From assembly GCA_017503645.1 (NCBI GenBank), contig JAFVSR010000062.1, positions 1,415-65,414 on the forward strand: a DNA stretch of 64,000 nt. The letters are read 5' to 3'. The DNA comes from Bacteroidaceae bacterium (GTDB lineage: Bacteria > Bacteroidota > Bacteroidia > Bacteroidales > Bacteroidaceae). The position numbers were made by a program, and so were the translations under genes. The notes beneath the pieces were generated by a model. The model did not search any database and was not told the origin of the DNA. It saw nothing but the letters and a program-made list of their open reading frames with translations. Positions 1 to 64,000 of the stretch are shown in pieces (positions within the stretch are counted from its first letter, which is position 1; every line of letters starts with the position of its first letter).

Positions 1-1961
1 CCTGGTTCTACATCATTGCAGGAGCAGTGCTTATATTTTTCACACTATTCGGCGGCGAAACAACCTCGCTGCAGAAGGAGGTTATATACTCCGAGCTTAA
101 GTCCTATGTGGAAAAAGGCTACGTTTCGAGCATTACCGTTTACGACAATAACGACGTTGAGGCAATACTCTACCCCGACTCGGCCAAATATGTATTCCCC
201 GGCAAGGTGGATAAGATAGGCGAAGAGCCTATGGTATTTCTGCAGATTGGTTCAAAGGAGAATTTCGAAAAATTCATTGAGGAACAGGAGGCTGAGGGTA
301 AATACCAAGGCTCGCTTAAGTATGAGAAAAAGCCCGACTACTGGGGAGGCATCCTATGGAATGTACTGCCAATAGTGGTGTTTGTGGGTATATGGATATT
401 CCTTATGCGACGTATGGGTGGCGGTGGCGCGCAAGGCGGTGTGTTCAACGTGGGCAAATCGCAAGCCAAGCTGTTTGAGAAGAGCGACAGCAACCGCATA
501 ACATTCAAGGATGTTGCAGGCCAGGAGGGTGCCAAGCAGGAGGTTAAGGAGATAGTGGATTTTCTGAAGAACCCCGGACGCTACACCGAACTTGGCGGAA
601 AAATACCCAAAGGTGCCCTGCTTGTAGGCCCCCCGGGAACGGGAAAGACATTGCTGGCTAAGGCCGTGGCAGGCGAAGCCAACGTGCCATTCTTCTCGCT
701 GTCGGGTTCCGACTTTGTGGAGATGTTCGTGGGTGTGGGAGCATCGCGCGTGCGCGACCTCTTCCGCCAAGCCAAAGAGAAGGCACCCTGCATCATATTC
801 ATAGACGAGATTGACGCCGTGGGCCGCGCCCGTGGCAAGAACCCCTCTATGGGTGGCAACGACGAGCGGGAGAGCACGCTGAACCAGTTGCTCACAGAGA
901 TGGATGGTTTTGGCACCAACAGCGGAATAATCGTTATGGCAGCCACCAACCGTGCCGATATTCTTGACAAGGCGCTGCTGCGTGCGGGCCGTTTCGACCG
1001 CCAGATTCACGTAGACCTGCCCGACCTCAACGAGCGCAAAGCCATCTTCGGCGTTCATCTGCGCCCGCTGAAGCTCGACCCATCGGTAGATGTGGACACA
1101 CTCGCTCGCCAGACACCCGGTTTCTCGGGTGCCGACATTGCCAACGTGTGCAACGAAGCCGCCCTTATAGCGGCACGTAACAGCAAACGCGCAGTGGAGA
1201 AACAGGATTTCCTCGATGCCGTGGATAGAATCATAGGAGGTTTGGAGAAAAAGACCAAGGTGATGACCGAAGGAGAGAAACGCACCATTGCCATACACGA
1301 GGCCGGGCACGCCACCTTGTCGTGGTTCCTTGAACACGCCAACCCGCTTATAAAGGTAACCATTGTACCTCGTGGGCGCGCACTTGGCGCAGCCTGGTAT
1401 ATGCCCGAGGAGCGACAGATAACCACCAAAGAGCAGATGCTCGACGAAATGTGTGCCATACTTGGCGGCCGTGCTGCCGAGGAACTGTTTACCGGACACA
1501 TATCCACAGGTGCAATGAACGACTTAGAGCGCGTGACAAAGCAAGCCTATGGAATGATTGCATATGCCGGTATGAGCGACAAACTTGCCAACCTGTGCTA
1601 CTACAACAACGAGCAATATTCATTTAACCGCCCATACAGCGAGCGCACTGCCGAGCTCATAGACAACGAGGTACAGGCTATGATAAACAGCCAGTACGAA
1701 CGTGCAAAGCAACTGCTCACCGAGCACAAGGAGGGGCACGCGCAGCTTGCCAAGGTGCTTATGGAACGCGAGGTTATATTTGCCGAGGATGTGGAGAAGA
1801 TTTTCGGTAAGCGCCCCTGGGCTTCGCGCAGCGAGGAGATTATCGATAATAACGACATTGAAGATGTAACCGAGGTGGTTGAAGAGAATATTGCCGAAGC
1901 CGCCTCAACTGCCGACAATGCAAACAACAACACAACCGAAAAAACCAATAACACAAAATAA
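1..1961 (+). CDS. ftsH: ATP-dependent zinc metalloprotease FtsH (5' end lies upstream of the window)
   Basis: In-frame coding extends back to position 3 (WFYIIAGAV.. TM helix), so the start is off-window. Walker A GPPGTGKT, Walker [33 protein letters not shown], Zn site HEAGH. Confidence 0.95.
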
Positions 1962-1962
1962 A

Positions 1963-2796
1963 ATGAATAAACTACTTGTACGCATTCTCACGGGTGCCGC
2001 ATTCGGCATTGTTCTGCTGGGTGCAATTCTTTACGGGCACACCTCGTTCGGTGCATTGTTCACCATTGTCGCTATGCTTGCTGTGAACGAGTTCAGCAAC
2101 CTCATACACGAGCATAAGAAAACCACGTTCAGCACATTGATTGCGGTTATAGGTGGAGGCTACCTCTTTTTTGCCTTCTATGCAAAAGCTCATTTAGGAG
2201 TGACCGACACCACCCTGCTCTTTGCGCCCTATGCATTGCTTATGGTATATATGTTCATTCGCAGGCTGTTCTGCACCGAGGGCAGTTCGCTCGACAATTA
2301 CGCCTATTTTGCCCTCACCCAGATATACGCCGCACTACCCTTTGCCCTGCTTAACATTTTATCGACAGTGGGAGCTTCGAGCGGCACATACAATTACGCT
2401 CTGCCGCTTGCCATATTCGTGTTCATCTGGTGCAACGACACCGGTGCATTCTTTGTGGGCTGTTCGATAGGCCGCCACAAGATGTGGGAGCGCGTATCGC
2501 CCAAAAAGACCTGGGAAGGCACCATCGGTGGTTTTGTGGTTGCTATGATTGCGGGATATGTGATGTCGCTCTTCTTCACACAGCTCAATGCTTGGCAGTG
2601 GATGGGAATGGCCGCCGTTGTGGCTGTTGCCGGAACATACGGCGACCTCATAGAGTCTTGTATGAAGCGCGAAATGGGAATCAAGGATTCAGGCAACATA
2701 CTGCCCGGACACGGCGGCATACTCGACCGCTTCGACAGCACACTGCTTGCCGCACCCTGCGCAATGATTTATTTGAGCCTTATCGGTGTTTTGTAA
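1963..2796 (+). CDS. cdsA: Phosphatidate cytidylyltransferase (CDP-diglyceride synthase)
   Basis: ATG at 1963 lies right after the ftsH stop; the ORF-track start at 1879 overlaps ftsH. Multi-TM protein with signature SCMKREMGIKDSGNILPGHGGILDRFDS. Confidence 0.9.
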   Translation: MNKLLVRILTGAAFGIVLLGAILYGHTSFGALFTIVAMLAVNEFSNLIHEHKKTTFSTLIAVIGGGYLFFAFYAKAHLGVTDTTLLFAPYALLMVYMFIRRLFCTEGSSLDNYAYFALTQIYAALPFALLNILSTVGASSGTYNYALPLAIFVFIWCNDTGAFFVGCSIGRHKMWERVSPKKTWEGTIGGFVVAMIAGYVMSLFFTQLNAWQWMGMAAVVAVAGTYGDLIESCMKREMGIKDSGNILPGHGGILDRFDSTLLAAPCAMIYLSLIGVL

Positions 2797-2826
2797 AAAA
2801 ACAGACGACAATATAAACATACACAC

Positions 2827-2862
2827 AAAAAAAATGATGAGCCGCGGCTCATCATTTTTTTT
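2827..2862. terminator. Bidirectional intrinsic terminator between convergent cdsA and lpxB
   Basis: A-run, then ATGATGAGCCGCGGCTCATCAT (perfect palindrome), then T-run. Overlaps the lpxB stop codon. Confidence 0.6.
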
Positions 2863-3991
2863 GTGTCAATAGCTGCACCATCTTTTCGGCAGCGTGCTGC
2901 GATGCACCCGGTGCGCCAAGAATATCTATCATATGGTCGTAGCCTGAAAGCATCATTTGCCGCTCGGACGAATCGGGCGGCAGCAATTTGCCAAGCTCGC
3001 GGGTAATATTTTCCACCGTCATATCGGCAGCCACAAGCTCGCGCACCACCTCGCGGTCGGCAATAAGGTTCACCAGCGATATGTATTTCACCTTCAGGAA
3101 CAGGTGTTTGAGTTTTGACACAAGCCAAGCGGCAGGGGTGCTGTAGCACACCACCTGCGGCACGCGGAACAGCGCCGTTTCAAGGGTGGCGGTGCCCGAT
3201 GTAACCAACGCTGCGTGGGCGTGCTGCAACAAGCGGTAGGTATCGCCGAAAACAATGGCTGCACCCTGTTGCAGATAGGGGGCATAGAGCTCCTTGTCTA
3301 TACCCGGGGCACCCGCTATCACAGGCCGGTAATCGGGGTATTTTGCAATAGCCTCGAGCATCTGCGGCAGATTATCCTTAATCTCGTGCTTGCGACTGCC
3401 GGCCAATAGCGCCACTATGGGTTTATCGCCCAAGCCGTTGGCGGCACGGAAGGCGGAATCATCGCGCTTGTTCACACGCAAATAGGCATCAACGGCATCA
3501 ACGCAGGGATTACCTATGTAGTTTATCTCGTAATTGTGCTTTTTGAAATACCCAACCTCGAATGGGAGAATTGAGAACATTGCATCCACATCGCGCTTTA
3601 TGTTTTTTATTCTACCCTCGCGCGAAGCCCATATTTTGGGAGCTATATAGTAATAGACGGGGATGGATGTGGTCTTGTGAATATCGCGTGCTATGGAGAG
3701 ATTAAAGCCAGGGTAATCTACAAGAATAAGCGCATCGGGCTGCCACTCCTTGATATCCTTTTTGCACATTGCCATATTGGCAAATATCGTGCGCAGGTTC
3801 ATAAGCACGGGAATAACCCCCATAAAAGCACAATCGCGGTAGTGCTTTACGCAGGTGCCACCCACTTGCGACATAAGGTCGCCACCGAAGAAACGGAAAT
3901 CGGCCTCTTTGTCGGCAGCCTTAAGAGCTTTCATCAGATTGGAGGCGTGCAGGTCGCCCGATGCCTCTCCCACTATAAGATAATATTTCAT
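2852..3991 (-). CDS. lpxB: Lipid-A-disaccharide synthase
   Basis: 379 aa. N-terminus YLIVGEASGDLHASNLMKAL is typical of LpxB (GT19). Conserved pairing with surE. Confidence 0.9.
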   Translation of the reverse strand: MKYYLIVGEASGDLHASNLMKALKAADKEADFRFFGGDLMSQVGGTCVKHYRDCAFMGVIPVLMNLRTIFANMAMCKKDIKEWQPDALILVDYPGFNLSIARDIHKTTSIPVYYYIAPKIWASREGRIKNIKRDVDAMFSILPFEVGYFKKHNYEINYIGNPCVDAVDAYLRVNKRDDSAFRAANGLGDKPIVALLAGSRKHEIKDNLPQMLEAIAKYPDYRPVIAGAPGIDKELYAPYLQQGAAIVFGDTYRLLQHAHAALVTSGTATLETALFRVPQVVCYSTPAAWLVSKLKHLFLKVKYISLVNLIADREVVRELVAADMTVENITRELGKLLPPDSSERQMMLSGYDHMIDILGAPGASQHAAEKMVQLLTQKK

Positions 3992-3996
3992 AAGCC

Positions 3997-4779
3997 TTAC
4001 TTTTCAATCGGTTTGAAGATATCACCCCACCCCTGCATATCGGCAAGCAGGGCGTAATCGGTGAAATCTATTTTTGTGGGAGTGATGGCCACAAAATTGT
4101 TATCGAGTGCCACCCTGTCGGCAGCCTCATCGGTGTCGTGTTTCTCGAACTCACCTGTGAGCCACCACCATTTACCGCCACGCGGATGATTGTGAGCCTC
4201 CCACTCGTTCACCCAACAGCCCACAGCCTGGCGGCATACCTTAACGCCCGCATACGAGGGGGAGTCGGGGAAATTCACATTCAGGCAACTGCCCACGGGA
4301 AGCCCGCGCTGCAACACCTCGCCAACTATGCGGCGTATGTATGGGTATGTGGGTGTGAAATCGGCATCGGCATCGTGCGAGCAGAGCGAAAAGGCTACCG
4401 AAGGAATCCCCTTCATACAACCCTCTATCACCGCACCCATAGTACCCGAATAGTGAGCATTAACAGCCGAGTTGTCGCCGTGGTTTATACCGGCCACAAT
4501 GAGCGAAGGAGTGCTGGGCACATATGCGTGGCAGCCGAGCTTTATACAGTCGCACGGGGTACCGGTACAGGCATACACAACCAAGCCCTCTTCGGCTTTA
4601 ACCTCCCAGACCTTAAGAGGTGTTTCACTTGTTACGGCACACCCATTGCCCGAACGCCCCGTGTGAGGAGCCACCACCACAACATCACCAAATTCCCTTA
4701 ACACCTGCACAAGGCAGTTTATACCTTTTGCAAGGTAACCATCATCATTCGAAACTAAAATAAGAGGTTTTTCATTCAT
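3997..4779 (-). CDS. surE: 5'/3'-nucleotidase SurE
   Basis: 260 aa. ILVSNDDG N-terminal motif, GINHGDN, SGTMGAV. Confidence 0.92.
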   Translation of the reverse strand: MNEKPLILVSNDDGYLAKGINCLVQVLREFGDVVVVAPHTGRSGNGCAVTSETPLKVWEVKAEEGLVVYACTGTPCDCIKLGCHAYVPSTPSLIVAGINHGDNSAVNAHYSGTMGAVIEGCMKGIPSVAFSLCSHDADADFTPTYPYIRRIVGEVLQRGLPVGSCLNVNFPDSPSYAGVKVCRQAVGCWVNEWEAHNHPRGGKWWWLTGEFEKHDTDEAADRVALDNNFVAITPTKIDFTDYALLADMQGWGDIFKPIEK

Positions 4780-4803
4780 AGTACCATAGTATTTTTACGG
4801 GTG

Positions 4804-4811
4804 CGAAGATA
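4804..4811 (-). promoter_or_regulatory. Putative -7 promoter box for surE (TATCTTCG)
   Basis: Minus-strand TATCTTCG, a one-mismatch variant of the Bacteroidota TAnnTTTG element, 24 nt upstream of the surE ATG. The same octamer recurs at 4 other gene starts. Confidence 0.4.
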
Positions 4812-4894
4812 CTGAAAAAAGCAACAAAAAACAAAGCGGAAGATACTAAAGCACATCTGCAAAAAAGGAACCGAAAGCCCCAATATCCATTTGC

Positions 4895-5070
4895 AACATT
4901 TTTTAACACATTTTATTACCACCTGTTTATAACTAAACGACAAATACAGAAAAGCAATCTTTTTTTTTCGTATCTTCGCAAAATAAATTGGGTATAAAAG
5001 ATGTTGTCGGGAAAAACCGCACGGAAGCCGACACACAGATTACCAATAGTTTAACACTTGAGAGCGAAGA
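4895..5070 (+). repeat. Copy 1 of a ~175-bp direct repeat (promoter plus leader), upstream of the 1008-aa gene
   Basis: Aligns by eye with 8342-8519; the core 4921-5046 vs 8368-8493 is nearly identical. Shared string: ..ACCTGTTTATAACTAAACG..AGCAATCTTTTTTTTTCGTATCTTCGCAAAATAAATTGGGTATAAAAGATGTTGTCG..CCGACACACAGATTACCAA. Confidence 0.8.
4971..4978 (+). promoter_or_regulatory. Putative -7 promoter box (TATCTTCG) inside repeat copy 1
   Basis: T-run followed by TATCTTCGCA, 116 nt upstream of the ATG at 5095. Confidence 0.45.
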
Positions 5071-5094
5071 ATATAATAGGGAAATAAGATACAT

Positions 5095-8000
5095 ATGAAG
5101 AATGGAGCAATCATCTTTTGTTTTACTATATTAACAAACTTATGTTTGCACTCTCAAACCCCCACTGACAGCGCCGCATTGCGTGCGCTGTCAGTAGGGT
5201 ATATAATGCCACAGGAAAGAGTCTACCTGCATTTTGATAATAATGCGTATTTCTTAGGAGAAACCATTTGGTTTAAAGCCTTTGTAACAAGCCACGATGT
5301 TGACCGCCCCACCACTGTGAGCAAGGTGCTGTATGTGGAGTTGCTTGCACCCGAAGGGTATGTGGTGAAAACGGAGAAATATAAAATTGGGGCAGACGGC
5401 ACCTGCCACGGGGAGTTCTTTATGGACACTGCCTATTTGTCGGGGTTCTATGAAATACGTGCATACACACGATATATGCTGAACTGGGGAGAGCACGCTG
5501 TGTTCAGCAGGGTGTTTCCGGTTTACGACAAAGTGAACAACGGCGATTGGAGTTTTCGCAATATATACGACAGGAAACGCAGTTTCAGAACCGAAGACGA
5601 CTGGATTAACAACGAACTACCCGATTGTGATTTGAAGTTCTATCCCGAGGGTGGTCATCTTGTATGTGGCTTAGAGAGCCGTGTGGCCTTTGAACTAAAG
5701 GGCGTTGATGGTATTGAGGGAGAGACTGAGATAACCATTCTTGCCAACGGTAATCCTATTATAAAAGTTTCTCCGGTGCATTTGGGAAAGGGTTCCTTTA
5801 TACTCACACCACAGCCGGAGACTGAATACACGGCCACAACAGTTGCCAAAGACAAGAAAGGAAATGACAGAAAATATGAGTTTCCGCTACCGACTGTTGA
5901 GAAAGAGGGTGTGGTGGTATCGGTGAGTGAGATACAGGATAGTATTCAAATTTCCTTGAAACATAATTATCACAACGATTCTGTGCTTGGGTGTGTTATT
6001 ATGCACCGAAGCAGTTTGGGGTTCTACAAAAGAATTACAAATAGTTCCTCTCTCTTTTCTATTGCAAAGAGTGCGATACCCGAGGGGGTGAGCCGCGTTG
6101 TTATATTCAGAAGTCGTATACCACTTGCCGAACGCCTCTTTTTTGTACTACATAATGAACCACAAACAGGAGACCATAAAATAGTGAAACTCAATGCTAC
6201 GGCAAATGGGATACCTATAGAAAATTTTACTCCCTGTTCCTACGAAAAGATTACAATAACAATGGAACGTGACGACGGCAAGGAGATTGAGGATGTCACG
6301 GATTTTGCAGTTTCGGTAACCGACAATGCCGGGCATATACATACATCGTGGGGGTATAATATGTATAGTTACCTGCTCCTTGGTTCCGAAATAAAAGGTT
6401 ATATTCCCAACGCAAAGCAATATTTTGACATTGGAAACAGAGAACGCGATATGCAACTCGACCTTGTTATGCTCACCAATGGTTGGACAGCATATGACTG
6501 GAGCAAGCTCACAAGCACCGACCTCACAAGAATCGTGGAGCCGGAAAAGGGGTTGCGTCTTAGAGGACAATTGTACAAACGATTGGTAAGCAATAAATTC
6601 GGTGAGAAAGGAAAGGTTACCATTGTGCCCTGCAAAAGATTGTCTGTAACATTAAGTGTACCCACGGATGGTAAAATTAAAGCATACAGGTTTAAGACCG
6701 ATAAAGACGGGTGCTTTGACCTTGCATTGGAAGATTTTTATGGGAAAAAGGTGGTGGCACTCACACCCAAGTCGCGCATTATAGAGACAAGAGGTTCAAA
6801 GGCTGCATTTTCACTCGACCGTTATTTTTCTCCAACCCCACGTCTGCTATCGTATTGGGAACTCAATACCGGCTCACCCATTATAAATATGAATGAGCAA
6901 GAGGAAGATAGCTTAGTGAGAAGGTTAGACAACTTGGAATATGAACTATCGGCCGTGAACATTACAAGCAAACGTAATAAGGACAGATTCAAAAGAGCAC
7001 CCATAAGCGAACTGCGACTCAATTATATGGATGAGTGGGAGTATGCACTCGATGTCACATACAAATATGGGGTATATGATTTTGCAAGGAAAGAGAGAAC
7101 CTCAAAAGAAGATGCGACATCGGACAATGAACTTTTCGTTGAATTTCAAAGTGACTACAGCGATGATACCGAAAAGGTTTTTCGCTATAACAAAAAAGAT
7201 ACTTACTACAAGAACCTGCCCCAGGAATACGAGAAAGGGTATTATATTTTCAGAGATAACCTGCCACAATACTCCGGTTCACTCACAGTATCCAATGTGA
7301 TAACAAGTATTTTTGCACGCTACAGCCTACATTGGTGCTATTGGGTAATGCCTGCTGTTATAAAAGGAGAATATAAAAAGGACTCGATACCCCAGATAGA
7401 TAAAGAGTACTTGAAAGGGGTGGATGTAAAGAAGATGACTAATTTCAGCGAGATTATAATAAGCAGCGATGAAAGATATTGCAACAGCATCACCGGTGGC
7501 GAAGGATTTTGGAACAGCAAAAAAGAGGAGAGGATTATAAGTGGAGAATTATCTTGTACAACCAACCCCTTTACACAACGGTCGCAACTCGTATATTCGG
7601 CAGCTTTCCAACCCACACTTGTTAAACTCGGACCGTTTTGGAACAAACATCCCTACTCTTTTTTCTACGATGGTTTTTATACAATGAAGAGGATTCACCC
7701 CACCAAAAACGAGATAAAAAGCGAAAGCGGCAATTTAATGGAACACAACAGAAACGATGTGGGGCAAGAGATGCAAACTTACAAATTGAAAGAACGCCTT
7801 AAACATCCCAACTATGTAGCCTATCTCGTACCGGCCCAAAATGACAGTACAAATACGCTGATAAAGGTTGACTTAAGCGGTGAGGCGGGAAAGCGACGTT
7901 ATACCTCGTTTCAGGGATACACAGAAAGCAAACAATTCTACTCACCCGATTACAGCAAAGAGAAGCCCACGCTACCCGACTATAGACGCACACTGCTGTG

Positions 8001-8121
8001 GCACCCTGCGGTGAAAGTCGTTGATGGAAAGTTGCAGGTAGAGTTATACAACAGCAGTGAATGCAATGCTATAAAAGTTGAAGCATTAGGATATGAGAAT
8101 GGAGTGATGTATATGAAATAA
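5095..8121 (+). CDS. Large secreted hypothetical protein with MG2 / carboxypeptidase-regulatory-like N-terminal folds
   Basis: 1008-aa uninterrupted ORF. Signal-like N-terminus MKNGAIIFCFTILTNLCLHSQ. Motifs YLHFDNNAYFLGETIWFKAFV and FYPEGGHLVCGLESRVAFELKG resemble Bacteroidota MG2/CarbopepD_reg-type surface proteins. The function is unknown. Confidence 0.8.
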   Translation: MKNGAIIFCFTILTNLCLHSQTPTDSAALRALSVGYIMPQERVYLHFDNNAYFLGETIWFKAFVTSHDVDRPTTVSKVLYVELLAPEGYVVKTEKYKIGADGTCHGEFFMDTAYLSGFYEIRAYTRYMLNWGEHAVFSRVFPVYDKVNNGDWSFRNIYDRKRSFRTEDDWINNELPDCDLKFYPEGGHLVCGLESRVAFELKGVDGIEGETEITILANGNPIIKVSPVHLGKGSFILTPQPETEYTATTVAKDKKGNDRKYEFPLPTVEKEGVVVSVSEIQDSIQISLKHNYHNDSVLGCVIMHRSSLGFYKRITNSSSLFSIAKSAIPEGVSRVVIFRSRIPLAERLFFVLHNEPQTGDHKIVKLNATANGIPIENFTPCSYEKITITMERDDGKEIEDVTDFAVSVTDNAGHIHTSWGYNMYSYLLLGSEIKGYIPNAKQYFDIGNRERDMQLDLVMLTNGWTAYDWSKLTSTDLTRIVEPEKGLRLRGQLYKRLVSNKFGEKGKVTIVPCKRLSVTLSVPTDGKIKAYRFKTDKDGCFDLALEDFYGKKVVALTPKSRIIETRGSKAAFSLDRYFSPTPRLLSYWELNTGSPIINMNEQEEDSLVRRLDNLEYELSAVNITSKRNKDRFKRAPISELRLNYMDEWEYALDVTYKYGVYDFARKERTSKEDATSDNELFVEFQSDYSDDTEKVFRYNKKDTYYKNLPQEYEKGYYIFRDNLPQYSGSLTVSNVITSIFARYSLHWCYWVMPAVIKGEYKKDSIPQIDKEYLKGVDVKKMTNFSEIIISSDERYCNSITGGEGFWNSKKEERIISGELSCTTNPFTQRSQLVYSAAFQPTLVKLGPFWNKHPYSFFYDGFYTMKRIHPTKNEIKSESGNLMEHNRNDVGQEMQTYKLKERLKHPNYVAYLVPAQNDSTNTLIKVDLSGEAGKRRYTSFQGYTESKQFYSPDYSKEKPTLPDYRRTLLWHPAVKVVDGKLQVELYNSSECNAIKVEALGYENGVMYMK

Positions 8122-8341
8122 TAAAAAGAAGGTGCTTATATACCATATTACGCTAAATGCAAATTTGTCATCTCGACCATACCTCAATGAAAAAAATCAA
8201 AAGAGGTTTTCGATGAGCTATGCGAATAACGTATGTGAGAGTTCTATCATTTTGTAGCATTCTTTAGATTCCTCGTCGCTACGCTCCATCGAAATGACAG
8301 GTTCGCAATTTGAACGAGTTTATATCGAACTGACGTCAAAT

Positions 8342-8519
8342 AACATTTTTTAATGAAATTTCTTGCTACCTGTTTATAACTAAACGGCAAATGCTGAAAA
8401 GCAATCTTTTTTTTTCGTATCTTCGCAAAATAAATTGGGTATAAAAGATGTTGTCGTGAAAAACCGCAAAGGAGCCGACACACAGATTACCAACAGATTA
8501 ACTCTTGAAAGCAAAAAAG
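8342..8519 (+). repeat. Copy 2 of the ~175-bp direct repeat (native parA promoter plus leader)
   Basis: See copy 1; it ends just before the parA ATG at 8522. Confidence 0.8.
8418..8425 (+). promoter_or_regulatory. Putative -7 promoter box for parAB (TATCTTCG)
   Basis: T-run plus TATCTTCGCA, 96 nt upstream of the parA ATG. Confidence 0.5.
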
Positions 8520-8521
8520 AT

Positions 8522-9289
8522 ATGGGAAAGATAATAGCACTTGCCAACCAAAAAGGTGGTGTGGGCAAGACAACCACAGCAATAAACCTTGCAGCATCGC
8601 TCGCCACATACGAGAAAAAGGTGCTGGTAATAGACGCCGACCCGCAGGCCAATGCCTCATCGGGCCTCGGCATAGATATACGCGAGATTGAATGTTCCAT
8701 CTACGAGTGCCTTATAAACAAGGCCGCAATAACCGACGGCATACACAACACCTGTGTCGAGGGGCTCGACATAATACCCTCGCACATAGACCTTGTGGGT
8801 GCAGAGATTGAGATGCTCGATATGCCTAACCGCGAAAAGATTATGCGCGAGGCATTGGCACCCATAAAGGACAAATACGACTATATACTCATCGACTGCT
8901 CGCCCTCGCTGGGCCTCATCACGGTGAACTCGCTCACCGCGGCCGACTCGGTGATAATACCCGTGCAGTGCGAGTATTTTGCATTGGAGGGTATAAGCAA
9001 GCTGCTGAACACTATAAAAATCATAAAATCGAACCTCAATCCCTCGCTCGACATCGAAGGATTCCTGCTCACAATGTTCAATTCGCGCCTGCGCCTTAGC
9101 AACCAGGTGTACAACGAGGTGAAGAAGCACTTCCGCGAGCTTGTGTTCAACACCGTGATACAGCGCAACATACGACTGGGTGAGGCACCCAGTATGGGTA
9201 TCCCCGTAATAATGTACGATGCCGACTCCACCGGTGCGAAGAACTACCTTGCGCTTGCACAAGAGATAATTAACAGAAACAACGAATAA
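8522..9289 (+). CDS. parA: Chromosome partitioning ATPase ParA/Soj
   Basis: Start at MGKIIALANQKGGVGKTT (deviant Walker A). The ORF-track start at 8435 would translate the leader repeat. Confidence 0.93.
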   Translation: MGKIIALANQKGGVGKTTTAINLAASLATYEKKVLVIDADPQANASSGLGIDIREIECSIYECLINKAAITDGIHNTCVEGLDIIPSHIDLVGAEIEMLDMPNREKIMREALAPIKDKYDYILIDCSPSLGLITVNSLTAADSVIIPVQCEYFALEGISKLLNTIKIIKSNLNPSLDIEGFLLTMFNSRLRLSNQVYNEVKKHFRELVFNTVIQRNIRLGEAPSMGIPVIMYDADSTGAKNYLALAQEIINRNNE

Positions 9290-9292
9290 CCA

Positions 9293-10174
9293 ATGGCACC
9301 AAATAAAAAATTCACATTAGGCCGAGGGCTCGATGCTCTAATCTCCACCGAAACCGTACAGACTTCGGGCTCGCAATCCATTGGCGAGATTGAGATAAGC
9401 CAAATAGAGGCCAACCCCAACCAGCCACGTCGCGAATTCAGCGAGGAGGCACTGCAGGAGCTTGCCGACTCAATAAAGGAGCTTGGCATAATACAGCCCA
9501 TCACACTGCGCAAGATGGGCAAGGACAAGTACCAGATTATTGCCGGCGAGCGCCGTTTCCGCGCATCGCAGTTAGCGGGCAAGACCACCATCCCCGCATA
9601 TATTCTGAAAGCCGATGACGAGGACACTATGGAGATGGCCCTTATAGAGAACATCCAGCGTGAGGACCTCAACGCATTGGAGATAGCCCTTGCCTACCAA
9701 CAGCTCATTGAGCAGCACAACCTGTCGCAGGAGCAACTGAGCAAGCGTGTGGGCAAAGGACGTGCCACCATTGCAAACTTTCTGCGCCTTTTGCGCCTGC
9801 CCGCCACAATACAGGTGGCTCTTAAGGAGAAACGCATAGATATGGGGCACGCCCGCGCGTTGCTGTCGCTCGACAACCCTGCCGAGCAGATAAAACTGTT
9901 TCACGACATCGAGGCCAACAGCTATTCGGTGCGCGAGGTCGAGGATATTGTACGCAAGATGAAGGAGGGCGGCGAAGCGCCTGCGCCAAAAAAGGTGGCC
10001 GCCAAGCAGCCCCACCCCGAATTTCACCAACTGAAGAAACAACTTACACACTTTTTCCAGTCGCCCGTGCAGCTCACCTGCTCGGCCAAGGGAAGCGGCA
10101 AGATAAGCATCAAGTTCAAGAACGAGCAGGAGCTTGAAAGAATTATTGCCATATTTGACAAATTAAACAATTAA
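9293..10174 (+). CDS. parB: Chromosome partitioning protein ParB/Spo0J
   Basis: ParB box IIAGERRFRASQLAG. HTH region LSQEQLSKRVGKGRATIANFLRLLRL. Confidence 0.93.
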   Translation: MAPNKKFTLGRGLDALISTETVQTSGSQSIGEIEISQIEANPNQPRREFSEEALQELADSIKELGIIQPITLRKMGKDKYQIIAGERRFRASQLAGKTTIPAYILKADDEDTMEMALIENIQREDLNALEIALAYQQLIEQHNLSQEQLSKRVGKGRATIANFLRLLRLPATIQVALKEKRIDMGHARALLSLDNPAEQIKLFHDIEANSYSVREVEDIVRKMKEGGEAPAPKKVAAKQPHPEFHQLKKQLTHFFQSPVQLTCSAKGSGKISIKFKNEQELERIIAIFDKLNN

Positions 10175-10184
10175 CATAGTGAAA

Positions 10185-10922
10185 ATGCCGAGATTCACAT
10201 ACCTGCGTACCGCGTTGTTGGCCGCTTTGTTTTGCTTGACGGCTGTAAAAAACAGCTATGCACAAGATAGATTTGCACTGCCGGGAGACTCTATTATTGA
10301 AAACGCTCTGAAAGCCGACTCTGCAACAATAGACAGCATATACAGGAGCGATGTGAGCCTTTCGCCCGACAGCAGCCGCGCTGCAATGAAGCGCAACTAC
10401 AACGAAATGACCGGTAACATAAAACCGTTCAAGCCCAACCCCACAAAAGCCACTTGGCTTGCAGTGGTTGTACCGGGTGGAGGACAGATTTATAACCGCA
10501 AATACTGGAAACTACCCATCGTATATGGCGGCTTTGTAGGTTGCTTGTATGCTTATAATTGGAACAGCCAGATGTACAGCGACTACCGTCAGGCCTACCT
10601 CGACATTATGGACAGCGACCCCAATACCGACTCGTACAAGGATTTCTTTCGCCCGGGATACGATTTCGAGGGGAACAAAGAGTACCTTACAGGGCTTTTC
10701 AAAAAGAGGAAGGACCGCTACCGCCGTTGGCGCGACTTAAGCATATTTGCCTTCATAGGCGTGTATGTACTCTCGGTAATAGATGCATATGTGGATGCGC
10801 AGCTCGCCAGTTTCGACATAAGCGAGGACCTGAACGTGACCGTGGAACCCGAGATTATGAACAACAGCATAGGCCGGATGGACAAGGGCTACTACGGAAT
10901 AAACTGCAACATAAATTTCTAA
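10185..10922 (+). CDS. DUF5683-family membrane protein (conserved partner downstream of parB in Bacteroidota)
   Basis: Signal-like N-terminus. Motif VVPGGGQIYNRKYWKLPIVYGG is typical of DUF5683. An alternative GTG start lies at 10179. Confidence 0.75.
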   Translation: MPRFTYLRTALLAALFCLTAVKNSYAQDRFALPGDSIIENALKADSATIDSIYRSDVSLSPDSSRAAMKRNYNEMTGNIKPFKPNPTKATWLAVVVPGGGQIYNRKYWKLPIVYGGFVGCLYAYNWNSQMYSDYRQAYLDIMDSDPNTDSYKDFFRPGYDFEGNKEYLTGLFKKRKDRYRRWRDLSIFAFIGVYVLSVIDAYVDAQLASFDISEDLNVTVEPEIMNNSIGRMDKGYYGINCNINF

Positions 10923-10931
10923 ACAAAAGGA

Positions 10932-12269
10932 ATGCAAAGATACACGACATACATAACAACACTTTTACTGCTCCTTGCCACAAGTATCGAGGCGCAGGAG
11001 AACGATTTCACACCCATCGACAGCATAAGCGACAACGCACTGCTCGACAAAGCCATTGCAAGCCCCGACACAATAGACTTTGCAGTGGAGACAATGGAGT
11101 GCGACAGCCTTGTTTTTGAACTGCCCGAGGGAATGACTGCCGACATAGACAGCCTTATGAACGGCTGGCAGGCACGCCATCTCCTGAAGGCGCTCGACTG
11201 CCAAACCGAGGGATGGGAATACATAAAGACAAACGATACCACATATGCCGAGCGTCTGCGCGACCTGCACAGCATAATAGAGATGCCATACAACAGCACG
11301 GTGCGCCACTGCATAGACCGTTACGCCACACGCAACCGCTCACTGGTGTCATATATGCTGGGCATTGCAGAGTTCTATATGCCTATGATTGAGGCCGAAA
11401 TAGACAAGTACAATATGCCCCACGAACTCAAATACCTGCCCGTTATAGAATCGGCACTTAACCCAAAGGCAGTGTCGCGTGCAGGAGCAAAGGGATTGTG
11501 GCAATTTATGTTTGCCACCGGCAAGCTCTACGGGCTTAAATCGAACAACTACATAGATGACCGCTTCGACCCGCTGAAGGCCACACACGCAGGCCTCAAC
11601 TACCTGCGCGACCTTTATAACTTTTTCAACCGTTGGGACCTTGCGATAGCGGCATACAACTGCGGCCCGGGCAACGTAAAAAAGGCTATACTGCGTTCGG
11701 GCGGAAAGACCGATTTCTGGGGTATTTACCGCTACCTGCCACGTGAGACACGCGGCTACCTGCCGGCACTCATTGCGGCCAACTACATAATGACCTACCA
11801 CGAGGAGCACGGCATATGCCCAATGGAGCCTGCACTGCCCATTGGAACCGACACTTTGCACATAACAAAGAACCTGCACTTCAAACAGATAGAGCAGTTC
11901 TGCGATATAAACATTGAAGATATAAGAGCGCTCAACCCGCAGTATATCAAAGATATCGTGCCCGGGGAGGCCGAAAGATATGTACTGCGCCTCACCAACG
12001 ATGCCATCACCCGTTTCATCACAAACGAGGACAGCATATACAACTACAAGAAGGAGGAGTTCTTCCCAAGCAGCAACTTAGCAAAAATGCTCAAGGAGGC
12101 CAAGGCCAACGACGATGGTCGCGGCACACTCAAATATCACAAGATACGCAGCGGAGAGACACTTGGCAGCATCGCCCGCAAGTACCGCGTGACGGTGAAG
12201 CAGATTATGAAATGGAACAATATGCGCAACACCAGGATAAGGGCAGGCAGACGATTGAAGATTTACTGA
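10932..12269 (+). CDS. Lytic murein transglycosylase (SLT domain) with C-terminal LysM
   Basis: SLT catalytic region ESALNPKAVSRAGAKGLWQFMFATG..AAYNCGPGNV. LysM region YHKIRSGETLGSIARKYRVTVKQIMKWNNM. Confidence 0.85.
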   Translation: MQRYTTYITTLLLLLATSIEAQENDFTPIDSISDNALLDKAIASPDTIDFAVETMECDSLVFELPEGMTADIDSLMNGWQARHLLKALDCQTEGWEYIKTNDTTYAERLRDLHSIIEMPYNSTVRHCIDRYATRNRSLVSYMLGIAEFYMPMIEAEIDKYNMPHELKYLPVIESALNPKAVSRAGAKGLWQFMFATGKLYGLKSNNYIDDRFDPLKATHAGLNYLRDLYNFFNRWDLAIAAYNCGPGNVKKAILRSGGKTDFWGIYRYLPRETRGYLPALIAANYIMTYHEEHGICPMEPALPIGTDTLHITKNLHFKQIEQFCDINIEDIRALNPQYIKDIVPGEAERYVLRLTNDAITRFITNEDSIYNYKKEEFFPSSNLAKMLKEAKANDDGRGTLKYHKIRSGETLGSIARKYRVTVKQIMKWNNMRNTRIRAGRRLKIY

Positions 12270-12275
12270 TAAAGT

Positions 12276-14501
12276 ATGAACAGCGACGAGAATAAAATAT
12301 TGGATGAAGAGACCGCTATAAACAATGCGTTCAAGGAGTTGCTGGATATATATCTGGCATCGCAGCACCGCAAGAAGGTGGAGCTGATAACCAAGGCATT
12401 CAACTTTGCACGCCAGGCGCATAAAGGGGTGCGCAGACATAGCGGCGAGCCATACATTATGCACCCGCTGGAGGTTGCCACCATCGTGTGCCGCGAAATA
12501 GGATTGGGCTCTACATCTATATGTGCGGCGCTGTTGCACGATGTGGTGGAGGATACCGACTACACCGTGGAGGATATCCGTAACCTGTTTGGCGACAAAA
12601 TTGCCGAAATAGTGAACGGACTCACGAAAATTGCCGGCGGAGTGTTTGGTGCACACGCATCGGAACAGGCCGAGAACTTCAAGAAACTGCTGCTCACTAT
12701 GAGCGAGGACATACGTGTTATTCTCATAAAGATAGCCGACCGCCTGCACAATATGCGCACACTGGAGTTTATGCCCGTGAACAAACAGTACAAAATAGCG
12801 GGAGAGACACTCTACATATACGCCCCAATAGCCTACCGCTTAGGATTGAGCAAAATAAAGACAGAACTCGAAAACCTGAGCTTCCGCTACGAGCACCCCG
12901 AGGAGTATGCCAAGATAGAGAAGAAGATTGAAAAGACACAGCGCGACCGCGATATTCTCTACCGCGAATTCACATCGCCCATATGCAGTGAACTCGATGC
13001 TATGGGGCTCAAATATCGCATAATAGGGCGCGTGAAGTCGCCCTACTCCATTTGGAACAAGATGCAGAAAAAGCACGTTGCCTTTGAGGATATTTACGAC
13101 ATACTGGCCGTGCGCATCATATTCACCCCTCGTGAGGGAAAAGACGAGAACAACGAGTGCTTCAACATATACATAGCCCTCACAAAGCTGTACAACGCCC
13201 ACCCCGACCGCCTGCGCGACTGGGTGAACAAACCCCGCACCAACGGCTACAAGGCGCTGCACGCCACGTTTATGAGCAAGCGCGGCGAGTGGATAGAGGT
13301 GCAGATACGTAGCGAGAAGATGAACGAGATGGCCGAAAAGGGAATTGCCGCCCACTGGAAGTACAAGAGCCAGGGAGAGGACAGCGGCGACGAACAGCTC
13401 GAAAATTGGCTGCACACCATCAAGGAGATACTCGATGACCCGCAACCCAATGCGCTCGATTTCCTCGACACCATAAAGCTGAACCTGTATGCAACAGAGA
13501 TATTTGTCTTTACGCCCAAAGGCGACATTAAGACAATGCCGCAGAACTGCACTGCACTGGACCTCGCATACAGCATACACACCTTCCTGGGTAACCACTG
13601 CATAGGAGCCAAGGTGAACCATAGGCTTGTGCCGCTGAACCACCAACTGCAAAGCGGCGACCAGGTGGAAATAATAACCTCTAACGCACCACGCGTGGAG
13701 GAGGGATGGCTCTCGTTTGTAACCACAGCGAAGGCACGCGCCAAGATACTTGCAGCCCTGCGTCGCAAGCAGCGCCTGCTTATGCGCGACGGCGAGGAGA
13801 TACTGAACAAATTCCTCGAAAGCGAGGGCCTAAGCAACTACAGCAACAACATAGAAAAGATATGGAAACTGCACGACCTCAAGGATAAGGAGGCCCTGCT
13901 TGTGGCCATAGGCGATGGCAGCATCACACTTGGCAACGAGGATAAGGATGCTCTGCTGGGCAACAAGAAGTTCAGTTTTCAATCACTGTTCTCGTTTGGC
14001 AAGGAGAAGAAAAAGGAGGAGAATAACGCCGAAACATTTGAGCAGATAGACCGCAAGACACCCATAAGCCTCACCGACGACAATATAAAAAGCAGCTACA
14101 TAATAGCCGACTGCTGCCACCCCATCCCGGGCGACGATGTGCTTGGTTACTACGACGAGGAAAAACACATTGTAATACACAAGCGCAACTGCCCCGTGGC
14201 CAACACGCTCAAGAGCAGCCACGGCGACCGCATACTGGCTGCCAGATGGGACACCCACAAGAAACTGAATTTCATTGTACCTATTCAAATAAAGGGAATA
14301 GACGACTTGGGTGTGCTCAACGAGATTACCGCCATAACACAGCAGATGAATTCAAGCATACAGAAACTGCATTTGGAGTGTTTCGATGGGATTTTCGAAG
14401 GAACCTTCTGGCTCAATGTTCACGATGTTGACGATGTGAACAAACTTTGCAACGCACTGAAAAAGGTGAAACACATAAAGACCATTGCGCGCGTAGGATG
14501 A
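12276..14501 (+). CDS. Bifunctional RelA/SpoT-family (p)ppGpp synthetase/hydrolase
   Basis: 741 aa. HD hydrolase region (HSGEPYIMHPLEVA..LLHDVVEDT), synthetase region (RVKSPYSIWNKM..DILAVRII), TGS and C-terminal ACT-like segments. Confidence 0.93.
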   Translation: MNSDENKILDEETAINNAFKELLDIYLASQHRKKVELITKAFNFARQAHKGVRRHSGEPYIMHPLEVATIVCREIGLGSTSICAALLHDVVEDTDYTVEDIRNLFGDKIAEIVNGLTKIAGGVFGAHASEQAENFKKLLLTMSEDIRVILIKIADRLHNMRTLEFMPVNKQYKIAGETLYIYAPIAYRLGLSKIKTELENLSFRYEHPEEYAKIEKKIEKTQRDRDILYREFTSPICSELDAMGLKYRIIGRVKSPYSIWNKMQKKHVAFEDIYDILAVRIIFTPREGKDENNECFNIYIALTKLYNAHPDRLRDWVNKPRTNGYKALHATFMSKRGEWIEVQIRSEKMNEMAEKGIAAHWKYKSQGEDSGDEQLENWLHTIKEILDDPQPNALDFLDTIKLNLYATEIFVFTPKGDIKTMPQNCTALDLAYSIHTFLGNHCIGAKVNHRLVPLNHQLQSGDQVEIITSNAPRVEEGWLSFVTTAKARAKILAALRRKQRLLMRDGEEILNKFLESEGLSNYSNNIEKIWKLHDLKDKEALLVAIGDGSITLGNEDKDALLGNKKFSFQSLFSFGKEKKKEENNAETFEQIDRKTPISLTDDNIKSSYIIADCCHPIPGDDVLGYYDEEKHIVIHKRNCPVANTLKSSHGDRILAARWDTHKKLNFIVPIQIKGIDDLGVLNEITAITQQMNSSIQKLHLECFDGIFEGTFWLNVHDVDDVNKLCNALKKVKHIKTIARVG

Positions 14502-14508
14502 TTCCTTA

Positions 14509-14865
14509 TCACAATAGGTCGAGTTGCGCCTTAATTCCCAACAACTCCTCACGAATGGCCGAAAGGCGGTCGATGACCTCGGCCGACACATCGGCAACCT
14601 CCTTGTTGCCCGCACCCTTAAGATACTGCTTGGCACCGGCGATGGTGAGCCCGCGCTCCTTCACAAGATGATGTACAAGACGTATGGCTTTGATATCCTC
14701 TTTGGTGTAACGACGCACTCCGTTGCTGCCCTTGTGCGGTGCTATCTGAGGAAAAACGGTTTCCCAATAGCGCAAGGTGGACTCGGGGGTGTTAAGCTCG
14801 GTTGCCACCTCCTTTATGGTGTAGTACATCTTCAGGTCCTTGTTCTTCGATAGTGCCATAATCAA
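14509..14865 (-). CDS. MerR-family transcriptional regulator
   Basis: YTIKEVATELNTPESTLRYWE HTH. 4-nt ATGA overlap with the upstream M23 gene. Confidence 0.85.
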   Translation of the reverse strand: MIMALSKNKDLKMYYTIKEVATELNTPESTLRYWETVFPQIAPHKGSNGVRRYTKEDIKAIRLVHHLVKERGLTIAGAKQYLKGAGNKEVADVSAEVIDRLSAIREELLGIKAQLDLL

Positions 14866-15836
14866 TCATATACTTTTCCGTGGTTCTCGGCCATCTGAAG
14901 CATCTGGTCGTATCCCTCGGCATCGAGGTCCATAAAATAGTAGTTAATGGGATTCACGTGCTGCCCTTTTATTATAACCTCGTAATGGAGGTGAGGGCCG
15001 GTACTCTTGCCCGAGTTGCCGCTCAACGCAATCTGCTCGCCACGCACAACCTTTTGCCCCGGCTTCACCATAAATTTGTTGTTATATAGGTGAGCATATA
15101 GGGTTTCTATTCCATAGCCGTGGTCAATCTTCACAGTGTAACCATAGCCGGCCTGCCATTTGGCCGAAACAACGGTGCCGTCGGCTGTAGCATATACAGG
15201 CGTGCGATTATCACACGAGAAATCCATACCATTATGCTTCTTGCGAACTTTATATACAGGATCTATGCGCCAGCCATATCCCGATGCGGTGCGTTTGAGG
15301 TCGCGGTTGGCAATTGGCTGAATGGCAGGCAGATGGCGCAAATAATCCTCTTTCTCCTCGTCAAGCTTCACAAGTTCCTCAAAAGATTTTATCTGCAGGT
15401 ACAGCTGCTTGTCGAGCATATCTATCTTTTGCGCCGTTTCAACCACCAGGGCCGAATTGCTCATATCCATAAGTTCGTCGTAACGGGCAGTGCCACCATA
15501 GCCCGATTGGCGTGCAAAGGTTGAAACAGGCTCGGAATTCAAGAGAACGCGATAAAGGTTATCATCGCGCTGCTGTATATCCTCGAGCACCTCCATAGCA
15601 TCGTCGAGGCGTTGCGACATAATGCGATACTGCGCCAGCAATCTTGAATTTTCCTGTTGCAGTTCACTCATCGAAGGGGTTTCTATAAGCAGATAGAAGA
15701 TGAGAAAGGAGAGACCGCCGAAAATGATAAACAACAACACACGCCTCAGTATAGTGAGGAAGCGTTGCGCCAAATTCGGATATACGCGGTCGTATGTTCG
15801 TGTAGCAGGGTTGAATATGTAATAGACTTTTCGCAT
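14862..15836 (-). CDS. M23-family metallopeptidase (membrane anchored)
   Basis: N-terminal TM helix and a coiled region. M23 motifs HNGMDFS and GPHLHYEV. Confidence 0.88.
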   Translation of the reverse strand: MRKVYYIFNPATRTYDRVYPNLAQRFLTILRRVLLFIIFGGLSFLIFYLLIETPSMSELQQENSRLLAQYRIMSQRLDDAMEVLEDIQQRDDNLYRVLLNSEPVSTFARQSGYGGTARYDELMDMSNSALVVETAQKIDMLDKQLYLQIKSFEELVKLDEEKEDYLRHLPAIQPIANRDLKRTASGYGWRIDPVYKVRKKHNGMDFSCDNRTPVYATADGTVVSAKWQAGYGYTVKIDHGYGIETLYAHLYNNKFMVKPGQKVVRGEQIALSGNSGKSTGPHLHYEVIIKGQHVNPINYYFMDLDAEGYDQMLQMAENHGKVYD

Positions 15837-16047
15837 CGGCAGCGCCCTTTATGCTGACAAAAGTAATAAAAGCTATCCTTTTTTGCAACTAAATACCAAA
15901 ATATCGGCTTTGCATTAACAGTGTATAACAAATATGGTGAAAACCGAGTGCAGAATATATTAGAGATTTATCTCAAATATGCATATAACACAAAATATAA
16001 CGCGCGATAATTAGTCTGTTTTATTCGTTTTTTCCGTCTTTTTATTG

Positions 16048-16055
16048 TATTTTTG
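16048..16055 (+). promoter_or_regulatory. Putative -7 promoter box for alaS (TATTTTTG)
   Basis: Exact TAnnTTTG match 41 nt upstream of the alaS ATG. Confidence 0.45.
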
Positions 16056-16096
16056 CAGGTTGGAAATGAAAACAATAAAATAAAACATAATATAGT

Positions 16097-18715
16097 ATGC
16101 TCACATCAAAAGAGATTAGAGAATCTTTCAAGCAGTTCTTCGAAGGAAAAGGACACCTCATCGTGCCATCGGCACCTATGGTAGTAAAAGACGACCCCAC
16201 ACTTATGTTCACCAACGCGGGTATGAACCAGTTCAAGGATATAATTCTGGGCAACAGCCCTGCAAAGAGCAAACGCGTGGCCGACTCGCAGAAGTGCTTG
16301 CGCGTTAGCGGAAAGCACAACGACCTTGAGGAGGTGGGCCACGATACATATCACCACACAATGTTCGAGATGCTCGGCAACTGGTCGTTTGGCGATTACT
16401 TTAAGGAAGATGCCATCAACTGGGCGTGGGAGTTCCTCACACAGGTTGCAAAGCTCGACCCCGAGCGTATGTATGCCACAGTGTTCGAAGGCAGCGAGGC
16501 CGAAGGCCTTGAACGCGACAACGAGGCAGCAGCCATCTGGAGCAAGCACCTGCCTGCCGACAGAATAATAAACGGAAACCACCACGACAACTTCTGGGAG
16601 ATGGGCGATACAGGCCCTTGCGGTCCCTGTTCGGAGATTCACATCGACCTGCGTAGCGAAGAGGAGCGCAAAGCTATCCCCGGCCGCGACCTTGTAAACG
16701 GTTCTCACCCCCAGGTTATTGAAATATGGAACCTTGTGTTTATGCAGTTCAACCGTATGGCCGACGGCCACCTGGAGGAACTCCCCGCAAAGGTTATCGA
16801 CACCGGTATGGGATTCGAGCGTTTGTGTATGGCTTTGCAGGGCAAGCAGTCGAACTACGACACCGACGTGTTCCAGCCCATCATTAAGGCCATAGGCGAG
16901 ATTAGCGGCAAGAAGTATGGCGACGAGGAGCAGACCGATGTTGCAATGCGTGTAATTGCCGACCACATACGCACAATAGCCTTCTCCATCACCGATGGAC
17001 AGCTCCCCTCAAATGCAAAGGCCGGTTATGTGATTCGCCGCATTTTGCGCCGTGCAGTACGCTACGGTTACACATTCCTGGGACAGAAACAGGCGTTTAT
17101 GTTCAAGCTGGTGCCCACACTCATTGAGAATATGGGCGACGCTTACCCCGAACTGAAACAGCAACAGGAACTCATAACCAAAGTGATAAAGGAGGAGGAG
17201 GATTCGTTCCTTCGCACCCTCGACACCGGTATGCACCTGCTCGACAAGGTTATCGCAGCCACAAAAGCCGAAGGCAAGAGCGAAATCAGCGGCGTGGAGG
17301 CTTTTACATTGTACGACACATTCGGTTTCCCCATCGACCTCACACAGCTTATTTTGCGCGAGAACAACCTCACCGTGAATATGCAGCAGTTCGACGAGGA
17401 GATGCAAAAGCAAAAGACTCGTGCCCGCAACGCAGCTGCCGTGGAGAACGGCGACTGGATTACCGTGAGCGAGGGCGACTGCACATTCGTGGGATATGAC
17501 AACACCGAGTACGATACCACCATTCTGCGTTACCGCCAGACAAAGCAGAAGAACCAGACTCTCTACCAGATAGTACTTAAAGAGACACCCTTCTATGCAG
17601 AGAGCGGTGGTCAGGTGGGCGACACCGGCCTCCTCATCTGCGGCGACGAGCGCATAGAGGTTATAGACACAAAGAAGGAGAACAACCTGCCCATACACAT
17701 AACAAAAAAGTTGCCCGCCGATGCTGCGGCAACCTTCCGTGCCGAGGTGAATTTGAAGAAACGCAACGCTTGCGCTGCAAACCACTCCTGCACCCACCTG
17801 CTGGATCAGGCACTGCGTCAGGTACTTGGCACCCACGTAGAGCAGAAGGGTTCATTGGTGACCCCCGATGCCATTCGTTTCGACTTCTCGCATTTCCAAA
17901 AGGTAACCGACGAGGAGATTGAGCAGGTAGAGCGCATTGTGAATGCCCGCATACGCGAGAACATTCCCCTCACCGACCACCGCAACATACCCATAGAGGA
18001 GGCAAAGAAACTTGGTGCCATTGCCCTCTTTGGCGAGAAATATGGCGACCACGTGCGCGTGGTGCAGTTCGGCACATCCATAGAGTTCTGCGGCGGCACA
18101 CACGTTGCGACAACCGGCAACATTGGTATGGTAAAGATTATATCGGAAAGCTCCGTGGCTGCAGGCGTGCGCCGCATTGAGGCCATCACAGGCGAGGCGT
18201 TGGAGGAGCACCTTTACAAGGCACAGAACCTTATGAAGGAGATACACGCACTCTTCAACAACGTGCCCAACCTCAAGGCTACCATCGTAAAATCAATTGC
18301 CGAGAACGCCGAGCTCAAAAAGGAGATTGAGGAGTATGCCAAGGAGAAGGCTTTGAATATGAAAAACGACCTGTTGAAGGAGATAAAGGAGCGCAAGGGT
18401 GTACGCTACATAAGCGCACTGCTCCCCGCAGCACCCGCAACGGTTAAGGATATAGTATTTGCACTGCGCCAGGAGCAGCCCGAGAACCTCTTTGTGGTTA
18501 TCGGCAGCATATACAACGATAAACCCCAGCTCACCATCTCGGCAAGCGCCGACCTTGTGGAGCGCGGCATAAACGCAGGCAAGATTGTAGGCCAGGCTGC
18601 ACGCGAAATGCAGGGCGGCGGTGGCGGACAGGCACACTTTGCACAAGCAGGTGGCAAGAACCCCGCAGGCATCAAGGCCGCAATGGAGAAGGTATTTGAG
18701 ATTGCAGAAATTTAA
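16097..18715 (+). CDS. alaS: Alanine--tRNA ligase
   Basis: 872 aa. [28 protein letters not shown], editing-domain HSCTHLL / CGGTH, C-terminal DHHA1-like GGGGGQ. Confidence 0.97.
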
Positions 18716-18733
18716 TACTGCACACAAATAAAT

Positions 18734-18777
18734 AGAGAAATAAGGCAGCAGAGCGCGCTCTGCTGCCTTATTTCTCT
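18734..18777. terminator. 44-bp perfect palindrome; bidirectional terminator between alaS and the helicase gene
   Basis: AGAGAAATAAGGCAGCAGAGCG / CGCTCTGCTGCCTTATTTCTCT. The right arm contains the helicase stop codon (18768-18770). Confidence 0.7.
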
Positions 18778-20204
18778 ATTTGCGAATCGCTCCAATTTAC
18801 CAAATAGAGCTTTTCCGATGCACGCGTGAAGGCCGTGTACAGCCAGCGATAATAGTCGGGGCCGGCCATTTCGGGAGTAACATAGCCCTGGTCCAGGAAC
18901 ACCCGCTTCCATTGGCCGCCCTGTGCCTTGTGACAGGTTACCGCATAGCCATACTTAACTTGCAGGGCGTTGTAATAGGGATTTTTGCGCACCTCCTCCA
19001 TTCGTTTGCGTTTGGAACGAATCTCGGGGTAATCCTCCCACACCGCAGCAAAGAGCGTTTCGCTTTCGGTGCGTGTGAGCGAGGGCGACTCGCTTGTGAG
19101 GGTACCAAGCATTATTTTAACATCAAGCTCGCAATCCTCGTAATCGGTGAGCGAGAGGGTGACATCGGCAAAGCGGAAGCCATACATCTCCTCGGTGGAG
19201 CCCACATACACAATCTCGGCAGTGTCGCCGTTGGCTATGAAATCTATCTTTTCAAGAATTGTCTTGTCCTGTTTGCCAAGCTCCTCGCGCCAATAGTAGT
19301 TGTTCTTCACTATCATAAGAATATCGCCGCGGTTGAGCTCCTCCTCGCGGTAGAGTATGCGGCGGCGTATCCCCTCGTTATATATGTTGGCACGCTTGTT
19401 CGAACGGCACAGAACAATGGTTTCGTCTATGCCCACCGAGCTGTACGAGCCTTCGATGGCCTCTATAAGTTCCTCGCCCTGCACCCTGCATATATCGGCA
19501 AAACCCTTGAGTTTTATCTGTGGCAAGGCGCCCAAAGCACCATCGGCTATTATGTGGCGCAACATAGTGGCGTTTTGCAATATGCCGGAGCCATCTAACT
19601 GACGCATCACCTGTGTGAGCTCCACCCCCGACACGTTGAGAAACATAGAGCGTAGATAGGTGGCCGAAAGCGCAGGCGACAACTCCTCACCCACAGGAGG
19701 CAACTGCGCGGTGTCGCCCAGGAGAAGCAATGAGCAGCCGCGCCCCGAATAGACAAATTCCACAAGGTCGTCGAGCAGGGCCCCCGAACCGAAATTAGTG
19801 GCACCCTCGTTGGCTATCATAGAGGCCTCATCAACTATAAACAGAGTGTTGTGCGCCCTGTTCTCCATAAGCGTGAACGAGGAGCCGTTGAGTATAGATT
19901 TCTGCCTGTAAATCCATTTGTGTATGGTATATGCCGGCTTGCCCGAATAGGATGAAAAGACCTTTGCAGCCCTGCCCGTGGGGGCAAGCAGCACAGTGCG
20001 GCGTTCCAACTGCTCCATAGTCTTTACAAGGGCAGCCACGAGCGATGTTTTTCCCGTTCCCGCATAGCCGCAAAGAAGGAAGAGGCGTCTGTCGTCGGCC
20101 GACAACAGGAACGCAGATATCTCTTCAAGTGATTTTTCCTGCTCTTTTGTTGGAACAAAGGGAAAATTTGTTTTAATTTGCGATGTTAAATATTTATTTA
20201 TCAC
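18768..20204 (-). CDS. RecD-like (SF1) ATP-dependent DNA helicase
   Basis: 478 aa. Walker A GYAGTGKTS, Walker B LFIVDEASMI, C-terminal YAVTCHKAQGGQW (UvrD_C_2-like). Confidence 0.85.
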   Translation of the reverse strand: MINKYLTSQIKTNFPFVPTKEQEKSLEEISAFLLSADDRRLFLLCGYAGTGKTSLVAALVKTMEQLERRTVLLAPTGRAAKVFSSYSGKPAYTIHKWIYRQKSILNGSSFTLMENRAHNTLFIVDEASMIANEGATNFGSGALLDDLVEFVYSGRGCSLLLLGDTAQLPPVGEELSPALSATYLRSMFLNVSGVELTQVMRQLDGSGILQNATMLRHIIADGALGALPQIKLKGFADICRVQGEELIEAIEGSYSSVGIDETIVLCRSNKRANIYNEGIRRRILYREEELNRGDILMIVKNNYYWREELGKQDKTILEKIDFIANGDTAEIVYVGSTEEMYGFRFADVTLSLTDYEDCELDVKIMLGTLTSESPSLTRTESETLFAAVWEDYPEIRSKRKRMEEVRKNPYYNALQVKYGYAVTCHKAQGGQWKRVFLDQGYVTPEMAGPDYYRWLYTAFTRASEKLYLVNWSDSQIEK

Positions 20205-20255
20205 AATTATTTAATAAATATATACCATATAAAACGGAAATTCGTTTTTTTATCT

Positions 20256-20263
20256 TATTTTTG
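20256..20263 (+). promoter_or_regulatory. Putative -7 promoter box (TATTTTTG)
   Basis: Exact TAnnTTTG match 34 nt upstream of the ATG at 20298. Confidence 0.4.
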
Positions 20264-20297
20264 CGACACGAAAATACATAAATTAAATATAGTAACA

Positions 20298-20984
20298 ATG
20301 AAAAACGTCTTAAAAGTATTGCTTATTCTTGCTGTTGTAGGTTTGGCATACATCAGCTATCGTAGTATTATGGGCCCCATTGAGTTTGCTGAGGTTCGTT
20401 CGGCTCGTGAGAAGGAGATTGTGGCTCGTCTTATCGACATTCGTACCGCGCAGATTGAGTACCGCAACAGCCACGAGGGCGCATACGCCGATGATTTTGA
20501 TTCACTCATCAATTTCTTGAAAAACGCAAAAATGCCTATCGTTTTGAAGCAAGGCGAGCTTGACGATGCTCAGCTTGAGCGTGGCCTTACAGAGGACAAA
20601 GCATTGGAGATGATTAAGAAAGCCGAAAAGACAGGCAAATGGGGTGAGGTTGATAAAGAGGGCTTGCGCGGTTTCCGTCGCGACACATCTTGGATTGCCC
20701 TGCTCGACACCATCTATCCCAAAGAGTTTGTGGTAGATTCTCTCGCATTCGTTCCCTTTGGTAAGGGCGAGAAATTCGAGCTCCTCACCAGCTGCGATAC
20801 CACAAAGGCAGGTAGCGCACAGTACCTCTTCGAGGCTCGTACTCCCTACGATGTTTACTTGCAGGACATCAACGACCAGGAGCTGGCCAACCTAAAATAT
20901 CAGATGAAAAAGATGGACCGTTACTGCGGTTTGAAGGTGGGTGACGTTGAGAACCCCAACAACAACGCCGGTAACTGGGAATAA
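20298..20984 (+). CDS. Hypothetical membrane-anchored protein
   Basis: 228-aa ORF with a single N-terminal TM helix (VLKVLLILAVVGLAYISY). I recognise no motif. Confidence 0.7.
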   Translation: MKNVLKVLLILAVVGLAYISYRSIMGPIEFAEVRSAREKEIVARLIDIRTAQIEYRNSHEGAYADDFDSLINFLKNAKMPIVLKQGELDDAQLERGLTEDKALEMIKKAEKTGKWGEVDKEGLRGFRRDTSWIALLDTIYPKEFVVDSLAFVPFGKGEKFELLTSCDTTKAGSAQYLFEARTPYDVYLQDINDQELANLKYQMKKMDRYCGLKVGDVENPNNNAGNWE

Positions 20985-20994
20985 TTTCTCTTTG

Positions 20995-21795
20995 ATGAAA
21001 GGAGAAACCACACCATATAGAACATTATCCATTCGTATAAGTACGAATGGATTTTGTTTTTGCATATACAATGCCGCCGAGCCCGACTCGGTGCAGTACC
21101 ACTTTCACCGTGCCGATGGCAACAGCAGCCTCTATGCCAACCTGTGCCGCGCCATAGAGGATTGCCCGCTGCCGATGAACGATATCACCGACATTAAGGC
21201 CATAATTGCCACAAACGACTTCACCACCCTGCCGGCCGAGTATGACGAAAAGCAGAACCACAAGATTTATTACCGTTGCTGCTTTCCAAAGGCCGACACC
21301 AATGTGGAGATAATTGCCAACAGACTGACGGCACACAACCTCACCGTGCTGTTTCCCGTGGAGAAGAACATATACAACCGCCTGGCACAGATGGGTAATG
21401 TGAGCTATTACACACCGGCAAGCATACTGCCCGGTTACATAGCAAGCAAGCCTCTTGCCGGCGACAGATATATGCTTGCCTACTATTGCGAGGAGGGTTC
21501 CCTGCTCCTTTCCATTAACAACGGACACGTGGAGCTCATAAACAGTTTTGGCACGGCCGACAACCACAACCAGCTATACTACCTGTTGGCCATTTGGAAG
21601 GCGCAAGGGCTGTCGCAAACCCACGACACCCTCTACCTGTGCGGCAACAAAAGGGTGGAAGAACTATCCACCGCATTGGCACAATTCATACGCCACAGAG
21701 AACGTATAAACCCGGGAGCACTGTTCCCGCCCAACCTGTTAAACCGAATAGGCAATATACCATTTGACCTGCAAGCACTACTACTATGCGAATAA
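20995..21795 (+). CDS. DUF3822-family protein
   Basis: Start at MKGETTPY. LSIRISTNGFCFCIY is the characteristic DUF3822 N-terminus. Conserved position upstream of rsmD in Bacteroidota. Confidence 0.75.
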   Translation: MKGETTPYRTLSIRISTNGFCFCIYNAAEPDSVQYHFHRADGNSSLYANLCRAIEDCPLPMNDITDIKAIIATNDFTTLPAEYDEKQNHKIYYRCCFPKADTNVEIIANRLTAHNLTVLFPVEKNIYNRLAQMGNVSYYTPASILPGYIASKPLAGDRYMLAYYCEEGSLLLSINNGHVELINSFGTADNHNQLYYLLAIWKAQGLSQTHDTLYLCGNKRVEELSTALAQFIRHRERINPGALFPPNLLNRIGNIPFDLQALLLCE

Positions 21796-22328
21796 TAAGC
21801 GGAAAATACAAGGGCCGTCATTTCGACATACCACGCAACTTCAAGGCACGCCCCACAACCGATTTTGCCAAAGAGAACCTGTTCAATATCCTATGTAATA
21901 TTATGGATTTCGAGGAGGTTGATGCACTGGACCTCTTTTCGGGTACAGGCAGCATAAGTCTGGAGTTGCTGTCGCGTGGCTGTGCCTCGGTTACATCGGT
22001 GGAACTGGAGCCCCTCCATTTCACCCACCTGCGAAAAAGCGCCTCAGCCCTTAGCGACGACAACTGGCGCCTTGTACGCGACGATGTCTTTCGCTACATA
22101 CGCCGTTGCACTGCAAGTTACGATTTCATTTTTGCCGACCCTCCATATGCGTTAAAGGAGCTAAAGGATATTCCGCAACTCGTTTTAGAATCGAATATGT
22201 TAAAGGAGGGTGGTCTTTTCATTTTTGAACACGGCAAGGACAATGACTTCAGTGACAACCCGCACTTCTTCCGACACGTTGCATACGGCAGTGTGAACTT
22301 CACATTCTTCAAAAAGGGAGGAGAATAG
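21786..22328 (+). CDS. rsmD: 16S rRNA (guanine966-N2)-methyltransferase RsmD
   Basis: MRIISGKYKGR.., SAM motif DLFSGTGSISLELLSRG, catalytic DPPY. Confidence 0.88.
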   Translation: MRIISGKYKGRHFDIPRNFKARPTTDFAKENLFNILCNIMDFEEVDALDLFSGTGSISLELLSRGCASVTSVELEPLHFTHLRKSASALSDDNWRLVRDDVFRYIRRCTASYDFIFADPPYALKELKDIPQLVLESNMLKEGGLFIFEHGKDNDFSDNPHFFRHVAYGSVNFTFFKKGGE

Positions 22329-22332
22329 ATTA

Positions 22333-23766
22333 TTACAAAATGGGCGAGAAGAGGCGCGCTGCCGATTCCAGGCAACGGCGTGCAAACGGACGAGCCGCAT
22401 AACTGCGCGCCGTGAGCGTCAGCGAACTCTTTTCGTCAGTAATAAAGAGATTCTTCAATTTGCCGGCCACTGCAGCATCATACACAAAAGCACTTACTTC
22501 GAAATTATAGTAGAAGCTGCGAAAATCGAAATTGGCCGAACCAACCGAGGATATCACATCGTCGCTCACCACTGTTTTGCAGTGCAGCATACCACCATTA
22601 TAAAGCAGCACCTTGACACCCGCCTCGAGCAGTGTTCCAAGATAGGAGTAGGAGGCATAGTCGGCCAGGCGGCTGTCGGAACGCCGTGGAATCATAAGCC
22701 TCACATCCACCCCCGAAAGCGCGGCATTGCGCATTGCAAGAATAATGGAGTCGGTGAGGGCCAGATATGGGGTTTGTATATATACATATTCGCGTGCAGC
22801 ACCTATCAACATCACAAGCGACGACATAATCACACGATTGCTACCCACAGGATTGGACTGCGCCACCTGCACCATTGCACCACCCTGCGGCAGGGCCTGC
22901 GGGAAATAGCGCTTGCCGCTAACCAATGAATTATTGGCAAAATACCAATCTATGAGGAACGAGGTTTGCAGGCCGTGAACAGCAGCACCGCTTATTGCCA
23001 GCATAGTGTCGCGCCAAGCACCCTGCGCTGTTCCTTTCACATATCTGTCGGCCAGATTACAGCCTCCCACAAAGCCCACACTGCCATCCACAACAACCAC
23101 CTTGCGATGGTTACGATAGTTGAGCCTGTCGCCCAGGATGGGGAACCTCACCTGCAGGAATGCCTCTACCTGCCCGCCTGCAAAACGTATCTCCTCGAAA
23201 AAAGCGCGAGGCACACTCCAACAGCCCACGCTGTCGTATATCACGCGCACCTCAACCCCTTCGCGCGCTTTTGCAGCCAGAGCATCGCGCACACGGGTAC
23301 CCAACTCATCATTCTCAAATATATAGAATTGCAGGTGAATATGCTCCCTTGCTGCGGCTATGGCAGATAGCAGTTCTTCCACAAAAACAGCGGTGGAGCC
23401 TATTACACGCACATTGCTGCCTGCCACGGGATAGGCCGAAGCGGTATTTTCGAGATAGGCGACAAGATGCGAATATTTGGCAGGCGGCACCACTCCACCT
23501 TGCGAGCGATAGTAAAGATGGCTGCGTTGCTGTATCTGCGACAGAGAACGGCGGTTTATATATTTCTGTTTTCTGGTGTTACGCCCGAAAAAGAAATATA
23601 GCAACAGCCCCAAAAATGGAATAAAGAGCAGCACCATTATCCAGGCAAGCGTTCTTATGGGGTTGCGGTTGTCGAGCACCACATACACCATTACAAACAC
23701 CGCCATAATATTGTTTATAAGGTATAGATAACCAAAAAGCCCGTCTATGTTCAGCAGTTGTTCCAT
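22333..23766 (-). CDS. cls: Cardiolipin synthase
   Basis: Two N-terminal TM helices. Two PLD HKD motifs (HRKVVVVDG, HCKTVVSDD). Confidence 0.92.
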   Translation of the reverse strand: MEQLLNIDGLFGYLYLINNIMAVFVMVYVVLDNRNPIRTLAWIMVLLFIPFLGLLLYFFFGRNTRKQKYINRRSLSQIQQRSHLYYRSQGGVVPPAKYSHLVAYLENTASAYPVAGSNVRVIGSTAVFVEELLSAIAAAREHIHLQFYIFENDELGTRVRDALAAKAREGVEVRVIYDSVGCWSVPRAFFEEIRFAGGQVEAFLQVRFPILGDRLNYRNHRKVVVVDGSVGFVGGCNLADRYVKGTAQGAWRDTMLAISGAAVHGLQTSFLIDWYFANNSLVSGKRYFPQALPQGGAMVQVAQSNPVGSNRVIMSSLVMLIGAAREYVYIQTPYLALTDSIILAMRNAALSGVDVRLMIPRRSDSRLADYASYSYLGTLLEAGVKVLLYNGGMLHCKTVVSDDVISSVGSANFDFRSFYYNFEVSAFVYDAAVAGKLKNLFITDEKSSLTLTARSYAARPFARRCLESAARLFSPIL

Positions 23767-23813
23767 TAAGGAGGAAATGACTATTGGGCTAAATTAGGCA
23801 TAAAAAATATAAA

Positions 23814-23841
23814 AGCCATAAAAACCGCGGTTTTTATGGCT
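23814..23841 (-). terminator. Intrinsic terminator downstream of the outer-membrane protein gene
   Basis: Perfect palindrome AGCCATAAAAACCGCGGTTTTTATGGCT flanked by A/T runs. Confidence 0.6.
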
Positions 23842-23859
23842 TTTTAACCTTTCATTGCT

Positions 23860-26775
23860 TTAGAAACGGCCACCACCGAAGCCGCCGCCAAAACCACCGG
23901 GAGGGCCATATGGGCGACCGCCGCCATTGTACTCCCGTGCTCCGCGGCCTCGCTCTCTATCGCCACCTTCGTGCCCCATCTGGTTGAATTTATATACAAG
24001 GTGGAACATACAGTAGCTATAGATGGAGTTATTCTCGCTATCGCTGCGCGATGTGGCCGATATGGCACGCGACACATTGCTCTGCTCTTGCAGTATATCG
24101 TACATACGGAACGAGAGGGTGAGCGCATTCTTCTCTAAGAAGCTCATAGATACCTGCGCGTTCCACAGCAGTTCGTTGGTATTGAACTGCGGGTCGCTGT
24201 ATCCGCGACGGCTGCTCATCGACAGGTTGGTGGAGAACTGGAGATTCTGCCACGGCAAGCGTACCGTGGTACTGGGGCCGTAGGAGAAGTTCCAGGTATC
24301 CATATTGTTTTCGGGGCGCATACTGTATGTGCTGTGCGAATATAAAAGGCGCCCGTCGAGCGAGAGGTCGAAATAGTCGGAACGGTATGAGGCATTGAGC
24401 GACTCACCCACATCTACCGTTTCGGCAATATTGCGCACACTGTTTTTGCTTGCTGTGGTACTTATATAACCTACATTATGCTTGTAGCCAAGCGTGGTAG
24501 ATGTGCTATAGGTATATTGTTTGTTCTGCGGCAGTGCCGAATTGAAGTTGAAGCCTCCGCTTATATTCCAGTTACCATTGATATTGTCGGGCTGGCTTGT
24601 GGTGACACCGGTAGCCTCGTCATAGGTCATTTTGCGCTCTATGCTGTTGAGCGTGTAGCCAAAGCGCATATTGGCGCTGATGGTACGCTGCTTGTCGGGG
24701 TTGTTGGTTGTGAAGTCGGCGTTCATATTGTTATTGAACGAAGGCTTAAGCCCAGGGTTACCCTTTGTAATGTTCAAGGGATTGGAGTCGTCGGTAATAT
24801 CGAGCATATCGGTCATCGAAGGCTGCGACATAGAGCCGCGATACCTAACCCTGAGGCTTGTGGTTTTGGACCAACGATAACGGAAATGTATGTTAGGCGA
24901 CACGTTGTGCACGGTGCGCTTAACTTTGGTGTCGAGGCCCAGGTACTTGTATTCCATCTCGGTTTGCACGGGTTGCCACGACACACCTGCGCTGAGGTTG
25001 GCCTTGGAGGTTATGTAGCGCAACATAATCTGCGCATCGTGGCGCATATTGCGATACACCGAATAGCGGCTCTGCTCTTGGTCGAAATACTGCTCATAAT
25101 CCTCGGGCAGGATGGGCTTGCCGTAATGGTGATTCATATACATCTCGTAGCTGTCGAGATTGTCGAACACATAGGTCGAACGGTCGCTGTTCTGGTAGCT
25201 GTAATTGAAACTGTAATTGAGCTGCAGGAACAGATTTTTAAGAAGAGGCTCGGTGTAGCTGCCGCGTAGCGAATAGCTCCAGTTCTTGTTGGGGGTTGTG
25301 GAGTAACGTTTCCTATCGGTGGCCCTGCCGGCATCGGTGGAGCGGTAATAATTGACATCGTTCATCGAGTACGAATCGCTCTCGCTTTGGCTGTACGACA
25401 CATTTCCACGGAAGGTGACATTGCGCCCGGGCTTTTCGAGACGACGGTTAAGCATAAGGCTGGCATTTACCGAACGGCTGTCGGAAAGGCCGAGGCTCTC
25501 GCTGCTGTTGCGGTTAATGGCTATCTCCTCGAACTCGGGCAGCACTTCGCCAAATTCCGCTTTGGGGTAGGTACCGTAATCGAAGGGATTCTCGTCGAAC
25601 ATTGCCGAAAGGCTCCTTGAATAGTTCTCGTTCTTTGAATATGAGATTGCGGGCTGGAAAATGAGGCGTGTCATTGTATCGGGTTTCCACTCTAAACGGA
25701 AATTGGCATTCAAGCCCAAAGTGTGCCCAAAGCGGGTGCTGTTGCTGTTGCTGAACTGGTTCTTGGCATCACCCACCATAAAACGCTCACTCGAGGTATA
25801 GCTTCTTGAGTCGCTGTTGTTATGGTTAAAGCGCACATTTCCACCAAATTCCACGGTATCGTTTCCTGTAACAAAATTAAAACCACCCATCTTGGCATTA
25901 TTAAGACCGCCGCCACGACCGCCGCCCGACATACCGCGGTCGTTGGTGTTATTGGCCGACAGGATGAGAGTGTAACGCTGCGTATCGGTAAAATAGTTGG
26001 CTATTCCTTTTGCACTGTAACGGTCTTTGGTTCCATAGCCCAAATCGGCATTGGCAAAGATACCCTCCTCCACGTCGCGGCGCATTTGCAGGTCGAGCAC
26101 AGTTTCCTCCTCGCCATCGTCGATGCCTGTAATGCGGGCGAAATCGCTCTTTTTATCGTAGAACTTAACTTTATCTACTACATCCACGGGGATGTTCTTA
26201 AGCGCCATATCCTTGTCGGTGCCGAAGAAATCCTTGCCCTTCATAAGAATGCGTGACACCGTTTTACCGTTTATTTTTATGGTACCATCGTCGCTTATCT
26301 CCACACCGGGGTATTTTTTTATCAGTTCCTCAAGCATTGAGCCTGCAGGCACGCGGAAGGCCGCGGTATTATAGACCGTGGTATCCTCGGACACCGTGAT
26401 GGGTGGCACCTCGGCTGTAACCTCGGCGCCTTTTAGAAGAACCACATCGGGGCTCAGGACAAGCTTGCCTATATTGGTATTCTTGCCCTCGGCTATGGTA
26501 ACCTTTTTATCGGCTGTAAGATATCCTACATATGTTGCACGCAAAATATACGAACCCACAGGAGCCACGAGCGAAAAGCCGCCGTGCACATCGGTGGCTA
26601 CACCCGATTTATAAATGGTATCGGGGAGAGCGAGCAATTGCAGGGCTGCAGTCTGCAAGGATTCGCCTGTGTCGGCGGCGGTAACCACGCCGCTCAGCGT
26701 TCCTTTTTTCACCTGTTCCTGCGCTGCAACGGCAAGAACCAACACTGATAGGATAAACGTATATAGATATCTCAT
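23860..26775 (-). CDS. Outer-membrane beta-barrel protein (TonB-dependent-receptor-like, CarboxypepD_reg N-domain)
   Basis: 971 aa. Signal peptide, GTLSGVVTAADTGESL carboxypeptidase-regulatory fold, plug-like region, long beta-strand-rich body, Gly-rich tail ending in F. Confidence 0.85.
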   Translation of the reverse strand: MRYLYTFILSVLVLAVAAQEQVKKGTLSGVVTAADTGESLQTAALQLLALPDTIYKSGVATDVHGGFSLVAPVGSYILRATYVGYLTADKKVTIAEGKNTNIGKLVLSPDVVLLKGAEVTAEVPPITVSEDTTVYNTAAFRVPAGSMLEELIKKYPGVEISDDGTIKINGKTVSRILMKGKDFFGTDKDMALKNIPVDVVDKVKFYDKKSDFARITGIDDGEEETVLDLQMRRDVEEGIFANADLGYGTKDRYSAKGIANYFTDTQRYTLILSANNTNDRGMSGGGRGGGLNNAKMGGFNFVTGNDTVEFGGNVRFNHNNSDSRSYTSSERFMVGDAKNQFSNSNSTRFGHTLGLNANFRLEWKPDTMTRLIFQPAISYSKNENYSRSLSAMFDENPFDYGTYPKAEFGEVLPEFEEIAINRNSSESLGLSDSRSVNASLMLNRRLEKPGRNVTFRGNVSYSQSESDSYSMNDVNYYRSTDAGRATDRKRYSTTPNKNWSYSLRGSYTEPLLKNLFLQLNYSFNYSYQNSDRSTYVFDNLDSYEMYMNHHYGKPILPEDYEQYFDQEQSRYSVYRNMRHDAQIMLRYITSKANLSAGVSWQPVQTEMEYKYLGLDTKVKRTVHNVSPNIHFRYRWSKTTSLRVRYRGSMSQPSMTDMLDITDDSNPLNITKGNPGLKPSFNNNMNADFTTNNPDKQRTISANMRFGYTLNSIERKMTYDEATGVTTSQPDNINGNWNISGGFNFNSALPQNKQYTYSTSTTLGYKHNVGYISTTASKNSVRNIAETVDVGESLNASYRSDYFDLSLDGRLLYSHSTYSMRPENNMDTWNFSYGPSTTVRLPWQNLQFSTNLSMSSRRGYSDPQFNTNELLWNAQVSMSFLEKNALTLSFRMYDILQEQSNVSRAISATSRSDSENNSIYSYCMFHLVYKFNQMGHEGGDRERGRGAREYNGGGRPYGPPGGFGGGFGGGRF

Positions 26776-26949
26776 AGCTTTGTAAAATATTTGCGTACTT
26801 TGCTTTGACTCGAAAAAGCCTGTTTGGTTTAATTAAAAATATACATTTTTATCTGCTTTTAATATAAAGGCATAAGTGCGTGTCAAGCGTAAAAATAGAA
26901 AATTATTTACAGAAACCAAAAGCGTTGCTTAAAATAAGGAAGAATTAGT

Positions 26950-26957
26950 TACTTTTG
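26950..26957 (+). promoter_or_regulatory. Putative -7 promoter box (TACTTTTG)
   Basis: Exact TAnnTTTG match 20 nt upstream of the ATG at 26978. Confidence 0.4.
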
Positions 26958-26977
26958 CAGCAAAAGAAACGTGCGAA

Positions 26978-27358
26978 ATGAACCATCCATTTGAATTGCT
27001 ATCCACAATCACTGCACAGCCGGCAAACAAAGAGTTCGGCCGGCCAATAGCACAAGCTATGCAGGCCGCGTTCGGCAGCAAGGCAAGCGAAGAGGAATAC
27101 ACCGCCGCAGGCATCATATGCGCGCTCTTCCTCTCGGCCATTCTTGCAGAATTTTCCACAATCAAAATGCACACATACGTGAAGAACTACCGCGATGGCA
27201 ACAAACCCTTCTCATTCGACTGCAAAAGCTACGACAAGATAGCCGACAACATAAACTGCTATCGATTGTTGTTGATAGACAAGGATATGCAATACATAGA
27301 ACGCGAAATCACAAAACAGGATTTATTGGAATCTTTAGATTTTTTCACTAATCGTTAA
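26978..27358 (+). CDS. Hypothetical protein (126 aa)
   Basis: ORF preceded by a promoter-like box. One hydrophobic segment (AAGIICALFLSAILAEF). I recognise no family. Confidence 0.55.
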   Translation: MNHPFELLSTITAQPANKEFGRPIAQAMQAAFGSKASEEEYTAAGIICALFLSAILAEFSTIKMHTYVKNYRDGNKPFSFDCKSYDKIADNINCYRLLLIDKDMQYIEREITKQDLLESLDFFTNR

Positions 27359-27402
27359 CACGCAGCCAAATAGAAAAATTTTGCATAATCAAAGAAAATG
27401 AT

Positions 27403-27410
27403 TATGTTTG
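27403..27410 (+). promoter_or_regulatory. Putative -7 promoter box (TATGTTTG)
   Basis: Exact TAnnTTTG match 48 nt upstream of the ATG at 27459. Confidence 0.35.
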
Positions 27411-27458
27411 CACGATTATACATTTTGCTCACCAACTCAGATACAAACCCATAACACA

Positions 27459-28406
27459 ATGAAAAAGATTTTTTATTTCCTCTTACCATTGACAATCATT
27501 GCTACATCCATCTGCTCTTGCAGCAGCGATGACAGCAGTTACAATCCATATTTTCATCAAGAGAAAAGCCCCTTCTACCCCAATGAGATAAGAATAGAAA
27601 AGCAGAGCGGTAAAAGGGATATATCGGAAAAATGGACATTCGAGTACAACACCGATAGAACCATAAGCGCATATACCCACGAAACTACCACAAAGCAGCA
27701 GAAGGAGGGATACGTAGAAACCACCGTGGAAAAAGAGAGCGGCAACCTCTCCTATTACAACAACGGCAACATTGTAAATGTAATAAGCGCCGAAAAGGAG
27801 ATATTCGGGTACGACTATCAGAAATACAGCAAGGAGAGAATCATTGAAAATGTACAGTGCGTCGAGGGGCGTATCACAGCCATTGAGCGTATGATTGACA
27901 GCTATAACAAGGATGGCGTGAAAACAAGCTCTACCACCACAAACAGAACCTTCGAATATGCAGGTGAACATTGCGTGGCAAGCATATATACCGACTGGGA
28001 CAATGCCGCAGGACACATCACCCACACATATACATACAACTGGGATGGCGATTGCAGGCTCGCAAGCATCGACATAGACGAAAAGGGCGGCGATTCAAGA
28101 ACCCGCAAGACGTATAACTATACTTATGGCAAGTTGGGTACCAACCACGTGTTCCAGGCAAACGCCTTTTTGTACAACCATATGCCACAAATATATGCCG
28201 CTATGGGATATATGGGCAAGGATTGTCCTTACACACTGTACCGGGAAGAGCAGGTGTTCAAACTGTTTATCGATGGCAGATGGGAGGTGGACAACTCTGC
28301 CGACAACAAGATATTCACACTCATAAACAATGGCACCGACGAATTCAAGTACGACATTTCATCGGACATATACAGCACAAACTACGATATAAAGTTCATT
28401 AAGTAG
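27459..28406 (+). CDS. Hypothetical lipoprotein
   Basis: Start at MKKIFYFLLPLTIIATSICSCSS (lipobox-type Cys). The ORF-track TTG start at 27408 is less likely. Repetitive Y/T/N-rich beta-type sequence. Confidence 0.75.
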   Translation: MKKIFYFLLPLTIIATSICSCSSDDSSYNPYFHQEKSPFYPNEIRIEKQSGKRDISEKWTFEYNTDRTISAYTHETTTKQQKEGYVETTVEKESGNLSYYNNGNIVNVISAEKEIFGYDYQKYSKERIIENVQCVEGRITAIERMIDSYNKDGVKTSSTTTNRTFEYAGEHCVASIYTDWDNAAGHITHTYTYNWDGDCRLASIDIDEKGGDSRTRKTYNYTYGKLGTNHVFQANAFLYNHMPQIYAAMGYMGKDCPYTLYREEQVFKLFIDGRWEVDNSADNKIFTLINNGTDEFKYDISSDIYSTNYDIKFIK

Positions 28407-28411
28407 AACAT

Positions 28412-29056
28412 ATGAGTAAAAAATATAAAGACCGCAGCGATGCCGACATCATAGGTGAGCTCACAAGCAACAACCCCGATGCCGGCCTGGTCGATTATTT
28501 CTTCTTTGATTTGTGCAAAAAGTTGCTTAAGGACATCTCAAAAGTCACACGCAACGACGAAAATTACAGAGCACTTATAGGTGAATTCTACGAATACCTG
28601 AGCGAGAATAACTGGAAAGTGTTGCGCCAGTATCAGGGAAGGAACAATGCCACACTTATGTACTACCTGTCATACTGTGCCAACAATCATTTTATGGCTC
28701 TCAAAAACATAAAGAACAAATTCATAGAGAACCCCGATTATGAGTTTGTAGATATATGTGACGAGATAGATGACGAAAAGGAGTTGCTGTGCAAGGCCGT
28801 GGCACAAGCCTATGGTATGCTCAAGGAGAACCATCAAAAAACTCTTGAGTACCTTGTTATTAAAGGACAAAGCACCTTGGAGGCAGCCGACACCCTGTGG
28901 CAATACACCAAGCACAAGGATACCGACTGGCGCACACTGCCCGCAAAGAAGGTACAGGACACGCTTGCAGCAAGCAAAAGGAATGCTTGTAACCAACTTT
29001 TCAACACGACCAACAAGGTTATAGAAAAATTAAGAAACTGCGATATCGCGACTTGA
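28412..29056 (+). CDS. Divergent sigma-70/ECF-like protein (tentative)
   Basis: LIGEFYEYLSENNWKVLRQYQGRNNATLMYYLSYCANNHFMALKNIK resembles sigma region 2. LKENHQKTLEYLVIKGQSTLEAADTLW resembles the region 4 HTH. Lies 5 nt after the lipoprotein gene. Confidence 0.5.
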   Translation: MSKKYKDRSDADIIGELTSNNPDAGLVDYFFFDLCKKLLKDISKVTRNDENYRALIGEFYEYLSENNWKVLRQYQGRNNATLMYYLSYCANNHFMALKNIKNKFIENPDYEFVDICDEIDDEKELLCKAVAQAYGMLKENHQKTLEYLVIKGQSTLEAADTLWQYTKHKDTDWRTLPAKKVQDTLAASKRNACNQLFNTTNKVIEKLRNCDIAT

Positions 29057-29065
29057 CTTACCATA

Positions 29066-29097
29066 AACTAAAAACGGCCATATGGCCGTTTTTAGTT
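29066..29097. terminator. Bidirectional intrinsic terminator
   Basis: Perfect palindrome AACTAAAAACGGCCATATGGCCGTTTTTAGTT between the convergent sigma-like gene and the GT2 gene. Overlaps the GT2 stop. Confidence 0.65.
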
Positions 29098-29902
29098 ATT
29101 CCAAATATTTATCTATTCCGTTCTCAATCCTTATTCTGCCTGTAGCGCTGTTGCTCTCTCTCAATGCTACATTGTGGCTCCAGAGTTCATCGTCGAACTT
29201 GCTTTCGGTTTCTTTGTGCCATATGTGGTACTCTATGCAACTGAATTTTATAGTGCGTTTCTTAACGCCGAAAGCACGGATGCGCGCCGACAAATCGATA
29301 TCTTCGTTTCCATAGCCAACCATATCGCCATCGTATCCGTTAACGGCATAGAGGTCGTCGCGCCAGAATGACATATTGCAACCGCGGTCGAGTTTATACA
29401 AGCGGTACTTGTAGAAATATTTGGTGAGCCAAGGAATGCGTATTGCGTTAAACTTGCGTATGACGCCGCAGGTAAAGGGCGAGAGTTTATAAATCTTGCG
29501 CTGTATGAGTTTTTTTGTAAAAGGCTCGGTGAGTTTTGCACGGGAACCGCTAATGTAATAACCACGCTCGGCGTGACGTATATGGTCCTCAACAAAATGT
29601 GTATCCATAATAATATCTTGCGCTATCTGTATTATATAATCGGATGTACATTTTGCAAAAGCCTTATTGCATATTGTCGCAACACGGAATCCTTTATCCT
29701 CCTGCCACACGTGTATAAGTTTATATGGCAATTGGGGGCGCATTCTGTCAATCAATTGGCGCGTTTCATCGCGAGAGCCATCATCGGCAACAACAACCTC
29801 GTTGGGAAGTATGGTTTGGTTGGCAATGCTCAACAAACAGAGTTCCAGCGCCTGGGGCCAATTGTAGGTGGCAAGTACCACGCTTGTGGTTATGTTTTTC
29901 AT
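29096..29902 (-). CDS. Family 2 glycosyltransferase
   Basis: VVLATYNWPQALELCLLSIANQT, DDGSRDET, and a C-terminal GYGNEDIDL motif. Confidence 0.88.
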   Translation of the reverse strand: MKNITTSVVLATYNWPQALELCLLSIANQTILPNEVVVADDGSRDETRQLIDRMRPQLPYKLIHVWQEDKGFRVATICNKAFAKCTSDYIIQIAQDIIMDTHFVEDHIRHAERGYYISGSRAKLTEPFTKKLIQRKIYKLSPFTCGVIRKFNAIRIPWLTKYFYKYRLYKLDRGCNMSFWRDDLYAVNGYDGDMVGYGNEDIDLSARIRAFGVKKRTIKFSCIEYHIWHKETESKFDDELWSHNVALRESNSATGRIRIENGIDKYLE

Positions 29903-29908
29903 AGTTGT

Positions 29909-31012
29909 TTACTTAAAATTGTTTATAATCTCCACTACCTTGTCGGCATCCTCGATAGAGATTGCCGGACCTATAGGCAGGCTGAGTTCGCGAGCGTGAA
30001 TAGCCTCGGTAATAGGTAACGACATACCATTCCACTCCTTGTAACACTCCTGTTTATGAGGCGGTATGGGGTAATGTATTATTGTCTGCACACCGTTTTC
30101 CTGAAGATAGGCTTGCAGTTCGTCGCGGCGTTCACACAATACAGGGAACTGGTGGAACACATTCTGCTCGACAGGCATTGTAACGGGCATAGCTATAAAA
30201 GGATTCTTTATACCTTTTATATAGCGAGCGGCAATGGCCTTGCGCGCATTGTTCGCATCGACAAGATGACGCAGTTTCACATTGAGCACGGCAGCCTGTA
30301 TCTCGTCGAGACGGCTGTTGCGCCCAGTGTAGTCAAACACATATTTTCTGCTCGAGCCATAATTGGCAAGAGTTCTTACCATCTGGGCGAGTTCACTGTC
30401 ATTGGTTGTTACGGCACCGCCATCGCCCAAAGCGCCAAGATTCTTGCCGGGGTAGAAACTGTGACCGGCCGCATCGCCCAACGAACCTGTGACGCGGCCA
30501 TCGGGCGCCTGGCAACCGTGTGCCTGCGCATTATCCTCTATGAGTTTTAGGTTGTGTTTTTTGCACAAATGGGCTATCTTTTCGGTCCACGCCAAGCGGC
30601 CATAAAGATGCACTATTGTTATGGCGCGCGTACGTGGGGTGATGGCCTCTTCTATGAGGCTGTCATCTATCTGCAACGTATCGATGCTTGGCTCCACCAG
30701 TACAGGCACCAAGCCGTTCTCGGTTATTGCAAGGATAGTTGCTATATATGTATTGGCCGGCACTATAACCTCGTCGCCGGGCTTCATAACACCCATTTCG
30801 ATATAGGCCCTGAAAATCCATATAAGAGCATCGAGACCGTTGGCGCAGCCTATAGTGTGTTTTGTACCTATGAACTGCGAGTAGTTTTTCTCGAACTCCT
30901 CATTTTCGGGACCTTGCAAATACCAGCCGCTCTTCACTACGCGTGCCACAGCCTCGTTTATTTCCGCTTCGTACAAAGCGGTTACATCCTTAAGAGAAAG
31001 AAAAGGTATCAT
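29909..31012 (-). CDS. DegT/DnrJ/EryC1/StrS-family sugar aminotransferase (FdtB/QdtB-like)
   Basis: 367 aa. PLP-lysine context [16 protein letters not shown]. Sits in an operon with an FdtA-like ketoisomerase. Confidence 0.9.
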
Positions 31013-31027
31013 ATTTCTGTTTATTTA

Positions 31028-31813
31028 TTATTCACAACCTTGCTCGTTTTGCTCCAACCATTTGGCATATCCAATACCCTCCCAGGGCATATTTCTTTCA
31101 AAATTATATTGCCAGGGATAGTGGCGTTTCTTTGTCTCTGCATTGAAAATGGGCGCTTTTCTTATATCACAGAGCCTTTTTGCCGGGCTGCCACCGATGA
31201 AGGAGTAATCTTCGAATGTACCACCCGCAGTGGAGTGGGCTGCAACCATACAAATACGTCCGATGACACAGCCGGGAAGCAACACACACGATGTTGTCAC
31301 CTGTGAATAATCGCCTATGGTTACACCGGCTATGGTGTTTGACGGGGGTGTGGGATCGTTTGTGAGAACGGTGAAGGGCGATATAAACACATAGCTGCCT
31401 ATTTTGGCACCTTGCCCCACATTTACATAACTATGCATTCTCACATAATCACCAATTTCGCAAAATCCCTGAATATCCACGTATGAGCCTATCGAGCAGT
31501 TTCTGCCGGCAATGGTATTCTCGCGCACCGTTGCACGGTGCCCTGTTTGCAGATTATCGCCAAACGTACTGCCCGCATAGAATATTGTATGGCTCCTTAT
31601 GAGCGAGCCTGCACCTATCTTCAAAGGGGGATTTTCGTACGAAGGGTTGTGGTAATAATCGTTCAATGGCTCGCCCAACACACAGTTATTGGATATTATG
31701 GTGTTGGGGCCTATCTCCACATTATCATAGATGATAGTGTCATCACCTATCTTTACCCCCTCGCCTATCTTAACGTTCTTGCCTATATGCACGTTTCTAC
31801 CGGTAAATTTCAT
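31028..31813 (-). CDS. Left-handed beta-helix (hexapeptide-repeat) acyltransferase
   Basis: Repeated [LIV]G-x4 hexapeptides along most of the 261 aa (IGKNVKIGEGVKIGDDTIIYDNVEIGPNTII..). Confidence 0.8.
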   Translation of the reverse strand: MKFTGRNVHIGKNVKIGEGVKIGDDTIIYDNVEIGPNTIISNNCVLGEPLNDYYHNPSYENPPLKIGAGSLIRSHTIFYAGSTFGDNLQTGHRATVRENTIAGRNCSIGSYVDIQGFCEIGDYVRMHSYVNVGQGAKIGSYVFISPFTVLTNDPTPPSNTIAGVTIGDYSQVTTSCVLLPGCVIGRICMVAAHSTAGGTFEDYSFIGGSPAKRLCDIRKAPIFNAETKKRHYPWQYNFERNMPWEGIGYAKWLEQNEQGCE

Positions 31814-31819
31814 CTTATA

Positions 31820-32542
31820 TCAAATTGTTCCGTTATCAACATTTATGTTTTGCCCTGTAATGGATGTTGCCTTTTCCGACAGCAGGAAGGCCACCGTTTC
31901 GGCAACTGATGCTACGCTTGTAGCAGCCTTAAGCGATGTGCGCTTGTAGATGCGGTCCTTTTGGTCATCTGTGAGGGTGGAGCTCATAGCGGTCTCCATA
32001 AAACCGGGCACCACTACATTGCTGCGTATTCCCAAAGCACCCCATTCGCGGGCTGTGTTTTTAGAGAAGGCCTCGAGCGCTCCCTTTGAGGAGGCATACA
32101 TAGCAAGCCCTTTGTAGCCCGTGTGTGCGCTTATCGACGATATGTGCACTATGCTACCCTTGTTCTTGTGGAGCAACATATGTCTTATGGCATATTTTGT
32201 CAACATCATAGGAGTAAACACGTTTACGGCGTACATCTCCTCCAAGCGCTCCAAATTGAGGTTTGTTATTATATCATCGTAGGCCATTGCGGCATTGTTC
32301 ACAAAGCCATCGAGCTGCACCTTGTTGGTTATAAACTCCTTGAAAACGGTTTCCCGCACATTGCCCGATGATGCGAGATCGATGCTTTTGAAAAAGAGCC
32401 TGCCTGCATAGGCGGTTTCGAGTTCCTTGAATTCGGCAGTGTAGGAACGTGCTACGCCATACACCGTGTGACCTTGTGCAAGAAGCACTTTGCATATCTC
32501 CAGGCCCACTCCACGTGAGCAACCGGTAACCAATATATTCAT
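31820..32542 (-). CDS. SDR-family oxidoreductase (FabG-like)
   Basis: TGCSRGVGLE cofactor motif and catalytic YASSK. ATGA overlap with the upstream ligase gene. Confidence 0.88.
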   Translation of the reverse strand: MNILVTGCSRGVGLEICKVLLAQGHTVYGVARSYTAEFKELETAYAGRLFFKSIDLASSGNVRETVFKEFITNKVQLDGFVNNAAMAYDDIITNLNLERLEEMYAVNVFTPMMLTKYAIRHMLLHKNKGSIVHISSISAHTGYKGLAMYASSKGALEAFSKNTAREWGALGIRSNVVVPGFMETAMSSTLTDDQKDRIYKRTSLKAATSVASVAETVAFLLSEKATSITGQNINVDNGTI

Positions 32543-33756
32543 AATCGTTTTATTTTTCCTGTACGTGTGAGGGTGAATTCTTCAACAAATATAATCTTAC
32601 GGGGTATCTTAAAGTCCTGTAATTTGTCGCGCAACGACTTGCGTATATCCACATCGGTAACCGCGGAACCCTCTTCGCGTAACACCTCGGCCACAACAAT
32701 ATTACCAAGCACGGAATTGGGTTTACCATATACAAGCGATTGGCGCACTCCTTCGATGGAATCTATAGCCTCCTCTACCTCAGAGGGATTTACCTTGTAA
32801 CCACCCACGTTTATGAGTTCGTTCTTGCGGCTTTTGAACCTGAAACAGCCGTTAGCCTCATCTACCCATTCGATGAGGTCGCCCGAGTGATAGAACTCGC
32901 CATCGAGTTTGAAGCTGTCGGATCTGCCAAGCAGGGAGTGGTGTATGAGCAGTTCCTCATCGACCACACGAAATTTGTCGCGCAGGCCTGCGGGTAACTG
33001 AAAGCAGTCGCCTTTGGCAGCAAACAACGAACCCGCCTCGGTTGATGCATATACGTTGTTTATTTTGGCGTTGGGAAATATCAAGCGGATATTATCATAT
33101 AGTTGCGTGCCCGATTTCTCCCCACCCAATGTCACGCGCTTCACATTGAGGTATGGCTGTTCATAGGGCAGCAGCAACCTGTAGAACGTGGGCGTGGCCG
33201 ATATGTGCGTTACACCGTGTGCTGCTATGTTGCGGTACACATCGTTGCGTTGCAAATTAAAGACATTAACAAGGGTGTTTTTGTTGGCAAAGGCCTGGAA
33301 GAATACTTGCAGGCCGGCCATATGAGTGGGGTTATAGGCATAGGCCCATATATCACCGATATGCCCTTCGCTCACCCTGACGGCACGCGTGAGGGTGGAA
33401 ATGGAATGAACGACTTTTTTAGGCTGTCCTGTGGTACCCGATGTGAATATCGTTATTTCAGACGAAGAGGCCAGCACGGCCGCAACAAGTGCATCAACAG
33501 AGGAGTATGTTGTTTCATCGAGTTTCACAGGCACGTTCACGGCGCCATTGTCAAGCCCCTCAATCTCCGATACACTCAAATCGGAATCCAGCAGGGTTAA
33601 CGGGCGGCCGGCAGCAATCGCCTTTACGAGATTCTCGAAATAGGCAAAGAGGTCGTCTGTTTTATACAAGGGGAAATACTCCCTATGTCGGTTGATGGAA
33701 TCGACCAGCATTTCATAGGAGTATTCCTTTGCGCCATTATAAAGAAATAGAGCCAT
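32539..33756 (-). CDS. AMP-dependent synthetase/ligase (acyl-ACP/CoA ligase-like)
   Basis: 405 aa. Adenylation motif TSGTTGQPK, later GGYKVNPSEVE and GKIKR. 1-nt TAATG overlap with the ACP gene. Confidence 0.85.
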   Translation of the reverse strand: MALFLYNGAKEYSYEMLVDSINRHREYFPLYKTDDLFAYFENLVKAIAAGRPLTLLDSDLSVSEIEGLDNGAVNVPVKLDETTYSSVDALVAAVLASSSEITIFTSGTTGQPKKVVHSISTLTRAVRVSEGHIGDIWAYAYNPTHMAGLQVFFQAFANKNTLVNVFNLQRNDVYRNIAAHGVTHISATPTFYRLLLPYEQPYLNVKRVTLGGEKSGTQLYDNIRLIFPNAKINNVYASTEAGSLFAAKGDCFQLPAGLRDKFRVVDEELLIHHSLLGRSDSFKLDGEFYHSGDLIEWVDEANGCFRFKSRKNELINVGGYKVNPSEVEEAIDSIEGVRQSLVYGKPNSVLGNIVVAEVLREEGSAVTDVDIRKSLRDKLQDFKIPRKIIFVEEFTLTRTGKIKRL

Positions 33757-33980
33757 TATTTCTGCAATTTCTCGTAAATCTCACCTACGGTATTTACCAA
33801 GCCATCTTCAAAAATATCCACATCGAATTCGGCCTCGATGTTTACAGTGAGCTCGGCCAAATCGAATGATGTGAGGCCGAGGTCGTCGCGCAGATTGTCG
33901 CCGGCATTGAGCGACGCCACAGGAGCCATATCTTTAGTTGCACGAATATTGTTTATTATCTCCAAGACTTTCTGTTCCAT
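33756..33980 (-). CDS. Acyl carrier protein
   Basis: 74 aa, acidic. Phosphopantetheine-site context DDLGLTSFDLAEL. Confidence 0.85.
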   Translation of the reverse strand: MEQKVLEIINNIRATKDMAPVASLNAGDNLRDDLGLTSFDLAELTVNIEAEFDVDIFEDGLVNTVGEIYEKLQK

Positions 33981-33985
33981 AACAA

Positions 33986-34765
33986 TTATTTATTTTGTTG
34001 TTTTTTATACTCTAAGAATTCATCGTAATCGCGAATATAATCCGCGGCTGTATAAACCTCTGAAGCCAATACCAAACATATGGCACCCGAGGAGAAACCA
34101 TCGAGAGTGCGCCACATACCCGGGCCCACCTCCAGTGCCTCACCAGGGCGGTTTAATGTGTAGGTACGTTTTTCCGCACCGTCATCGAGAGTGATATTGA
34201 AACTGCCCACTACAGCCACAACAAGTTGTTTGAGTGCTTTATGCGCGTGAGCGCCACGACTCTCACCGGCCGGTACGTCATACAGATAATAGGCACGTTT
34301 AACATCGAAAGGTGCACCGTCGCCATTTTTTACAAAAGTTATTCTTCCTTGCAGACAAGGCGCATTATTCAACGGCACTATCTTGCCTCCGAAATCATCA
34401 TCGCAAGCGCTGCGGCCATCACCCTTTTCTGCAGAAAGGACAAATGCCACCGCATTGGTAGTAAAATTACTCATTTGCCATTGCAAACCTTTGGGAACAT
34501 ATAAAGCCCTGTAAGGGCGGTTCAAGTTAAACGACTTGCAGCATTCACCATCTTCCACCTTTACTTCAAAACCGCCCGAAAGCGCAATCACAAGTTCATC
34601 CTTTCCACCCAGATGTTTGTTTTGCCATTTTTCGCCATCACGAAAATCGTAAAGCCACGCACTGCCGCCTATTTCAAAAGGCAAATTTGCACCATTTTCA
34701 ACAACCGATAAATTCCCGCGTTCATCTAACATTTTGGGAAGCTCTATAAATCTCAGTTGTTCCAT
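33986..34765 (-). CDS. Tandem-cupin WxcM/FdtA/QdtA-like sugar 3,4-ketoisomerase
   Basis: Two collinear cupin halves. The C-half carries ESRGAHAHK; the N-half has KWQNKHL at the same position. Confidence 0.8.
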   Translation of the reverse strand: MEQLRFIELPKMLDERGNLSVVENGANLPFEIGGSAWLYDFRDGEKWQNKHLGGKDELVIALSGGFEVKVEDGECCKSFNLNRPYRALYVPKGLQWQMSNFTTNAVAFVLSAEKGDGRSACDDDFGGKIVPLNNAPCLQGRITFVKNGDGAPFDVKRAYYLYDVPAGESRGAHAHKALKQLVVAVVGSFNITLDDGAEKRTYTLNRPGEALEVGPGMWRTLDGFSSGAICLVLASEVYTAADYIRDYDEFLEYKKQQNK

Positions 34766-34932
34766 AAATACACTCTGTTTATTGTTTGCAAATAAATATG
34801 TATTGCCTTGTAAAGCAGAACATATAAAGCCATCACGCCAAATTACAGACTTTATATTGCAAATATATCCTAAAAACAGGAATAATCAACAAGAAAAAGG
34901 AATATTTTACCTCAATTATAGCATAATAGGAA

Positions 34933-35379
34933 TCAGTCTTTATTGCCTTGCACAACCATACGATAAACATTTGTTTCCTTTGGCTGGAAACCCACTGCAC
35001 GATAGAGAGCGTTTGCGGCCACACGGGCGGGTTTGGAGGTGAGCATAAGCGTCCCACATCCCTCGTTGGCAGCAAAACCTATAACATATTCCACCAATCG
35101 GCGGCCATAAGCACGGCCGCGCATTGCCGAATCGACCACCACATCCTCAATCCAATATTTACGCCCTGTGGGGGCAAGGTAGCTGCCAAGTGTTATCATA
35201 CCCACGACCTCACCATCCACACGCAATAGAAAAAGACGCGATGCAGTACTCTCCACCATTGCTTGCAATTCGTTCATAGTAAAGGAAACGGGCGATGATG
35301 ACAACTGCGCGAGCAACTTGTTTATGGGGCGGATATACTCCTCGCAAGCGGTTGTAATTTCAAATATTTCTTCTTGCAT
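34933..35379 (-). CDS. GNAT-family N-acetyltransferase
   Basis: 148 aa. Acetyl-CoA motif VVVDSAMRGRAYGRRLVEYV. Confidence 0.85.
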   Translation of the reverse strand: MQEEIFEITTACEEYIRPINKLLAQLSSSPVSFTMNELQAMVESTASRLFLLRVDGEVVGMITLGSYLAPTGRKYWIEDVVVDSAMRGRAYGRRLVEYVIGFAANEGCGTLMLTSKPARVAANALYRAVGFQPKETNVYRMVVQGNKD

Positions 35380-35385
35380 AGCCGG

Positions 35386-36885
35386 TTAAAGTTTTACTTT
35401 ACACTTCACGCCCTTGGACTCGTTCTGCACACGGTCGAGCACCGTAACCACGTATGTTACCTTGCCCTTCTCGTCGGCAGGTATCTTGTAATAGGTGTTG
35501 CGTGTTATCGCTACTATGTTTGCTGCCGAGGAGAGCGATTTCTTTTGCCCCTTCACAAAACGGTACACCACATATTTTGCAGGAGCATTCATCTCATCGT
35601 CACACTCACGTGGGAGCCACACAAGTATCTTTTCACCATTATCCTCTATCAGCTGCACACCCTTCACCTTTTTGGGCGCATCGTCGTCCATAAACGGTAC
35701 AGCAGGCATAAGCGCAGGGTAGCTATGGTAATTTTGAGCAAGGATATCGCGATAGCCGCCTACGTTGTTGGCAGCCGAGGCTGCATCCCACAGGCAAGAA
35801 CCCCCAACCGAGCGATAAGAGCGCTGCATATCCATCTTTTGCACAAGCTGGTGACGTGCCGGGTTCTCGGTATCTTTGGCCTTTACGGTGCGGTTCACAT
35901 CCTGGCCTATGTACAATGGGCGCTTTGCAGCATATTTGGCCCACCACTCCACGAGCGCTTCGTAGTCGGCAGCCTTGTGGCCTATCTCCCAATAGATTTG
36001 CGGGATGCAGTAATCTACCCAGCCCTCGTCTATCCAGTAGAGCACATCGGCATTGAGGTCGTCGTAGCTTTGCAGGCCTTTGGTGCGGCTACCCCACTCC
36101 CAACTACCTTCGTTGCGGTATATTCCAAAGGGCGATACGCCGAATTTAACCCACGGCTTTATTGCGCGCACGGTTTTGTGTATCTGCTCTATGAGCTTGT
36201 TCACATTGCTGCGGCGCCACAATGCCTTGTTTTCGTAGCCACTGGAACGGAACCACTTATCATCGTTAAAAGGCTTGCCATTTACGGGATAGGGGTAGAA
36301 ATAGTCGTCTATGTGCAGGCCATCGACATCGTAGCGGGTGACAATATCGGTTATCACCTTGCATATATGGTCGCGGTTTTCCTGCAACGAGGGGTTAAAG
36401 TAGAGCTGTCCTTCGTACTCTATGAAATTGCCGGGGCGCAAGCGGCTCTGGTGGTTGGCAGCAACTGACGTTGTTCCTTTTGTGCGGGCACGGTATGGGT
36501 TAATCCAGGCGTGCAGTTCCATATTGCGTTTGTGAGCCTCGGCCACCATAAAGGCAAGAGGGTCCCACCCCGGGTTTTTCCCCTGCTGCCCCATCATATA
36601 GCGGCTCCACGGCTCGTAGGGCGAGGGATAGAGCGCGTCGCCCTCAACACGCACTTGGAATATTATGGCGTTCACGTTTACCTTTTGCAAGTTATCGAGC
36701 ATAGTGGTGAGATAACCCTTCATTTCGGCCTCGTTCATTCCCATAAACTGCCCATTGACAGCCTGTATCCAAGCACCGCGAAATTCGCGTTTGGGTGGGA
36801 TATTCTCTTTGGTTTTAACTGAATGCTTACCCGTGGAGCAGGAGAACAGCAGCAAGGCAAGCAGCATTGTGGCAAAAAGTCTCAT
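35386..36885 (-). CDS. Glycoside-hydrolase-family-10-like (GHL10/DUF187) lipoprotein
   Basis: Start at MRLFATMLLALLLFSCS (lipobox). The ORF-track start at 36960 overlaps the kinase gene. TIM-barrel-like body (FRGAWI.., HAWINPYR) and a C-terminal Ig-like tail. Confidence 0.7.
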   Translation of the reverse strand: MRLFATMLLALLLFSCSTGKHSVKTKENIPPKREFRGAWIQAVNGQFMGMNEAEMKGYLTTMLDNLQKVNVNAIIFQVRVEGDALYPSPYEPWSRYMMGQQGKNPGWDPLAFMVAEAHKRNMELHAWINPYRARTKGTTSVAANHQSRLRPGNFIEYEGQLYFNPSLQENRDHICKVITDIVTRYDVDGLHIDDYFYPYPVNGKPFNDDKWFRSSGYENKALWRRSNVNKLIEQIHKTVRAIKPWVKFGVSPFGIYRNEGSWEWGSRTKGLQSYDDLNADVLYWIDEGWVDYCIPQIYWEIGHKAADYEALVEWWAKYAAKRPLYIGQDVNRTVKAKDTENPARHQLVQKMDMQRSYRSVGGSCLWDAASAANNVGGYRDILAQNYHSYPALMPAVPFMDDDAPKKVKGVQLIEDNGEKILVWLPRECDDEMNAPAKYVVYRFVKGQKKSLSSAANIVAITRNTYYKIPADEKGKVTYVVTVLDRVQNESKGVKCKVKL

Positions 36886-36915
36886 TTTCTTGTAGCTGTT
36901 TTTGGAAATACAGCG

Positions 36916-36923
36916 CGAAGATA
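36916..36923 (-). promoter_or_regulatory. Putative -7 promoter box (TATCTTCG) for the GHL10-GNAT pair
   Basis: Minus-strand TATCTTCG 30 nt upstream of the ATG at 36885. Confidence 0.4.
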
Positions 36924-36940
36924 ACACTTTTCCCCTACCG

Positions 36941-38830
36941 CTACAAATCGGTCTCCACAATCTTTACAAAAAGGTCCCACCCATTCGTGTTTTGATACGT
37001 AGCCTTTGCACCGCGCGGTACGTAAAGGGTGCAGTTACCCGCAACGCTGCCGAAAGTACTCCAATCCACCGCAAACAGTTTGTCGGCAGGGATGCGCGAC
37101 ACAATCTTTGTGAGTTTGCCGCAGCCGTCGAACGCAAAAACGCCTATCGAGGCAACACTCTCTCCTATTGTTACCGTTGTGAGATTAGGACAGTAGTCAA
37201 AAGCCCAAGCACCTATGTAGGTAACCTTGTCGGGGATTACCAGCGTGCTGTAACCACAATTCGACAACGCAGCCTCACCTATGTAGGTTACGTTTTCGGG
37301 AATATCTATCTCTATTAGTTTCTCGCACCACTGGAAGGCGTAATCACCAATATGCGTAAGCCCCTGTGGCAATTTTATTCTATAGAAGGGGCAATGGTGG
37401 AATGCATAATCGCCAATATATGTAACACTCTCGGGAATATCGATGCTGCCCAGTCTGAACTGTCCGGCAAATGCGTGGTCTGCTATTTTTGTGATTCCCT
37501 GCGGTATTTTGCTGGTGCAGCAACCGGCAATGAGCGTGTTTGTCGCAGTCTCTATTATAGCGTTGCACCCCTCGCGGCTGTCGTAATAGGGATTGGCTGC
37601 ATCTACCACAACCCTCTCTATATATATACAATTATCCAATATTCCATAGCCTATCCATTTAACGCTCGCGGGTATAAACAAGGTACCCTCAAAAGGGTTG
37701 CGCGACAATGCAAAATTGCCTATGCTGTCTATTCCGTTTTCTATCTTAATGGACCTTATGATGTTTACACTCAAGGCATCTTCGGCAAAGGCGGTTACTT
37801 TGAGGGTGCGCCCGCGATGTGTAACCTGGGCGGGAAATACAACGTCACCTGTGTATTCATCTTTATATTCATTGTAATCTTTCCCCTTGTAGGTAATTTC
37901 CACGGTGCGTGCATCGTGGTCGGTTATGCGGTAGAACACGCCGTTTTCTTCAAATTTCTCGGAAATCTGCCCGGTTTCCCATGCAATATAGTCGCAAATG
38001 CTTTCATACGCAGGAGAACATATAAAGCCTATGGCAGCTACAATAATGGCTACCACAAAAGCAGCAATGCGCAGCAAGGAGCGCAACCGGCGGTACTTTA
38101 TTTCGTTAATAACAACATCGGCTGTGGAATATCGTTTCTCTTTTTGCGGCTGCAGGCAACGCTCTTTTATTCTACGCAGATAATGAGGCAAGGGCAGCTT
38201 TCTCGCTTTTTCAATCTCTGCAATCAGTGCCCCCACCTCGTATAAATCGGTAGAAGCATCTATTTGGTCTATCAGTTTGCTTTTCAACTCGGGTGCCACA
38301 TTCTCTCCCGGCGTGTATCCTGCCGTCTTTCTATAAGACGACTCTATACAGAATCCCAAGTCTATAATCTTTACATTGTTGTTTATTTGGCACAGAATTA
38401 TATTCTTTGGAGTAATATCCAAGTGAGCGATGTTGTTGCTGTGCAGGCACTTTAAGCCTTCGAGCAACTGCACAATAAATTTATCAACATTCTCGTCGTT
38501 GTCGAAGAACACAGGTTCCTCTTCGAGTTTCTTCTGCAAGGTAGTTCCGTGCACATACTCCATAAGTATGTAGAGCCCCTTTCCATCCTCTCCCATGCTC
38601 ACATATTGCGGGATATAACAGCAGTTCATAGACTTGCCAATCTCAAACTCCTTGTTGAATATCAGCCTGTAGTTGAGGTCGTTGCTATATTGGCTGCGCA
38701 GGCGTTTCATAAAATAGGCCTTCCCTTTTATATGCACTATGTATGCCTCGCAGGTGCCACCCTCGCTGTCGAGACGCTCTATTTTATCAAACTTTATATC
38801 CTCATCCAAGAATTCCGAATATTCCACCAT
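36941..38830 (-). CDS. Transmembrane Hanks-type Ser/Thr protein kinase with C-terminal BspA-type leucine-rich-repeat ectodomain
   Basis: Kinase subdomains: YFMKRL (Lys), HLDITPKN, DLG, APE, DLYEVG. One TM helix (IAAFVVAIIVAAIGFICS). About 300 aa of I-P-x-V-T-x-IG-x-x-AF-x-x-C repeats. Confidence 0.85.
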   Translation of the reverse strand: MVEYSEFLDEDIKFDKIERLDSEGGTCEAYIVHIKGKAYFMKRLRSQYSNDLNYRLIFNKEFEIGKSMNCCYIPQYVSMGEDGKGLYILMEYVHGTTLQKKLEEEPVFFDNDENVDKFIVQLLEGLKCLHSNNIAHLDITPKNIILCQINNNVKIIDLGFCIESSYRKTAGYTPGENVAPELKSKLIDQIDASTDLYEVGALIAEIEKARKLPLPHYLRRIKERCLQPQKEKRYSTADVVINEIKYRRLRSLLRIAAFVVAIIVAAIGFICSPAYESICDYIAWETGQISEKFEENGVFYRITDHDARTVEITYKGKDYNEYKDEYTGDVVFPAQVTHRGRTLKVTAFAEDALSVNIIRSIKIENGIDSIGNFALSRNPFEGTLFIPASVKWIGYGILDNCIYIERVVVDAANPYYDSREGCNAIIETATNTLIAGCCTSKIPQGITKIADHAFAGQFRLGSIDIPESVTYIGDYAFHHCPFYRIKLPQGLTHIGDYAFQWCEKLIEIDIPENVTYIGEAALSNCGYSTLVIPDKVTYIGAWAFDYCPNLTTVTIGESVASIGVFAFDGCGKLTKIVSRIPADKLFAVDWSTFGSVAGNCTLYVPRGAKATYQNTNGWDLFVKIVETDL

Positions 38831-38831
38831 C

Positions 38832-39434
38832 TTAATCTATGCTTAAAGTATTTGTCAAAACTCTGAATTTCACACCACCATTTTGCCCGCAAACATAGCG
38901 TATGGGCGCACCCCCTTCGTGCACAAGGCAACTAAGGTATAGCGGCTCGCCCTGTGTTATCACATCCACATGAAAGGTATCCCCCTTGCTCAACTTGCTG
39001 TTTATGCTATTTACAACCTTGAACATATCGTAACCAAGAAACTCCACCGTTACAAAGCGTTGCGGCAACCACGAGAGTTCAATCTGCTGCCCCTTTTTGA
39101 GCGCACTCGTGGGGATATAATCATTTAGCAAAAATCGGCTACCTGGAGGGATGAGCTCGCCGGCACGTTCTTTATGAAACTGCTCATAGTTATTATAGCC
39201 TGTGTATTGTGCCAGCGTGTCTATGGTGAAACGGCGAGGTATGGTATTGTATTTCCCATCGGCAAGGTTGCCCCAAAAGCGGCGCAGTGTCATGGGGCTC
39301 AGGTAAGAGCCGGTCCTGTCGAGTATGCGCATAGACAGATATTCGTAATCGCGCTTGGTTGCCACTTTGCGCCCAAGCAACGCCTCTATGGCGTTTTTCA
39401 AAGCCTCGTAATTCCCTCTGTTATTGTTTTCCAT
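38832..39434 (-). CDS. Hypothetical protein, possible N-terminal HTH, translationally coupled to the kinase
   Basis: Start taken at MENNNRGNY; the longer ORF to 39554 looks non-coding. The stop is separated from the kinase ATG by 1 nt (TAA-G-ATG). The segments SPMTLRRFWG and TIDTLAQYTGYNNYEQF look HTH-like. Confidence 0.6.
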   Translation of the reverse strand: MENNNRGNYEALKNAIEALLGRKVATKRDYEYLSMRILDRTGSYLSPMTLRRFWGNLADGKYNTIPRRFTIDTLAQYTGYNNYEQFHKERAGELIPPGSRFLLNDYIPTSALKKGQQIELSWLPQRFVTVEFLGYDMFKVVNSINSKLSKGDTFHVDVITQGEPLYLSCLVHEGGAPIRYVCGQNGGVKFRVLTNTLSID

Positions 39435-39542
39435 ACTGCAAATGTATAAAACAAAACCGCACCTACGAAATAATTCTTGCACCAATCCGCCACTGCCCCG
39501 CAAAAGAAACGCAATGAAACGCTTTTCCTCGCCACAAGAAGT

Positions 39543-39550
39543 TAATTTTG
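39543..39550 (+). promoter_or_regulatory. Putative -7 promoter box (TAATTTTG) for the large LRR gene
   Basis: Exact TAnnTTTG match 99 nt upstream of the ATG at 39650. Confidence 0.4.
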
Positions 39551-39649
39551 CCAAAAATTATTGCGCCTTGCTATGCACCGCAGTTATCAAGGCAATATAC
39601 CGGGGATTTATCCCCTAATGGTAAAAACAACTATAATAAATAATATATT

Positions 39650-42600
39650 ATGAAACACAATTACATTAAAAACATGCTCACAGCCCTGCTATTGCTGTGC
39701 AGCACCGTGGCAAGTGCCCAAATAGTAGGCGTTGGTGATATAAGTTATAAAATCTTCAGAGAACCTACATCTACAGTAAGGGGTGCTGCATATGTTTATC
39801 GTTGTTCTATGGATGCTGTATCGCCTAAGATAGTAAGTAAGATTACTTATTACTCCAAAGAATATGATGTTACATATATTGGTGAAAGTGCATTCGCCGG
39901 TTGTACTAAAATGACGCACATTAGCATACCTAATCATATCAGCAGTATAAAAGATTTTGCTTTTAAGAATTGTACCAGTCTTAAAAGCATAGAAATAATT
40001 GATCTTGGAGCTGTGGGCAGTGGAGTGTTCTGTGGATGTTCAAGTCTCGAAAATATAACAGGATACGATAACGAGAAGTTTTCTTTTGATGGTAATTGTA
40101 TAGTAAATGTTAAGACCAATACCCTTTTGGTTGGATGTAAAAATACTGTAATTCCAAGTAGTGTAACAAGTATTGCTTCACTTGCATATGCAAATGGTCC
40201 TCAAAATGTAATAATTCCTAAACGCATTGTAAGTATAGGAGGTGGTGCCTTTGCTTGTTCGGGTGTGGGAAGTATAGTAGTTGAGGAAGGGCACCCTGTC
40301 TATGATAGCCGCAATGATTGCAATGCAGTAATACATACAGAAACGAACGAAATTGTTTCCGGATGCAATAATACTGTAATTCCTAACAGTGTTACTTCGA
40401 TTGCCAGTTATGCTTTCTACGATTGTGATGAGATTGAAAGTATTGAGATTCCTAAAGGTGTTACTTCAATTGGTTCTTCTGCTTTTGCTGCTTGTGGTAC
40501 GCTTAATAGTGTAATAATCCCATCTTCTGTTTTGTTTATGGGCAACAGCTCGCTGCCTAATAACCTTCCTAAGGTTATATTCTTGGGAAATACTCCGCCA
40601 AAAGAAAGTTCTTCAAGCAAAATATACAAGCCTTCAGCCAGTAGAATTTATGTATCAAACGCCTCTGTCTATGGCTATGGTATTGAGTATCCCCAATTAA
40701 GTTCTTTGTTTGAGGTAAATGGTGTAAAGTATGTTATTAAAAGCGCTGCAGACAGAACCTGCGATGTAATTGATTGTGCTTATGATGAAACTGCTGCCAA
40801 TATTGTAATTGACAGTGTGGTTACATACAGAAACATAAAATTGACTGTAAAGAATGTGGAACCTTATGCCTTATACAAAAACAATCATGTGAAGAGTGCT
40901 TTTGTGAATAACGATGGCTATGTAGGCAACAACGCTTTTTATCAGTGTACCGGAATTAATTCCGACGTTGTGGTGAAAAATAATGGTTATGTGGGTGCAC
41001 GCGCATTTGAAGGTTCCACACTCACCGGTTTGAATATTTCAAATAATGGTTATATAGGCAATTATGCCTTCTACGACTGCCCTAAGATGAATTCCGGGGT
41101 TACGGTAAGTAATAAGGGTTATGTAGGTGAATATGCATTCAGCAAATCTACGCTCACGGGTTTGCATGTTTCAAGTGCCGGTGAAATAAGGACATCGGCC
41201 TTCCAAGGGTGTACCGCTATTGTTGATGCCGATATTTCAAATACCGGTTATATAGGTACATCGGCTTTCCAAGGGTGCACCGCTTTGACAACGCTCAATT
41301 TTGGCAATAATGTGGGCGAGTTCAAAAATCAGGCATTCCGCGATTGTACATCATTGCCCAATATTGTAATCCCCGATTTTACACCTTCTGTTGGAGCTTC
41401 CTGTTTCCAAAATTGCAGTTCACTTGTGTCGGCCGTCGTTGGTGAATCTGTAAAAAGATTAGAGGAGAGCGTCTTTCAGAACTGTTCATCTTTGACCGAT
41501 GTTTCAATAGGTGTGAGTGTTGATTCTATCAAAGAAAAGGCATTCTCCGGTTGTACTTCGTTGCCCAAAATTAAATTGCCTCAGAATGTTATTGCAATTT
41601 CCGACTCTGTTTTTTATGCTTGCAACAGCCTTAAAACAGTAATATTCGATGATGGCATCACAAACGATTCTATATCCTTGGGTAGCAATGGTGAAAGTCC
41701 AATGTTCAGCAGCTGTCCGCTCGATTCGGTATATATAGGTAGGAAATTGTCATATAAACAAGGTTCGAACAGAGGATATTCGCCATTCTATGCAAATAAG
41801 CATTTAAGAAGCGTTACATATAATGATAATGAGGTGGCGGTTTACCCCAAGGAGTATATGAACTGCAGCAATTTGCAGAATGTGCTAATTGGAGCCGGAA
41901 TAAATGTTATTGATGATGAAGCCTTCCAAAACTGTACCTCGTTGCCAACAATTCTTATTCCAAACACAGTAAATAAGTCTTTGGGCGCAAGCTCTTTTAA
42001 AAACTGTTCAGCACTCTACAAAGCAGTTATAGGCGATAGTGTGGCATCTATTGGACAAAGTGCATTTGAAAGTTGTGTTTCTCTTGTCGATGTGAAGGTG
42101 GGTGCAAGAGTCTCCGATATATATGCATCAGCCTTTAAGAATTGTAGTTCGTTGCCGCAGATAACAATTCCGCAAGCAACCAATAGCATAAAAGACTATG
42201 TATTCGATGATTGTGCGAAGCTTAAATACTTCTTCTTGGAAGATGGCCCCAATACCATTTCTCTTGGAAAAAATGCCGCAAGCGCATCAACAACTGTCAT
42301 AGGTTCTGAATGTCCATTATTCTATGACTGCGCCCTCGATTCGATATACCTTGGCCGAAACCTCTCTTACAGCCTCAAATTGGAAGATGGTTATTCGCCC
42401 TTCTATTTCAATAAAACATTGCGTGCTGTGGTTATAGGCAACATGGTTGATTCTGTGTTTGAAAATGAATTCTATCAATGCCGCAAACTTGAATATGTTT
42501 CGGTGGGCGACGGTGTTACCGCGGTAGGTAACTGGGCATTCAGTAGTTGTATAAGCCTCGATCACTTCTCGTTCGGTACGGGCCTTGAAACAATAGGCAA

Positions 42601-44290
42601 AGAGGCTTTCAGCGACTGTACCTCGATTACTAAGATAGTAAGCAGCCGCAATGTTCCGCCTGTTTGTGGCGACCAGGCACTCGCCGATATAAATGTATGG
42701 GATTGTACGCTTTATGTTCCCGAGGATTATATTGAAACCTATTGGGCTGCCCCGCAATGGCAAGACTTCTTCTTTGTTGAAGGTGCCGAGTATAATCTAA
42801 AGTTTATTGTAGACGGTGCGGTTTACAATGAAAGCGTAGTAAAATACAATGCCGAGATTACACTACCTGCCGACCCCGTGAAGGAGGGCTACACATTCCT
42901 GGGCTGGTCTTTTGATGATGGCAAGAATGCATGGAACAGCATGGATATTGCAAGCAACGCCAACACAATGCTCTACACCAATGCCCCTTGCACAACAACT
43001 GCATACGGCGACCAATTTGTGAGCTGGAACGTGTTGTTCGATGGCGACGCCAATACAATATTCCACTCGGAGTATGGTAACAAACAAACAGCCGACAGCC
43101 TAGACCACTACTTGCGCGTAGATATGGGCGAAAGGAACAAGGTAGGCAAGTTTAGCTTTACCTATACCACACGCAACTTGGAGAACAACAATAACACGGC
43201 ACCAAAGACAATGGTTGTGGAAGGTTCTAATGTGGCCGACGGTGAATACACCGAGATAGCAACTCTTAGCAATCTGCCGGGAACAAAAGCAACTGTTTAT
43301 ACTTCGGGTGAGTTGGGTGATGACAACAATCCCTTCCGCTATATCCGTTACAGAGTAACAGAGACTCATAGTAATTACAAGGATAATAATCACCCTTACT
43401 TTTCAATTGCAGAGTTCGGCATGCCGTCTGCAAATCTCATTTACGTAATTCCTTCGAGAATGCCTGCCGATGACACTGAATTATATGCAATATTCAAAGC
43501 GAATGACTATACCGTCAAATACATTGTCAATGGCGAGGAGTATTACAGCGAGACCGTAGCTTGTGATGCCGAAATTGTACCCATTGAGGCTCCCGAAAAA
43601 GAAGGCTACACATTCAACCGTTGGGAGGGATTGCCTGAAACTATGCCTGCAGGTAATATTGAGGTTACAGCTGTTTACGACAAGATTCCAACAGAGATAA
43701 CAATAACCATAAACAAATATGGTTCTGCAACATTCTCATCCCCCTATGCGCTCGACTTCAGCGAAGTTAGCGGATTGACAGCATATGCAGCAACAGGATA
43801 TAACACCAATACAGGAATAATAACAATGACTATGGTGAACACGGCTAAAGAGGGTGTAGGCCTATTCTTGAAAGGTGCGCCAAATACCACTTACGTCGTT
43901 CCTATTATGGATGAAACAGGTGATAATACACAGAACCTCATGGTTGGAGTTTTGACAAAAACGACAGTTAATCAGAAAACAGACGATGGTATGTACGTAA
44001 ACTTTAAGTACACGGTAGCCGGCGGTAGCACAACACCAATGTTCTATCGTTACAGCGATGGTTCAAGCGTTTCTGCCGGCAAGGCATATTTGCAATTGCC
44101 TTTGAGTTGGTTGCCTTCAGATGCTTCATTCGCAATAGGTATAAGATTTGAAGATGGTTTCGCAACAGGTATCGACGAAGTGGAAGCCAAGGAAGATGAT
44201 GTTATCTATTACGACCTCAATGGTCGCCGTGTGCAAGAGCCTGTCAAAGGTGTCGTTTATATAGTAAATGGTAAAAAGGTAATATTTTAA
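39650..44290 (+). CDS. Giant BspA-type leucine-rich-repeat surface protein with Listeria-Bacteroides (Flg_new) repeats, F5/8-type-C (discoidin)-like domain and T9SS-type C-terminal tail
   Basis: 1546 aa. Signal peptide ..CSTVASAQ. About 1000 aa of LRR_5-type repeats. EGYTFLGWS / EGYTFNRWEG repeats. LRVDMG..FRYIRYRVTE discoidin-like segment. Tail DVIYYDLNGRRVQEPVKGVVYIVNGKKVIF. Confidence 0.9.
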   Translation: MKHNYIKNMLTALLLLCSTVASAQIVGVGDISYKIFREPTSTVRGAAYVYRCSMDAVSPKIVSKITYYSKEYDVTYIGESAFAGCTKMTHISIPNHISSIKDFAFKNCTSLKSIEIIDLGAVGSGVFCGCSSLENITGYDNEKFSFDGNCIVNVKTNTLLVGCKNTVIPSSVTSIASLAYANGPQNVIIPKRIVSIGGGAFACSGVGSIVVEEGHPVYDSRNDCNAVIHTETNEIVSGCNNTVIPNSVTSIASYAFYDCDEIESIEIPKGVTSIGSSAFAACGTLNSVIIPSSVLFMGNSSLPNNLPKVIFLGNTPPKESSSSKIYKPSASRIYVSNASVYGYGIEYPQLSSLFEVNGVKYVIKSAADRTCDVIDCAYDETAANIVIDSVVTYRNIKLTVKNVEPYALYKNNHVKSAFVNNDGYVGNNAFYQCTGINSDVVVKNNGYVGARAFEGSTLTGLNISNNGYIGNYAFYDCPKMNSGVTVSNKGYVGEYAFSKSTLTGLHVSSAGEIRTSAFQGCTAIVDADISNTGYIGTSAFQGCTALTTLNFGNNVGEFKNQAFRDCTSLPNIVIPDFTPSVGASCFQNCSSLVSAVVGESVKRLEESVFQNCSSLTDVSIGVSVDSIKEKAFSGCTSLPKIKLPQNVIAISDSVFYACNSLKTVIFDDGITNDSISLGSNGESPMFSSCPLDSVYIGRKLSYKQGSNRGYSPFYANKHLRSVTYNDNEVAVYPKEYMNCSNLQNVLIGAGINVIDDEAFQNCTSLPTILIPNTVNKSLGASSFKNCSALYKAVIGDSVASIGQSAFESCVSLVDVKVGARVSDIYASAFKNCSSLPQITIPQATNSIKDYVFDDCAKLKYFFLEDGPNTISLGKNAASASTTVIGSECPLFYDCALDSIYLGRNLSYSLKLEDGYSPFYFNKTLRAVVIGNMVDSVFENEFYQCRKLEYVSVGDGVTAVGNWAFSSCISLDHFSFGTGLETIGKEAFSDCTSITKIVSSRNVPPVCGDQALADINVWDCTLYVPEDYIETYWAAPQWQDFFFVEGAEYNLKFIVDGAVYNESVVKYNAEITLPADPVKEGYTFLGWSFDDGKNAWNSMDIASNANTMLYTNAPCTTTAYGDQFVSWNVLFDGDANTIFHSEYGNKQTADSLDHYLRVDMGERNKVGKFSFTYTTRNLENNNNTAPKTMVVEGSNVADGEYTEIATLSNLPGTKATVYTSGELGDDNNPFRYIRYRVTETHSNYKDNNHPYFSIAEFGMPSANLIYVIPSRMPADDTELYAIFKANDYTVKYIVNGEEYYSETVACDAEIVPIEAPEKEGYTFNRWEGLPETMPAGNIEVTAVYDKIPTEITITINKYGSATFSSPYALDFSEVSGLTAYAATGYNTNTGIITMTMVNTAKEGVGLFLKGAPNTTYVVPIMDETGDNTQNLMVGVLTKTTVNQKTDDGMYVNFKYTVAGGSTTPMFYRYSDGSSVSAGKAYLQLPLSWLPSDASFAIGIRFEDGFATGIDEVEAKEDDVIYYDLNGRRVQEPVKGVVYIVNGKKVIF
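41336..41827 (+). repeat. Internal ~165-aa LRR super-module, copy 1 (within the giant LRR gene)
   Basis: FRDCTSLPNIVIP...GYSPFYANKHLRSVTYND is collinear with copy 2 at the protein level. Confidence 0.6.
41924..42442 (+). repeat. Internal ~170-aa LRR super-module, copy 2
   Basis: FQNCTSLPTILIP...GYSPFYFNKTLRAVVIGN is collinear with copy 1. Confidence 0.6.
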
Positions 44291-44307
44291 ATAAAAAGTA
44301 ATAAATT

Positions 44308-44490
44308 ATGAAAAAGAACTATTTGGAACCCGAAACTGAGTATGTTAAATTGGTTGTAGGCCCCATAATGCAGATTGTTGAAGGCTCTACATGGACCGGT
44401 ACCGGAACAGGTGATGGTGAAGTAGGTGATGAAACCGAGGAGCTTTCCAATAGAAGAAATGGTGAATGGGGCAATCTTTGGAAAAAATAA
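44308..44490 (+). CDS. Small acidic hypothetical protein (60 aa), co-transcribed with the LRR gene
   Basis: ATG 17 nt after the LRR stop in an A-rich context. It lies upstream of the only terminator hairpin of the unit. I recognise no family, so coding status is uncertain. Confidence 0.45.
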   Translation: MKKNYLEPETEYVKLVVGPIMQIVEGSTWTGTGTGDGEVGDETEELSNRRNGEWGNLWKK

Positions 44491-44509
44491 GATGTAGATT
44501 TTTTCATTC

Positions 44510-44546
44510 GACCCCGGGTGGCGTTCGCGCCGGCCGGGGTCTTTTT
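44510..44546 (+). terminator. Intrinsic terminator of the LRR / micro-ORF transcript
   Basis: GACCCCGG..(GGCG-TTCG-CGCC)..CCGGGGTC nested hairpin followed by TTTTT. Confidence 0.7.
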
Positions 44547-44618
44547 GCATTAGCACCACTGCGCGCCACTATATACACTATTTTTTGTTAAAGGGGTACA
44601 ACCTTTCCGTTTTTTATG

Positions 44619-44626
44619 TATTTTCG
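44619..44626 (+). promoter_or_regulatory. Putative -7 promoter box (TATTTTCG) for uvrA
   Basis: TAnnTTCG variant 24 nt upstream of the ATG at 44651. It lies inside the longer TTG-initiated ORF, which argues for the 44651 start. Confidence 0.4.
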
Positions 44627-44650
44627 CGAGATATTATTAAAGAAGATGCA

Positions 44651-47434
44651 ATGGAGGGAAAATTCATTACAATAAAGGGCGCGCGTGTAAACAACCTGAA
44701 GAATGTGGATGTGGAGATACCACGCGGGAAGTTGGTGGTTATAACCGGCCTTTCGGGCTCGGGAAAATCCTCCCTTGCCTTCGATACACTATATGCCGAA
44801 GGACAGCGCCGCTATGTAGAGTCGCTCAGCTCATACGCCCGACAGTTTCTGGGGCAGATGAACAAGCCCGAGTGCGATTTCATAAAAGGGATACCCCCTG
44901 CCATTGCCATAGAGCAGAAGGTGAACAACCGCAACCCGCGCTCCACGGTGGGCACCAGCACCGAGATTTACGAATACCTGAAACTGCTGTATGCACGAGT
45001 GGGAAAAACCTACTCGCCCGTGAGTGGCAGACAGGTAAAGAAAGACAGCCCTGAGGACCTTGTTGCCTGTATGCAAAGCCGCCCCGATGGCACCCGTTTT
45101 ATGCTGCTTGCCCCCATACCCAAGCGAAAGGGGCGCGATATGCAGGAGCAGCTGTCGATATATTTGCAGCAGGGCTTCACACGCATATATCTTAACGGAG
45201 AGGTAGTGCGCATTGAGGAGTACACCCCCAAGAAAGGTGACAAGCCTGCGTTGCTCATAGACCGCCTCTCGGTTTCTAATTCACAAGAGACAATATCCCG
45301 TCTGCTCGACTCGGCCGAAACAGCCTTCTACGAAGGCAACGGCACCTGCATTCTGCAATTTGTAGGCGAGGAGGGGCAGCACACCTTCAGCACCCGTTTC
45401 GAGGCCGACGGCATTGAGTTCGAGGAGCCCACAGAGCAGCTCTTCTCGTTCAACTCGCCCATTGGCGCCTGCCCCGACTGCGAGGGATTCGGGCGCATTG
45501 TGGGAATAGACGAGAACCTTGTAGTGCCCAACAAATCGTTGAGCATATACGACGGCGCGGTATTCTGCTGGCGCGGCGAGAAGATGGGCGAGTGGAAAAA
45601 GGAGTTCTGCAAGCACGCCACAAAAGACGACTTCCCTATCTTTGAACCATACTACAACCTCACACAGGAACAAAAAGACTACCTATGGCACAAGGGGCCC
45701 TGGATTGAGGAGTACCAGGAGAGCATCTGCATTGACAATTTCTTCAAGATGGTGCAGGCCAACCAATACAAGATACAATACCGCGTGATGCTTGCACGCT
45801 ACCGCGGAAAGCCCATCTGCCCCACCTGCCACGGCACACGCCTCAAGAAAGAGGCCACATATGTGAAGGTGGGTGGCGCAAGCATCACCGAACTGATAGA
45901 GATGCCAATTGACCGTTTGAAGATATTCTTCGACAATCTGCAACTCGACGAGCAGGACAGCACCATTGCAGCGCGCATACTCACCGAGATAAAGAGCCGC
46001 ATAGAGTGCCTTTGCGATGTGGGGCTCAGCTATCTCACACTAAACCGCTTGAGCAACACCCTGTCAGGCGGAGAGAGCCAGCGCATAAACCTTGTAACCT
46101 CGCTTGGCAGCGCCCTTGTGGGCTCGCTGTATATACTCGACGAGCCCAGCATTGGCCTGCACAGCCGCGACACGGAACGCCTTATAAAAGTACTCTATCG
46201 CTTGCGCGACCTCGGTAACACCGTGGTGGTGGTGGAGCACGACGAGGAGATAATACGCGCAGCCGACTACATAATAGATGTGGGCCCAAAGGCAGGCTCA
46301 TACGGCGGTAACATTGTGTATAAAGGCAATATGAGCGACTTGGCCCCGGGCAGCAACAGCTACACTGTGAAATATCTGCTGGGCGAGGAGACCATAGACA
46401 CCCCCACCCACCGCCGCAAGTGGAACAACAGCATACTTATAAAAGGAGCCCGCGAGAACAACCTCAAAGGAATAGATGTAAAGATACCGCTTAACGTACT
46501 CACCGTGGTGAGCGGCGTAAGCGGCTCGGGCAAATCGACGCTTGTACGCGACATTCTCTACCGCTCACTAAAACGACACTTTGGCGAGGTGACCGACGCA
46601 CCCGGACAATGCGAAGCCGTTGAAGGCTCGCTGTCGCAGATTACAGGAGTGGAGTTTGTGGACCAGAACCCAATAGGAAAATCGTCGCGCTCGAACGCCG
46701 TGACATACCTTAAGGTATATGACGACATACGCCACCTGTTTGCACAGCAACCGCTTGCCAAGCAGTTGGGATTTGGTGCAGGCCATTTCTCGTTCAATGC
46801 CGACGGAGGCCGTTGCGAGGAGTGCAAGGGCGAGGGAGTGATAACCGTGTCTATGCAGTTTATGGCCGACCTGCAGCTGGTGTGCGAGGCCTGCCACGGC
46901 AAGCGTTTCAAGAAGGAGGTGCTCGATGTGAAATTCCAGGGCAAGAGCATACACGATATATTGGAAATGACCGTGGGCGATGCCATCAACTTTTTCCAGG
47001 AACACGGAGAGAAGCGCATTGCCGAAAACCTGCAACCGCTGCAGGATGTGGGGCTTGCCTACATAAAGCTGGGGCAGTCGTCATCTACCCTGTCGGGCGG
47101 AGAGAACCAGCGCGTGAAGCTCGCCTACTACCTGAGCCGACAAACCGACAAGCCCACCCTATTCATATTCGACGAGCCCACCACAGGCCTCCATTTCCAC
47201 GACATAAAGAAACTGCTAAACTCATTTGAGCGCCTCATAGCCCGCGGTCACTCGCTTGTGATAATAGAGCACAATATGGACATAATAAAATGTGCCGACC
47301 ACATAATAGACTTGGGCCCCGAGGGAGGCGAGAACGGTGGCGAGCTCATTGCAGCAGGCACCCCCGAGGAGGTTGCAGCCTGCCCTGCATCGCACACAGG
47401 GCAGTTCCTTAAAGAGAAACTAAAGCAAGATTAA
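44651..47434 (+). CDS. uvrA: Excinuclease ABC subunit A
   Basis: Start at [18 protein letters not shown]. Two ABC modules ([20 protein letters not shown]). CxxC zinc modules ([32 protein letters not shown]). Confidence 0.96.
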
Positions 47435-47590
47435 AAGAAGAACTAAGGAGGATTAAAGAGAACTAAAGAGAATTAAGGGGAATTAAAGGAAACTAAAGCA
47501 ACCTTAATAGCCCTTAGTAACCCTTAGTAGCCCTTAGTAGCCCTTAGTAACCCTTAGTAGCCCTTAATAACCCTTAATAATTATTAACTG
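47411..47590. repeat. Composite repeat module A: purine-rich 10-bp-phased arm plus 8 tandem CCCTTA(G/A)TA(A/G) decamers
   Basis: The arm 47411-47500 alternates ..AACTAAAG.. and ..ATTAAGG.. units. The decamers run in register from 47501 to 47580. The two arms are imperfect reverse complements, and the arm encodes the uvrA C-terminus. Confidence 0.85.
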
Positions 47591-47606
47591 TCATCACCAA
47601 CCAGCT

Positions 47607-48167
47607 ATGACCAGCCTTATACCCAACCGAGGGAACTACCGGAATTTACTTTGCTACCGTAAAGCAGAAACCATATACGACATTACATTTTTCTTTACCA
47701 AGCAATTTCTTAATAAAGGAGACCGCACTATTGACCAAATGGTACAAGCTGCCCGTAGCGGTAAGCAGAATATTGTAGAAGGTTACACTGCCGGTGCGAC
47801 ATCGGCAGAAACAGAACTAAAACTATTCAATGTTGCTAAAAGCAGCCTACAGGAACTGCTTATCGATTATGAAGATTATTTGCGGACACGTGGGCATAAA
47901 CGTTGGGCAGAAGATTCAGAACAGGCAAGATGCGCACAACAATTAGGTCGCGCACACAACGACACCGTTTTTTGGATGAATATTGTTAGTACTCGCGATG
48001 CTTGCACAATTGCAAACATTGCTATTATACTTATATACCAAGAAGATTATTTACTATACAAATATCTGCAGTCGGCAGGAAAACGATTTATAAACGAAGG
48101 AGGGTTTAGAGAAAAACTAACCCGCACCAGACTGCAACAACGCTCAAAGAAAACTAAAGAAGACTAA
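47607..48167 (+). CDS. Four-helix-bundle protein with four-helix-bundle suffix domain (23S-rRNA-IVS-protein/Avd-related family)
   Basis: GNYRNLLCYRKAETIYDITFFFTKQFL..GDRTIDQMVQAARSGKQNIVEG..ETELKLFNVAKSSLQELLIDYEDYLRTR and C-terminal ..TIANIAIILIYQEDYLLYKYL..EGGFREKLTRTRL match my memory of this family. Confidence 0.8.
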   Translation: MTSLIPNRGNYRNLLCYRKAETIYDITFFFTKQFLNKGDRTIDQMVQAARSGKQNIVEGYTAGATSAETELKLFNVAKSSLQELLIDYEDYLRTRGHKRWAEDSEQARCAQQLGRAHNDTVFWMNIVSTRDACTIANIAIILIYQEDYLLYKYLQSAGKRFINEGGFREKLTRTRLQQRSKKTKED

Positions 48168-48314
48168 AGCAATATTAAAAGAAGAACTAAAGAAGATTAA
48201 AGAGAACTAAAGAGAATTAAGGGGAATTAAAGCAACCTTAGTAGCCCTTAGTAACCCTTAGTAGCCCTTAGTAACCCTTAGTAGCCCTTAATAGCCCTTA
48301 ATAGCCCTTAGCAA
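48146..48314. repeat. Composite repeat module B (direct repeat of module A)
   Basis: Same purine arm (48146-48234) and 8 decamers (48235-48314). It has one fewer GAAACTAAAG unit than module A. It encodes the C-terminus of the cassette ORF and contains the chrA stop codon. Confidence 0.85.
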
Positions 48315-48898
48315 CCAACAATCCCATAAAAAACACCACCAAAAGCGCCGGCAGCAATAACAATAAGTATTGGACTAACCTTGTAGCGCAAGGCGGCCAC
48401 AAAAGCACCTACGAAAAGCAACACGCTCACCACAAACTGCAGCGTGGATTCCGTGGGGGAGCCGAAGTTCTCCACCGTCATAAGCTGCAGGGCAGCCGAG
48501 GCTATGAGGCCCACCACCGCAGGGCGCAATGCCTTGAAAACCGATTCAACCGAGGCACTCTTGCTGTATTTCATAAAGTAACGGCTTATGGTGAGCATAA
48601 TGGCAAACGAGGGGAGCATCACCGCAAGCGAGGCAAGCAGGGAACCTGCCACTGCCACCGCGGGCGAGCCCGTGGCATTCATTGCCGCGGTGTAACCAAC
48701 GTATGTAGCCGAGTTTATACCTATGGGGCCGGGTGTCATTTGGCTTATGGCCACAATGTCGGTAAATTCGGCACTTGTGAGCCAGGCGTGGCGTGTAACC
48801 ACCTCGCCCTGAATAACAGACAGCATACCATAGCCGCCACCAAAGGAGAAGAGGCCCACCTTGAGGAATGTGTAGAAGAGTTCTAACAGAATAGTCAT
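48308..48898 (-). CDS. Chromate transporter family protein (second half-size CHR subunit)
   Basis: 196 aa. FSFGGGYGMLSVIQGEVV motif, multi-TM. 4-nt overlap with the upstream partner. Confidence 0.85.
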   Translation of the reverse strand: MTILLELFYTFLKVGLFSFGGGYGMLSVIQGEVVTRHAWLTSAEFTDIVAISQMTPGPIGINSATYVGYTAAMNATGSPAVAVAGSLLASLAVMLPSFAIMLTISRYFMKYSKSASVESVFKALRPAVVGLIASAALQLMTVENFGSPTESTLQFVVSVLLFVGAFVAALRYKVSPILIVIAAGAFGGVFYGIVGC

Positions 48899-49440
48899 AC
48901 CCTACCCCCTTTCACGCGCCCCCATAGGTAACCACCTATGCCGGCTATAAGTATTATATATATAGGAGAAACGCCAAACGCCACAATGAGCAGGGCCGAC
49001 AGCAGGGGAATCCACACATTGGTCCACCCTATTTTAGCGCTCTTTGCCACGGAGAACACAGGTGATGCTATGAGCGCAACCACGGCAGGACGTATGCCCA
49101 TAAACACATTGTTCACCACCTCGTACTCGCGGAACCTGTTGAAGAAGAGCGCTATGAGCAGTATGATGACCACCGAGGGCAGTACATTGCCCAGGGCAGC
49201 AGCCACCGAACCGCGCACGCCACGCAGTTTATAACCGATGAATATGGACATATTCACGGCAAGCACACCCGGGGAGGATTGCGCAATGGCCAGTAAATCC
49301 ACAAAGTCGCGTTTTTCTATCCAACGATACCTATCGACCACCTCGCGCTCTATGAGCGGAATCATCACATAGCCGCCACCTATGGTAAAAAGCCCGAGTT
49401 TGAAGAATGTGGTAAACAGTTTTATTAACTCTACACCCAT
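48895..49440 (-). CDS. Chromate transporter family protein (first half-size CHR subunit)
   Basis: 181 aa. FTIGGGYVMIPLIEREVV motif, multi-TM. Confidence 0.85.
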   Translation of the reverse strand: MGVELIKLFTTFFKLGLFTIGGGYVMIPLIEREVVDRYRWIEKRDFVDLLAIAQSSPGVLAVNMSIFIGYKLRGVRGSVAAALGNVLPSVVIILLIALFFNRFREYEVVNNVFMGIRPAVVALIASPVFSVAKSAKIGWTNVWIPLLSALLIVAFGVSPIYIILIAGIGGYLWGRVKGGRV

Positions 49441-49453
49441 AATTTACAAACCA

Positions 49454-49486
49454 CAGAGGCTGTCGGCTAACGCCAAACAGCCTCTG
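49454..49486 (-). terminator. Probable terminator hairpin downstream of purL
   Basis: CAGAGGCTGT / ACAGCCTCTG 10-bp stem with a 13-nt loop. The U-tract on the minus strand is weak. Confidence 0.5.
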
Positions 49487-49509
49487 GAAAAGAGAATCGT
49501 TTATTACAA

Positions 49510-52500
49510 TTATTTTGTTTTTTCGGCAACCCAGTTGTATGCGTTGCGGAAAATCTCAATCCACGGAGTAACATCGTCGGCAATGTGGGCCGCAGGATAT
49601 GTGGCACACTGCCAGGGGAATATTGCACGCTCGGGGTGAGGCATCATAGCCACGTGACGACCGTCGGCGCTTGCAAGGGCAGCCACATTGTATGACGAGC
49701 CGTTGGGGTTACCCGGGTACTCGCCGTATGCATAACGTGCTACCACGTTGTACTTATCCTCGGCATATGGAAGGTCGAACTTACCCTCGCCGTGAGCAAC
49801 CCACACGCCCAAACGGCTGTTCGAAAGCGAGCCGAAGAGCACGCTGTTGTTCTCGGGCACATTCACACCCACAAACGACGATTCGAACTTATGCGAATTG
49901 TTGTGGCGCATATAGCCGCGCTGCTCGTGCTGCGGGTTTATGAGGTTGAGCTCCATCATCAGCTGGCAGCCGTTGCAGATACCGAGCGAGAGAGTATCCT
50001 CGCGGGCATAGAAGCGGTCGAGAGCAGCCTTGGCTGCGGGGTTGTAGAGGAAGCCGCCTGCCCAACCCTTGGCCGAGCCAAGCACGTCGGAGTTGGAGAA
50101 ACCACCGCAGAATACGATGAAGTTCACCTCGTCGAGAGTCTCGCGGCCGCTTATGAGGTCGGTCATTGTAACATCCTTCACATCGAACCCTGCAAGATAC
50201 ATTGCGTATGCCATTTCGCGCTCGCCATTGGTACCCTTCTCGCGGATGATTGCAGCACGCACACCCGATTTCTCGCGGCGGTCGGCCGACATTCCGTAGT
50301 CGGCAAGCATACCGTTGAACTGTGCGGGGAGGCGGTAACGCAAAGGTTGGTTCTTGTAATTCTTCAAGCGCTCGTCGGCACAGCCGTTGAAGCTCTGTTT
50401 GCGGTCCATAAGGTATGAACTGTCGTACCACACATCGCGGTAGTGGTCTATGTCGAACAGGCGTGTACGTTTATCCTTTGCCACGGCAATATGGCGTTTT
50501 GTTGTGGGAACACCAATCTTCACAAAGCATATACCGGCCTCGTCGAGTATTTGCTGCACGCGGCACTTATCTTTATCGGCCACCTGAATTACCAGCGCGG
50601 GGTTCTCGGCAAAGAGCAATTTCACTATATCTTTTTCGGCAACGGCGTTGAGGTCTATCTCCATACCCCCTGTGGTGTTGGCAAAACACATTTCGAGCAG
50701 TGTGGTTATGAGACCGCCGGCCGACACGTCGTGGCCTGCGAGTATGAGCCCCTGGTTCACCAGTTTCTGCACAGCATTGAATGCCTCGGCAAAATATTCG
50801 GGGTTCTGCACGGTGGGAACATCGTTACCCACACAACCCCTTGTCTGTGCAAAGGCCGAACCGCCCAAACGCAATTGGTCGAAGCTGAAGTCTATGTGAT
50901 AGAAGGCGCTCTTGGGCTCGTTAACCATAACGGGCGACACCACCTTGCGCACATCGCTCACCTCGCCGCCTGCACTCACGATAACGGTACCCGGGCTCAC
51001 CACCTTGGTGCCGTCGGGGTATTTCTGTGTCATCGACAATGAGTCCTTTCCTGTTGGAACGTTTATTTTGAGGTCGCAGCAGAAGCCCGACAGAGCCTCA
51101 ACGCCACGATAGAGGCGTGCGTCCTCACCCTCCTGTGAGCGGCAGGGCCACATCCAGTTGGCACTGAGCGAAATGCTCTTTATGCCATTTGTGAGGGGTG
51201 CAAGCACTATGTTTGTGAGTGCCTCGGAAACGGCGAGCACCGAACCCTTGGCAGGGTTGGCAAGCGCTGCCTGGGGGGCGTGACCTATTGAGGTGGCAAT
51301 ACCCTTGCGGCCACGGTAGTCGAGTGTAACCACACCGCAGTCGCTCAAAGGCAACTGAATCTCGCCCTGGCACTGCTGACGGGCAATCTTGCCTGTTACC
51401 GAACGGTCCACCTTGTTTGTGAGCCAGTCCTTGCAGGCTACAGCCTCCAAGCGCAGCACATCGGTAAGGTACTCCTCTATGTTGTTTGCATCATATTCCA
51501 CATCCTTGTAGTTGCGCACCACGGTTTTGTCCACCATATATGTTTTGGGCGACGAGCCAAACATCTGGCTCACCGAGAGGTCGAAGGGGCGTTTTCCGTC
51601 GGCCTGCTCAAAGGCAAAGCGGGCATCGCCTGTTGTTTCGCCCACAACGTACATAGGAGCACGCTCGCGGTCGGCCACACGTTTCACATACTCTATGGCA
51701 TCCTCCTTAATGAGCAAGCCCATACGCTCCTGCGACTCGTTGGCAATAATCTCTTTTGCCGACAGGGTTTTGTCGCCCACGGGCAGTGCCGACATATCTA
51801 TGAGACCGCCGCACTCCTCCACAAGCTCCGACAAGCAGTTCACGTGGCCTGCCGAGCCGTGGTCGTGGATAGATACCACAGGGTTGGTATCGTCCTCGCA
51901 CAATGCGCGCACCACATTGTAGGCACGTTTCTGCATCTCGGCATTGGCACGCTGCACGGCATTAAGCTCTATACCCGATGAGTAACGGCCTGTATCCACC
52001 GACGACACCGAACCGCCACCAAGGCCGATGCGGTAGTTATCGCCACCCATCACAATAACCTTGTTACCCTTTTCGGGAGCGCCCTTGAGGCAGTCGCGAC
52101 GTGTGCCGTAGCCCACACCGCCGGCAAGCATAATAACCTTGTCGTAGCCATAGACCTCGTTGTTCTCCTTGTGCTCGAATGTGAGCACCGAACCGCAAAT
52201 GAGCGGCTGACCGAACTTGTTACCGAAATCCGAAGCACCATTAGATGCCTTTATGAGAATCTGCTCGGGAGTCTGATAGAGCCACTTGCGCACGGGGAGA
52301 ATATCCTCCCACTTGCGGTCGTCATATGTGCGGGGATAAGAGGTCATATAAACTGCTGTTCCCGCAATGGGCCAGGAGCCTTTGCCACCACCCATACGGT
52401 CGCGAATCTCGCCACCTGTACCTGTAGATGCACCGTTGAAGGGCTCCACTGTTGTGGGGAAGTTATGCGTTTCGGCCTTCAGTGAGATAACGGTTTCTAT

Positions 52501-53211
52501 GTCCTTTATCACAAAATAGTCGGGGATTGAGTGGTCGGCGGGTGCAAACTGCTCAACCACGGGACCGGCTGCAAAGGCCACATTGTCCTTGTAGGCCGAT
52601 ATTATGCTGTTGGGGTTCTCATTGGTGGTGCGCTTAATCATTGCAAAGAGCGACGAGGGCATCTCCTCGCCATCTATGATGAACGTGCCACCGAAGATTT
52701 TGTGACGGCAATGCTCCGAGTTAATCTGTGCAAAGCCAAACACCTCGCTGTCGGTGAGTTTGCGACCAAGCTCGCCCTCCACACGGTGCAGATACTCGAT
52801 TTCCTCCTTTGAGAGAGCAAGGCCCTCCTGCTCGTTGTAGCTGTCGAGGTCCTCTATAAACTCAATGGGGCGTGGTTCTATATCCACCTTGAAGATGTTC
52901 TGGTCGAGCCCCTTGTACATACGCTGCAACATAGGATCGTAATCGGCATTCTCGTCTTTCACGGCAAAGTACTCCTCGATACGAAGAATGCCTGTGAGGC
53001 CCATATTCTGGGTAATCTCAACAGCATTTGTACTCCACGGAGTAATCATTTCGCGACGCGGGCCCACGAAAAAGCCCTCAACAGCTTCGCCCTCTATGAG
53101 AGTGGCCTCGCCGTATAACCAACATAGTTTTTCGACATCGTGTGCCTGCAGTGCGCAGGTGGCCTCGGTTGCAACGACCGTGTGGCCCGGAGTGCTAAAG
53201 AAATAAATCAT
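49510..53211 (-). CDS. purL: Phosphoribosylformylglycinamidine synthase (single-chain, large PurL)
   Basis: 1233 aa. AIR-synthase-like repeats and a C-terminal glutaminase with nucleophile context LGICNGCQLM. Confidence 0.97.
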   Translation of the reverse strand: MIYFFSTPGHTVVATEATCALQAHDVEKLCWLYGEATLIEGEAVEGFFVGPRREMITPWSTNAVEITQNMGLTGILRIEEYFAVKDENADYDPMLQRMYKGLDQNIFKVDIEPRPIEFIEDLDSYNEQEGLALSKEEIEYLHRVEGELGRKLTDSEVFGFAQINSEHCRHKIFGGTFIIDGEEMPSSLFAMIKRTTNENPNSIISAYKDNVAFAAGPVVEQFAPADHSIPDYFVIKDIETVISLKAETHNFPTTVEPFNGASTGTGGEIRDRMGGGKGSWPIAGTAVYMTSYPRTYDDRKWEDILPVRKWLYQTPEQILIKASNGASDFGNKFGQPLICGSVLTFEHKENNEVYGYDKVIMLAGGVGYGTRRDCLKGAPEKGNKVIVMGGDNYRIGLGGGSVSSVDTGRYSSGIELNAVQRANAEMQKRAYNVVRALCEDDTNPVVSIHDHGSAGHVNCLSELVEECGGLIDMSALPVGDKTLSAKEIIANESQERMGLLIKEDAIEYVKRVADRERAPMYVVGETTGDARFAFEQADGKRPFDLSVSQMFGSSPKTYMVDKTVVRNYKDVEYDANNIEEYLTDVLRLEAVACKDWLTNKVDRSVTGKIARQQCQGEIQLPLSDCGVVTLDYRGRKGIATSIGHAPQAALANPAKGSVLAVSEALTNIVLAPLTNGIKSISLSANWMWPCRSQEGEDARLYRGVEALSGFCCDLKINVPTGKDSLSMTQKYPDGTKVVSPGTVIVSAGGEVSDVRKVVSPVMVNEPKSAFYHIDFSFDQLRLGGSAFAQTRGCVGNDVPTVQNPEYFAEAFNAVQKLVNQGLILAGHDVSAGGLITTLLEMCFANTTGGMEIDLNAVAEKDIVKLLFAENPALVIQVADKDKCRVQQILDEAGICFVKIGVPTTKRHIAVAKDKRTRLFDIDHYRDVWYDSSYLMDRKQSFNGCADERLKNYKNQPLRYRLPAQFNGMLADYGMSADRREKSGVRAAIIREKGTNGEREMAYAMYLAGFDVKDVTMTDLISGRETLDEVNFIVFCGGFSNSDVLGSAKGWAGGFLYNPAAKAALDRFYAREDTLSLGICNGCQLMMELNLINPQHEQRGYMRHNNSHKFESSFVGVNVPENNSVLFGSLSNSRLGVWVAHGEGKFDLPYAEDKYNVVARYAYGEYPGNPNGSSYNVAALASADGRHVAMMPHPERAIFPWQCATYPAAHIADDVTPWIEIFRNAYNWVAEKTK

Positions 53212-53256
53212 AAGAGATTATATAATATTATATTACTTTGCGTTTGTAAACTTGTG

Positions 53257-53264
53257 CGAAGATA
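53257..53264 (-). promoter_or_regulatory. Putative -7 promoter box (TATCTTCG) for purL
   Basis: Minus-strand TATCTTCGCA 45 nt upstream of the purL ATG. Confidence 0.4.
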
Positions 53265-53411
53265 CCACAAAAAACCAATTTATAGAAATCTTTGAGCAGG
53301 CTTTTTATAATAAAAAACGATATGGCACAAGTTTGCTGTCATTTGGGCGGTTTCTTAAACAACATTAACAATAAAAACAAGCGCAAACCGATAGCCGTTA
53401 AGAAAAATGAG

Positions 53412-53419
53412 TACTTTTG
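53412..53419 (+). promoter_or_regulatory. Putative -7 promoter box (TACTTTTG) for the ZIP transporter gene
   Basis: Exact TAnnTTTG match 29 nt upstream of the ATG at 53449. Confidence 0.4.
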
Positions 53420-53448
53420 CATAAGCAGAACTATCTATTCACAAAACA

Positions 53449-54225
53449 ATGGAATTTTTAACAATACTCACACTACCCTTTGTGGGAACAACATTGGGCG
53501 CGGCAATGGTATTCCTTGTACGCGACCGCATATCGGAGATTGCAAACAAATGTATGCTGGGCTTTGCCTCGGGCGTTATGGTGGCGGCAGCCTTTTGGTC
53601 GTTGCTGCAACCTGCATTGGAGCAGAGCGGCGGCAGCAGCCTGGGAGAGGCGTGGCCCGTTATCGCAGGCTTTCTTGTGGGAATGGGCTTCCTGCTTGCG
53701 CTCGACACTTTTATACCGCACCAGCACATTGACAACGAGCAGCCCGAGGGTGTGCGTTCGGCACTGCCGCGCTCGGTAAAAATGATGCTTGCCGTGGCAC
53801 TGCACAACATACCCGAGGGAATGGCTGTGGGCGTGGTGCTTGCCGGCGTGGGCGAGGGCAGCACCGCACTCACCGTGGCAGGCGCATTGGCACTCTCTAT
53901 AGGTATGGCAGTGCAGAACATCCCCGAGGGCGCAATCATCTCTATGCCCCTGCACAGCGAGGGAAAGAGCCGTACAAAGGCTTTTGCAATGGGCACGCTT
54001 TCGGGGCTTGTGGAACCCGTTGCCGCGGTTGCCACTATTTTGTTCCTTGAGAACACGGCTGCCGCTATGCCGCTGCTGCTTGCATTTGCAGCCGGAGCTA
54101 TGCTATATGTGGTTATCGAGGAGCTTATCCCCTCGTCGCAGAACGGCAAACACAGTAACATCGGCACCATAGGATTTGCCTGCGGCTTTGCACTTATGAT
54201 GGTGTTCGATGCCACAATTGGATAA
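53449..54225 (+). CDS. ZIP-family divalent metal transporter (ZupT-like)
   Basis: 258 aa, multi-TM. HNIPEGMAVG and QNIPEGAII motifs. Confidence 0.9.
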   Translation: MEFLTILTLPFVGTTLGAAMVFLVRDRISEIANKCMLGFASGVMVAAAFWSLLQPALEQSGGSSLGEAWPVIAGFLVGMGFLLALDTFIPHQHIDNEQPEGVRSALPRSVKMMLAVALHNIPEGMAVGVVLAGVGEGSTALTVAGALALSIGMAVQNIPEGAIISMPLHSEGKSRTKAFAMGTLSGLVEPVAAVATILFLENTAAAMPLLLAFAAGAMLYVVIEELIPSSQNGKHSNIGTIGFACGFALMMVFDATIG

Positions 54226-54286
54226 GATGTATAAAAACATAAAATTTTATAGCAGAAAAGGCAACCAACCCAAAGGATATTTTTAT

Positions 54287-54294
54287 TACATTTG
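54287..54294 (+). promoter_or_regulatory. Putative -7 promoter box (TACATTTG) for the nuo operon
   Basis: Exact TAnnTTTG match 84 nt upstream of the nuoA ATG. Confidence 0.4.
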
Positions 54295-54378
54295 CCCTGC
54301 CACAACGGGCTGTAAAGGGGAAACCTTTATCAATCAGCACGATAGCAAAAATAAGAAATTTTATAACAAAAACAATAT

Positions 54379-54729
54379 ATGAATTACATCCTTCTTTTTA
54401 CAATGATTATCGCATCGGTGGTGCTTGTTGCAGCCGGTATGCTGATAGCAAGATGGATTTCACCGCGCAGCTACAACAAGCAGAAGAGCGAGTCGTACGA
54501 ATGCGGTATCCCCACACAGGGAGAAACCTGGGTGCACTTTAAGGCAGGTTACTACCTTTTTGCCATCCTCTTTCTTATGTTCGACATAGAGGCCGTTTTC
54601 CTCTTTCCGTGGGCCACGGTGGTGCAGGAACTTGGCATCAAAGCACTTGTGGGAGTGCTCTTTTTTATGTTCATACTAATCCTGGGCTTGGCTTATGCTT
54701 GGCGCAAAAAAGCTCTTGAATGGAAATGA
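54379..54729 (+). CDS. nuoA: NADH-quinone oxidoreductase subunit A
   Basis: 116 aa, 3 TM. YECGIP and [15 protein letters not shown] motifs. Confidence 0.9.
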
Positions 54730-55364
54730 AAAAGCCTTATATCAAATCTATCCCTTACGAGGAGTTCAAAGACAATGAAACCCTCGAAGCCCTCATCAAG
54801 GAACTTAACAAAGAGCGCACCAACGTGGTTGTGGGTGCGCTCGACGACCTTATAAATTGGGGACGCAGCAACTCGCTGTGGTCGCTCACGTTTGCCACCA
54901 GCTGTTGTGGCATTGAGTTTATGTCGGTGGGTGCCGCACGTTACGATTTTGCCCGTTTCGGGTTCGAGGTGACACGAAATTCACCTCGCCAGGCCGACCT
55001 CATAATGGTTGCCGGCACCATAACACACAAGATGGCACCCGTGCTCAAACGCCTTTATGACCAGATGGCGGAGCCCAAATATGTGGTGGCCGTGGGTGGT
55101 TGCGCCATAAGCGGCGGCCCCTTCAAGGGTTCGTATCACGTGGTAAACGGTGTAGATAAGATTCTGCCCGTCGATGTATATATACCCGGCTGCCCGCCCC
55201 GCCCCGAGGCCATACTCTATGGTATGATGCAGTTGCAACGCAAGGTGAAGGTTGAAAAATTCTTTGGCGACAAGAACCGCCACCAGAACCCGCGCGATGT
55301 GCGCCGCGAGCCCATAATAGTAACAAACGCCCCCATCGACGGGTGCGAAAAAACCGATAAGTGA
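54726..55364 (+). CDS. nuoB: NADH-quinone oxidoreductase subunit B
   Basis: The ATG at 54726 overlaps the nuoA stop (ATGA); an alternative ATG lies at 54720. Fe-S ligand contexts [25 protein letters not shown]. Confidence 0.92.
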
Positions 55365-56929
55365 TGGATATTACATTTATAGATAAAAAGGATGTACGCA
55401 CCACGCTGCGCAAAATGCGCGAGGGCGGAATGGATTTTCTGCGCGAGCTCATTGGTATGGACTGGGGCGAAGAGGGCTTGGGCGTGATATACATATTGGA
55501 GAACAGCTGCACGCACGAGGTGGCACACCTTGCCGTGCGCACCACCGAGCGCCAAAGGCCCGCGCTGCCCACCGTGTGCGATATGTGGAAGATTGCCGAG
55601 CTGTATGAGCGCGAGGTTTACGATTTCTACGGAATACATTTTACGGGGCACCCCGATATGCGCCGTCTGTTCTTGCGCAACGACTGGGAGGGTTTCCCCC
55701 TGCGCAAGGACTACGATGCAAGCGAGGCCATAAACCCCATTCGCCTCACCAGCGAGCCGCCCGAGGACCTGCAACGCTCTTACGAGATTGAGGAGGACAA
55801 GGAGTTCGCCGCCATTGCCAAGCGCGAGAACTTTATGCACTTCGACGAGTATGTGATAAACATAGGCCCACAGCACCCGGCCACCCACGGCGTGCTCCGC
55901 TTCAGGCTTGCACTTGCAGGCGAGGAGATACGCAAAATCGACATTCACTGCGGCTACATACACCGCGGCATAGAGAAGCTGTGCGAGAGCAAGACCTACC
56001 CGCAGCTGCTTGCCTTCACCGACCGCCTCGACTACCTGAGCGCCCACCAGAACCGCCACGCGCTATGTATGTGCATAGAAAAGGCAATGGGGTTGGAGAT
56101 TACCCCGCGTGCGCAGTACATACGCACTATAATGGACGAGTTGCAGCGCATAGACTCGCACCTGCTTATGCTCTCCTGCGCCGCTATGGACCTGGGAGCA
56201 CTCACTGCGTTCATTTATGGATTCCGCGACCGCGAGAAGGTGCTCGACATCTTTGAAGAGGTCACAGGCGGCCGCCTTATACAGAACTATAATATAATAG
56301 GTGGCGTGCAGGCCGACATCACCGCAGGCTGGGAGGTCAAAGTAAAAGATTACTGCACCTATCAGCTGGACAAGATAAAGGAGTTTGAGGACCTTTTTGT
56401 AAAGAGCATAATAACCAAGAACCGTATGACGGGTGTGGGAGTGCTCACACGCGAGGAGGCAATCTCCTATGGTGCCACAGGCTGCACAGGCCGTGCGGCA
56501 GGCTGGGCTTGCGATGTGCGCAAACGCCACCCCTATGCGCTTTACGGCGAGGTGGACTTCAAGGAGGTGCTCCACACACACGGCGACAGCTACGACCGCG
56601 TGCTTATGCGCATTGACGAGATAAAGCAGGCCGTGCACATAATAAGGCAGTTGATAGACAATATACCCGCAGGCGAGTACAAGCAAAAGACCAAGCCCAT
56701 AATAAAACTGCCCGAGGGGCGGTTCAGCGCTTCGGTCGAGGGCTCGCGCGGCGAGTTTGGCGTGTTCATCGAGAGCCACGGCGACAAGAACCCCTATCGT
56801 GTGAAATTCCGCCCTATGGGCCTGCCGCTCATTGCAAGTATGCACAAGATACTCAAAGGGTGCAAGATTGCCGACCTCATAACCATTGGTGCCACACTCG
56901 ACTATGTGATACCCGATATTGACCGATAA
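55361..56929 (+). CDS. nuoCD: NADH-quinone oxidoreductase fused subunit C/D
   Basis: 522 aa. N-terminal NuoC-like ~150 aa ([32 protein letters not shown]), then NuoD ([12 protein letters not shown]). GTG at 55361 or ATG at 55364. Confidence 0.93.
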
Positions 56930-56950
56930 AGCAGAGAGAAAGAAAACAAT

Positions 56951-58024
56951 ATGGATTTCAGTACAATAACAACAGCCATAGACAACCTGCTGCGCACATA
57001 TATGCCCGAGCAGGCGGTAATTCTTGCGGAGTGCCTCTTGATAGCACTGTGTCTGGTGCTTGCCTACGTTCTTTTTGCAATAGTAATGATATTTATGGAA
57101 CGCAAGGTGTGCGCGGCCTTCCAATGCCGTGTGGGCCCTATGCGTGTGGGCTATTGGGGACTTTTACAGGTGTTTGCCGATGTGTTCAAGATGCTTATCA
57201 AGGAGATTATAAGCATAAAACGCAGCGACCACATACTATACTCCCTGGCACCATACATTGTGGTAATGAGTTCGGTGCTCACATTCAGTTGCCTCCCCTT
57301 TGCACGGGGCTTGCAGGCGCTCGACTTTAACATAGGAGTCTTTTTCCTTATGGCGGCATCGTCGTTCGGCGTGCTTGGCATTCTGCTTGCCGGCTGGAGC
57401 AGCAACAACAAATTCTCAATGATTGGTGCTATGCGCAGCGGTGGTCAGATGATAAGCTACGAGCTGTCGGTTGGCCTTTGTATGCTCACGATGGTGGTGC
57501 TTGGCGGCACAATGCAGATAAGCGCCATTGTGGAGAGCCAGCTCGACGGGTGGTTCATATTCAAGGGACACATTCCGGCCTGCATTGCGTTTGTAATATA
57601 CCTGATAGCGGGCAATGCCGAAACCAACCGCGCCCCCTTCGACCTCCCCGAGGCCGAGTCGGAGCTCACCGCGGGCTACCACACCGAGTATTCGGGTATG
57701 CACTTCGGTTTCTTCTATGTGGCCGAGTTTATGAATGTGTTTATAGTTTCGGCCATAGCCTCTACCCTCTTCTTAGGTGGTTGGGCACCGCTCTACATTC
57801 CCGGGCTCAATGCTGTGAATGCCGTTATGGGCTACATACCGGGTATTGTGTGGATGCTTGGCAAAACATTCTTTGTTATATGGTTGCTTATGTGGATAAG
57901 GTGGACCTTCCCGCGCCTGCGCATAGACCAGGTGCTTGTGCTCGAGTGGCAGTACCTTGTGCCCATAGGCCTTGTGAACCTGTTGCTTATGACCATATGC
58001 GTGGTAATGGGTTGGACATTCTAA
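56951..58024 (+). CDS. nuoH: NADH-quinone oxidoreductase subunit H
   Basis: 357 aa, multi-TM. ERKVCAAFQCRVGP and AETNRAPFDLPEAESEL motifs. Confidence 0.95.
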   Translation: MDFSTITTAIDNLLRTYMPEQAVILAECLLIALCLVLAYVLFAIVMIFMERKVCAAFQCRVGPMRVGYWGLLQVFADVFKMLIKEIISIKRSDHILYSLAPYIVVMSSVLTFSCLPFARGLQALDFNIGVFFLMAASSFGVLGILLAGWSSNNKFSMIGAMRSGGQMISYELSVGLCMLTMVVLGGTMQISAIVESQLDGWFIFKGHIPACIAFVIYLIAGNAETNRAPFDLPEAESELTAGYHTEYSGMHFGFFYVAEFMNVFIVSAIASTLFLGGWAPLYIPGLNAVNAVMGYIPGIVWMLGKTFFVIWLLMWIRWTFPRLRIDQVLVLEWQYLVPIGLVNLLLMTICVVMGWTF

Positions 58025-58042
58025 AATAGAGGAGATAGCGAT

Positions 58043-58498
58043 ATGAGAAAGAAAAATATGAACAACACATATGTGGGAACGGTGTTCGGTGCCATACACT
58101 CGCTGCTCACCGGTCTCAAGGTTACAATGAAGGAGTTCTTCACCCCTAAGGTAACCGAGCAATACCCCGAAAACCGCAGCACACTGCATATATCGGAGCG
58201 CCACCGCGCACAGCTCTATATGCCCACCGACGAGGAGGGGAACAACCGTTGCATAGCCTGTGGCTTGTGCCAGGCAGCCTGCCCCAACGGTACCATAAGC
58301 ATAACTACAACCACGGTCACCGACAGCGAAACGGGCAAGAGCCGCAAGGTGCTTGCCGAGTACCACTACGACCTGGGCAGCTGCACATTCTGCCAGCTGT
58401 GCGTGAACGCCTGCCCCAAAGAGGCCATAAAGTTCAACAACAAGTTCGAGAACGCAGTTTTCGACCGCAACAAACTCATGCTTAAACTGAACAAATAA
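58043..58498 (+). CDS. nuoI: NADH-quinone oxidoreductase subunit I
   Basis: Two 4Fe-4S motifs, CIACGLCQAACP and CTFCQLCVNACP. Confidence 0.9.
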   Translation: MRKKNMNNTYVGTVFGAIHSLLTGLKVTMKEFFTPKVTEQYPENRSTLHISERHRAQLYMPTDEEGNNRCIACGLCQAACPNGTISITTTTVTDSETGKSRKVLAEYHYDLGSCTFCQLCVNACPKEAIKFNNKFENAVFDRNKLMLKLNK

Positions 58499-58514
58499 AC
58501 AACAGAGATACAAT

Positions 58515-59024
58515 ATGGAGTTTCACACCAATCTATTCATCTTTTCGGGGCTTGCCATCTTTATGATAGTGGCAGCGCTCTTTGCAGTGGTATCGAGCAA
58601 GATTATGCGCGCCGCCACCCTGCTGCTGTTTGTGCTGTTCGGCACAGCGGGCCTCTACTTTATGCTCCACTACTCGTTCTTGGGAGCGGTGCAGATAACG
58701 GTATATGCGGGCGGCATTGTGGTGCTCTTTATATTTGCCATTCTGCTCATTGGCAAGGGTAGCATAGATATTACGCACACATCCAAGCTGCGTTACCTTG
58801 CCGGCGTGCTCACGGCTATGGCCGGTATGGCAACCACAATATACCTCATACACATAACCCCCTTTGAGGCCAACCACTTTATGAGTGCCGACGTACCTAT
58901 GAAAACGCTTGGCATCTCCATTATGGGAACAGGCCGTTACAACTATGTACTCCCCTTTGAGGTAATGAGCATACTGCTGCTTGCCTGCACCGTGGGAGCT
59001 ATACTTATTGCACGCAAAAAATAG
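58515..59024 (+). CDS. nuoJ: NADH-quinone oxidoreductase subunit J
   Basis: 169 aa, 5 TM, in its position in the nuo operon. Confidence 0.88.
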   Translation: MEFHTNLFIFSGLAIFMIVAALFAVVSSKIMRAATLLLFVLFGTAGLYFMLHYSFLGAVQITVYAGGIVVLFIFAILLIGKGSIDITHTSKLRYLAGVLTAMAGMATTIYLIHITPFEANHFMSADVPMKTLGISIMGTGRYNYVLPFEVMSILLLACTVGAILIARKK

Positions 59025-59031
59025 AAGCCCT

Positions 59032-59343
59032 ATGATAATACCCGCACAATATTTTCTCATACTCTCGGCAGTACTCTTTTTCATAGGAGTATTCGGGTTC
59101 TTCACACGCCGCAACCTGGTGTCGTTGCTCATAAGCACCGAGCTTATGCTCAACGCAGTGGATATAAATTTTGCAGTGTTCAACGCCTACTGCCACCCGC
59201 AACTGCTCGAGGGCTATGTGTTTGCCCTCTTCGGCATTGGAATAGCCGCAGCCGAAACCGCTGTTGCCATTGCCATAATAATAAATGTATATCGCAATAT
59301 CCATTCGATACACATTAAGAAACTGAGAGAACTTAAACACTGA
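59032..59343 (+). CDS. nuoK: NADH-quinone oxidoreductase subunit K
   Basis: Start at MIIPAQYFLILSAVLFFIG; the ORF-track start at 58981 overlaps nuoJ. 103 aa, 3 TM, with a conserved E in LISTELMLNA. Confidence 0.9.
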   Translation: MIIPAQYFLILSAVLFFIGVFGFFTRRNLVSLLISTELMLNAVDINFAVFNAYCHPQLLEGYVFALFGIGIAAAETAVAIAIIINVYRNIHSIHIKKLRELKH

Positions 59344-61271
59344 TGGTTATGGAATTTACAATACTCATACTCGCATTACCCCTGCTAAGTTTTCTCGTAC
59401 TTGCGCTTGCAGGGAAACAGATGCCACACAAAGTGGCAGGCGCGGCAGGCACAGCCTCGCTTGCGGTGGTGGCACTGCTGTCGTACACAGCCGCGGCGCT
59501 CTACTTTGGCGCAGGACGCGGGGCCGACGGCACATTTGCCACCCTTGTGCCCTGCAACATAAGCTGGCTGCCGTTGGGCGCCTTGAGCATAGATATGGGC
59601 ATAATGCTCGACCCCATTTCGGTGATGATGCTCATTGTGATAAGCACCGTGAGCCTTATGGTGCATATATACTCGCTGGGCTATATGAAGGGAGAAAAGG
59701 GCTTCCAACGCTACTATGCCTTTCTGTCGCTGTTCACATTCTCGATGCTGGGGTTAGTGGTTGCCACCAACATATTCCAGATGTATATATTCTGGGAGCT
59801 GGTGGGCGTGTCGTCGTACCTGCTCATAGGTTTCTACTACACCAAGCCGGCGGCCATTGCGGCATCTAAAAAGGCATTTATAGTAACCCGCTTTGCCGAC
59901 CTCTTCTTCCTCATAGGCATACTCATTTACGGCTACTACACACAAACCTTCACTTTCACACCCACCGAGACAGCCCTTGCCGGTGCCGCTACCCTGCTGC
60001 CATTGGCATTGGGGCTTATGTTTGTGGGCGGTGCGGGAAAGAGCGCAATGTTCCCCCTGCACATATGGTTGCCCGATGCAATGGAGGGCCCCACACCCGT
60101 TTCGGCACTCATACACGCAGCCACTATGGTGGTGGCAGGCGTATATCTTGTGGCGCGTATGTTCCCGCTGTTCATTGCTTTTGCTCCCGAGGTGCTGCAC
60201 ATTGTGGCATACGTGGGAGCCTTCACGGCGCTCTATGCAGCGGTGGTGGCCTGCGTGCAGACCGATATAAAACGTGTGCTTGCCTTCTCCACAATATCGC
60301 AAATTGCATTTATGATGGTGGCACTGGGTGTGTGCACGTCGGCCGACCCTCACACAGGCGGCCTTGGTTATATGGCATCGATGTTCCACCTGTTCACTCA
60401 CGCAATGTTCAAGGGGTTGCTGTTCCTGGGTGCGGGAGCTATAATACACGCCGTGCACAGCAACGAAAAGATACATATGGGAGGCCTGCGCCGCTATATG
60501 CCCATAACACACATAACATTCCTCATAGCCTGCCTTGCTATAGCCGGCATACCGCCCTTCAGCGGTTTCTTCAGCAAGGACGAGATTCTTGTGGCCTGCT
60601 ACCACTTTTCAAGACCTATGGGGCTGTTTATGAGTTTTGTGGCTGCACTCACGGCATTTTATATGTTCCGCCTCTATTACCTCATATTCTGGGGAAAGAG
60701 TTACTACGAGGAGCAACTTGCGCTCTACAACGCGGGCAAGTGCAGCAAGGCGCCCCACAAGCCCCACGAGGCACCTGCCACAATGACTGCGCCGCTCATA
60801 ATACTTGCGGTCATTAGCTGTGTGGCGGGCTTCATACCCTTCGGGCAGTTTGTGAGCAGCGACGGCACTGCATACAGCATACACATAAACAAGGCGGTGG
60901 CCACCACAAGCGTTGCGCTTGCACTCATAGCAATTTTCATTGCCACCATAATGTACAAGGGTGGTTACAGCCGCCTCACACGCGGCATAAACAGGAACCT
61001 TCGCGGGCTTATGTCGGCGGCATACAACCGTTTCTACATCGACGATATATGGCTTTTTATAACCAAGGATATCATCTTCAACTGCATAAGCAGGCCCATA
61101 GCCTGGTTCGACAAGAAGATAATCGACGGCTCGCTCGACAAATTAGCAAGCGGCACACAGAGGCTTGCAAGCCTCATACGCCCCGTGCAGAGCGGCAACG
61201 TGCAGTCCTACAGCGTGTGGTTCCTGAGCGGAGCGATAATTCTTATATTGATACTCATATATTTTGCATAA
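59343..61271 (+). CDS. nuoL: NADH-quinone oxidoreductase subunit L
   Basis: 642 aa, antiporter-like (WLPDAMEGPTPVSALIHAATMV). The ATG overlaps the nuoK TGA. Confidence 0.95.
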   Translation: MVMEFTILILALPLLSFLVLALAGKQMPHKVAGAAGTASLAVVALLSYTAAALYFGAGRGADGTFATLVPCNISWLPLGALSIDMGIMLDPISVMMLIVISTVSLMVHIYSLGYMKGEKGFQRYYAFLSLFTFSMLGLVVATNIFQMYIFWELVGVSSYLLIGFYYTKPAAIAASKKAFIVTRFADLFFLIGILIYGYYTQTFTFTPTETALAGAATLLPLALGLMFVGGAGKSAMFPLHIWLPDAMEGPTPVSALIHAATMVVAGVYLVARMFPLFIAFAPEVLHIVAYVGAFTALYAAVVACVQTDIKRVLAFSTISQIAFMMVALGVCTSADPHTGGLGYMASMFHLFTHAMFKGLLFLGAGAIIHAVHSNEKIHMGGLRRYMPITHITFLIACLAIAGIPPFSGFFSKDEILVACYHFSRPMGLFMSFVAALTAFYMFRLYYLIFWGKSYYEEQLALYNAGKCSKAPHKPHEAPATMTAPLIILAVISCVAGFIPFGQFVSSDGTAYSIHINKAVATTSVALALIAIFIATIMYKGGYSRLTRGINRNLRGLMSAAYNRFYIDDIWLFITKDIIFNCISRPIAWFDKKIIDGSLDKLASGTQRLASLIRPVQSGNVQSYSVWFLSGAIILILILIYFA

Positions 61272-61280
61272 AAAGGCACT

Positions 61281-62765
61281 ATGAATATACTTAACCTGTT
61301 TGTCATAATTCCGCTTGCTATGTTGCTTGCCTTGTGGGCAAGCCGCAATTTGCGACAGATACGTGCGGTGATGGTTACCGGCAGCAGCCTGCTGCTTGCC
61401 CTTTCGGCATACCTCACAATAGATTTCATAATACAGCGCAGTGGCGGCAACACTGCTGCTATGCTCTACTGCGATTCGTGGAGCTGGTATGCGCCGCTCA
61501 ACATCTGCTACTCAATAGGTGTGGATGGCATTTCGGTGGCGATGCTGCTGCTGTCGTCGGTAATAGTGTTCACCGGCACATTTGCATCGTGGCGACTGAA
61601 ACCCCTTACCAAGGAGTTCTTCCTGTGGTACACGCTGCTTGCAACGGGTGTTTATGGTTTCTTCATAAGCACCGACCTGTTTGCAATGTTTATGTTCTAC
61701 GAAACCGCGCTCATACCTATGTACCTGCTCATTGGTGTGTGGGGCAGCGGCCGCAAGGAGTACTCGGCAATGAAACTCACACTTATGCTTATGGGCGGTT
61801 CGGCCTTCCTGCTTATGGGTATTTTGGGAATATACTTCGGTAGCGGAGCCACCACAATGAACATTAACGAGATAGCCGCACTGGGCAATATCGCCCGCGA
61901 AGTACAGTACATATTCTTCCCCCTCACGTTCATAGGGTTCGGTGTGCTGGGTGCTCTGTTCCCCTTCCACACATGGAGCCCCGACGGACACGCCTGTGCC
62001 CCCACGGCGGTCTCTATGCTACACGCCGGCGTGCTTATGAAGCTGGGTGGATATGGTTGCTTTCGCATAGCTATGTACCTGCTGCCGCAAGCCGCGCACG
62101 ACCTTGCCTGGATATTCATCATACTCACCACGGTGAGCGTTGTATATGGTGCGCTCAGCGCCATAAGCCAAACCGACCTCAAGTACATAAACGCCTACTC
62201 GTCGGTGTCGCACTGCGGCCTGGTGCTTTTCGCCCTGCTTATGACCACCCGCACAGCCTGCACGGGAGCCATTTTGCAGATGCTGTCACACGGCCTTATG
62301 ACGGCACTCTTTTTTGCCATAATAGGTATGATATACGGCCGCACCCACACACGCGATGTGCGCCAGATGCGCGGCCTTATGAAAATAATGCCCTTCCTTG
62401 CCGTGGGCTATGTGATTGCCGGCCTTGCCAATCTGGGACTGCCCGGGTTCAGCGGTTTTGTGGCCGAAATGACAATATTCGTGGGAGCCTTTGAGGTAAA
62501 CGACCTGTTCCACCGCACGGTAACAATAATCGCCTGCACAAGTATAGTGATAACCGCAGTGTATATACTGCGTGTGGTGGGGCGCATACTATACGGTGAG
62601 CCCACCAACGAGGAACACAAACAGCTGAGCGACGCCACCTGGGACGAACGCTTCACCGTCATATGCCTTGTAATATGCGTGGCAGCCATAGGTATTGCGC
62701 CTATGTGGGTGAGCAACCTCATAGAGGGCGGTGTAGCCAATATTATAAGTAACATACAACCATAA
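61281..62765 (+). CDS. nuoM: NADH-quinone oxidoreductase subunit M
   Basis: 494 aa, antiporter-like ([33 protein letters not shown]). Confidence 0.95.
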
Positions 62766-62785
62766 CGAAACGTAGCCGAAACAAC

Positions 62786-64000
62786 ATGAATTACATACAA
62801 TTCTTTCTTATGCGCCCCGAGGTGAGCCTTTTAGGCTTCTTCCTCATAATATTCCTGTACGACCTCATATCGACCGACCGCACACGCCGCTATTTCCACC
62901 CCTTAGTGTGCATAGCAATGCTACTGCACACGGTGGTCTGTTTCCGCGACACAAGCGACTTCACGCTATTCGAGGGTATGTACCACAGCAACGCAATGAT
63001 TGTGTTTGTGAAGGCGATGCTTGGCTTTGGCAGTATGATAGCCATTATGCAGGCCCACCGCTGGCTGCGCACAAGCAACACCTACTACAAGCAGGGTGAG
63101 TTCTACACGCTGCTGCTGAGTACTCTGGTGGGTATGTATTTTATGATAAGCGCACGTCACTTTCTGCTGCTCTTCGTGGGCATTGAGCTGGCATCGCTGC
63201 CTATGGCCTGCCTTGTGGCATTCGACAAATACCGCCACCACTCGGCAGAGGCGGGTATCAAATATATCCTCACCTCGATGTTTGCATCGGCTATGATGCT
63301 CTACGGCATTTCGTACTTATACGGCACCTGCGGCTCGCTCTACTATAGCGAGGTGTGCAGCGGCCTCACGGCATCGCCTATGCAGATATTCGCGCTTGTG
63401 ATGTTCTTTGCCGGTATGGGATTCAAAATATCGCTTGTGCCGTTCCATATGTGGACCCCAGACAGCTACGAGGGAGCCCCCACGGCTGTAACCGCATACC
63501 TGTCGGTAATATCAAAGGGTGCAGCAGTGTTCACGCTCTTCACGGTGCTCACAACAGTATTTGCGCCTATGGTAAAGCAGTGGCAGATGATTATATACAT
63601 AACCACCGTAGCCAGCATAACCATTGCCAACCTGTTTGCCATAAAACAGCACAACCTGAAACGCTTTATGGCATACAGCAGTATATCGCAGGCAGGCTAC
63701 ATAATGCTTGCAGTCATAGGTGGCACAGCGCAGGGAATGAGCGCTATGGTATATTATGTGCTTGTGTATATCATTGCCAACCTTGCTGTGTTTGGTGTGA
63801 TAGGTGCTGTGGAGCACCACATAAAGGACGAGGTGCGCCGCGACACGCTCAAGGGCTTCTATGCCACTAACCCGCGCCTTGCGCTCATAATGACTTTGGC
63901 ACTCTTCTCACTGGCGGGCATTCCACCGTTTGCAGGTTTCTTCAGCAAGTTCTTTGTGTTTATGAGCGCCTTCAGCGCCGGTTTTGTGGTGCTGGTGTTC
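62786..64000 (+). CDS. nuoN: NADH-quinone oxidoreductase subunit N (3' end beyond the window)
   Basis: This open frame is absent from the ORF track because no stop falls in the window. Own translation: [23 protein letters not shown]...[19 protein letters not shown]...[22 protein letters not shown]. Confidence 0.9.

Follow-up and report, generated by a model that had tools for sequence, protein, structure and literature searches.

Signal transduction in Bacteroidota is usually described in terms of hybrid two-component systems, ECF sigma/anti-sigma pairs, and SusR-like regulators. For this phylum, our literature search found no receptor Ser/Thr kinase paired one-to-one with a regulator, and we know of no description of such a pair. 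In class II activation of the PhoB/OmpR kind, direct repeats lie one helical turn apart in the −35 region and phosphorylation by a membrane sensor kinase sets the activity. In the PknH–EmbR system of Mycobacterium tuberculosis, the membrane kinase has its Hanks domain in the cytoplasm at the N-terminus and its sensor outside the cytoplasm at the C-terminus, with one transmembrane (TM) helix between them, and it works with a dedicated regulator of the transcription of cell-envelope genes (PMC9239209, PMC8636726). The PASTA kinases PknB, PrkC, and StkP have the same membrane topology, and plant and oomycete LRR receptor-like kinases (e.g., PMC10390575) link an LRR domain for ligand binding through one TM helix to a Ser/Thr kinase. 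BspA of Tannerella forsythia and its LRR_5 surface relatives are secreted multi-repeat LRR_5 proteins (PMC5445135, PMC11169705).

The locus considered here lies in a 64,000-nt stretch of DNA (the window) from a gut Bacteroidales bacterium. We called four ORFs at 36941-44490, with the lengths and orientations given in an earlier note on this DNA; the ORF calls and the sequence also bear out the TAA-G-ATG junction joining the partner and kinase genes and the divergent gap of 215 bp between the partner gene and the 1546-aa gene. The genes and their parts are as follows.

36941..38830, minus strand: membrane Ser/Thr kinase, 629 aa (Pfam Pkinase plus LRR_5, AF2/Foldseek, charge bias)
nt 38126-38785, minus strand: Hanks kinase domain, aa 16-235 of the kinase (Pfam)
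nt 38021-38077, minus strand: predicted TM helix, aa 252-270 of the kinase (single hydrophobic segment)
C-terminal part of the kinase, minus strand: LRR_5 domain, aa 290-629, predicted to be periplasmic (Pfam, AF2/Foldseek)
38832..39434, minus strand: partner protein, 200 aa from the ATG; candidate transcription factor and kinase substrate (adjacency to the kinase)
39650..44290, plus strand: secreted BspA-like LRR protein, 1546 aa, the cargo (Pfam; NCBI "leucine-rich repeat protein" MBR2416257.1)
44308..44490, plus strand: conserved 60-aa acidic protein, the micro-ORF (relatives directly after cargo genes)
44510..44546, plus strand: intrinsic terminator, hairpin GACCCCGG...CCGGGGTC and then TTTTT (read from sequence)

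We rate the locus as a variant of the PknH–EmbR-like theme of a kinase with its cognate regulator, here with a candidate operator. In comparison with PknH–EmbR, the sensor is an LRR_5 solenoid, the partner has neither SARP nor FHA domains and belongs to no known family, and the setting is Bacteroidota, with several paralogous cassettes per genome, a putative repeat operator, and a phased bidirectional promoter. The reading that we favor, with moderate confidence and on computational evidence throughout, is a partner–kinase cassette with a bidirectional control region, in which the kinase would phosphorylate the partner and the partner would activate the divergent promoter.

The conserved core of the locus is the partner–kinase pair. 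The partner adjoins the kinase in about 75 of the 78 kinase loci: it is found directly upstream on the same strand in 68 and downstream in convergent orientation in 5, and two further adjacencies were missed only through the calling of ORF starts. In the reverse test, the kinase followed the partner in 12/12 partner-seeded metagenome loci with room for it, the metagenome scan with partner alignment A1 having returned only close relatives from one sample and four spurious distant matches; in a wider partner alignment, A4, divergence was too great for scanning the loci. The kinase also follows a partner of only 35% identity. The four-gene set suggested earlier is not obligate: in the neighborhood survey, only 21 of 61 loci had a divergent LRR gene, and about 10 had the micro-ORF. 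Elsewhere, the divergent neighbor codes for a Zn-ribbon, Sel1-repeat, DUF6175, or unknown protein or is a housekeeping gene such as that of fumarase, and a comparison of the non-LRR divergent neighbors gave no common family. The flanking genes beyond the pair differ from locus to locus, and no PP2C phosphatase was found near the pair in the flanking genes of the loci examined. Several paralogous cassettes occur per genome.

The 629-aa protein scored 85.4 bits for Pkinase (PF00069; cut-off 31.7), and its ectodomain scored 149.9 bits for LRR_5 (cut-off 27.7); together with the hydrophobic stretch at aa 252-270, this agrees with the single TM helix and the BspA/LRR_5-type repeats that had been read in it. 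With the AF2 model (pLDDT 89.6), Foldseek returned PknB, ASK1, and PDK1 at E values of about 1e-11 to 1e-10 (target-normalized TM 0.62-0.78), the kinase lobe matching PknB 1mru_A and ASK1 at a TM of about 0.73-0.78 normalized to target. The best structural match of the ectodomain was the LRR protein PcpA (4cp6), indicating a solenoid fold. Four K/R residues precede the TM segment and none follows it, and the means across 79 kinase relatives are 4.1 before and 1.5 after; this charge bias suggests that the kinase domain is cytoplasmic and the LRR domain outside the inner membrane. The sensor is thus predicted to lie in the periplasm of the Gram-negative cell, not on the cell surface, and the outward orientation claimed for it stands with respect to the inner membrane but not as surface exposure; a cytoplasmic LRR domain is not predicted. 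The resemblance to the layout of plant LRR receptor kinases fails on closer comparison: in contrast to the plant and oomycete proteins, the order is reversed, with the kinase N-terminal (aa 16-235), the TM helix at 252-270 and the LRR C-terminal (290-629), the sensor is periplasmic, the LRR is of the BspA/LRR_5 type and nearest to pneumococcal PcpA, and homology is limited to the generic kinase fold. The PASTA kinases are close in fold (1mru_A, TM 0.73) and alike in the activation-loop Thr, conserved here as T169 and T173, but the present kinase has an LRR_5 instead of a PASTA sensor, is non-RD, lacks an adjacent PP2C, and has a one-to-one partner rather than many substrates.

The VAIK Lys, alpha-C Glu, HRD Asp, catalytic-loop Asn, DFG-type Asp (as DLG), and APE motif were all found, K42 and E61 being kept in 78 of the 79 relatives and D138, N143, D157, G159, P180, E181, D195, and R233 in every one. 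The kinase had been called complete, which is correct for these residues but overlooks three departures. The HRD Arg is found in 0/79 relatives, making this a non-RD kinase; the catalytic-loop Lys (D-x-K-x-x-N) is present in 30/79 and missing in 49/79, with Ser, Thr, or Asn in its place in 48/79 and Thr in the window kinase; and the Gly-rich loop is degenerate, G-[AGS]-T and not GxGxxG. We class the protein, from its sequence, as an atypical non-RD member of the Hanks type, and given the missing Lys and the degenerate loop its activity or substrate class could be atypical. The same departures would be expected if it were a pseudokinase or a non-protein kinase, acting as a ligand-gated tether that holds and releases the partner in an anti-sigma-like manner with no phosphotransfer. 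We regard this as quite unlikely: the near-invariance of the ATP-binding Lys and Glu and the full conservation of the catalytic Asp and Asn, the DLG Asp, APE, and the structural Asp and Arg would not be expected of a dead kinase, and 30 relatives keep the canonical catalytic-loop motif. The ATP site and the predicted topology hold up, and the view of this region as an uncharacterized signaling locus is supported.

The kinase domain also matched the PADLOC models PD-T4-6, Stk2, and mad6 (E 5e-25 to 1e-19), and a small regulator-like gene 1 nt upstream of a kinase gene in a block of low G+C could suggest a defense or toxin–antitoxin-like pair of the HipBA or PD-T4-6 kind, with the LRR gene as an unrelated neighbor. 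The block is indeed AT-richer than its neighbors (G+C 0.38-0.46 over 38-45 kb vs. 0.51-0.55 in the flanks), but values just as low occur elsewhere in the window. A defensive role seems highly improbable to us, as the PADLOC matches are no better than that of Pfam Pkinase (5e-24) and cover the catalytic domain only, PADLOC returned nothing for the partner, cargo, or micro-ORF, the fold is that of Hanks kinases and not of HipA, the kinase has a conserved sensor in the periplasm as well as a TM helix, and the phasing of the divergent promoter speaks for a role in gene regulation. Identity with HipBA itself is ruled out by the Hanks fold, the TM helix, and a partner not recognizable as XRE, and identity with the PD-T4-6, Stk2, or MADS anti-phage systems by matches that are generic to kinase domains and by the lack of PADLOC matches to the other three proteins.

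In its AF2 model (pLDDT 81), the partner consists of five N-terminal helices (aa 2-90), a flexible linker in which Ser99 is conserved, and, at the C-terminus, a beta-barrel (aa 106-193) with weak Sm/SH3-like resemblances only; the N-terminal helices contain the invariant motif S-P-x-T-L-[KR]-R-F-W-G. The family comprises 3214 clusters at 50% identity. We obtained no match to Pfam and NCBIfam even at E up to 10, none in a PDB sequence-profile search, and nothing at E of 1e-3 or better with Foldseek against PDB and BFVD, while hhalign against five XRE HTH sequences gave a probability of 0.3%. The HTH-like character assigned to the partner was thus not borne out by these searches; we propose that it may be a transcription factor of an unannotated family and a substrate of the kinase.

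Three elements of the intergenic region bear on this proposal.

39439..39446, minus strand: candidate −7 box TACATTTG of the partner–kinase operon (fits the Bacteroides TAnnTTTG consensus)
39504..39521, minus strand: 10-bp-period tandem direct repeat CGTTTCATT-GCGTTTCTT, candidate operator of the partner (also returned by an independent repeat search)
39543..39550, plus strand: candidate −7 box TAATTTTG for divergent transcription of the cargo, at 22 nt from the repeat

The direct repeat is unique in the window. Across loci, a 9-mer repeat with at least 8/9 matches was found in 46 of 66, all with the 10-bp period, in comparison with 8.7% of shuffles and 12.6% of other upstream regions. Strict matches in 2.68 Mb numbered 34, of which 30 were upstream of a partner gene and oriented with it; the four others, which lie before genes for an Fe-ADH and two ATPases and before one unknown gene, are uninformative. 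With other cores, the repeat is present also in loci with a flipped partner gene.

The −7 consensus of Bacteroides is TAnnTTTG (PMC4747536, PMC8748976). The partner −7 box ends 4 nt before the ATG, so that the partner–kinase mRNA would be nearly leaderless. The repeat was 74-76 nt upstream of this box in 33 of 48 loci, across many clades, and the remaining distances of 62-64, 53-54, and 84-86 nt follow helical phasing; the distance to the partner ATG varies from 12 to 86 nt. On the other side, the 22-nt spacing would put the repeat at about −35 to −55 of the divergent promoter. A divergent −7 box at 22-23 nt from the repeat was found, again across many clades, in 20 of the 42 loci with a divergent neighbor, and TTTG occurred at offset 26/27 in 35 of 51 loci, each other offset being used at most 4 times; about a third of loci have no clear divergent −7 box at the fixed spacing. 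Scanning for sigma-70 promoters gave nothing informative, which is expected in Bacteroidota. From this arrangement, the repeat appears to switch on the oppositely oriented neighbor gene, and the conserved promoter architecture linking the pair and the divergent gene fits the earlier suggestion of signaling through the partner. Direct repeats one helical turn apart in the −35 region recall the pho box of PhoB/OmpR, but there is here no receiver domain, winged helix, or histidine kinase, and the phosphodonor would be a Ser/Thr kinase.

The cores of the repeat differ between paralogous cassettes of one genome (GTTTC in L010, AGTCC in L041). Mutual information over all partner columns was confounded by relatedness, and the GTCC core class is polyphyletic, having arisen in at least 3-4 separate lineages; we therefore used residue 48 alone. 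This residue is Thr in 12/12 partners with an [AG]GTCC core and in 1/29 others, the sole exception being L082, in counts not corrected for phylogeny. If the partner were instead an adaptor, scaffold, or kinase regulator, with another protein binding the repeat, one would understand why searches of Pfam, NCBIfam, PDB profiles, Foldseek, and hhalign gave no DNA-binding fold and why its barrel looks, if weakly, like Sm/SH3. We consider this unlikely, for the repeat goes with the partner gene even when that gene is detached from the kinase 5' end, the cores vary between cassettes within a genome, residue 48 tracks one core base, and the cassettes have no other specific cytoplasmic protein.

Under the favored reading, the observed gene order, domains, topology signals, catalytic residues, repeat, fixed spacings, and co-variation would fit together as follows. 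The kinase would sit in the inner membrane, its LRR_5 domain binding a periplasmic ligand that is likely conserved across the family, and ligand binding would change kinase activity. The kinase would phosphorylate the 200-aa partner, with Ser99, Thr49, and Thr70 as candidate sites, and the partner would bind the tandem 10-bp-period repeat sequence-specifically via the S-P-x-T-L-[KR]-R-F-W helix. Bound and phosphorylated, it would switch on the divergent gene and adjust expression of its own operon; activation rather than repression is suggested by the position of the repeat at −35 to −55 of one promoter and in helical phase about 75 nt from the partner's own −7 box. In the window, the output would be the 1546-aa BspA-like protein, which we propose as the regulated product, and the probably co-transcribed 60-aa protein; elsewhere the same control cassette would drive unrelated genes. 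More tentatively, herbivore-gut Bacteroidales may hold paralogous, insulated pairs of LRR kinase and factor with a new DNA-binding fold, each pair with its own operator variant and a variable divergent gene; such pairs would work like two-component systems built from different parts, with an output that is often a giant surface protein.

The cargo has a signal peptide (...TVASA/QI), 8 LRR_5 stretches (421 bits; cut-off 27.7), Listeria-Bacteroides repeats (Flg_new in Pfam), and a C-terminal region of unknown type. It is a protein of the BspA kind, from which it differs in the extra Listeria-Bacteroides repeats, in the 60-aa gene that follows, and in lacking a T9SS C-terminal domain at threshold. 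Two features formerly assigned to it were not recovered: the discoidin-like domain reached only 20.2 bits (F5_F8_type_C_2; cut-off 27.8), and a search for T9SS sorting domains of types A (TIGR04183), B, and C in the last 129 or 79 aa gave no match, with sub-threshold TIGR04183 or type-C matches in 3/10 homologous cargo tails (L051, 13 bits; L084, 15.6 bits against a cut-off of 23; type C in L072, 13.7 bits). An apparent frameshift in the L109 cargo reflects scaffolding (a run of N) rather than phase variation.

The earlier note suggested that a paralogous sensor could let the kinase monitor this adjacent surface protein or else its ligand or secretion. LRR_5 repeats are indeed present in both proteins, as are the two similar peptides quoted for them, and divergent LRR genes are far more common beside the pair (21/61) than among other locus genes: of the 881 genes with 150 aa or more, only 33 are LRR ORFs, mostly the adjacent ones. 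Nevertheless, the ectodomain's own cargo ranked first in only 2 of 27 loci and 23rd of 31 in the window (31% identity over 166 aa), on which grounds we rejected a locus-specific kinship and, with it, the claim that the sensor is paralogous to the neighbor. The shared stretch is a family-wide invariant of kinase ectodomains and marks no special kinship. Since the ectodomain is conserved across the kinase family whatever the neighbor, and two thirds of loci have no LRR neighbor, monitoring of that particular cargo seems very unlikely.

If true, the favored reading would make bacterial LRR receptor kinases a new class of sensor and would add a large unannotated DNA-binding family of the size given above with no Pfam model. 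The relation of helix residue 48 to one operator base would be a readable specificity code with which regulons could be predicted and orthogonal switches designed for gut anaerobes. The regulation of some BspA-like surface proteins, which are relevant to adhesion and host interaction, would be explained as well.

An Rfam search of 36700-44800 gave no match. The acidic 60-aa ORF noted after the surface protein is a real conserved gene with a net charge of about −4: it has 13 relatives in the loci and belongs to a 19-member cluster, its termini are MKKxYxxP (N-terminal) and RGEWGNLW(K) (C-terminal), and searches against known families, Pfam and NCBIfam among them, gave no match. Relatives directly follow the cargo in L004, L006, L007, L046, L051, L063, L083, and L095, and the gene is probably co-transcribed with it. 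More speculatively, the RGEWGNLW protein might, as a peptide, bind or modulate the LRR sensor and so close a feedback loop. The terminator reported after it was confirmed, with an 8-bp G+C stem and a run of T5 closing the transcription unit of cargo and micro-ORF.

The locus is best read as a signaling pair of a receptor Ser/Thr kinase and its cognate regulator, a reading whose basis is computational throughout. The four-gene layout claimed in an earlier note was recovered in full in our ORF list:

36941-38830, minus strand: kinase-LRR gene, 629 aa
38832-39554, minus strand: partner gene as a 240-aa ORF; its conserved start is the ATG at 39434, giving 200 aa
39650-44290, plus strand: cargo gene (BspA-like LRR protein), 1546 aa
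44308-44490, plus strand: micro-ORF, 60 aa

The TAA-G-ATG junction described between partner and kinase on the minus strand was read in the sequence, the divergent gap between partner and cargo is 215 bp, and a strong hairpin and its T-run extend to 44546. The NCBI records of the four products (MBR2416255 to MBR2416258, from a Bacteroidaceae MAG) are named solely "leucine-rich repeat protein" or "hypothetical protein," and the source annotations give no function for them. The block had also been called AT-rich, which holds against its flanks (G+C 0.38-0.46 vs. 0.51-0.55) but not against the window as a whole: G+C of 0.42-0.45, as low as in the cassette, recurs at 5000-9000 and 27000-30000, and low G+C is thus not peculiar to this locus.

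The 629-aa protein matches Pkinase and LRR_5 in Pfam. K42, E61, D138, N143, D157-L-G, A-P-E 179-181, D195 and R233 are invariant in an alignment of diverse kinase relatives, and these catalytic and structural residues are kept in 78 or 79 of the 79 kinases in the loci that we fetched. The HRD Arg was found in none of those 79 kinases and the catalytic-loop Lys in only 30, the window kinase having Thr at that position. A pseudokinase acting as a tether is less consistent with the invariant catalytic residues than is a signaling kinase. In Foldseek searches with the AF2 model (pLDDT 89.6), the catalytic lobe resembled PknB and ASK1, and the ectodomain the LRR protein PcpA. The single hydrophobic segment, aa 252-270, is preceded by four K/R residues and followed by none (family means 4.1 and 1.5), an excess that predicts a cytoplasmic kinase domain and a periplasmic LRR domain. 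The ectodomain, proposed earlier to face outward, is thus placed beyond the inner membrane by charge bias, but in the periplasm.

We found more than 120 full-length kinase-LRR relatives, the lowest identity being 42%, and 148 relatives among GTDB species representatives. Neighborhoods were sampled from 80 fetched loci, nearly all from MAGs of ruminant or other herbivore guts and with 14 assemblies giving at least two loci; ORFs were called in them and then searched with profiles built for this analysis. The partner gene lies directly upstream on the same strand for 68 of the 78 kinases with sufficient upstream DNA, and downstream and convergent for another five; two of the five remaining misses are artefacts of ORF-start calling. 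In the reverse test, a kinase followed the partner in all 12 partner-seeded metagenome loci with room, and it does so even for a partner of just 35% identity. Genes flanking the pair vary among the loci. The co-occurrence that the earlier note had proposed to survey therefore holds for the partner and kinase. The cargo is far less regular: only 21 of 61 loci have a divergent LRR gene no more than 3 kb from the partner. Elsewhere the divergent gene encodes a Zn-ribbon protein, a Sel1-repeat protein, DUF6175 or a protein without assignment, or is a housekeeping gene.

Some loci depart from this arrangement. One of them, L074, has a second, more divergent pair (288-1529, minus strand, and 1575-2165, plus strand), in which a partner-like gene (E 8e-30) is divergent from the gene for a 413-aa kinase relative where no LRR domain was detected; this points to pairing of the partner family with kinases of other architectures as well. 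Beside intact partner genes, truncated kinase ORFs of 239-294 aa (L036, L062, L065) and split ones (L015, L076) may be pseudogenes, kinase-only variants or the result of misassembly. The sole cassette in a MAG labeled "Clostridia bacterium" (JAZOOD010000020.1, L061) is probably on a mis-binned contig, all others being from Bacteroidales. In the subfamily with a flipped partner (L072, L074, L059, L077), one conserved gene, whose protein ends ...KVPCKVRPSDKLYK..., always precedes the kinase about 200 nt upstream, and the chromosomal position is fixed, in contrast to the variable contexts of other cassettes.

The partner family is large and carries no annotation: a profile search gave 3,214 clusters with E no higher than 1e-3, and almost all of these have lengths of 180-205 aa. 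Pfam had no match for the window partner and no meaningful one for any of 51 diverse members. In the AF2 model (pLDDT 81), five helices span aa 2-90 and a beta-barrel spans aa 106-193, with a linker between them that is disordered (aa 94-101). As neither an HTH nor another known fold was recognized by any search, the earlier "HTH-like" is an unverified fold label.

The control region contains a repeat and two candidate promoter boxes, the latter judged by the Bacteroides TAnnTTTG consensus (PMC4747536, PMC8748976):

39504-39521, minus strand: tandem direct repeat CGTTTCATT-GCGTTTCTT, 10-bp period, upstream of the partner gene
39439-39446, minus strand: candidate partner -7 box, TAnnTTTG type
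39543-39550, plus strand: candidate divergent -7 box, TAnnTTTG type

The repeat occurs once in the window and was also recovered by an independent repeat search. Of 66 loci, 46 have a repeat in which 8 or all 9 positions match; the same criterion gave rates of 8.7% for shuffles and 12.6% for other upstream regions. In 2.68 Mb, the strict pattern was matched 34 times, and 30 of these matches have a partner gene downstream, in the same orientation. The four others (L076 5258, plus; L082 3126, minus; L041 4092, minus; L049 7426, plus) precede ATPase genes, an Fe-ADH gene and one gene of no assigned function, and may be additional members of the regulon, remnants or matches by chance. The core of the repeat is GTTTC, GGTTC, [AG]GTCC or GGTAC depending on the lineage and differs among paralogous cassettes of one genome; where the partner is flipped away from the kinase, the repeat is retained and its core is different again (GTATC and GGTGC, for example).

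In 33 of 48 loci, the repeat and the partner-side box are 74-76 nt apart, the remaining distances (62-64, 53-54 and 84-86 nt) differing by steps of one helical turn; the distance to the ATG ranges between 12 and 86 nt. On the far side, a -7 box starts 22-23 nt away in 20 of the 42 loci with a divergent neighbor; in a relaxed test, TTTG was at offset 26/27 in 35 of 51 loci and at any other offset in at most four. This spacing is the same whether the divergent gene is LRR or non-LRR. The positions of repeat and divergent box put the repeat at about -35 to -55 of the cargo promoter, which is the place of a class II activator site, as in the pho box, and the promoter geometry resembles that of PhoB/OmpR-type activation. 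Transcription would be expected to start near 39556 (plus strand) and at 39433-39435 (minus strand).

Two further elements were seen in this region. A 14-nt inverted repeat (39466-39479/39552-39565; 86% complementary, arms 72 nt apart) flanks the direct repeat and the divergent -7 box; AATTATT occurs in both arms, and the most closely related loci keep it on the partner side. The inverted repeat may have arisen by chance or may be a second operator; a typical invertible promoter would need a longer segment. A palindrome, GGGGATTTATCCCC, at 39602-39615 falls inside the predicted 5' leader of the cargo mRNA (about 90 nt) and had no match in Rfam.

Besides the kinase, the partner is the only cassette-specific cytoplasmic protein. 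Its residue 48 falls at the start of helix 3, within the invariant S-P-x-T-L-[KR]-R-F-W motif. Thr occupies this position in all 12 partners with an [AG]GTCC core and in 1 of the 29 others, counts uncorrected for phylogeny; L082 is the exception to the co-variation. The GTCC class is polyphyletic in a neighbor-joining tree, one member (L024) being nested among GGTTC-class relatives that have Ile or Met at this residue. Co-variation of this kind would be expected between a recognition helix and its operator, and a partner serving as an adaptor that does not bind DNA is less consistent with it.

The cargo matches LRR_5 in eight stretches, Flg_new and Flg_new_2 in Pfam; the discoidin-like domain claimed for it corresponds to an F5_F8_type_C_2 match that is present but sub-threshold. 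The ectodomain had been considered paralogous to this neighbor, yet it is closest to its own cargo in only 2 of 27 loci, and in the window the cargo ranks 23 of 31 (31% identity over 166 aa). Across the family, conservation is as high in the ectodomain as in the catalytic domain, with N413, Y416, D417, S418 and R419 invariant within the stretch quoted in the earlier note. Such conservation alongside variable outputs makes the neighboring protein an unlikely ligand of the ectodomain, and a kinase that monitors the adjacent cargo, as first proposed, is the less consistent model. The cargo gene of locus L109 is seemingly split around 6850-7110 (85 aa and 1459 aa); a frameshift or phase variation was rejected, the cause being a run of Ns from scaffolding.

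In the receptor kinase and regulator pair that we favor, the periplasmic LRR_5 sensor would control the cytoplasmic Hanks kinase, which would phosphorylate the partner; the partner would in turn bind the tandem repeat, probably activating the divergent promoter and feeding back on its own operon. The output in the window would be the BspA-like protein and its co-transcribed 60-aa companion. A defense or toxin-antitoxin pair is less consistent with the data: like the tether, adaptor and cargo-monitoring models, it accounts less well for the invariant catalytic residues, for the co-variation and for the repeat with its phasing. The nearest characterized analogue of the kinase and partner is PknH-EmbR (PMC9239209, PMC8636726). 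In our literature searches, neither bacterial LRR_5 kinases nor the partner family turned out to have been described; a receptor kinase with a dedicated regulator is a known theme, and the novelty here lies in the type of sensor, the family of the regulator and the architecture of the operator.

The micro-ORF had no Pfam match, and its family matched no known family. At the N-terminus the members have MKKxYxxP, at the C-terminus the almost invariant RG[ED]WGN[LIV]W, as in RGEWGNLW, and between them a stretch that is acidic or rich in Gly. In about 8 to 10 loci, the micro-ORF comes directly after the cargo. Members lie at the following positions:

Window, 44308-44490: micro-ORF family member
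L008, 6739-6909 and 7155-7310: micro-ORF family members
L041, 1161-1337: micro-ORF family member
L089, 2149-2307: micro-ORF family member

The product could be a peptide precursor or modulator. At L008, the two copies are in tandem and occur without an LRR cargo.

Follow-up and report, generated by a model that had tools for sequence, protein, structure and literature searches.

Background

The intervening sequences (IVSs) of 23S rRNA genes, as in Leptospira and Coxiella, carry the ORFs that define the PF05635/TIGR02436 superfamily of four-helix-bundle proteins, to which thousands of other genes named 'four helix bundle' also belong. To our knowledge the superfamily has no assigned function apart from that of Avd in diversity-generating retroelements (DGRs); nucleic-acid binding is established for relatives such as Avd. 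Bacterial tandem repeats form a second body of comparison, of which the heptameric STRR arrays of cyanobacteria are one example. We know of no tie between ordinary variable-number tandem repeats (VNTRs) and a single protein family, and our literature search found none. '23S rRNA IVP' does appear in a CRISPR-discovery paper among the CRISPR-linked genes listed there.

Here we describe a gene of this superfamily that stands between two composite repeat modules in a Bacteroidaceae bacterium (assembly GCA_017503645.1). The window, the whole stretch of DNA that was analysed, comprises 64,000 nt of contig JAFVSR010000062.1 (positions 1,415-65,414, forward strand), and coordinates below are counted from its first base. 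Our search of the literature returned no paper describing a pairing of TIGR04258 genes with flanking repeats; the pairing is not described in the literature searched.

Results

A gene between two repeat modules

The cassette is anchored on the left by uvrA (44585-47434, plus strand), whose stop codon (47432-47434) falls inside the repeats, and on the right by two half genes of the chromate transporter family (48308-49440, minus strand; 48308-48898 and 48895-49440), in a neighbourhood made up of an LRR protein, uvrA, the two chrA halves and purL. Two copies of one module (47409-47582 and 48146-48314), each with purine-rich 10-bp units leading into about 7.5 CCCTTARTAR decamers, flank a 186-aa plus-strand ORF (47607-48167). 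On the left, a purine arm of about nine phased units (RAWYTAARGR; 47409-47500, plus strand), delimited from TRF rows of period 10, 20 and 30, the sequence and the uvrA translation, precedes a pyrimidine arm of about 7.5 decamers (47501-47582, plus strand), delimited by TRF, pattern search and strain comparison. On the right, the plus-strand purine arm (48146-48234) begins with units that encode the C-terminal tail and stop codon of the ORF, and the pyrimidine arm (48235-48314, plus strand) holds about 7.6 decamers by sequence, TRF and pattern search. The individual TRF calls are a period-10 purine-unit array at 47434-47498, a left pyrimidine array at 47502-47576 (7.5 copies of CCTTAGTAGC, 89% matches) and right-module period-10 arrays at 48146-48232 and 48236-48311 (the latter 7.6 copies, 90% matches); over the 64 kb, TRF found no similar array outside the two modules. 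Allowing up to 3 mismatches, CCCTTAGTARCCCTTAGTA was matched 14 times in the window, always inside the modules, against an expectation of 0.03.

The two modules are 94.8% identical over 135 nt (87% over 154 nt with an ungapped repeat finder), the left one having a single extra GAAACTAAAG unit, and the core ACTAAGG is the reverse complement of CCTTAGT. Purine units encode the C-termini of both UvrA (..FLKEKLKQD*) and the ORF product (..RSKKTKED*), the array-encoded KQD lengthening UvrA relative to relatives with an empty site (..FLKEKL*), and the chrA-like gene, on the minus strand, ends with a stop codon (48308-48310) in the last pyrimidine unit of the right module. A preliminary description of this DNA had read the locus in the same terms: direct-repeat modules differing by one GAAACTAAAG unit, a purine arm abutting tandem decamers in each, mutually complementary cores, a four-helix-bundle suffix ORF between them, and purine units contributing the last codons of uvrA and of the ORF. 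All of this is confirmed here.

Because such arrays are seen in more than 10 independent assemblies, and the same kind of array adjoins a TIGR04258 gene in a finished Prevotella nigrescens replicon, they are not an assembly artefact; many contigs end at arrays, and one (L012) has a gap of Ns inside an array. Cultured carriers include P. nigrescens FDAARGOS_1486 (gene K8O81_RS09930) and P. jejuni DSM 26989. The bracketing of a TIGR04258 gene by two repeat modules is a real feature, in part as the preliminary description conceived it.

The encoded protein and its expression

The ORF product scores 61.8 bits against TIGR04258 (cut-off 40) and 26.6 bits against TIGR02436 (cut-off 24), and at 26.3 bits falls under the gathering threshold (33.8) of Pfam PF05635, 23S_rRNA_IVP. 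The identical protein in NCBI (MBR2416260.1) is named 'four helix bundle suffix domain-containing protein'. Its AlphaFold model is all-helical (pLDDT 88.7), and the best Foldseek matches, all with weak E-values, are 2gsc, 2rld ('S23 ribosomal protein family') and the DGR Avd structure 8ub7_B (probability 0.99), so that the fold matches the PF05635-type structures 2gsc and 2rld despite the sub-threshold Pfam score; a sequence search of the PDB with the family profile gave no match at E <= 1. The TIGR04258 branch comprises about 3,000 clusters at 50% identity, and its proteins are 50-60% identical across phyla, with an invariant block around DRT-DQM-QAARS-KQNI-EG. Family HMMs, Pfam, PADLOC and PHROGs detected no nuclease or recombinase domain. 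A role as an anti-phage defence or phage protein found no backing (0 PADLOC families at E <= 1, 0 PHROGs at E <= 0.1), and carriage by phages or plasmids was likewise rejected, with one match to a viral contig and one to a plasmid, a 568-kb Prevotella replicon.

The Bacteroidetes -7 motif (TAnnTTTG) is absent from 45644-51208 and hence from the region upstream of the ORF, and no canonical intrinsic terminator matches at the cassette; a scan for sigma-70 promoters and intrinsic terminators was uninformative, the sigma-70 consensus being inapplicable to Bacteroidota promoters. A TAnnTTTG motif does stand immediately before the gene in many other family members, so expression by read-through is not general in the family. 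Separately, the purine units look like Shine-Dalgarno sequences (TAAGGAGG), and the pyrimidine units like anti-Shine-Dalgarno sequences.

Variation of the arrays

Among 11 assemblies encoding the identical protein, the uvrA-ORF spacer ranges from 102 to 182 bp and the ORF-chrA spacer from 110 to 190 bp, with differences that are multiples of 10 bp apart from one exception of 1 bp, and the left pyrimidine arm varies across strains from about 1 to about 10 copies. Such 10-bp steps around an unchanged protein identify the arrays as VNTRs and show that they expand and contract by whole units. Left and right modules of one genome are 92-95% identical, compared with 83-86% for orthologous modules of different species, which indicates that the two flanking modules evolve in concert, by gene conversion or recent duplication.

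A family-wide association

The same kind of flank also turned up beside other genes of the family. An array of period 7-12 lies within 300 bp of the ORF at 61 of 80 family loci (76%) and in 24 of 135 other intergenic spacers of the same genomes (18%; Fisher p = 1e-17), controls for which ORFs were called crudely and which draw on metagenome-assembled genomes, where arrays can collapse. Array density is 3.65 per kb in ORF-adjacent intergenic DNA and 0.99 elsewhere, and the period is 9 or 10 in 101 of 108 ORF-adjacent arrays (94%) as against 34 of 79 elsewhere (43%). Unit sequences differ completely between lineages, and the loci include members of the Lentisphaerales, Blastocatellia, Planctomycetota and Verrucomicrobiota. 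When the unit of one array is compared with the reverse complement of its neighbour's, the match is 0.69 (controls 0.55). These comparisons show that, across the protein family, arrays of period 9-10 abut the gene and are partly reverse-complementary to one another. Arrays elsewhere in a locus are more like its ORF-adjacent units (0.69) than the units of other loci are (0.645; p = 0.005), for example in L035, L044 and L046. CCCTTA-type decamer arrays are common in metagenomes, and just 1 of 80 such loci has a TIGR04258 gene nearby.

Predicted pairing across the ORF

The preliminary description had suggested that the ORF may occupy the loop of a long-range stem, and the family bears this out in some places, with weak predicted stems in the window. 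When the 100 nt on either side of the ORF were set against each other and compared with shuffles of each arm, the duplex was more stable at z <= -2 in 25 of 76 loci and at z <= -3 in 17. Between a quarter and a third of the family's ORFs are thus predicted to lie within a stem, like the ORFs of 23S rRNA IVSs; about half of the loci have no significant upstream-downstream pairing, and arm complementarity per unit is about 70-80%. The clearest layout is that of the relative L018, with purine units only to the left and pyrimidine units only to the right of the ORF (duplex z -3.5). In the window, the modules themselves are no more stable when folded than their shuffled versions (z +0.44 and +1.23), contrary to what the preliminary description would lead one to expect; the whole 921 nt reaches z -1.79, with a minimum-free-energy fold that prefers local hairpins, and arm-by-arm duplexes are weakly better than shuffles (z -0.7 to -2.1; outer arms -2.1, inner arms -1.1). 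A module that occurred nowhere else and folded like its shuffles had been named as evidence against a new element type: the second half of that description fits the window, and the first does not, since decamer arrays do occur elsewhere. Rfam gave no match in the window at gathering thresholds, and on 20 family loci it returned only 5S and 23S rRNA, beside L014; because this locus alone among the 20 adjoins rRNA, adjacency to rRNA is not general.

Gain, loss and transfer

The UvrA tree contains three sister pairs in which one site is occupied and the other is not. In one of them (L101 and L230, UvrA 98.6% identical) the cassette is absent from L230, whose site is a plain palindromic terminator. 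At the six ORF-less sites examined there are plain terminator hairpins (L104-106, L230), a different gene (L231) or hairpin repeats of an unrelated kind (L107-109), and none is a solo module. The ancestral uvrA-module-chrA junction that the preliminary description supposed to have acquired 'ORF + module' as a unit is thus absent from all six. What is shown is that the full unit of arrays and ORF replaces the usual bidirectional terminator between uvrA and chrA, and that it is present or absent between sister lineages. In the window, L011 and L101 the ORF has a full copy of the module, in the same orientation, on each side, and P0012 copies at a different site have tandem composite modules on both sides; L018, by contrast, carries the ORF at the uvrA-chrA site without duplicated modules, an arrangement named beforehand as evidence against the supposed acquisition, and so the duplicated composite module is not obligatory for the element. 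The ORF keeps the same orientation in all 10 places listed (24 carrier contigs read), and inversion between inverted arms was rejected for want of evidence.

A trace of transfer is preserved in L011. Its uvrA is 76-88% (about 82%) identical in DNA to that of L101, whereas 97-100% identity extends from the last ~45 nt of uvrA across the modules and the ORF as far as a 3' remnant of chrA, and the resident uvrA 3' end, which resembles that of the sister L231, is displaced downstream of the insert. The contrast in identity together with the displaced end argues for lateral transfer through host-gene homology, and points to a probably recent exchange between lineages by ordinary recombination via the uvrA and chrA flanks, without an enzyme encoded by the element. 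No integrase or recombinase was found among the neighbours within 6 kb. Of the mobile element that the preliminary description envisaged, gain, loss and lateral exchange stand, and nothing points to a dedicated mobility enzyme.

Discussion

Our preferred reading, to which we assign a probability of roughly 0.45, is that the locus is a small chromosomal accessory cassette in which a TIGR04258 gene lies between hypervariable 10-bp arrays whose arms would pair with one another. The purine arms would base-pair with the pyrimidine arms in the transcript, or else in single-stranded DNA, and might do so locally or over the length of the ORF; in the second case an imperfect long stem would surround the ORF, by analogy with superfamily ORFs in 23S rRNA IVSs. 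In the window no promoter motif of the ORF's own is recognisable, and it may therefore be transcribed by read-through from uvrA. The arms are putative signals for processing, termination or insulation, and would give each of the three genes that abut them a stop codon in every frame. So strict a period (9-10 nt) suggests that the arrays may be read by the protein or a partner. Counting against this reading are the weak structures predicted for the window, an arm complementarity of about 70-80% per unit, the lack of an Rfam or canonical terminator match, the promoter motifs that many family members possess, the absence of significant pairing at about half of the loci, and the abundance of CCCTTA-type arrays in metagenomes away from the gene.

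That last element can be pressed further, to a view in which the arrays are binding sites or substrates, the protein acts in trans on similar arrays at other places in the genome in the manner of REPIN-RAYT pairs, its gene lies amid the sites that it targets, and RNA stems are incidental. The specificity of period (94% of ORF-adjacent arrays at 9-10, 43% elsewhere), the likeness of other arrays in a locus to those at the ORF (0.69 and 0.645, p = 0.005), the strongly conserved protein with its invariant block, and the structural match to Avd, a known nucleic-acid binder, would all be expected of such a partnership. We nevertheless think it unlikely: a protein 50-60% identical across phyla faces wholly different unit sequences, carries no detected nuclease or recombinase domain, has its arrays confined to the cassette within the 64-kb window, and is missing from the contigs of 79 of the 80 metagenomic CCCTTA-array loci.

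We judge it similarly improbable that gene and arrays have no functional link, the arrays being neutral minisatellites, prone to slippage, with no role beyond that of terminator or spacer DNA, and the gene a frequent passenger of variable intergenic islets. Free drift of copy number between strains, window arrays that fold no better than shuffles, short-period arrays in 18% of other spacers of the same genomes, a terminator hairpin at the same place in empty sites and the abundance of arrays without the gene are what this explanation predicts; chance co-occurrence leaves unexplained the 76% against 18% occupancy, the restriction to period 9-10, the recurrence in several phyla with unrelated units, and the excess of complementarity between upstream and downstream flanks.

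A site-specific mobile cassette, integron-like or Campbell-type, in which a circle of 'ORF + module' integrates into a solo module and leaves direct repeats, would account for the whole-module repeats in the window, L011 and L101, for modules homogenised within a genome and for the tandem modules of P0012, and is very unlikely given that none of the six ORF-less relatives has a solo module, that L018 has the ORF without duplicated modules, that transfer into L011 used uvrA homology and not the module, that integrases and recombinases are absent within 6 kb, that the modules lack GTT (the start of the attC R' core GTTRRRY), and that the family is nearly absent from viral contigs (1 match) and plasmids (1 match, on the 568-kb replicon).

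Beyond the accessory cassette, we entertain a broader and rather doubtful proposal, namely that TIGR04258 genes and arrays of period 9-10 form a conserved multi-phylum gene-repeat system, with the gene within an array stem as a read-through-processed 'IVS outside rRNA' and a protein that recognises or maintains the arrays. Such recognition or maintenance would account for a period that stays fixed despite unrelated unit sequences. If true, it would give the four-helix-bundle/23S-IVS superfamily its first testable role and define a new class of repeat-associated genes. The link of TIGR04258 to arrays, often with the gene in a predicted stem, connects chromosomal members of the superfamily to those borne by rRNA. 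In practical terms, the arrays are usable as strain-typing markers, and they break short-read assemblies.

Comparison with known systems

Several known classes are readily set aside. The units are contiguous 10-mers without spacers, whereas CRISPR arrays have repeats of about 24-48 bp and unique spacers. An integron cassette with attC would need RYYYAAC ... GTTRRRY, and both modules lack GTT; nor is there an integrase within 6 kb. The protein shares the four-helix-bundle fold of DGR Avd (8ub7_B) and differs from it in extra C-terminal 'suffix' helices; membership of a DGR fails on the lack of an adjacent reverse transcriptase (no RVT Pfam domain among the listed neighbours) and of template or variable repeats nearby.

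Bacterial VNTRs and minisatellites are likewise intergenic, made of head-to-tail units and polymorphic between strains in unit steps; the cassette arrays differ from them in forming partly complementary purine/pyrimidine arm pairs, in being tied to one protein family and in their period of 9-10. With the REP/BIME and REPIN-RAYT repeats of proteobacteria the cassette has in common short intergenic repeats that are imperfect palindromes and directly follow stop codons where genes converge, a single-copy gene with repeats on both sides, and repeat sequences specific to the genome. It differs in that its repeats are head-to-tail units of 9-10 bp rather than palindromes of 20-40 bp and are undispersed in the 64-kb window, the module pattern occurring only at the cassette, and in that the flanked gene encodes an all-helical 186-aa protein and not a Y1 (HUH) transposase, so that membership of that class was rejected.

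The 23S rRNA IVS is a further comparison. Insertion within a helix of a 23S rRNA gene does not apply, the element lying between uvrA and chrA in a window where Rfam finds no rRNA; its arms are hypervariable tandem arrays of 9-10 bp rather than the unique inverted repeat of an IVS, and in the window each side of the ORF carries both arm types. What the two have in common is a protein of the same superfamily, complementary flanks around the ORF in L018 and in 17-25 of 76 family loci, and a patchy distribution between close relatives.

Structure and variability of the cassette locus

In the window, uvrA (44585-47434, + strand) is followed after a 172 bp spacer by the 186-aa ORF (47607-48167, + strand) and, after another 140 bp, by two chromate-transporter-family half genes convergent with it (48308-48898 and 48895-49440, - strand), beyond which lies purL; this layout comes from the ORF listing and a reading of the sequence from 47200 to 48600. 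Both spacers are built as a module of about nine purine-rich 10-bp units (RAWYTAARGR) followed by about 7.5 CCCTTARTAR decamers. Tandem Repeats Finder (TRF) gives decamer copy numbers of 7.5 and 7.6 with 89-90% matches in the two modules, a two-unit pattern occurs 14 times in the window, always inside the two blocks, against an expectation of 0.03, and the left module, which has one additional GAAACTAAAG unit, aligns with the right at 94.8% identity over 135 nt. uvrA, the ORF and the chrA-like gene each have their stop codon within an array unit. Because TRF, pattern search, alignment and stop-codon positions agree, we consider the preliminary description of repeat units, module identity, extra left unit and stop codons within arrays to be accurate.

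Many contigs of the same species carry a gene for the identical protein, invariably between uvrA and chrA. Among these contigs the uvrA-ORF spacer measures 102, 112, 152, 162, 172 or 182 bp and the ORF-chrA spacer 110-190 bp, in 10-bp steps with a single exception that is off by 1 bp; each array holds from one to about 10 pyrimidine decamers, with smaller changes in the purine arm. Since decamer number and spacer length change in 10-bp steps, the arrays are variable-number tandem repeats. In locus L012 a scaffold gap of Ns falls inside one long array. Modules are 92-95% identical within a genome, compared with 83-86% between orthologous modules of different species, which indicates homogenisation of both modules within a genome by gene conversion or recent duplication. 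The ChrA half protein of some lineages is 8 residues longer (204 versus 196 aa; L101-L103, 4501-5115, P0125-P0131), and the additional codons (ACCACCAGCAAACCACCAGC..) in L101-L103 are part of a further short repeat, duplicated also upstream of the cassette ORF.

The ORF has no recognisable promoter of its own, because the stretch from 45644 to 51208 of the window lacks the Bacteroidetes -7 motif TAnnTTTG; the motif is found directly upstream of many other family members. uvrA, on the same strand, immediately precedes the ORF, a scan of the window's modules found no canonical intrinsic terminator, and expression may occur by read-through from uvrA.

The protein family and its association with short-period arrays

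In profile searches the ORF product scores above the curated cut-offs of TIGR04258 (4helix_suffix, 61.8 bits) and TIGR02436 (26.6 bits) and slightly under that of Pfam PF05635; NCBI labels the identical protein in Bacteroidaceae metagenome-assembled genomes 'four helix bundle suffix domain-containing protein'. An AlphaFold model built with 16 homologues is all-helical and confident (pLDDT 88.7), and its top PDB neighbours in Foldseek are Xcc0516 (2gsc), BT_0352 of the 'S23 ribosomal protein family' (2rld) and the diversity-generating retroelement protein Avd (8ub7_B), with high probability but weak E-values (0.04-0.5). Conservation among 16 aligned homologues is strong (59-89% identity, with a long invariant block). 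A search for the family at E <= 1e-3 gave about 3,000 cluster representatives (50% identity), and among GTDB species representatives there are at least 580 genomic copies, mainly in Bacteroidales but also in Verrucomicrobiota, Planctomycetota, Lentisphaerales, Kiritimatiellae, Nitrospirota and Blastocatellia. PADLOC and PHROGs returned zero matches for the ORF product, and the family is virtually absent from the viral contigs and plasmids searched. By eye from translations, the suffix gene of loci L033 and L036 (ORF about 2700-3540) appears to be flanked by the 3' end of an HsdM-like gene (type I restriction-modification methylase) and the truncated start of an HsdS-like one, directly downstream of a period-9 array (CTAAAGACC or CTAACGACC), and in locus L085 (1246-2763) an HsdM-like ORF, likewise read by eye, precedes the suffix gene.

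Family genes and flanking arrays are strongly linked, in a period-specific manner, across several phyla. Counting TRF arrays of period 7-12 with at least 2.8 copies within 300 bp of the ORF, we found at least one in 61 of 80 family loci from other genomes, which are the best-scoring ones rather than a random sample and mostly derive from metagenome-assembled genomes with inferred ORF starts, versus 24 of 135 other spacers, defined by simple ORF calling (Fisher p = 1e-17). Intergenic DNA beside the ORF has 3.65 arrays per kb (0.99 elsewhere) and 18.8% of its bases covered by arrays (3.8% elsewhere). The ORF-adjacent arrays have a period of 9 in 88 of 108 cases and of 10 in 13, as against a spread of periods elsewhere (7 in 29, 9 in 29, and others). 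The preliminary description had asked whether other suffix genes carry the same flanks; most of those examined do carry arrays, with lineage-specific unit sequences (e.g. TTAAGGTCG, CCTCCCAGT, AGCCCTAGT in 19.8 copies in a Lentisphaerales genome, GACCTATAG in 14.4 copies in a Blastocatellia genome), so that period and position are conserved and the motif is not. The downstream array often starts at or before the ORF stop codon, and a finished Prevotella nigrescens replicon is arranged in the same way, with TTCCTAGGA x 4 some 45 nt past the gene. The converse association, from array to gene, is weak: CCCTTA-type decamer arrays, many of them purine-arm/pyrimidine-arm composites too, turned up in more than 120 metagenome stretches of diverse environmental origin, and the suffix gene is present in only 1 of the 80 such loci fetched. 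Purely neutral co-occurrence of gene and arrays is one of the main rival explanations.

Short-period arrays in 24 of 135 other spacers strike us as frequent for bacteria. Some with period 7 or 8 (L042 1726-1816, L085 1013-1079, L050 393-649, L029 6028-6108), none of them beside a four-helix-bundle-suffix ORF, include exact inverted pairs (TTTCAGT/CTGAAAA, TAACGAAA/TTCGTTAC). A 5S/23S rRNA operon neighbours the gene for family protein P0012 (75% identical) in L014 (4833-5448; also L016, L145 and L148): the gene is on the opposite strand, about 290 bp away from the operon's 3' end, and composite modules and a terminator hairpin lie in the interval. Two metagenome contigs have CCCTTA-type arrays ahead of 5S genes as well; at 17 other loci close to contig ends, the family gene was not seen beside rRNA. 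A figure legend in a large CRISPR-discovery study names '23S rRNA IVP' among genes newly tied to CRISPR adaptation modules or arrays (PMC10910872), and that study might have counted the short-period arrays around such genes as CRISPR-like repeats.

Gain, loss and lateral transfer

Starting from homologues of the adjacent ChrA half protein, we located uvrA-chrA junctions in related species. The ORF is present with composite modules on both sides in L101-L103 and L011-L013, and within 37-bp spacers in L018-L020, where purine units occur only on the left and pyrimidine units only on the right, an occupied site lacking the duplicated flanks first described. Other junctions have an ordinary palindromic terminator only, with neither ORF nor arrays (L104-L106 and L230; UvrA end ..FLKEKL* or ..KEKQLS*), an unrelated small gene (L231/L232) or hairpin-type repeats of another kind (L107-L109). 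Three sister pairs in a UvrA neighbour-joining tree each have one occupied and one unoccupied site, the closest being L101 and L230 (UvrA 98.6% identical), and the whole cassette is thus present or absent between sister lineages. Because a single module without the ORF was not seen at any uvrA-chrA site examined in relatives, the unit gained and lost, in replacement of the terminator, is the complete cassette of arrays and ORF; the proposed ancestral uvrA-[module]-chrA junction has no counterpart among the ORF-less relatives examined.

The 5S rRNA gene of L015 (about 4990-5073) is apparently interrupted by a hairpin-rich insert of about 70 nt (..GCAGTGCGATACCGCAGCACTGCTTGCGACGACGGGAGCTTTAGCTCCCCAAAGGAGTGCC..) that recurs reverse-complemented in the uvrA-chrA spacer of L107-L109 (L107 5082-5369), and seems to be another small repeat family dispersed in these Bacteroidales. 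Strains also differ in the region upstream of uvrA (window 39650-44490 versus L003 and L006-L010), which contains a 1546-aa BspA-like LRR protein gene with a conserved 60-aa ORF, an OmpA-family gene or a PDDEXK_4 gene.

L011 and L101 are 76-88% identical in uvrA DNA and 97-100% identical from the last ~45 nt of uvrA across the ORF and both its modules, up to a short remnant of the chrA 3' end, except for array-length differences. After this insert (L011 4780-5010), the chrA remnant is joined to an additional uvrA 3' end, resembling the allele of the sister locus L231, and further downstream come an LRR_5 gene, a 60-aa ORF and then the resident chrA. The window counterparts of that LRR gene and 60-aa ORF lie upstream of uvrA (39650-44290 and 44308-44490). 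The L011 structure is the footprint of lateral transfer by donor-fragment integration through homology in the host gene uvrA, Campbell-like or by homology-facilitated illegitimate recombination. Because of this trace, and because no integrase lies within 6 kb, the cassette is laterally mobile, but passively. Another main rival, the preliminary description's model of a cassette targeted to a resident module, with acquisition of 'ORF + module' as a unit, is opposed by both the empty sites and the L011 footprint.

Predicted arm pairing and interpretation

Folded singly, the window's modules show no excess structure over dinucleotide shuffles (z +0.44 and +1.23), and the whole 921 nt of the cassette region gives z -1.79. 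With each arm shuffled separately, predicted arm duplexes in the window are weakly better than shuffles (local left z -1.7, local right -0.7, outer long-range -2.1, inner long-range -1.1). The predicted signal is clear in other loci, with z -3.5 for left against right arm in L018 and, when the 100 nt preceding the ORF are paired with the 100 nt following it, z <= -2 in 25 of 76 family loci and z <= -3 in 17 (lowest energy -85 kcal/mol). The reverse complement of a unit matches units of the neighbouring array at 0.69 (controls 0.55), arrays on opposite sides of the ORF are frequently complementary, and predicted stems often adjoin start and stop codons (L100, L068, L082, L063, L078).

We propose that purine arms form duplexes with pyrimidine arms, at the level of the transcript or of single-stranded DNA, and that, as in an intervening sequence, these would serve as signals for processing, termination or insulation on either side of the ORF; the fixed 9-10-nt period may exist because the encoded protein or a partner recognises it. 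A trans-acting repeat-protein partnership, by analogy with REPIN-RAYT, is a main rival to this proposal.

The protein family is known, as are tandem repeats as such; a full-text literature search found no report of the gene-array association, its period specificity, a stem-enclosed architecture outside rRNA, or the transfer footprint. ORF-bearing 23S rRNA intervening sequences, the source of the superfamily's Pfam name, have their ORF enclosed in a stem. Family ORFs with complementary flanks resemble them in this respect, and the cassette is akin to two known kinds of element, the ORF-in-stem of intervening sequences and the repeat-flanked gene.
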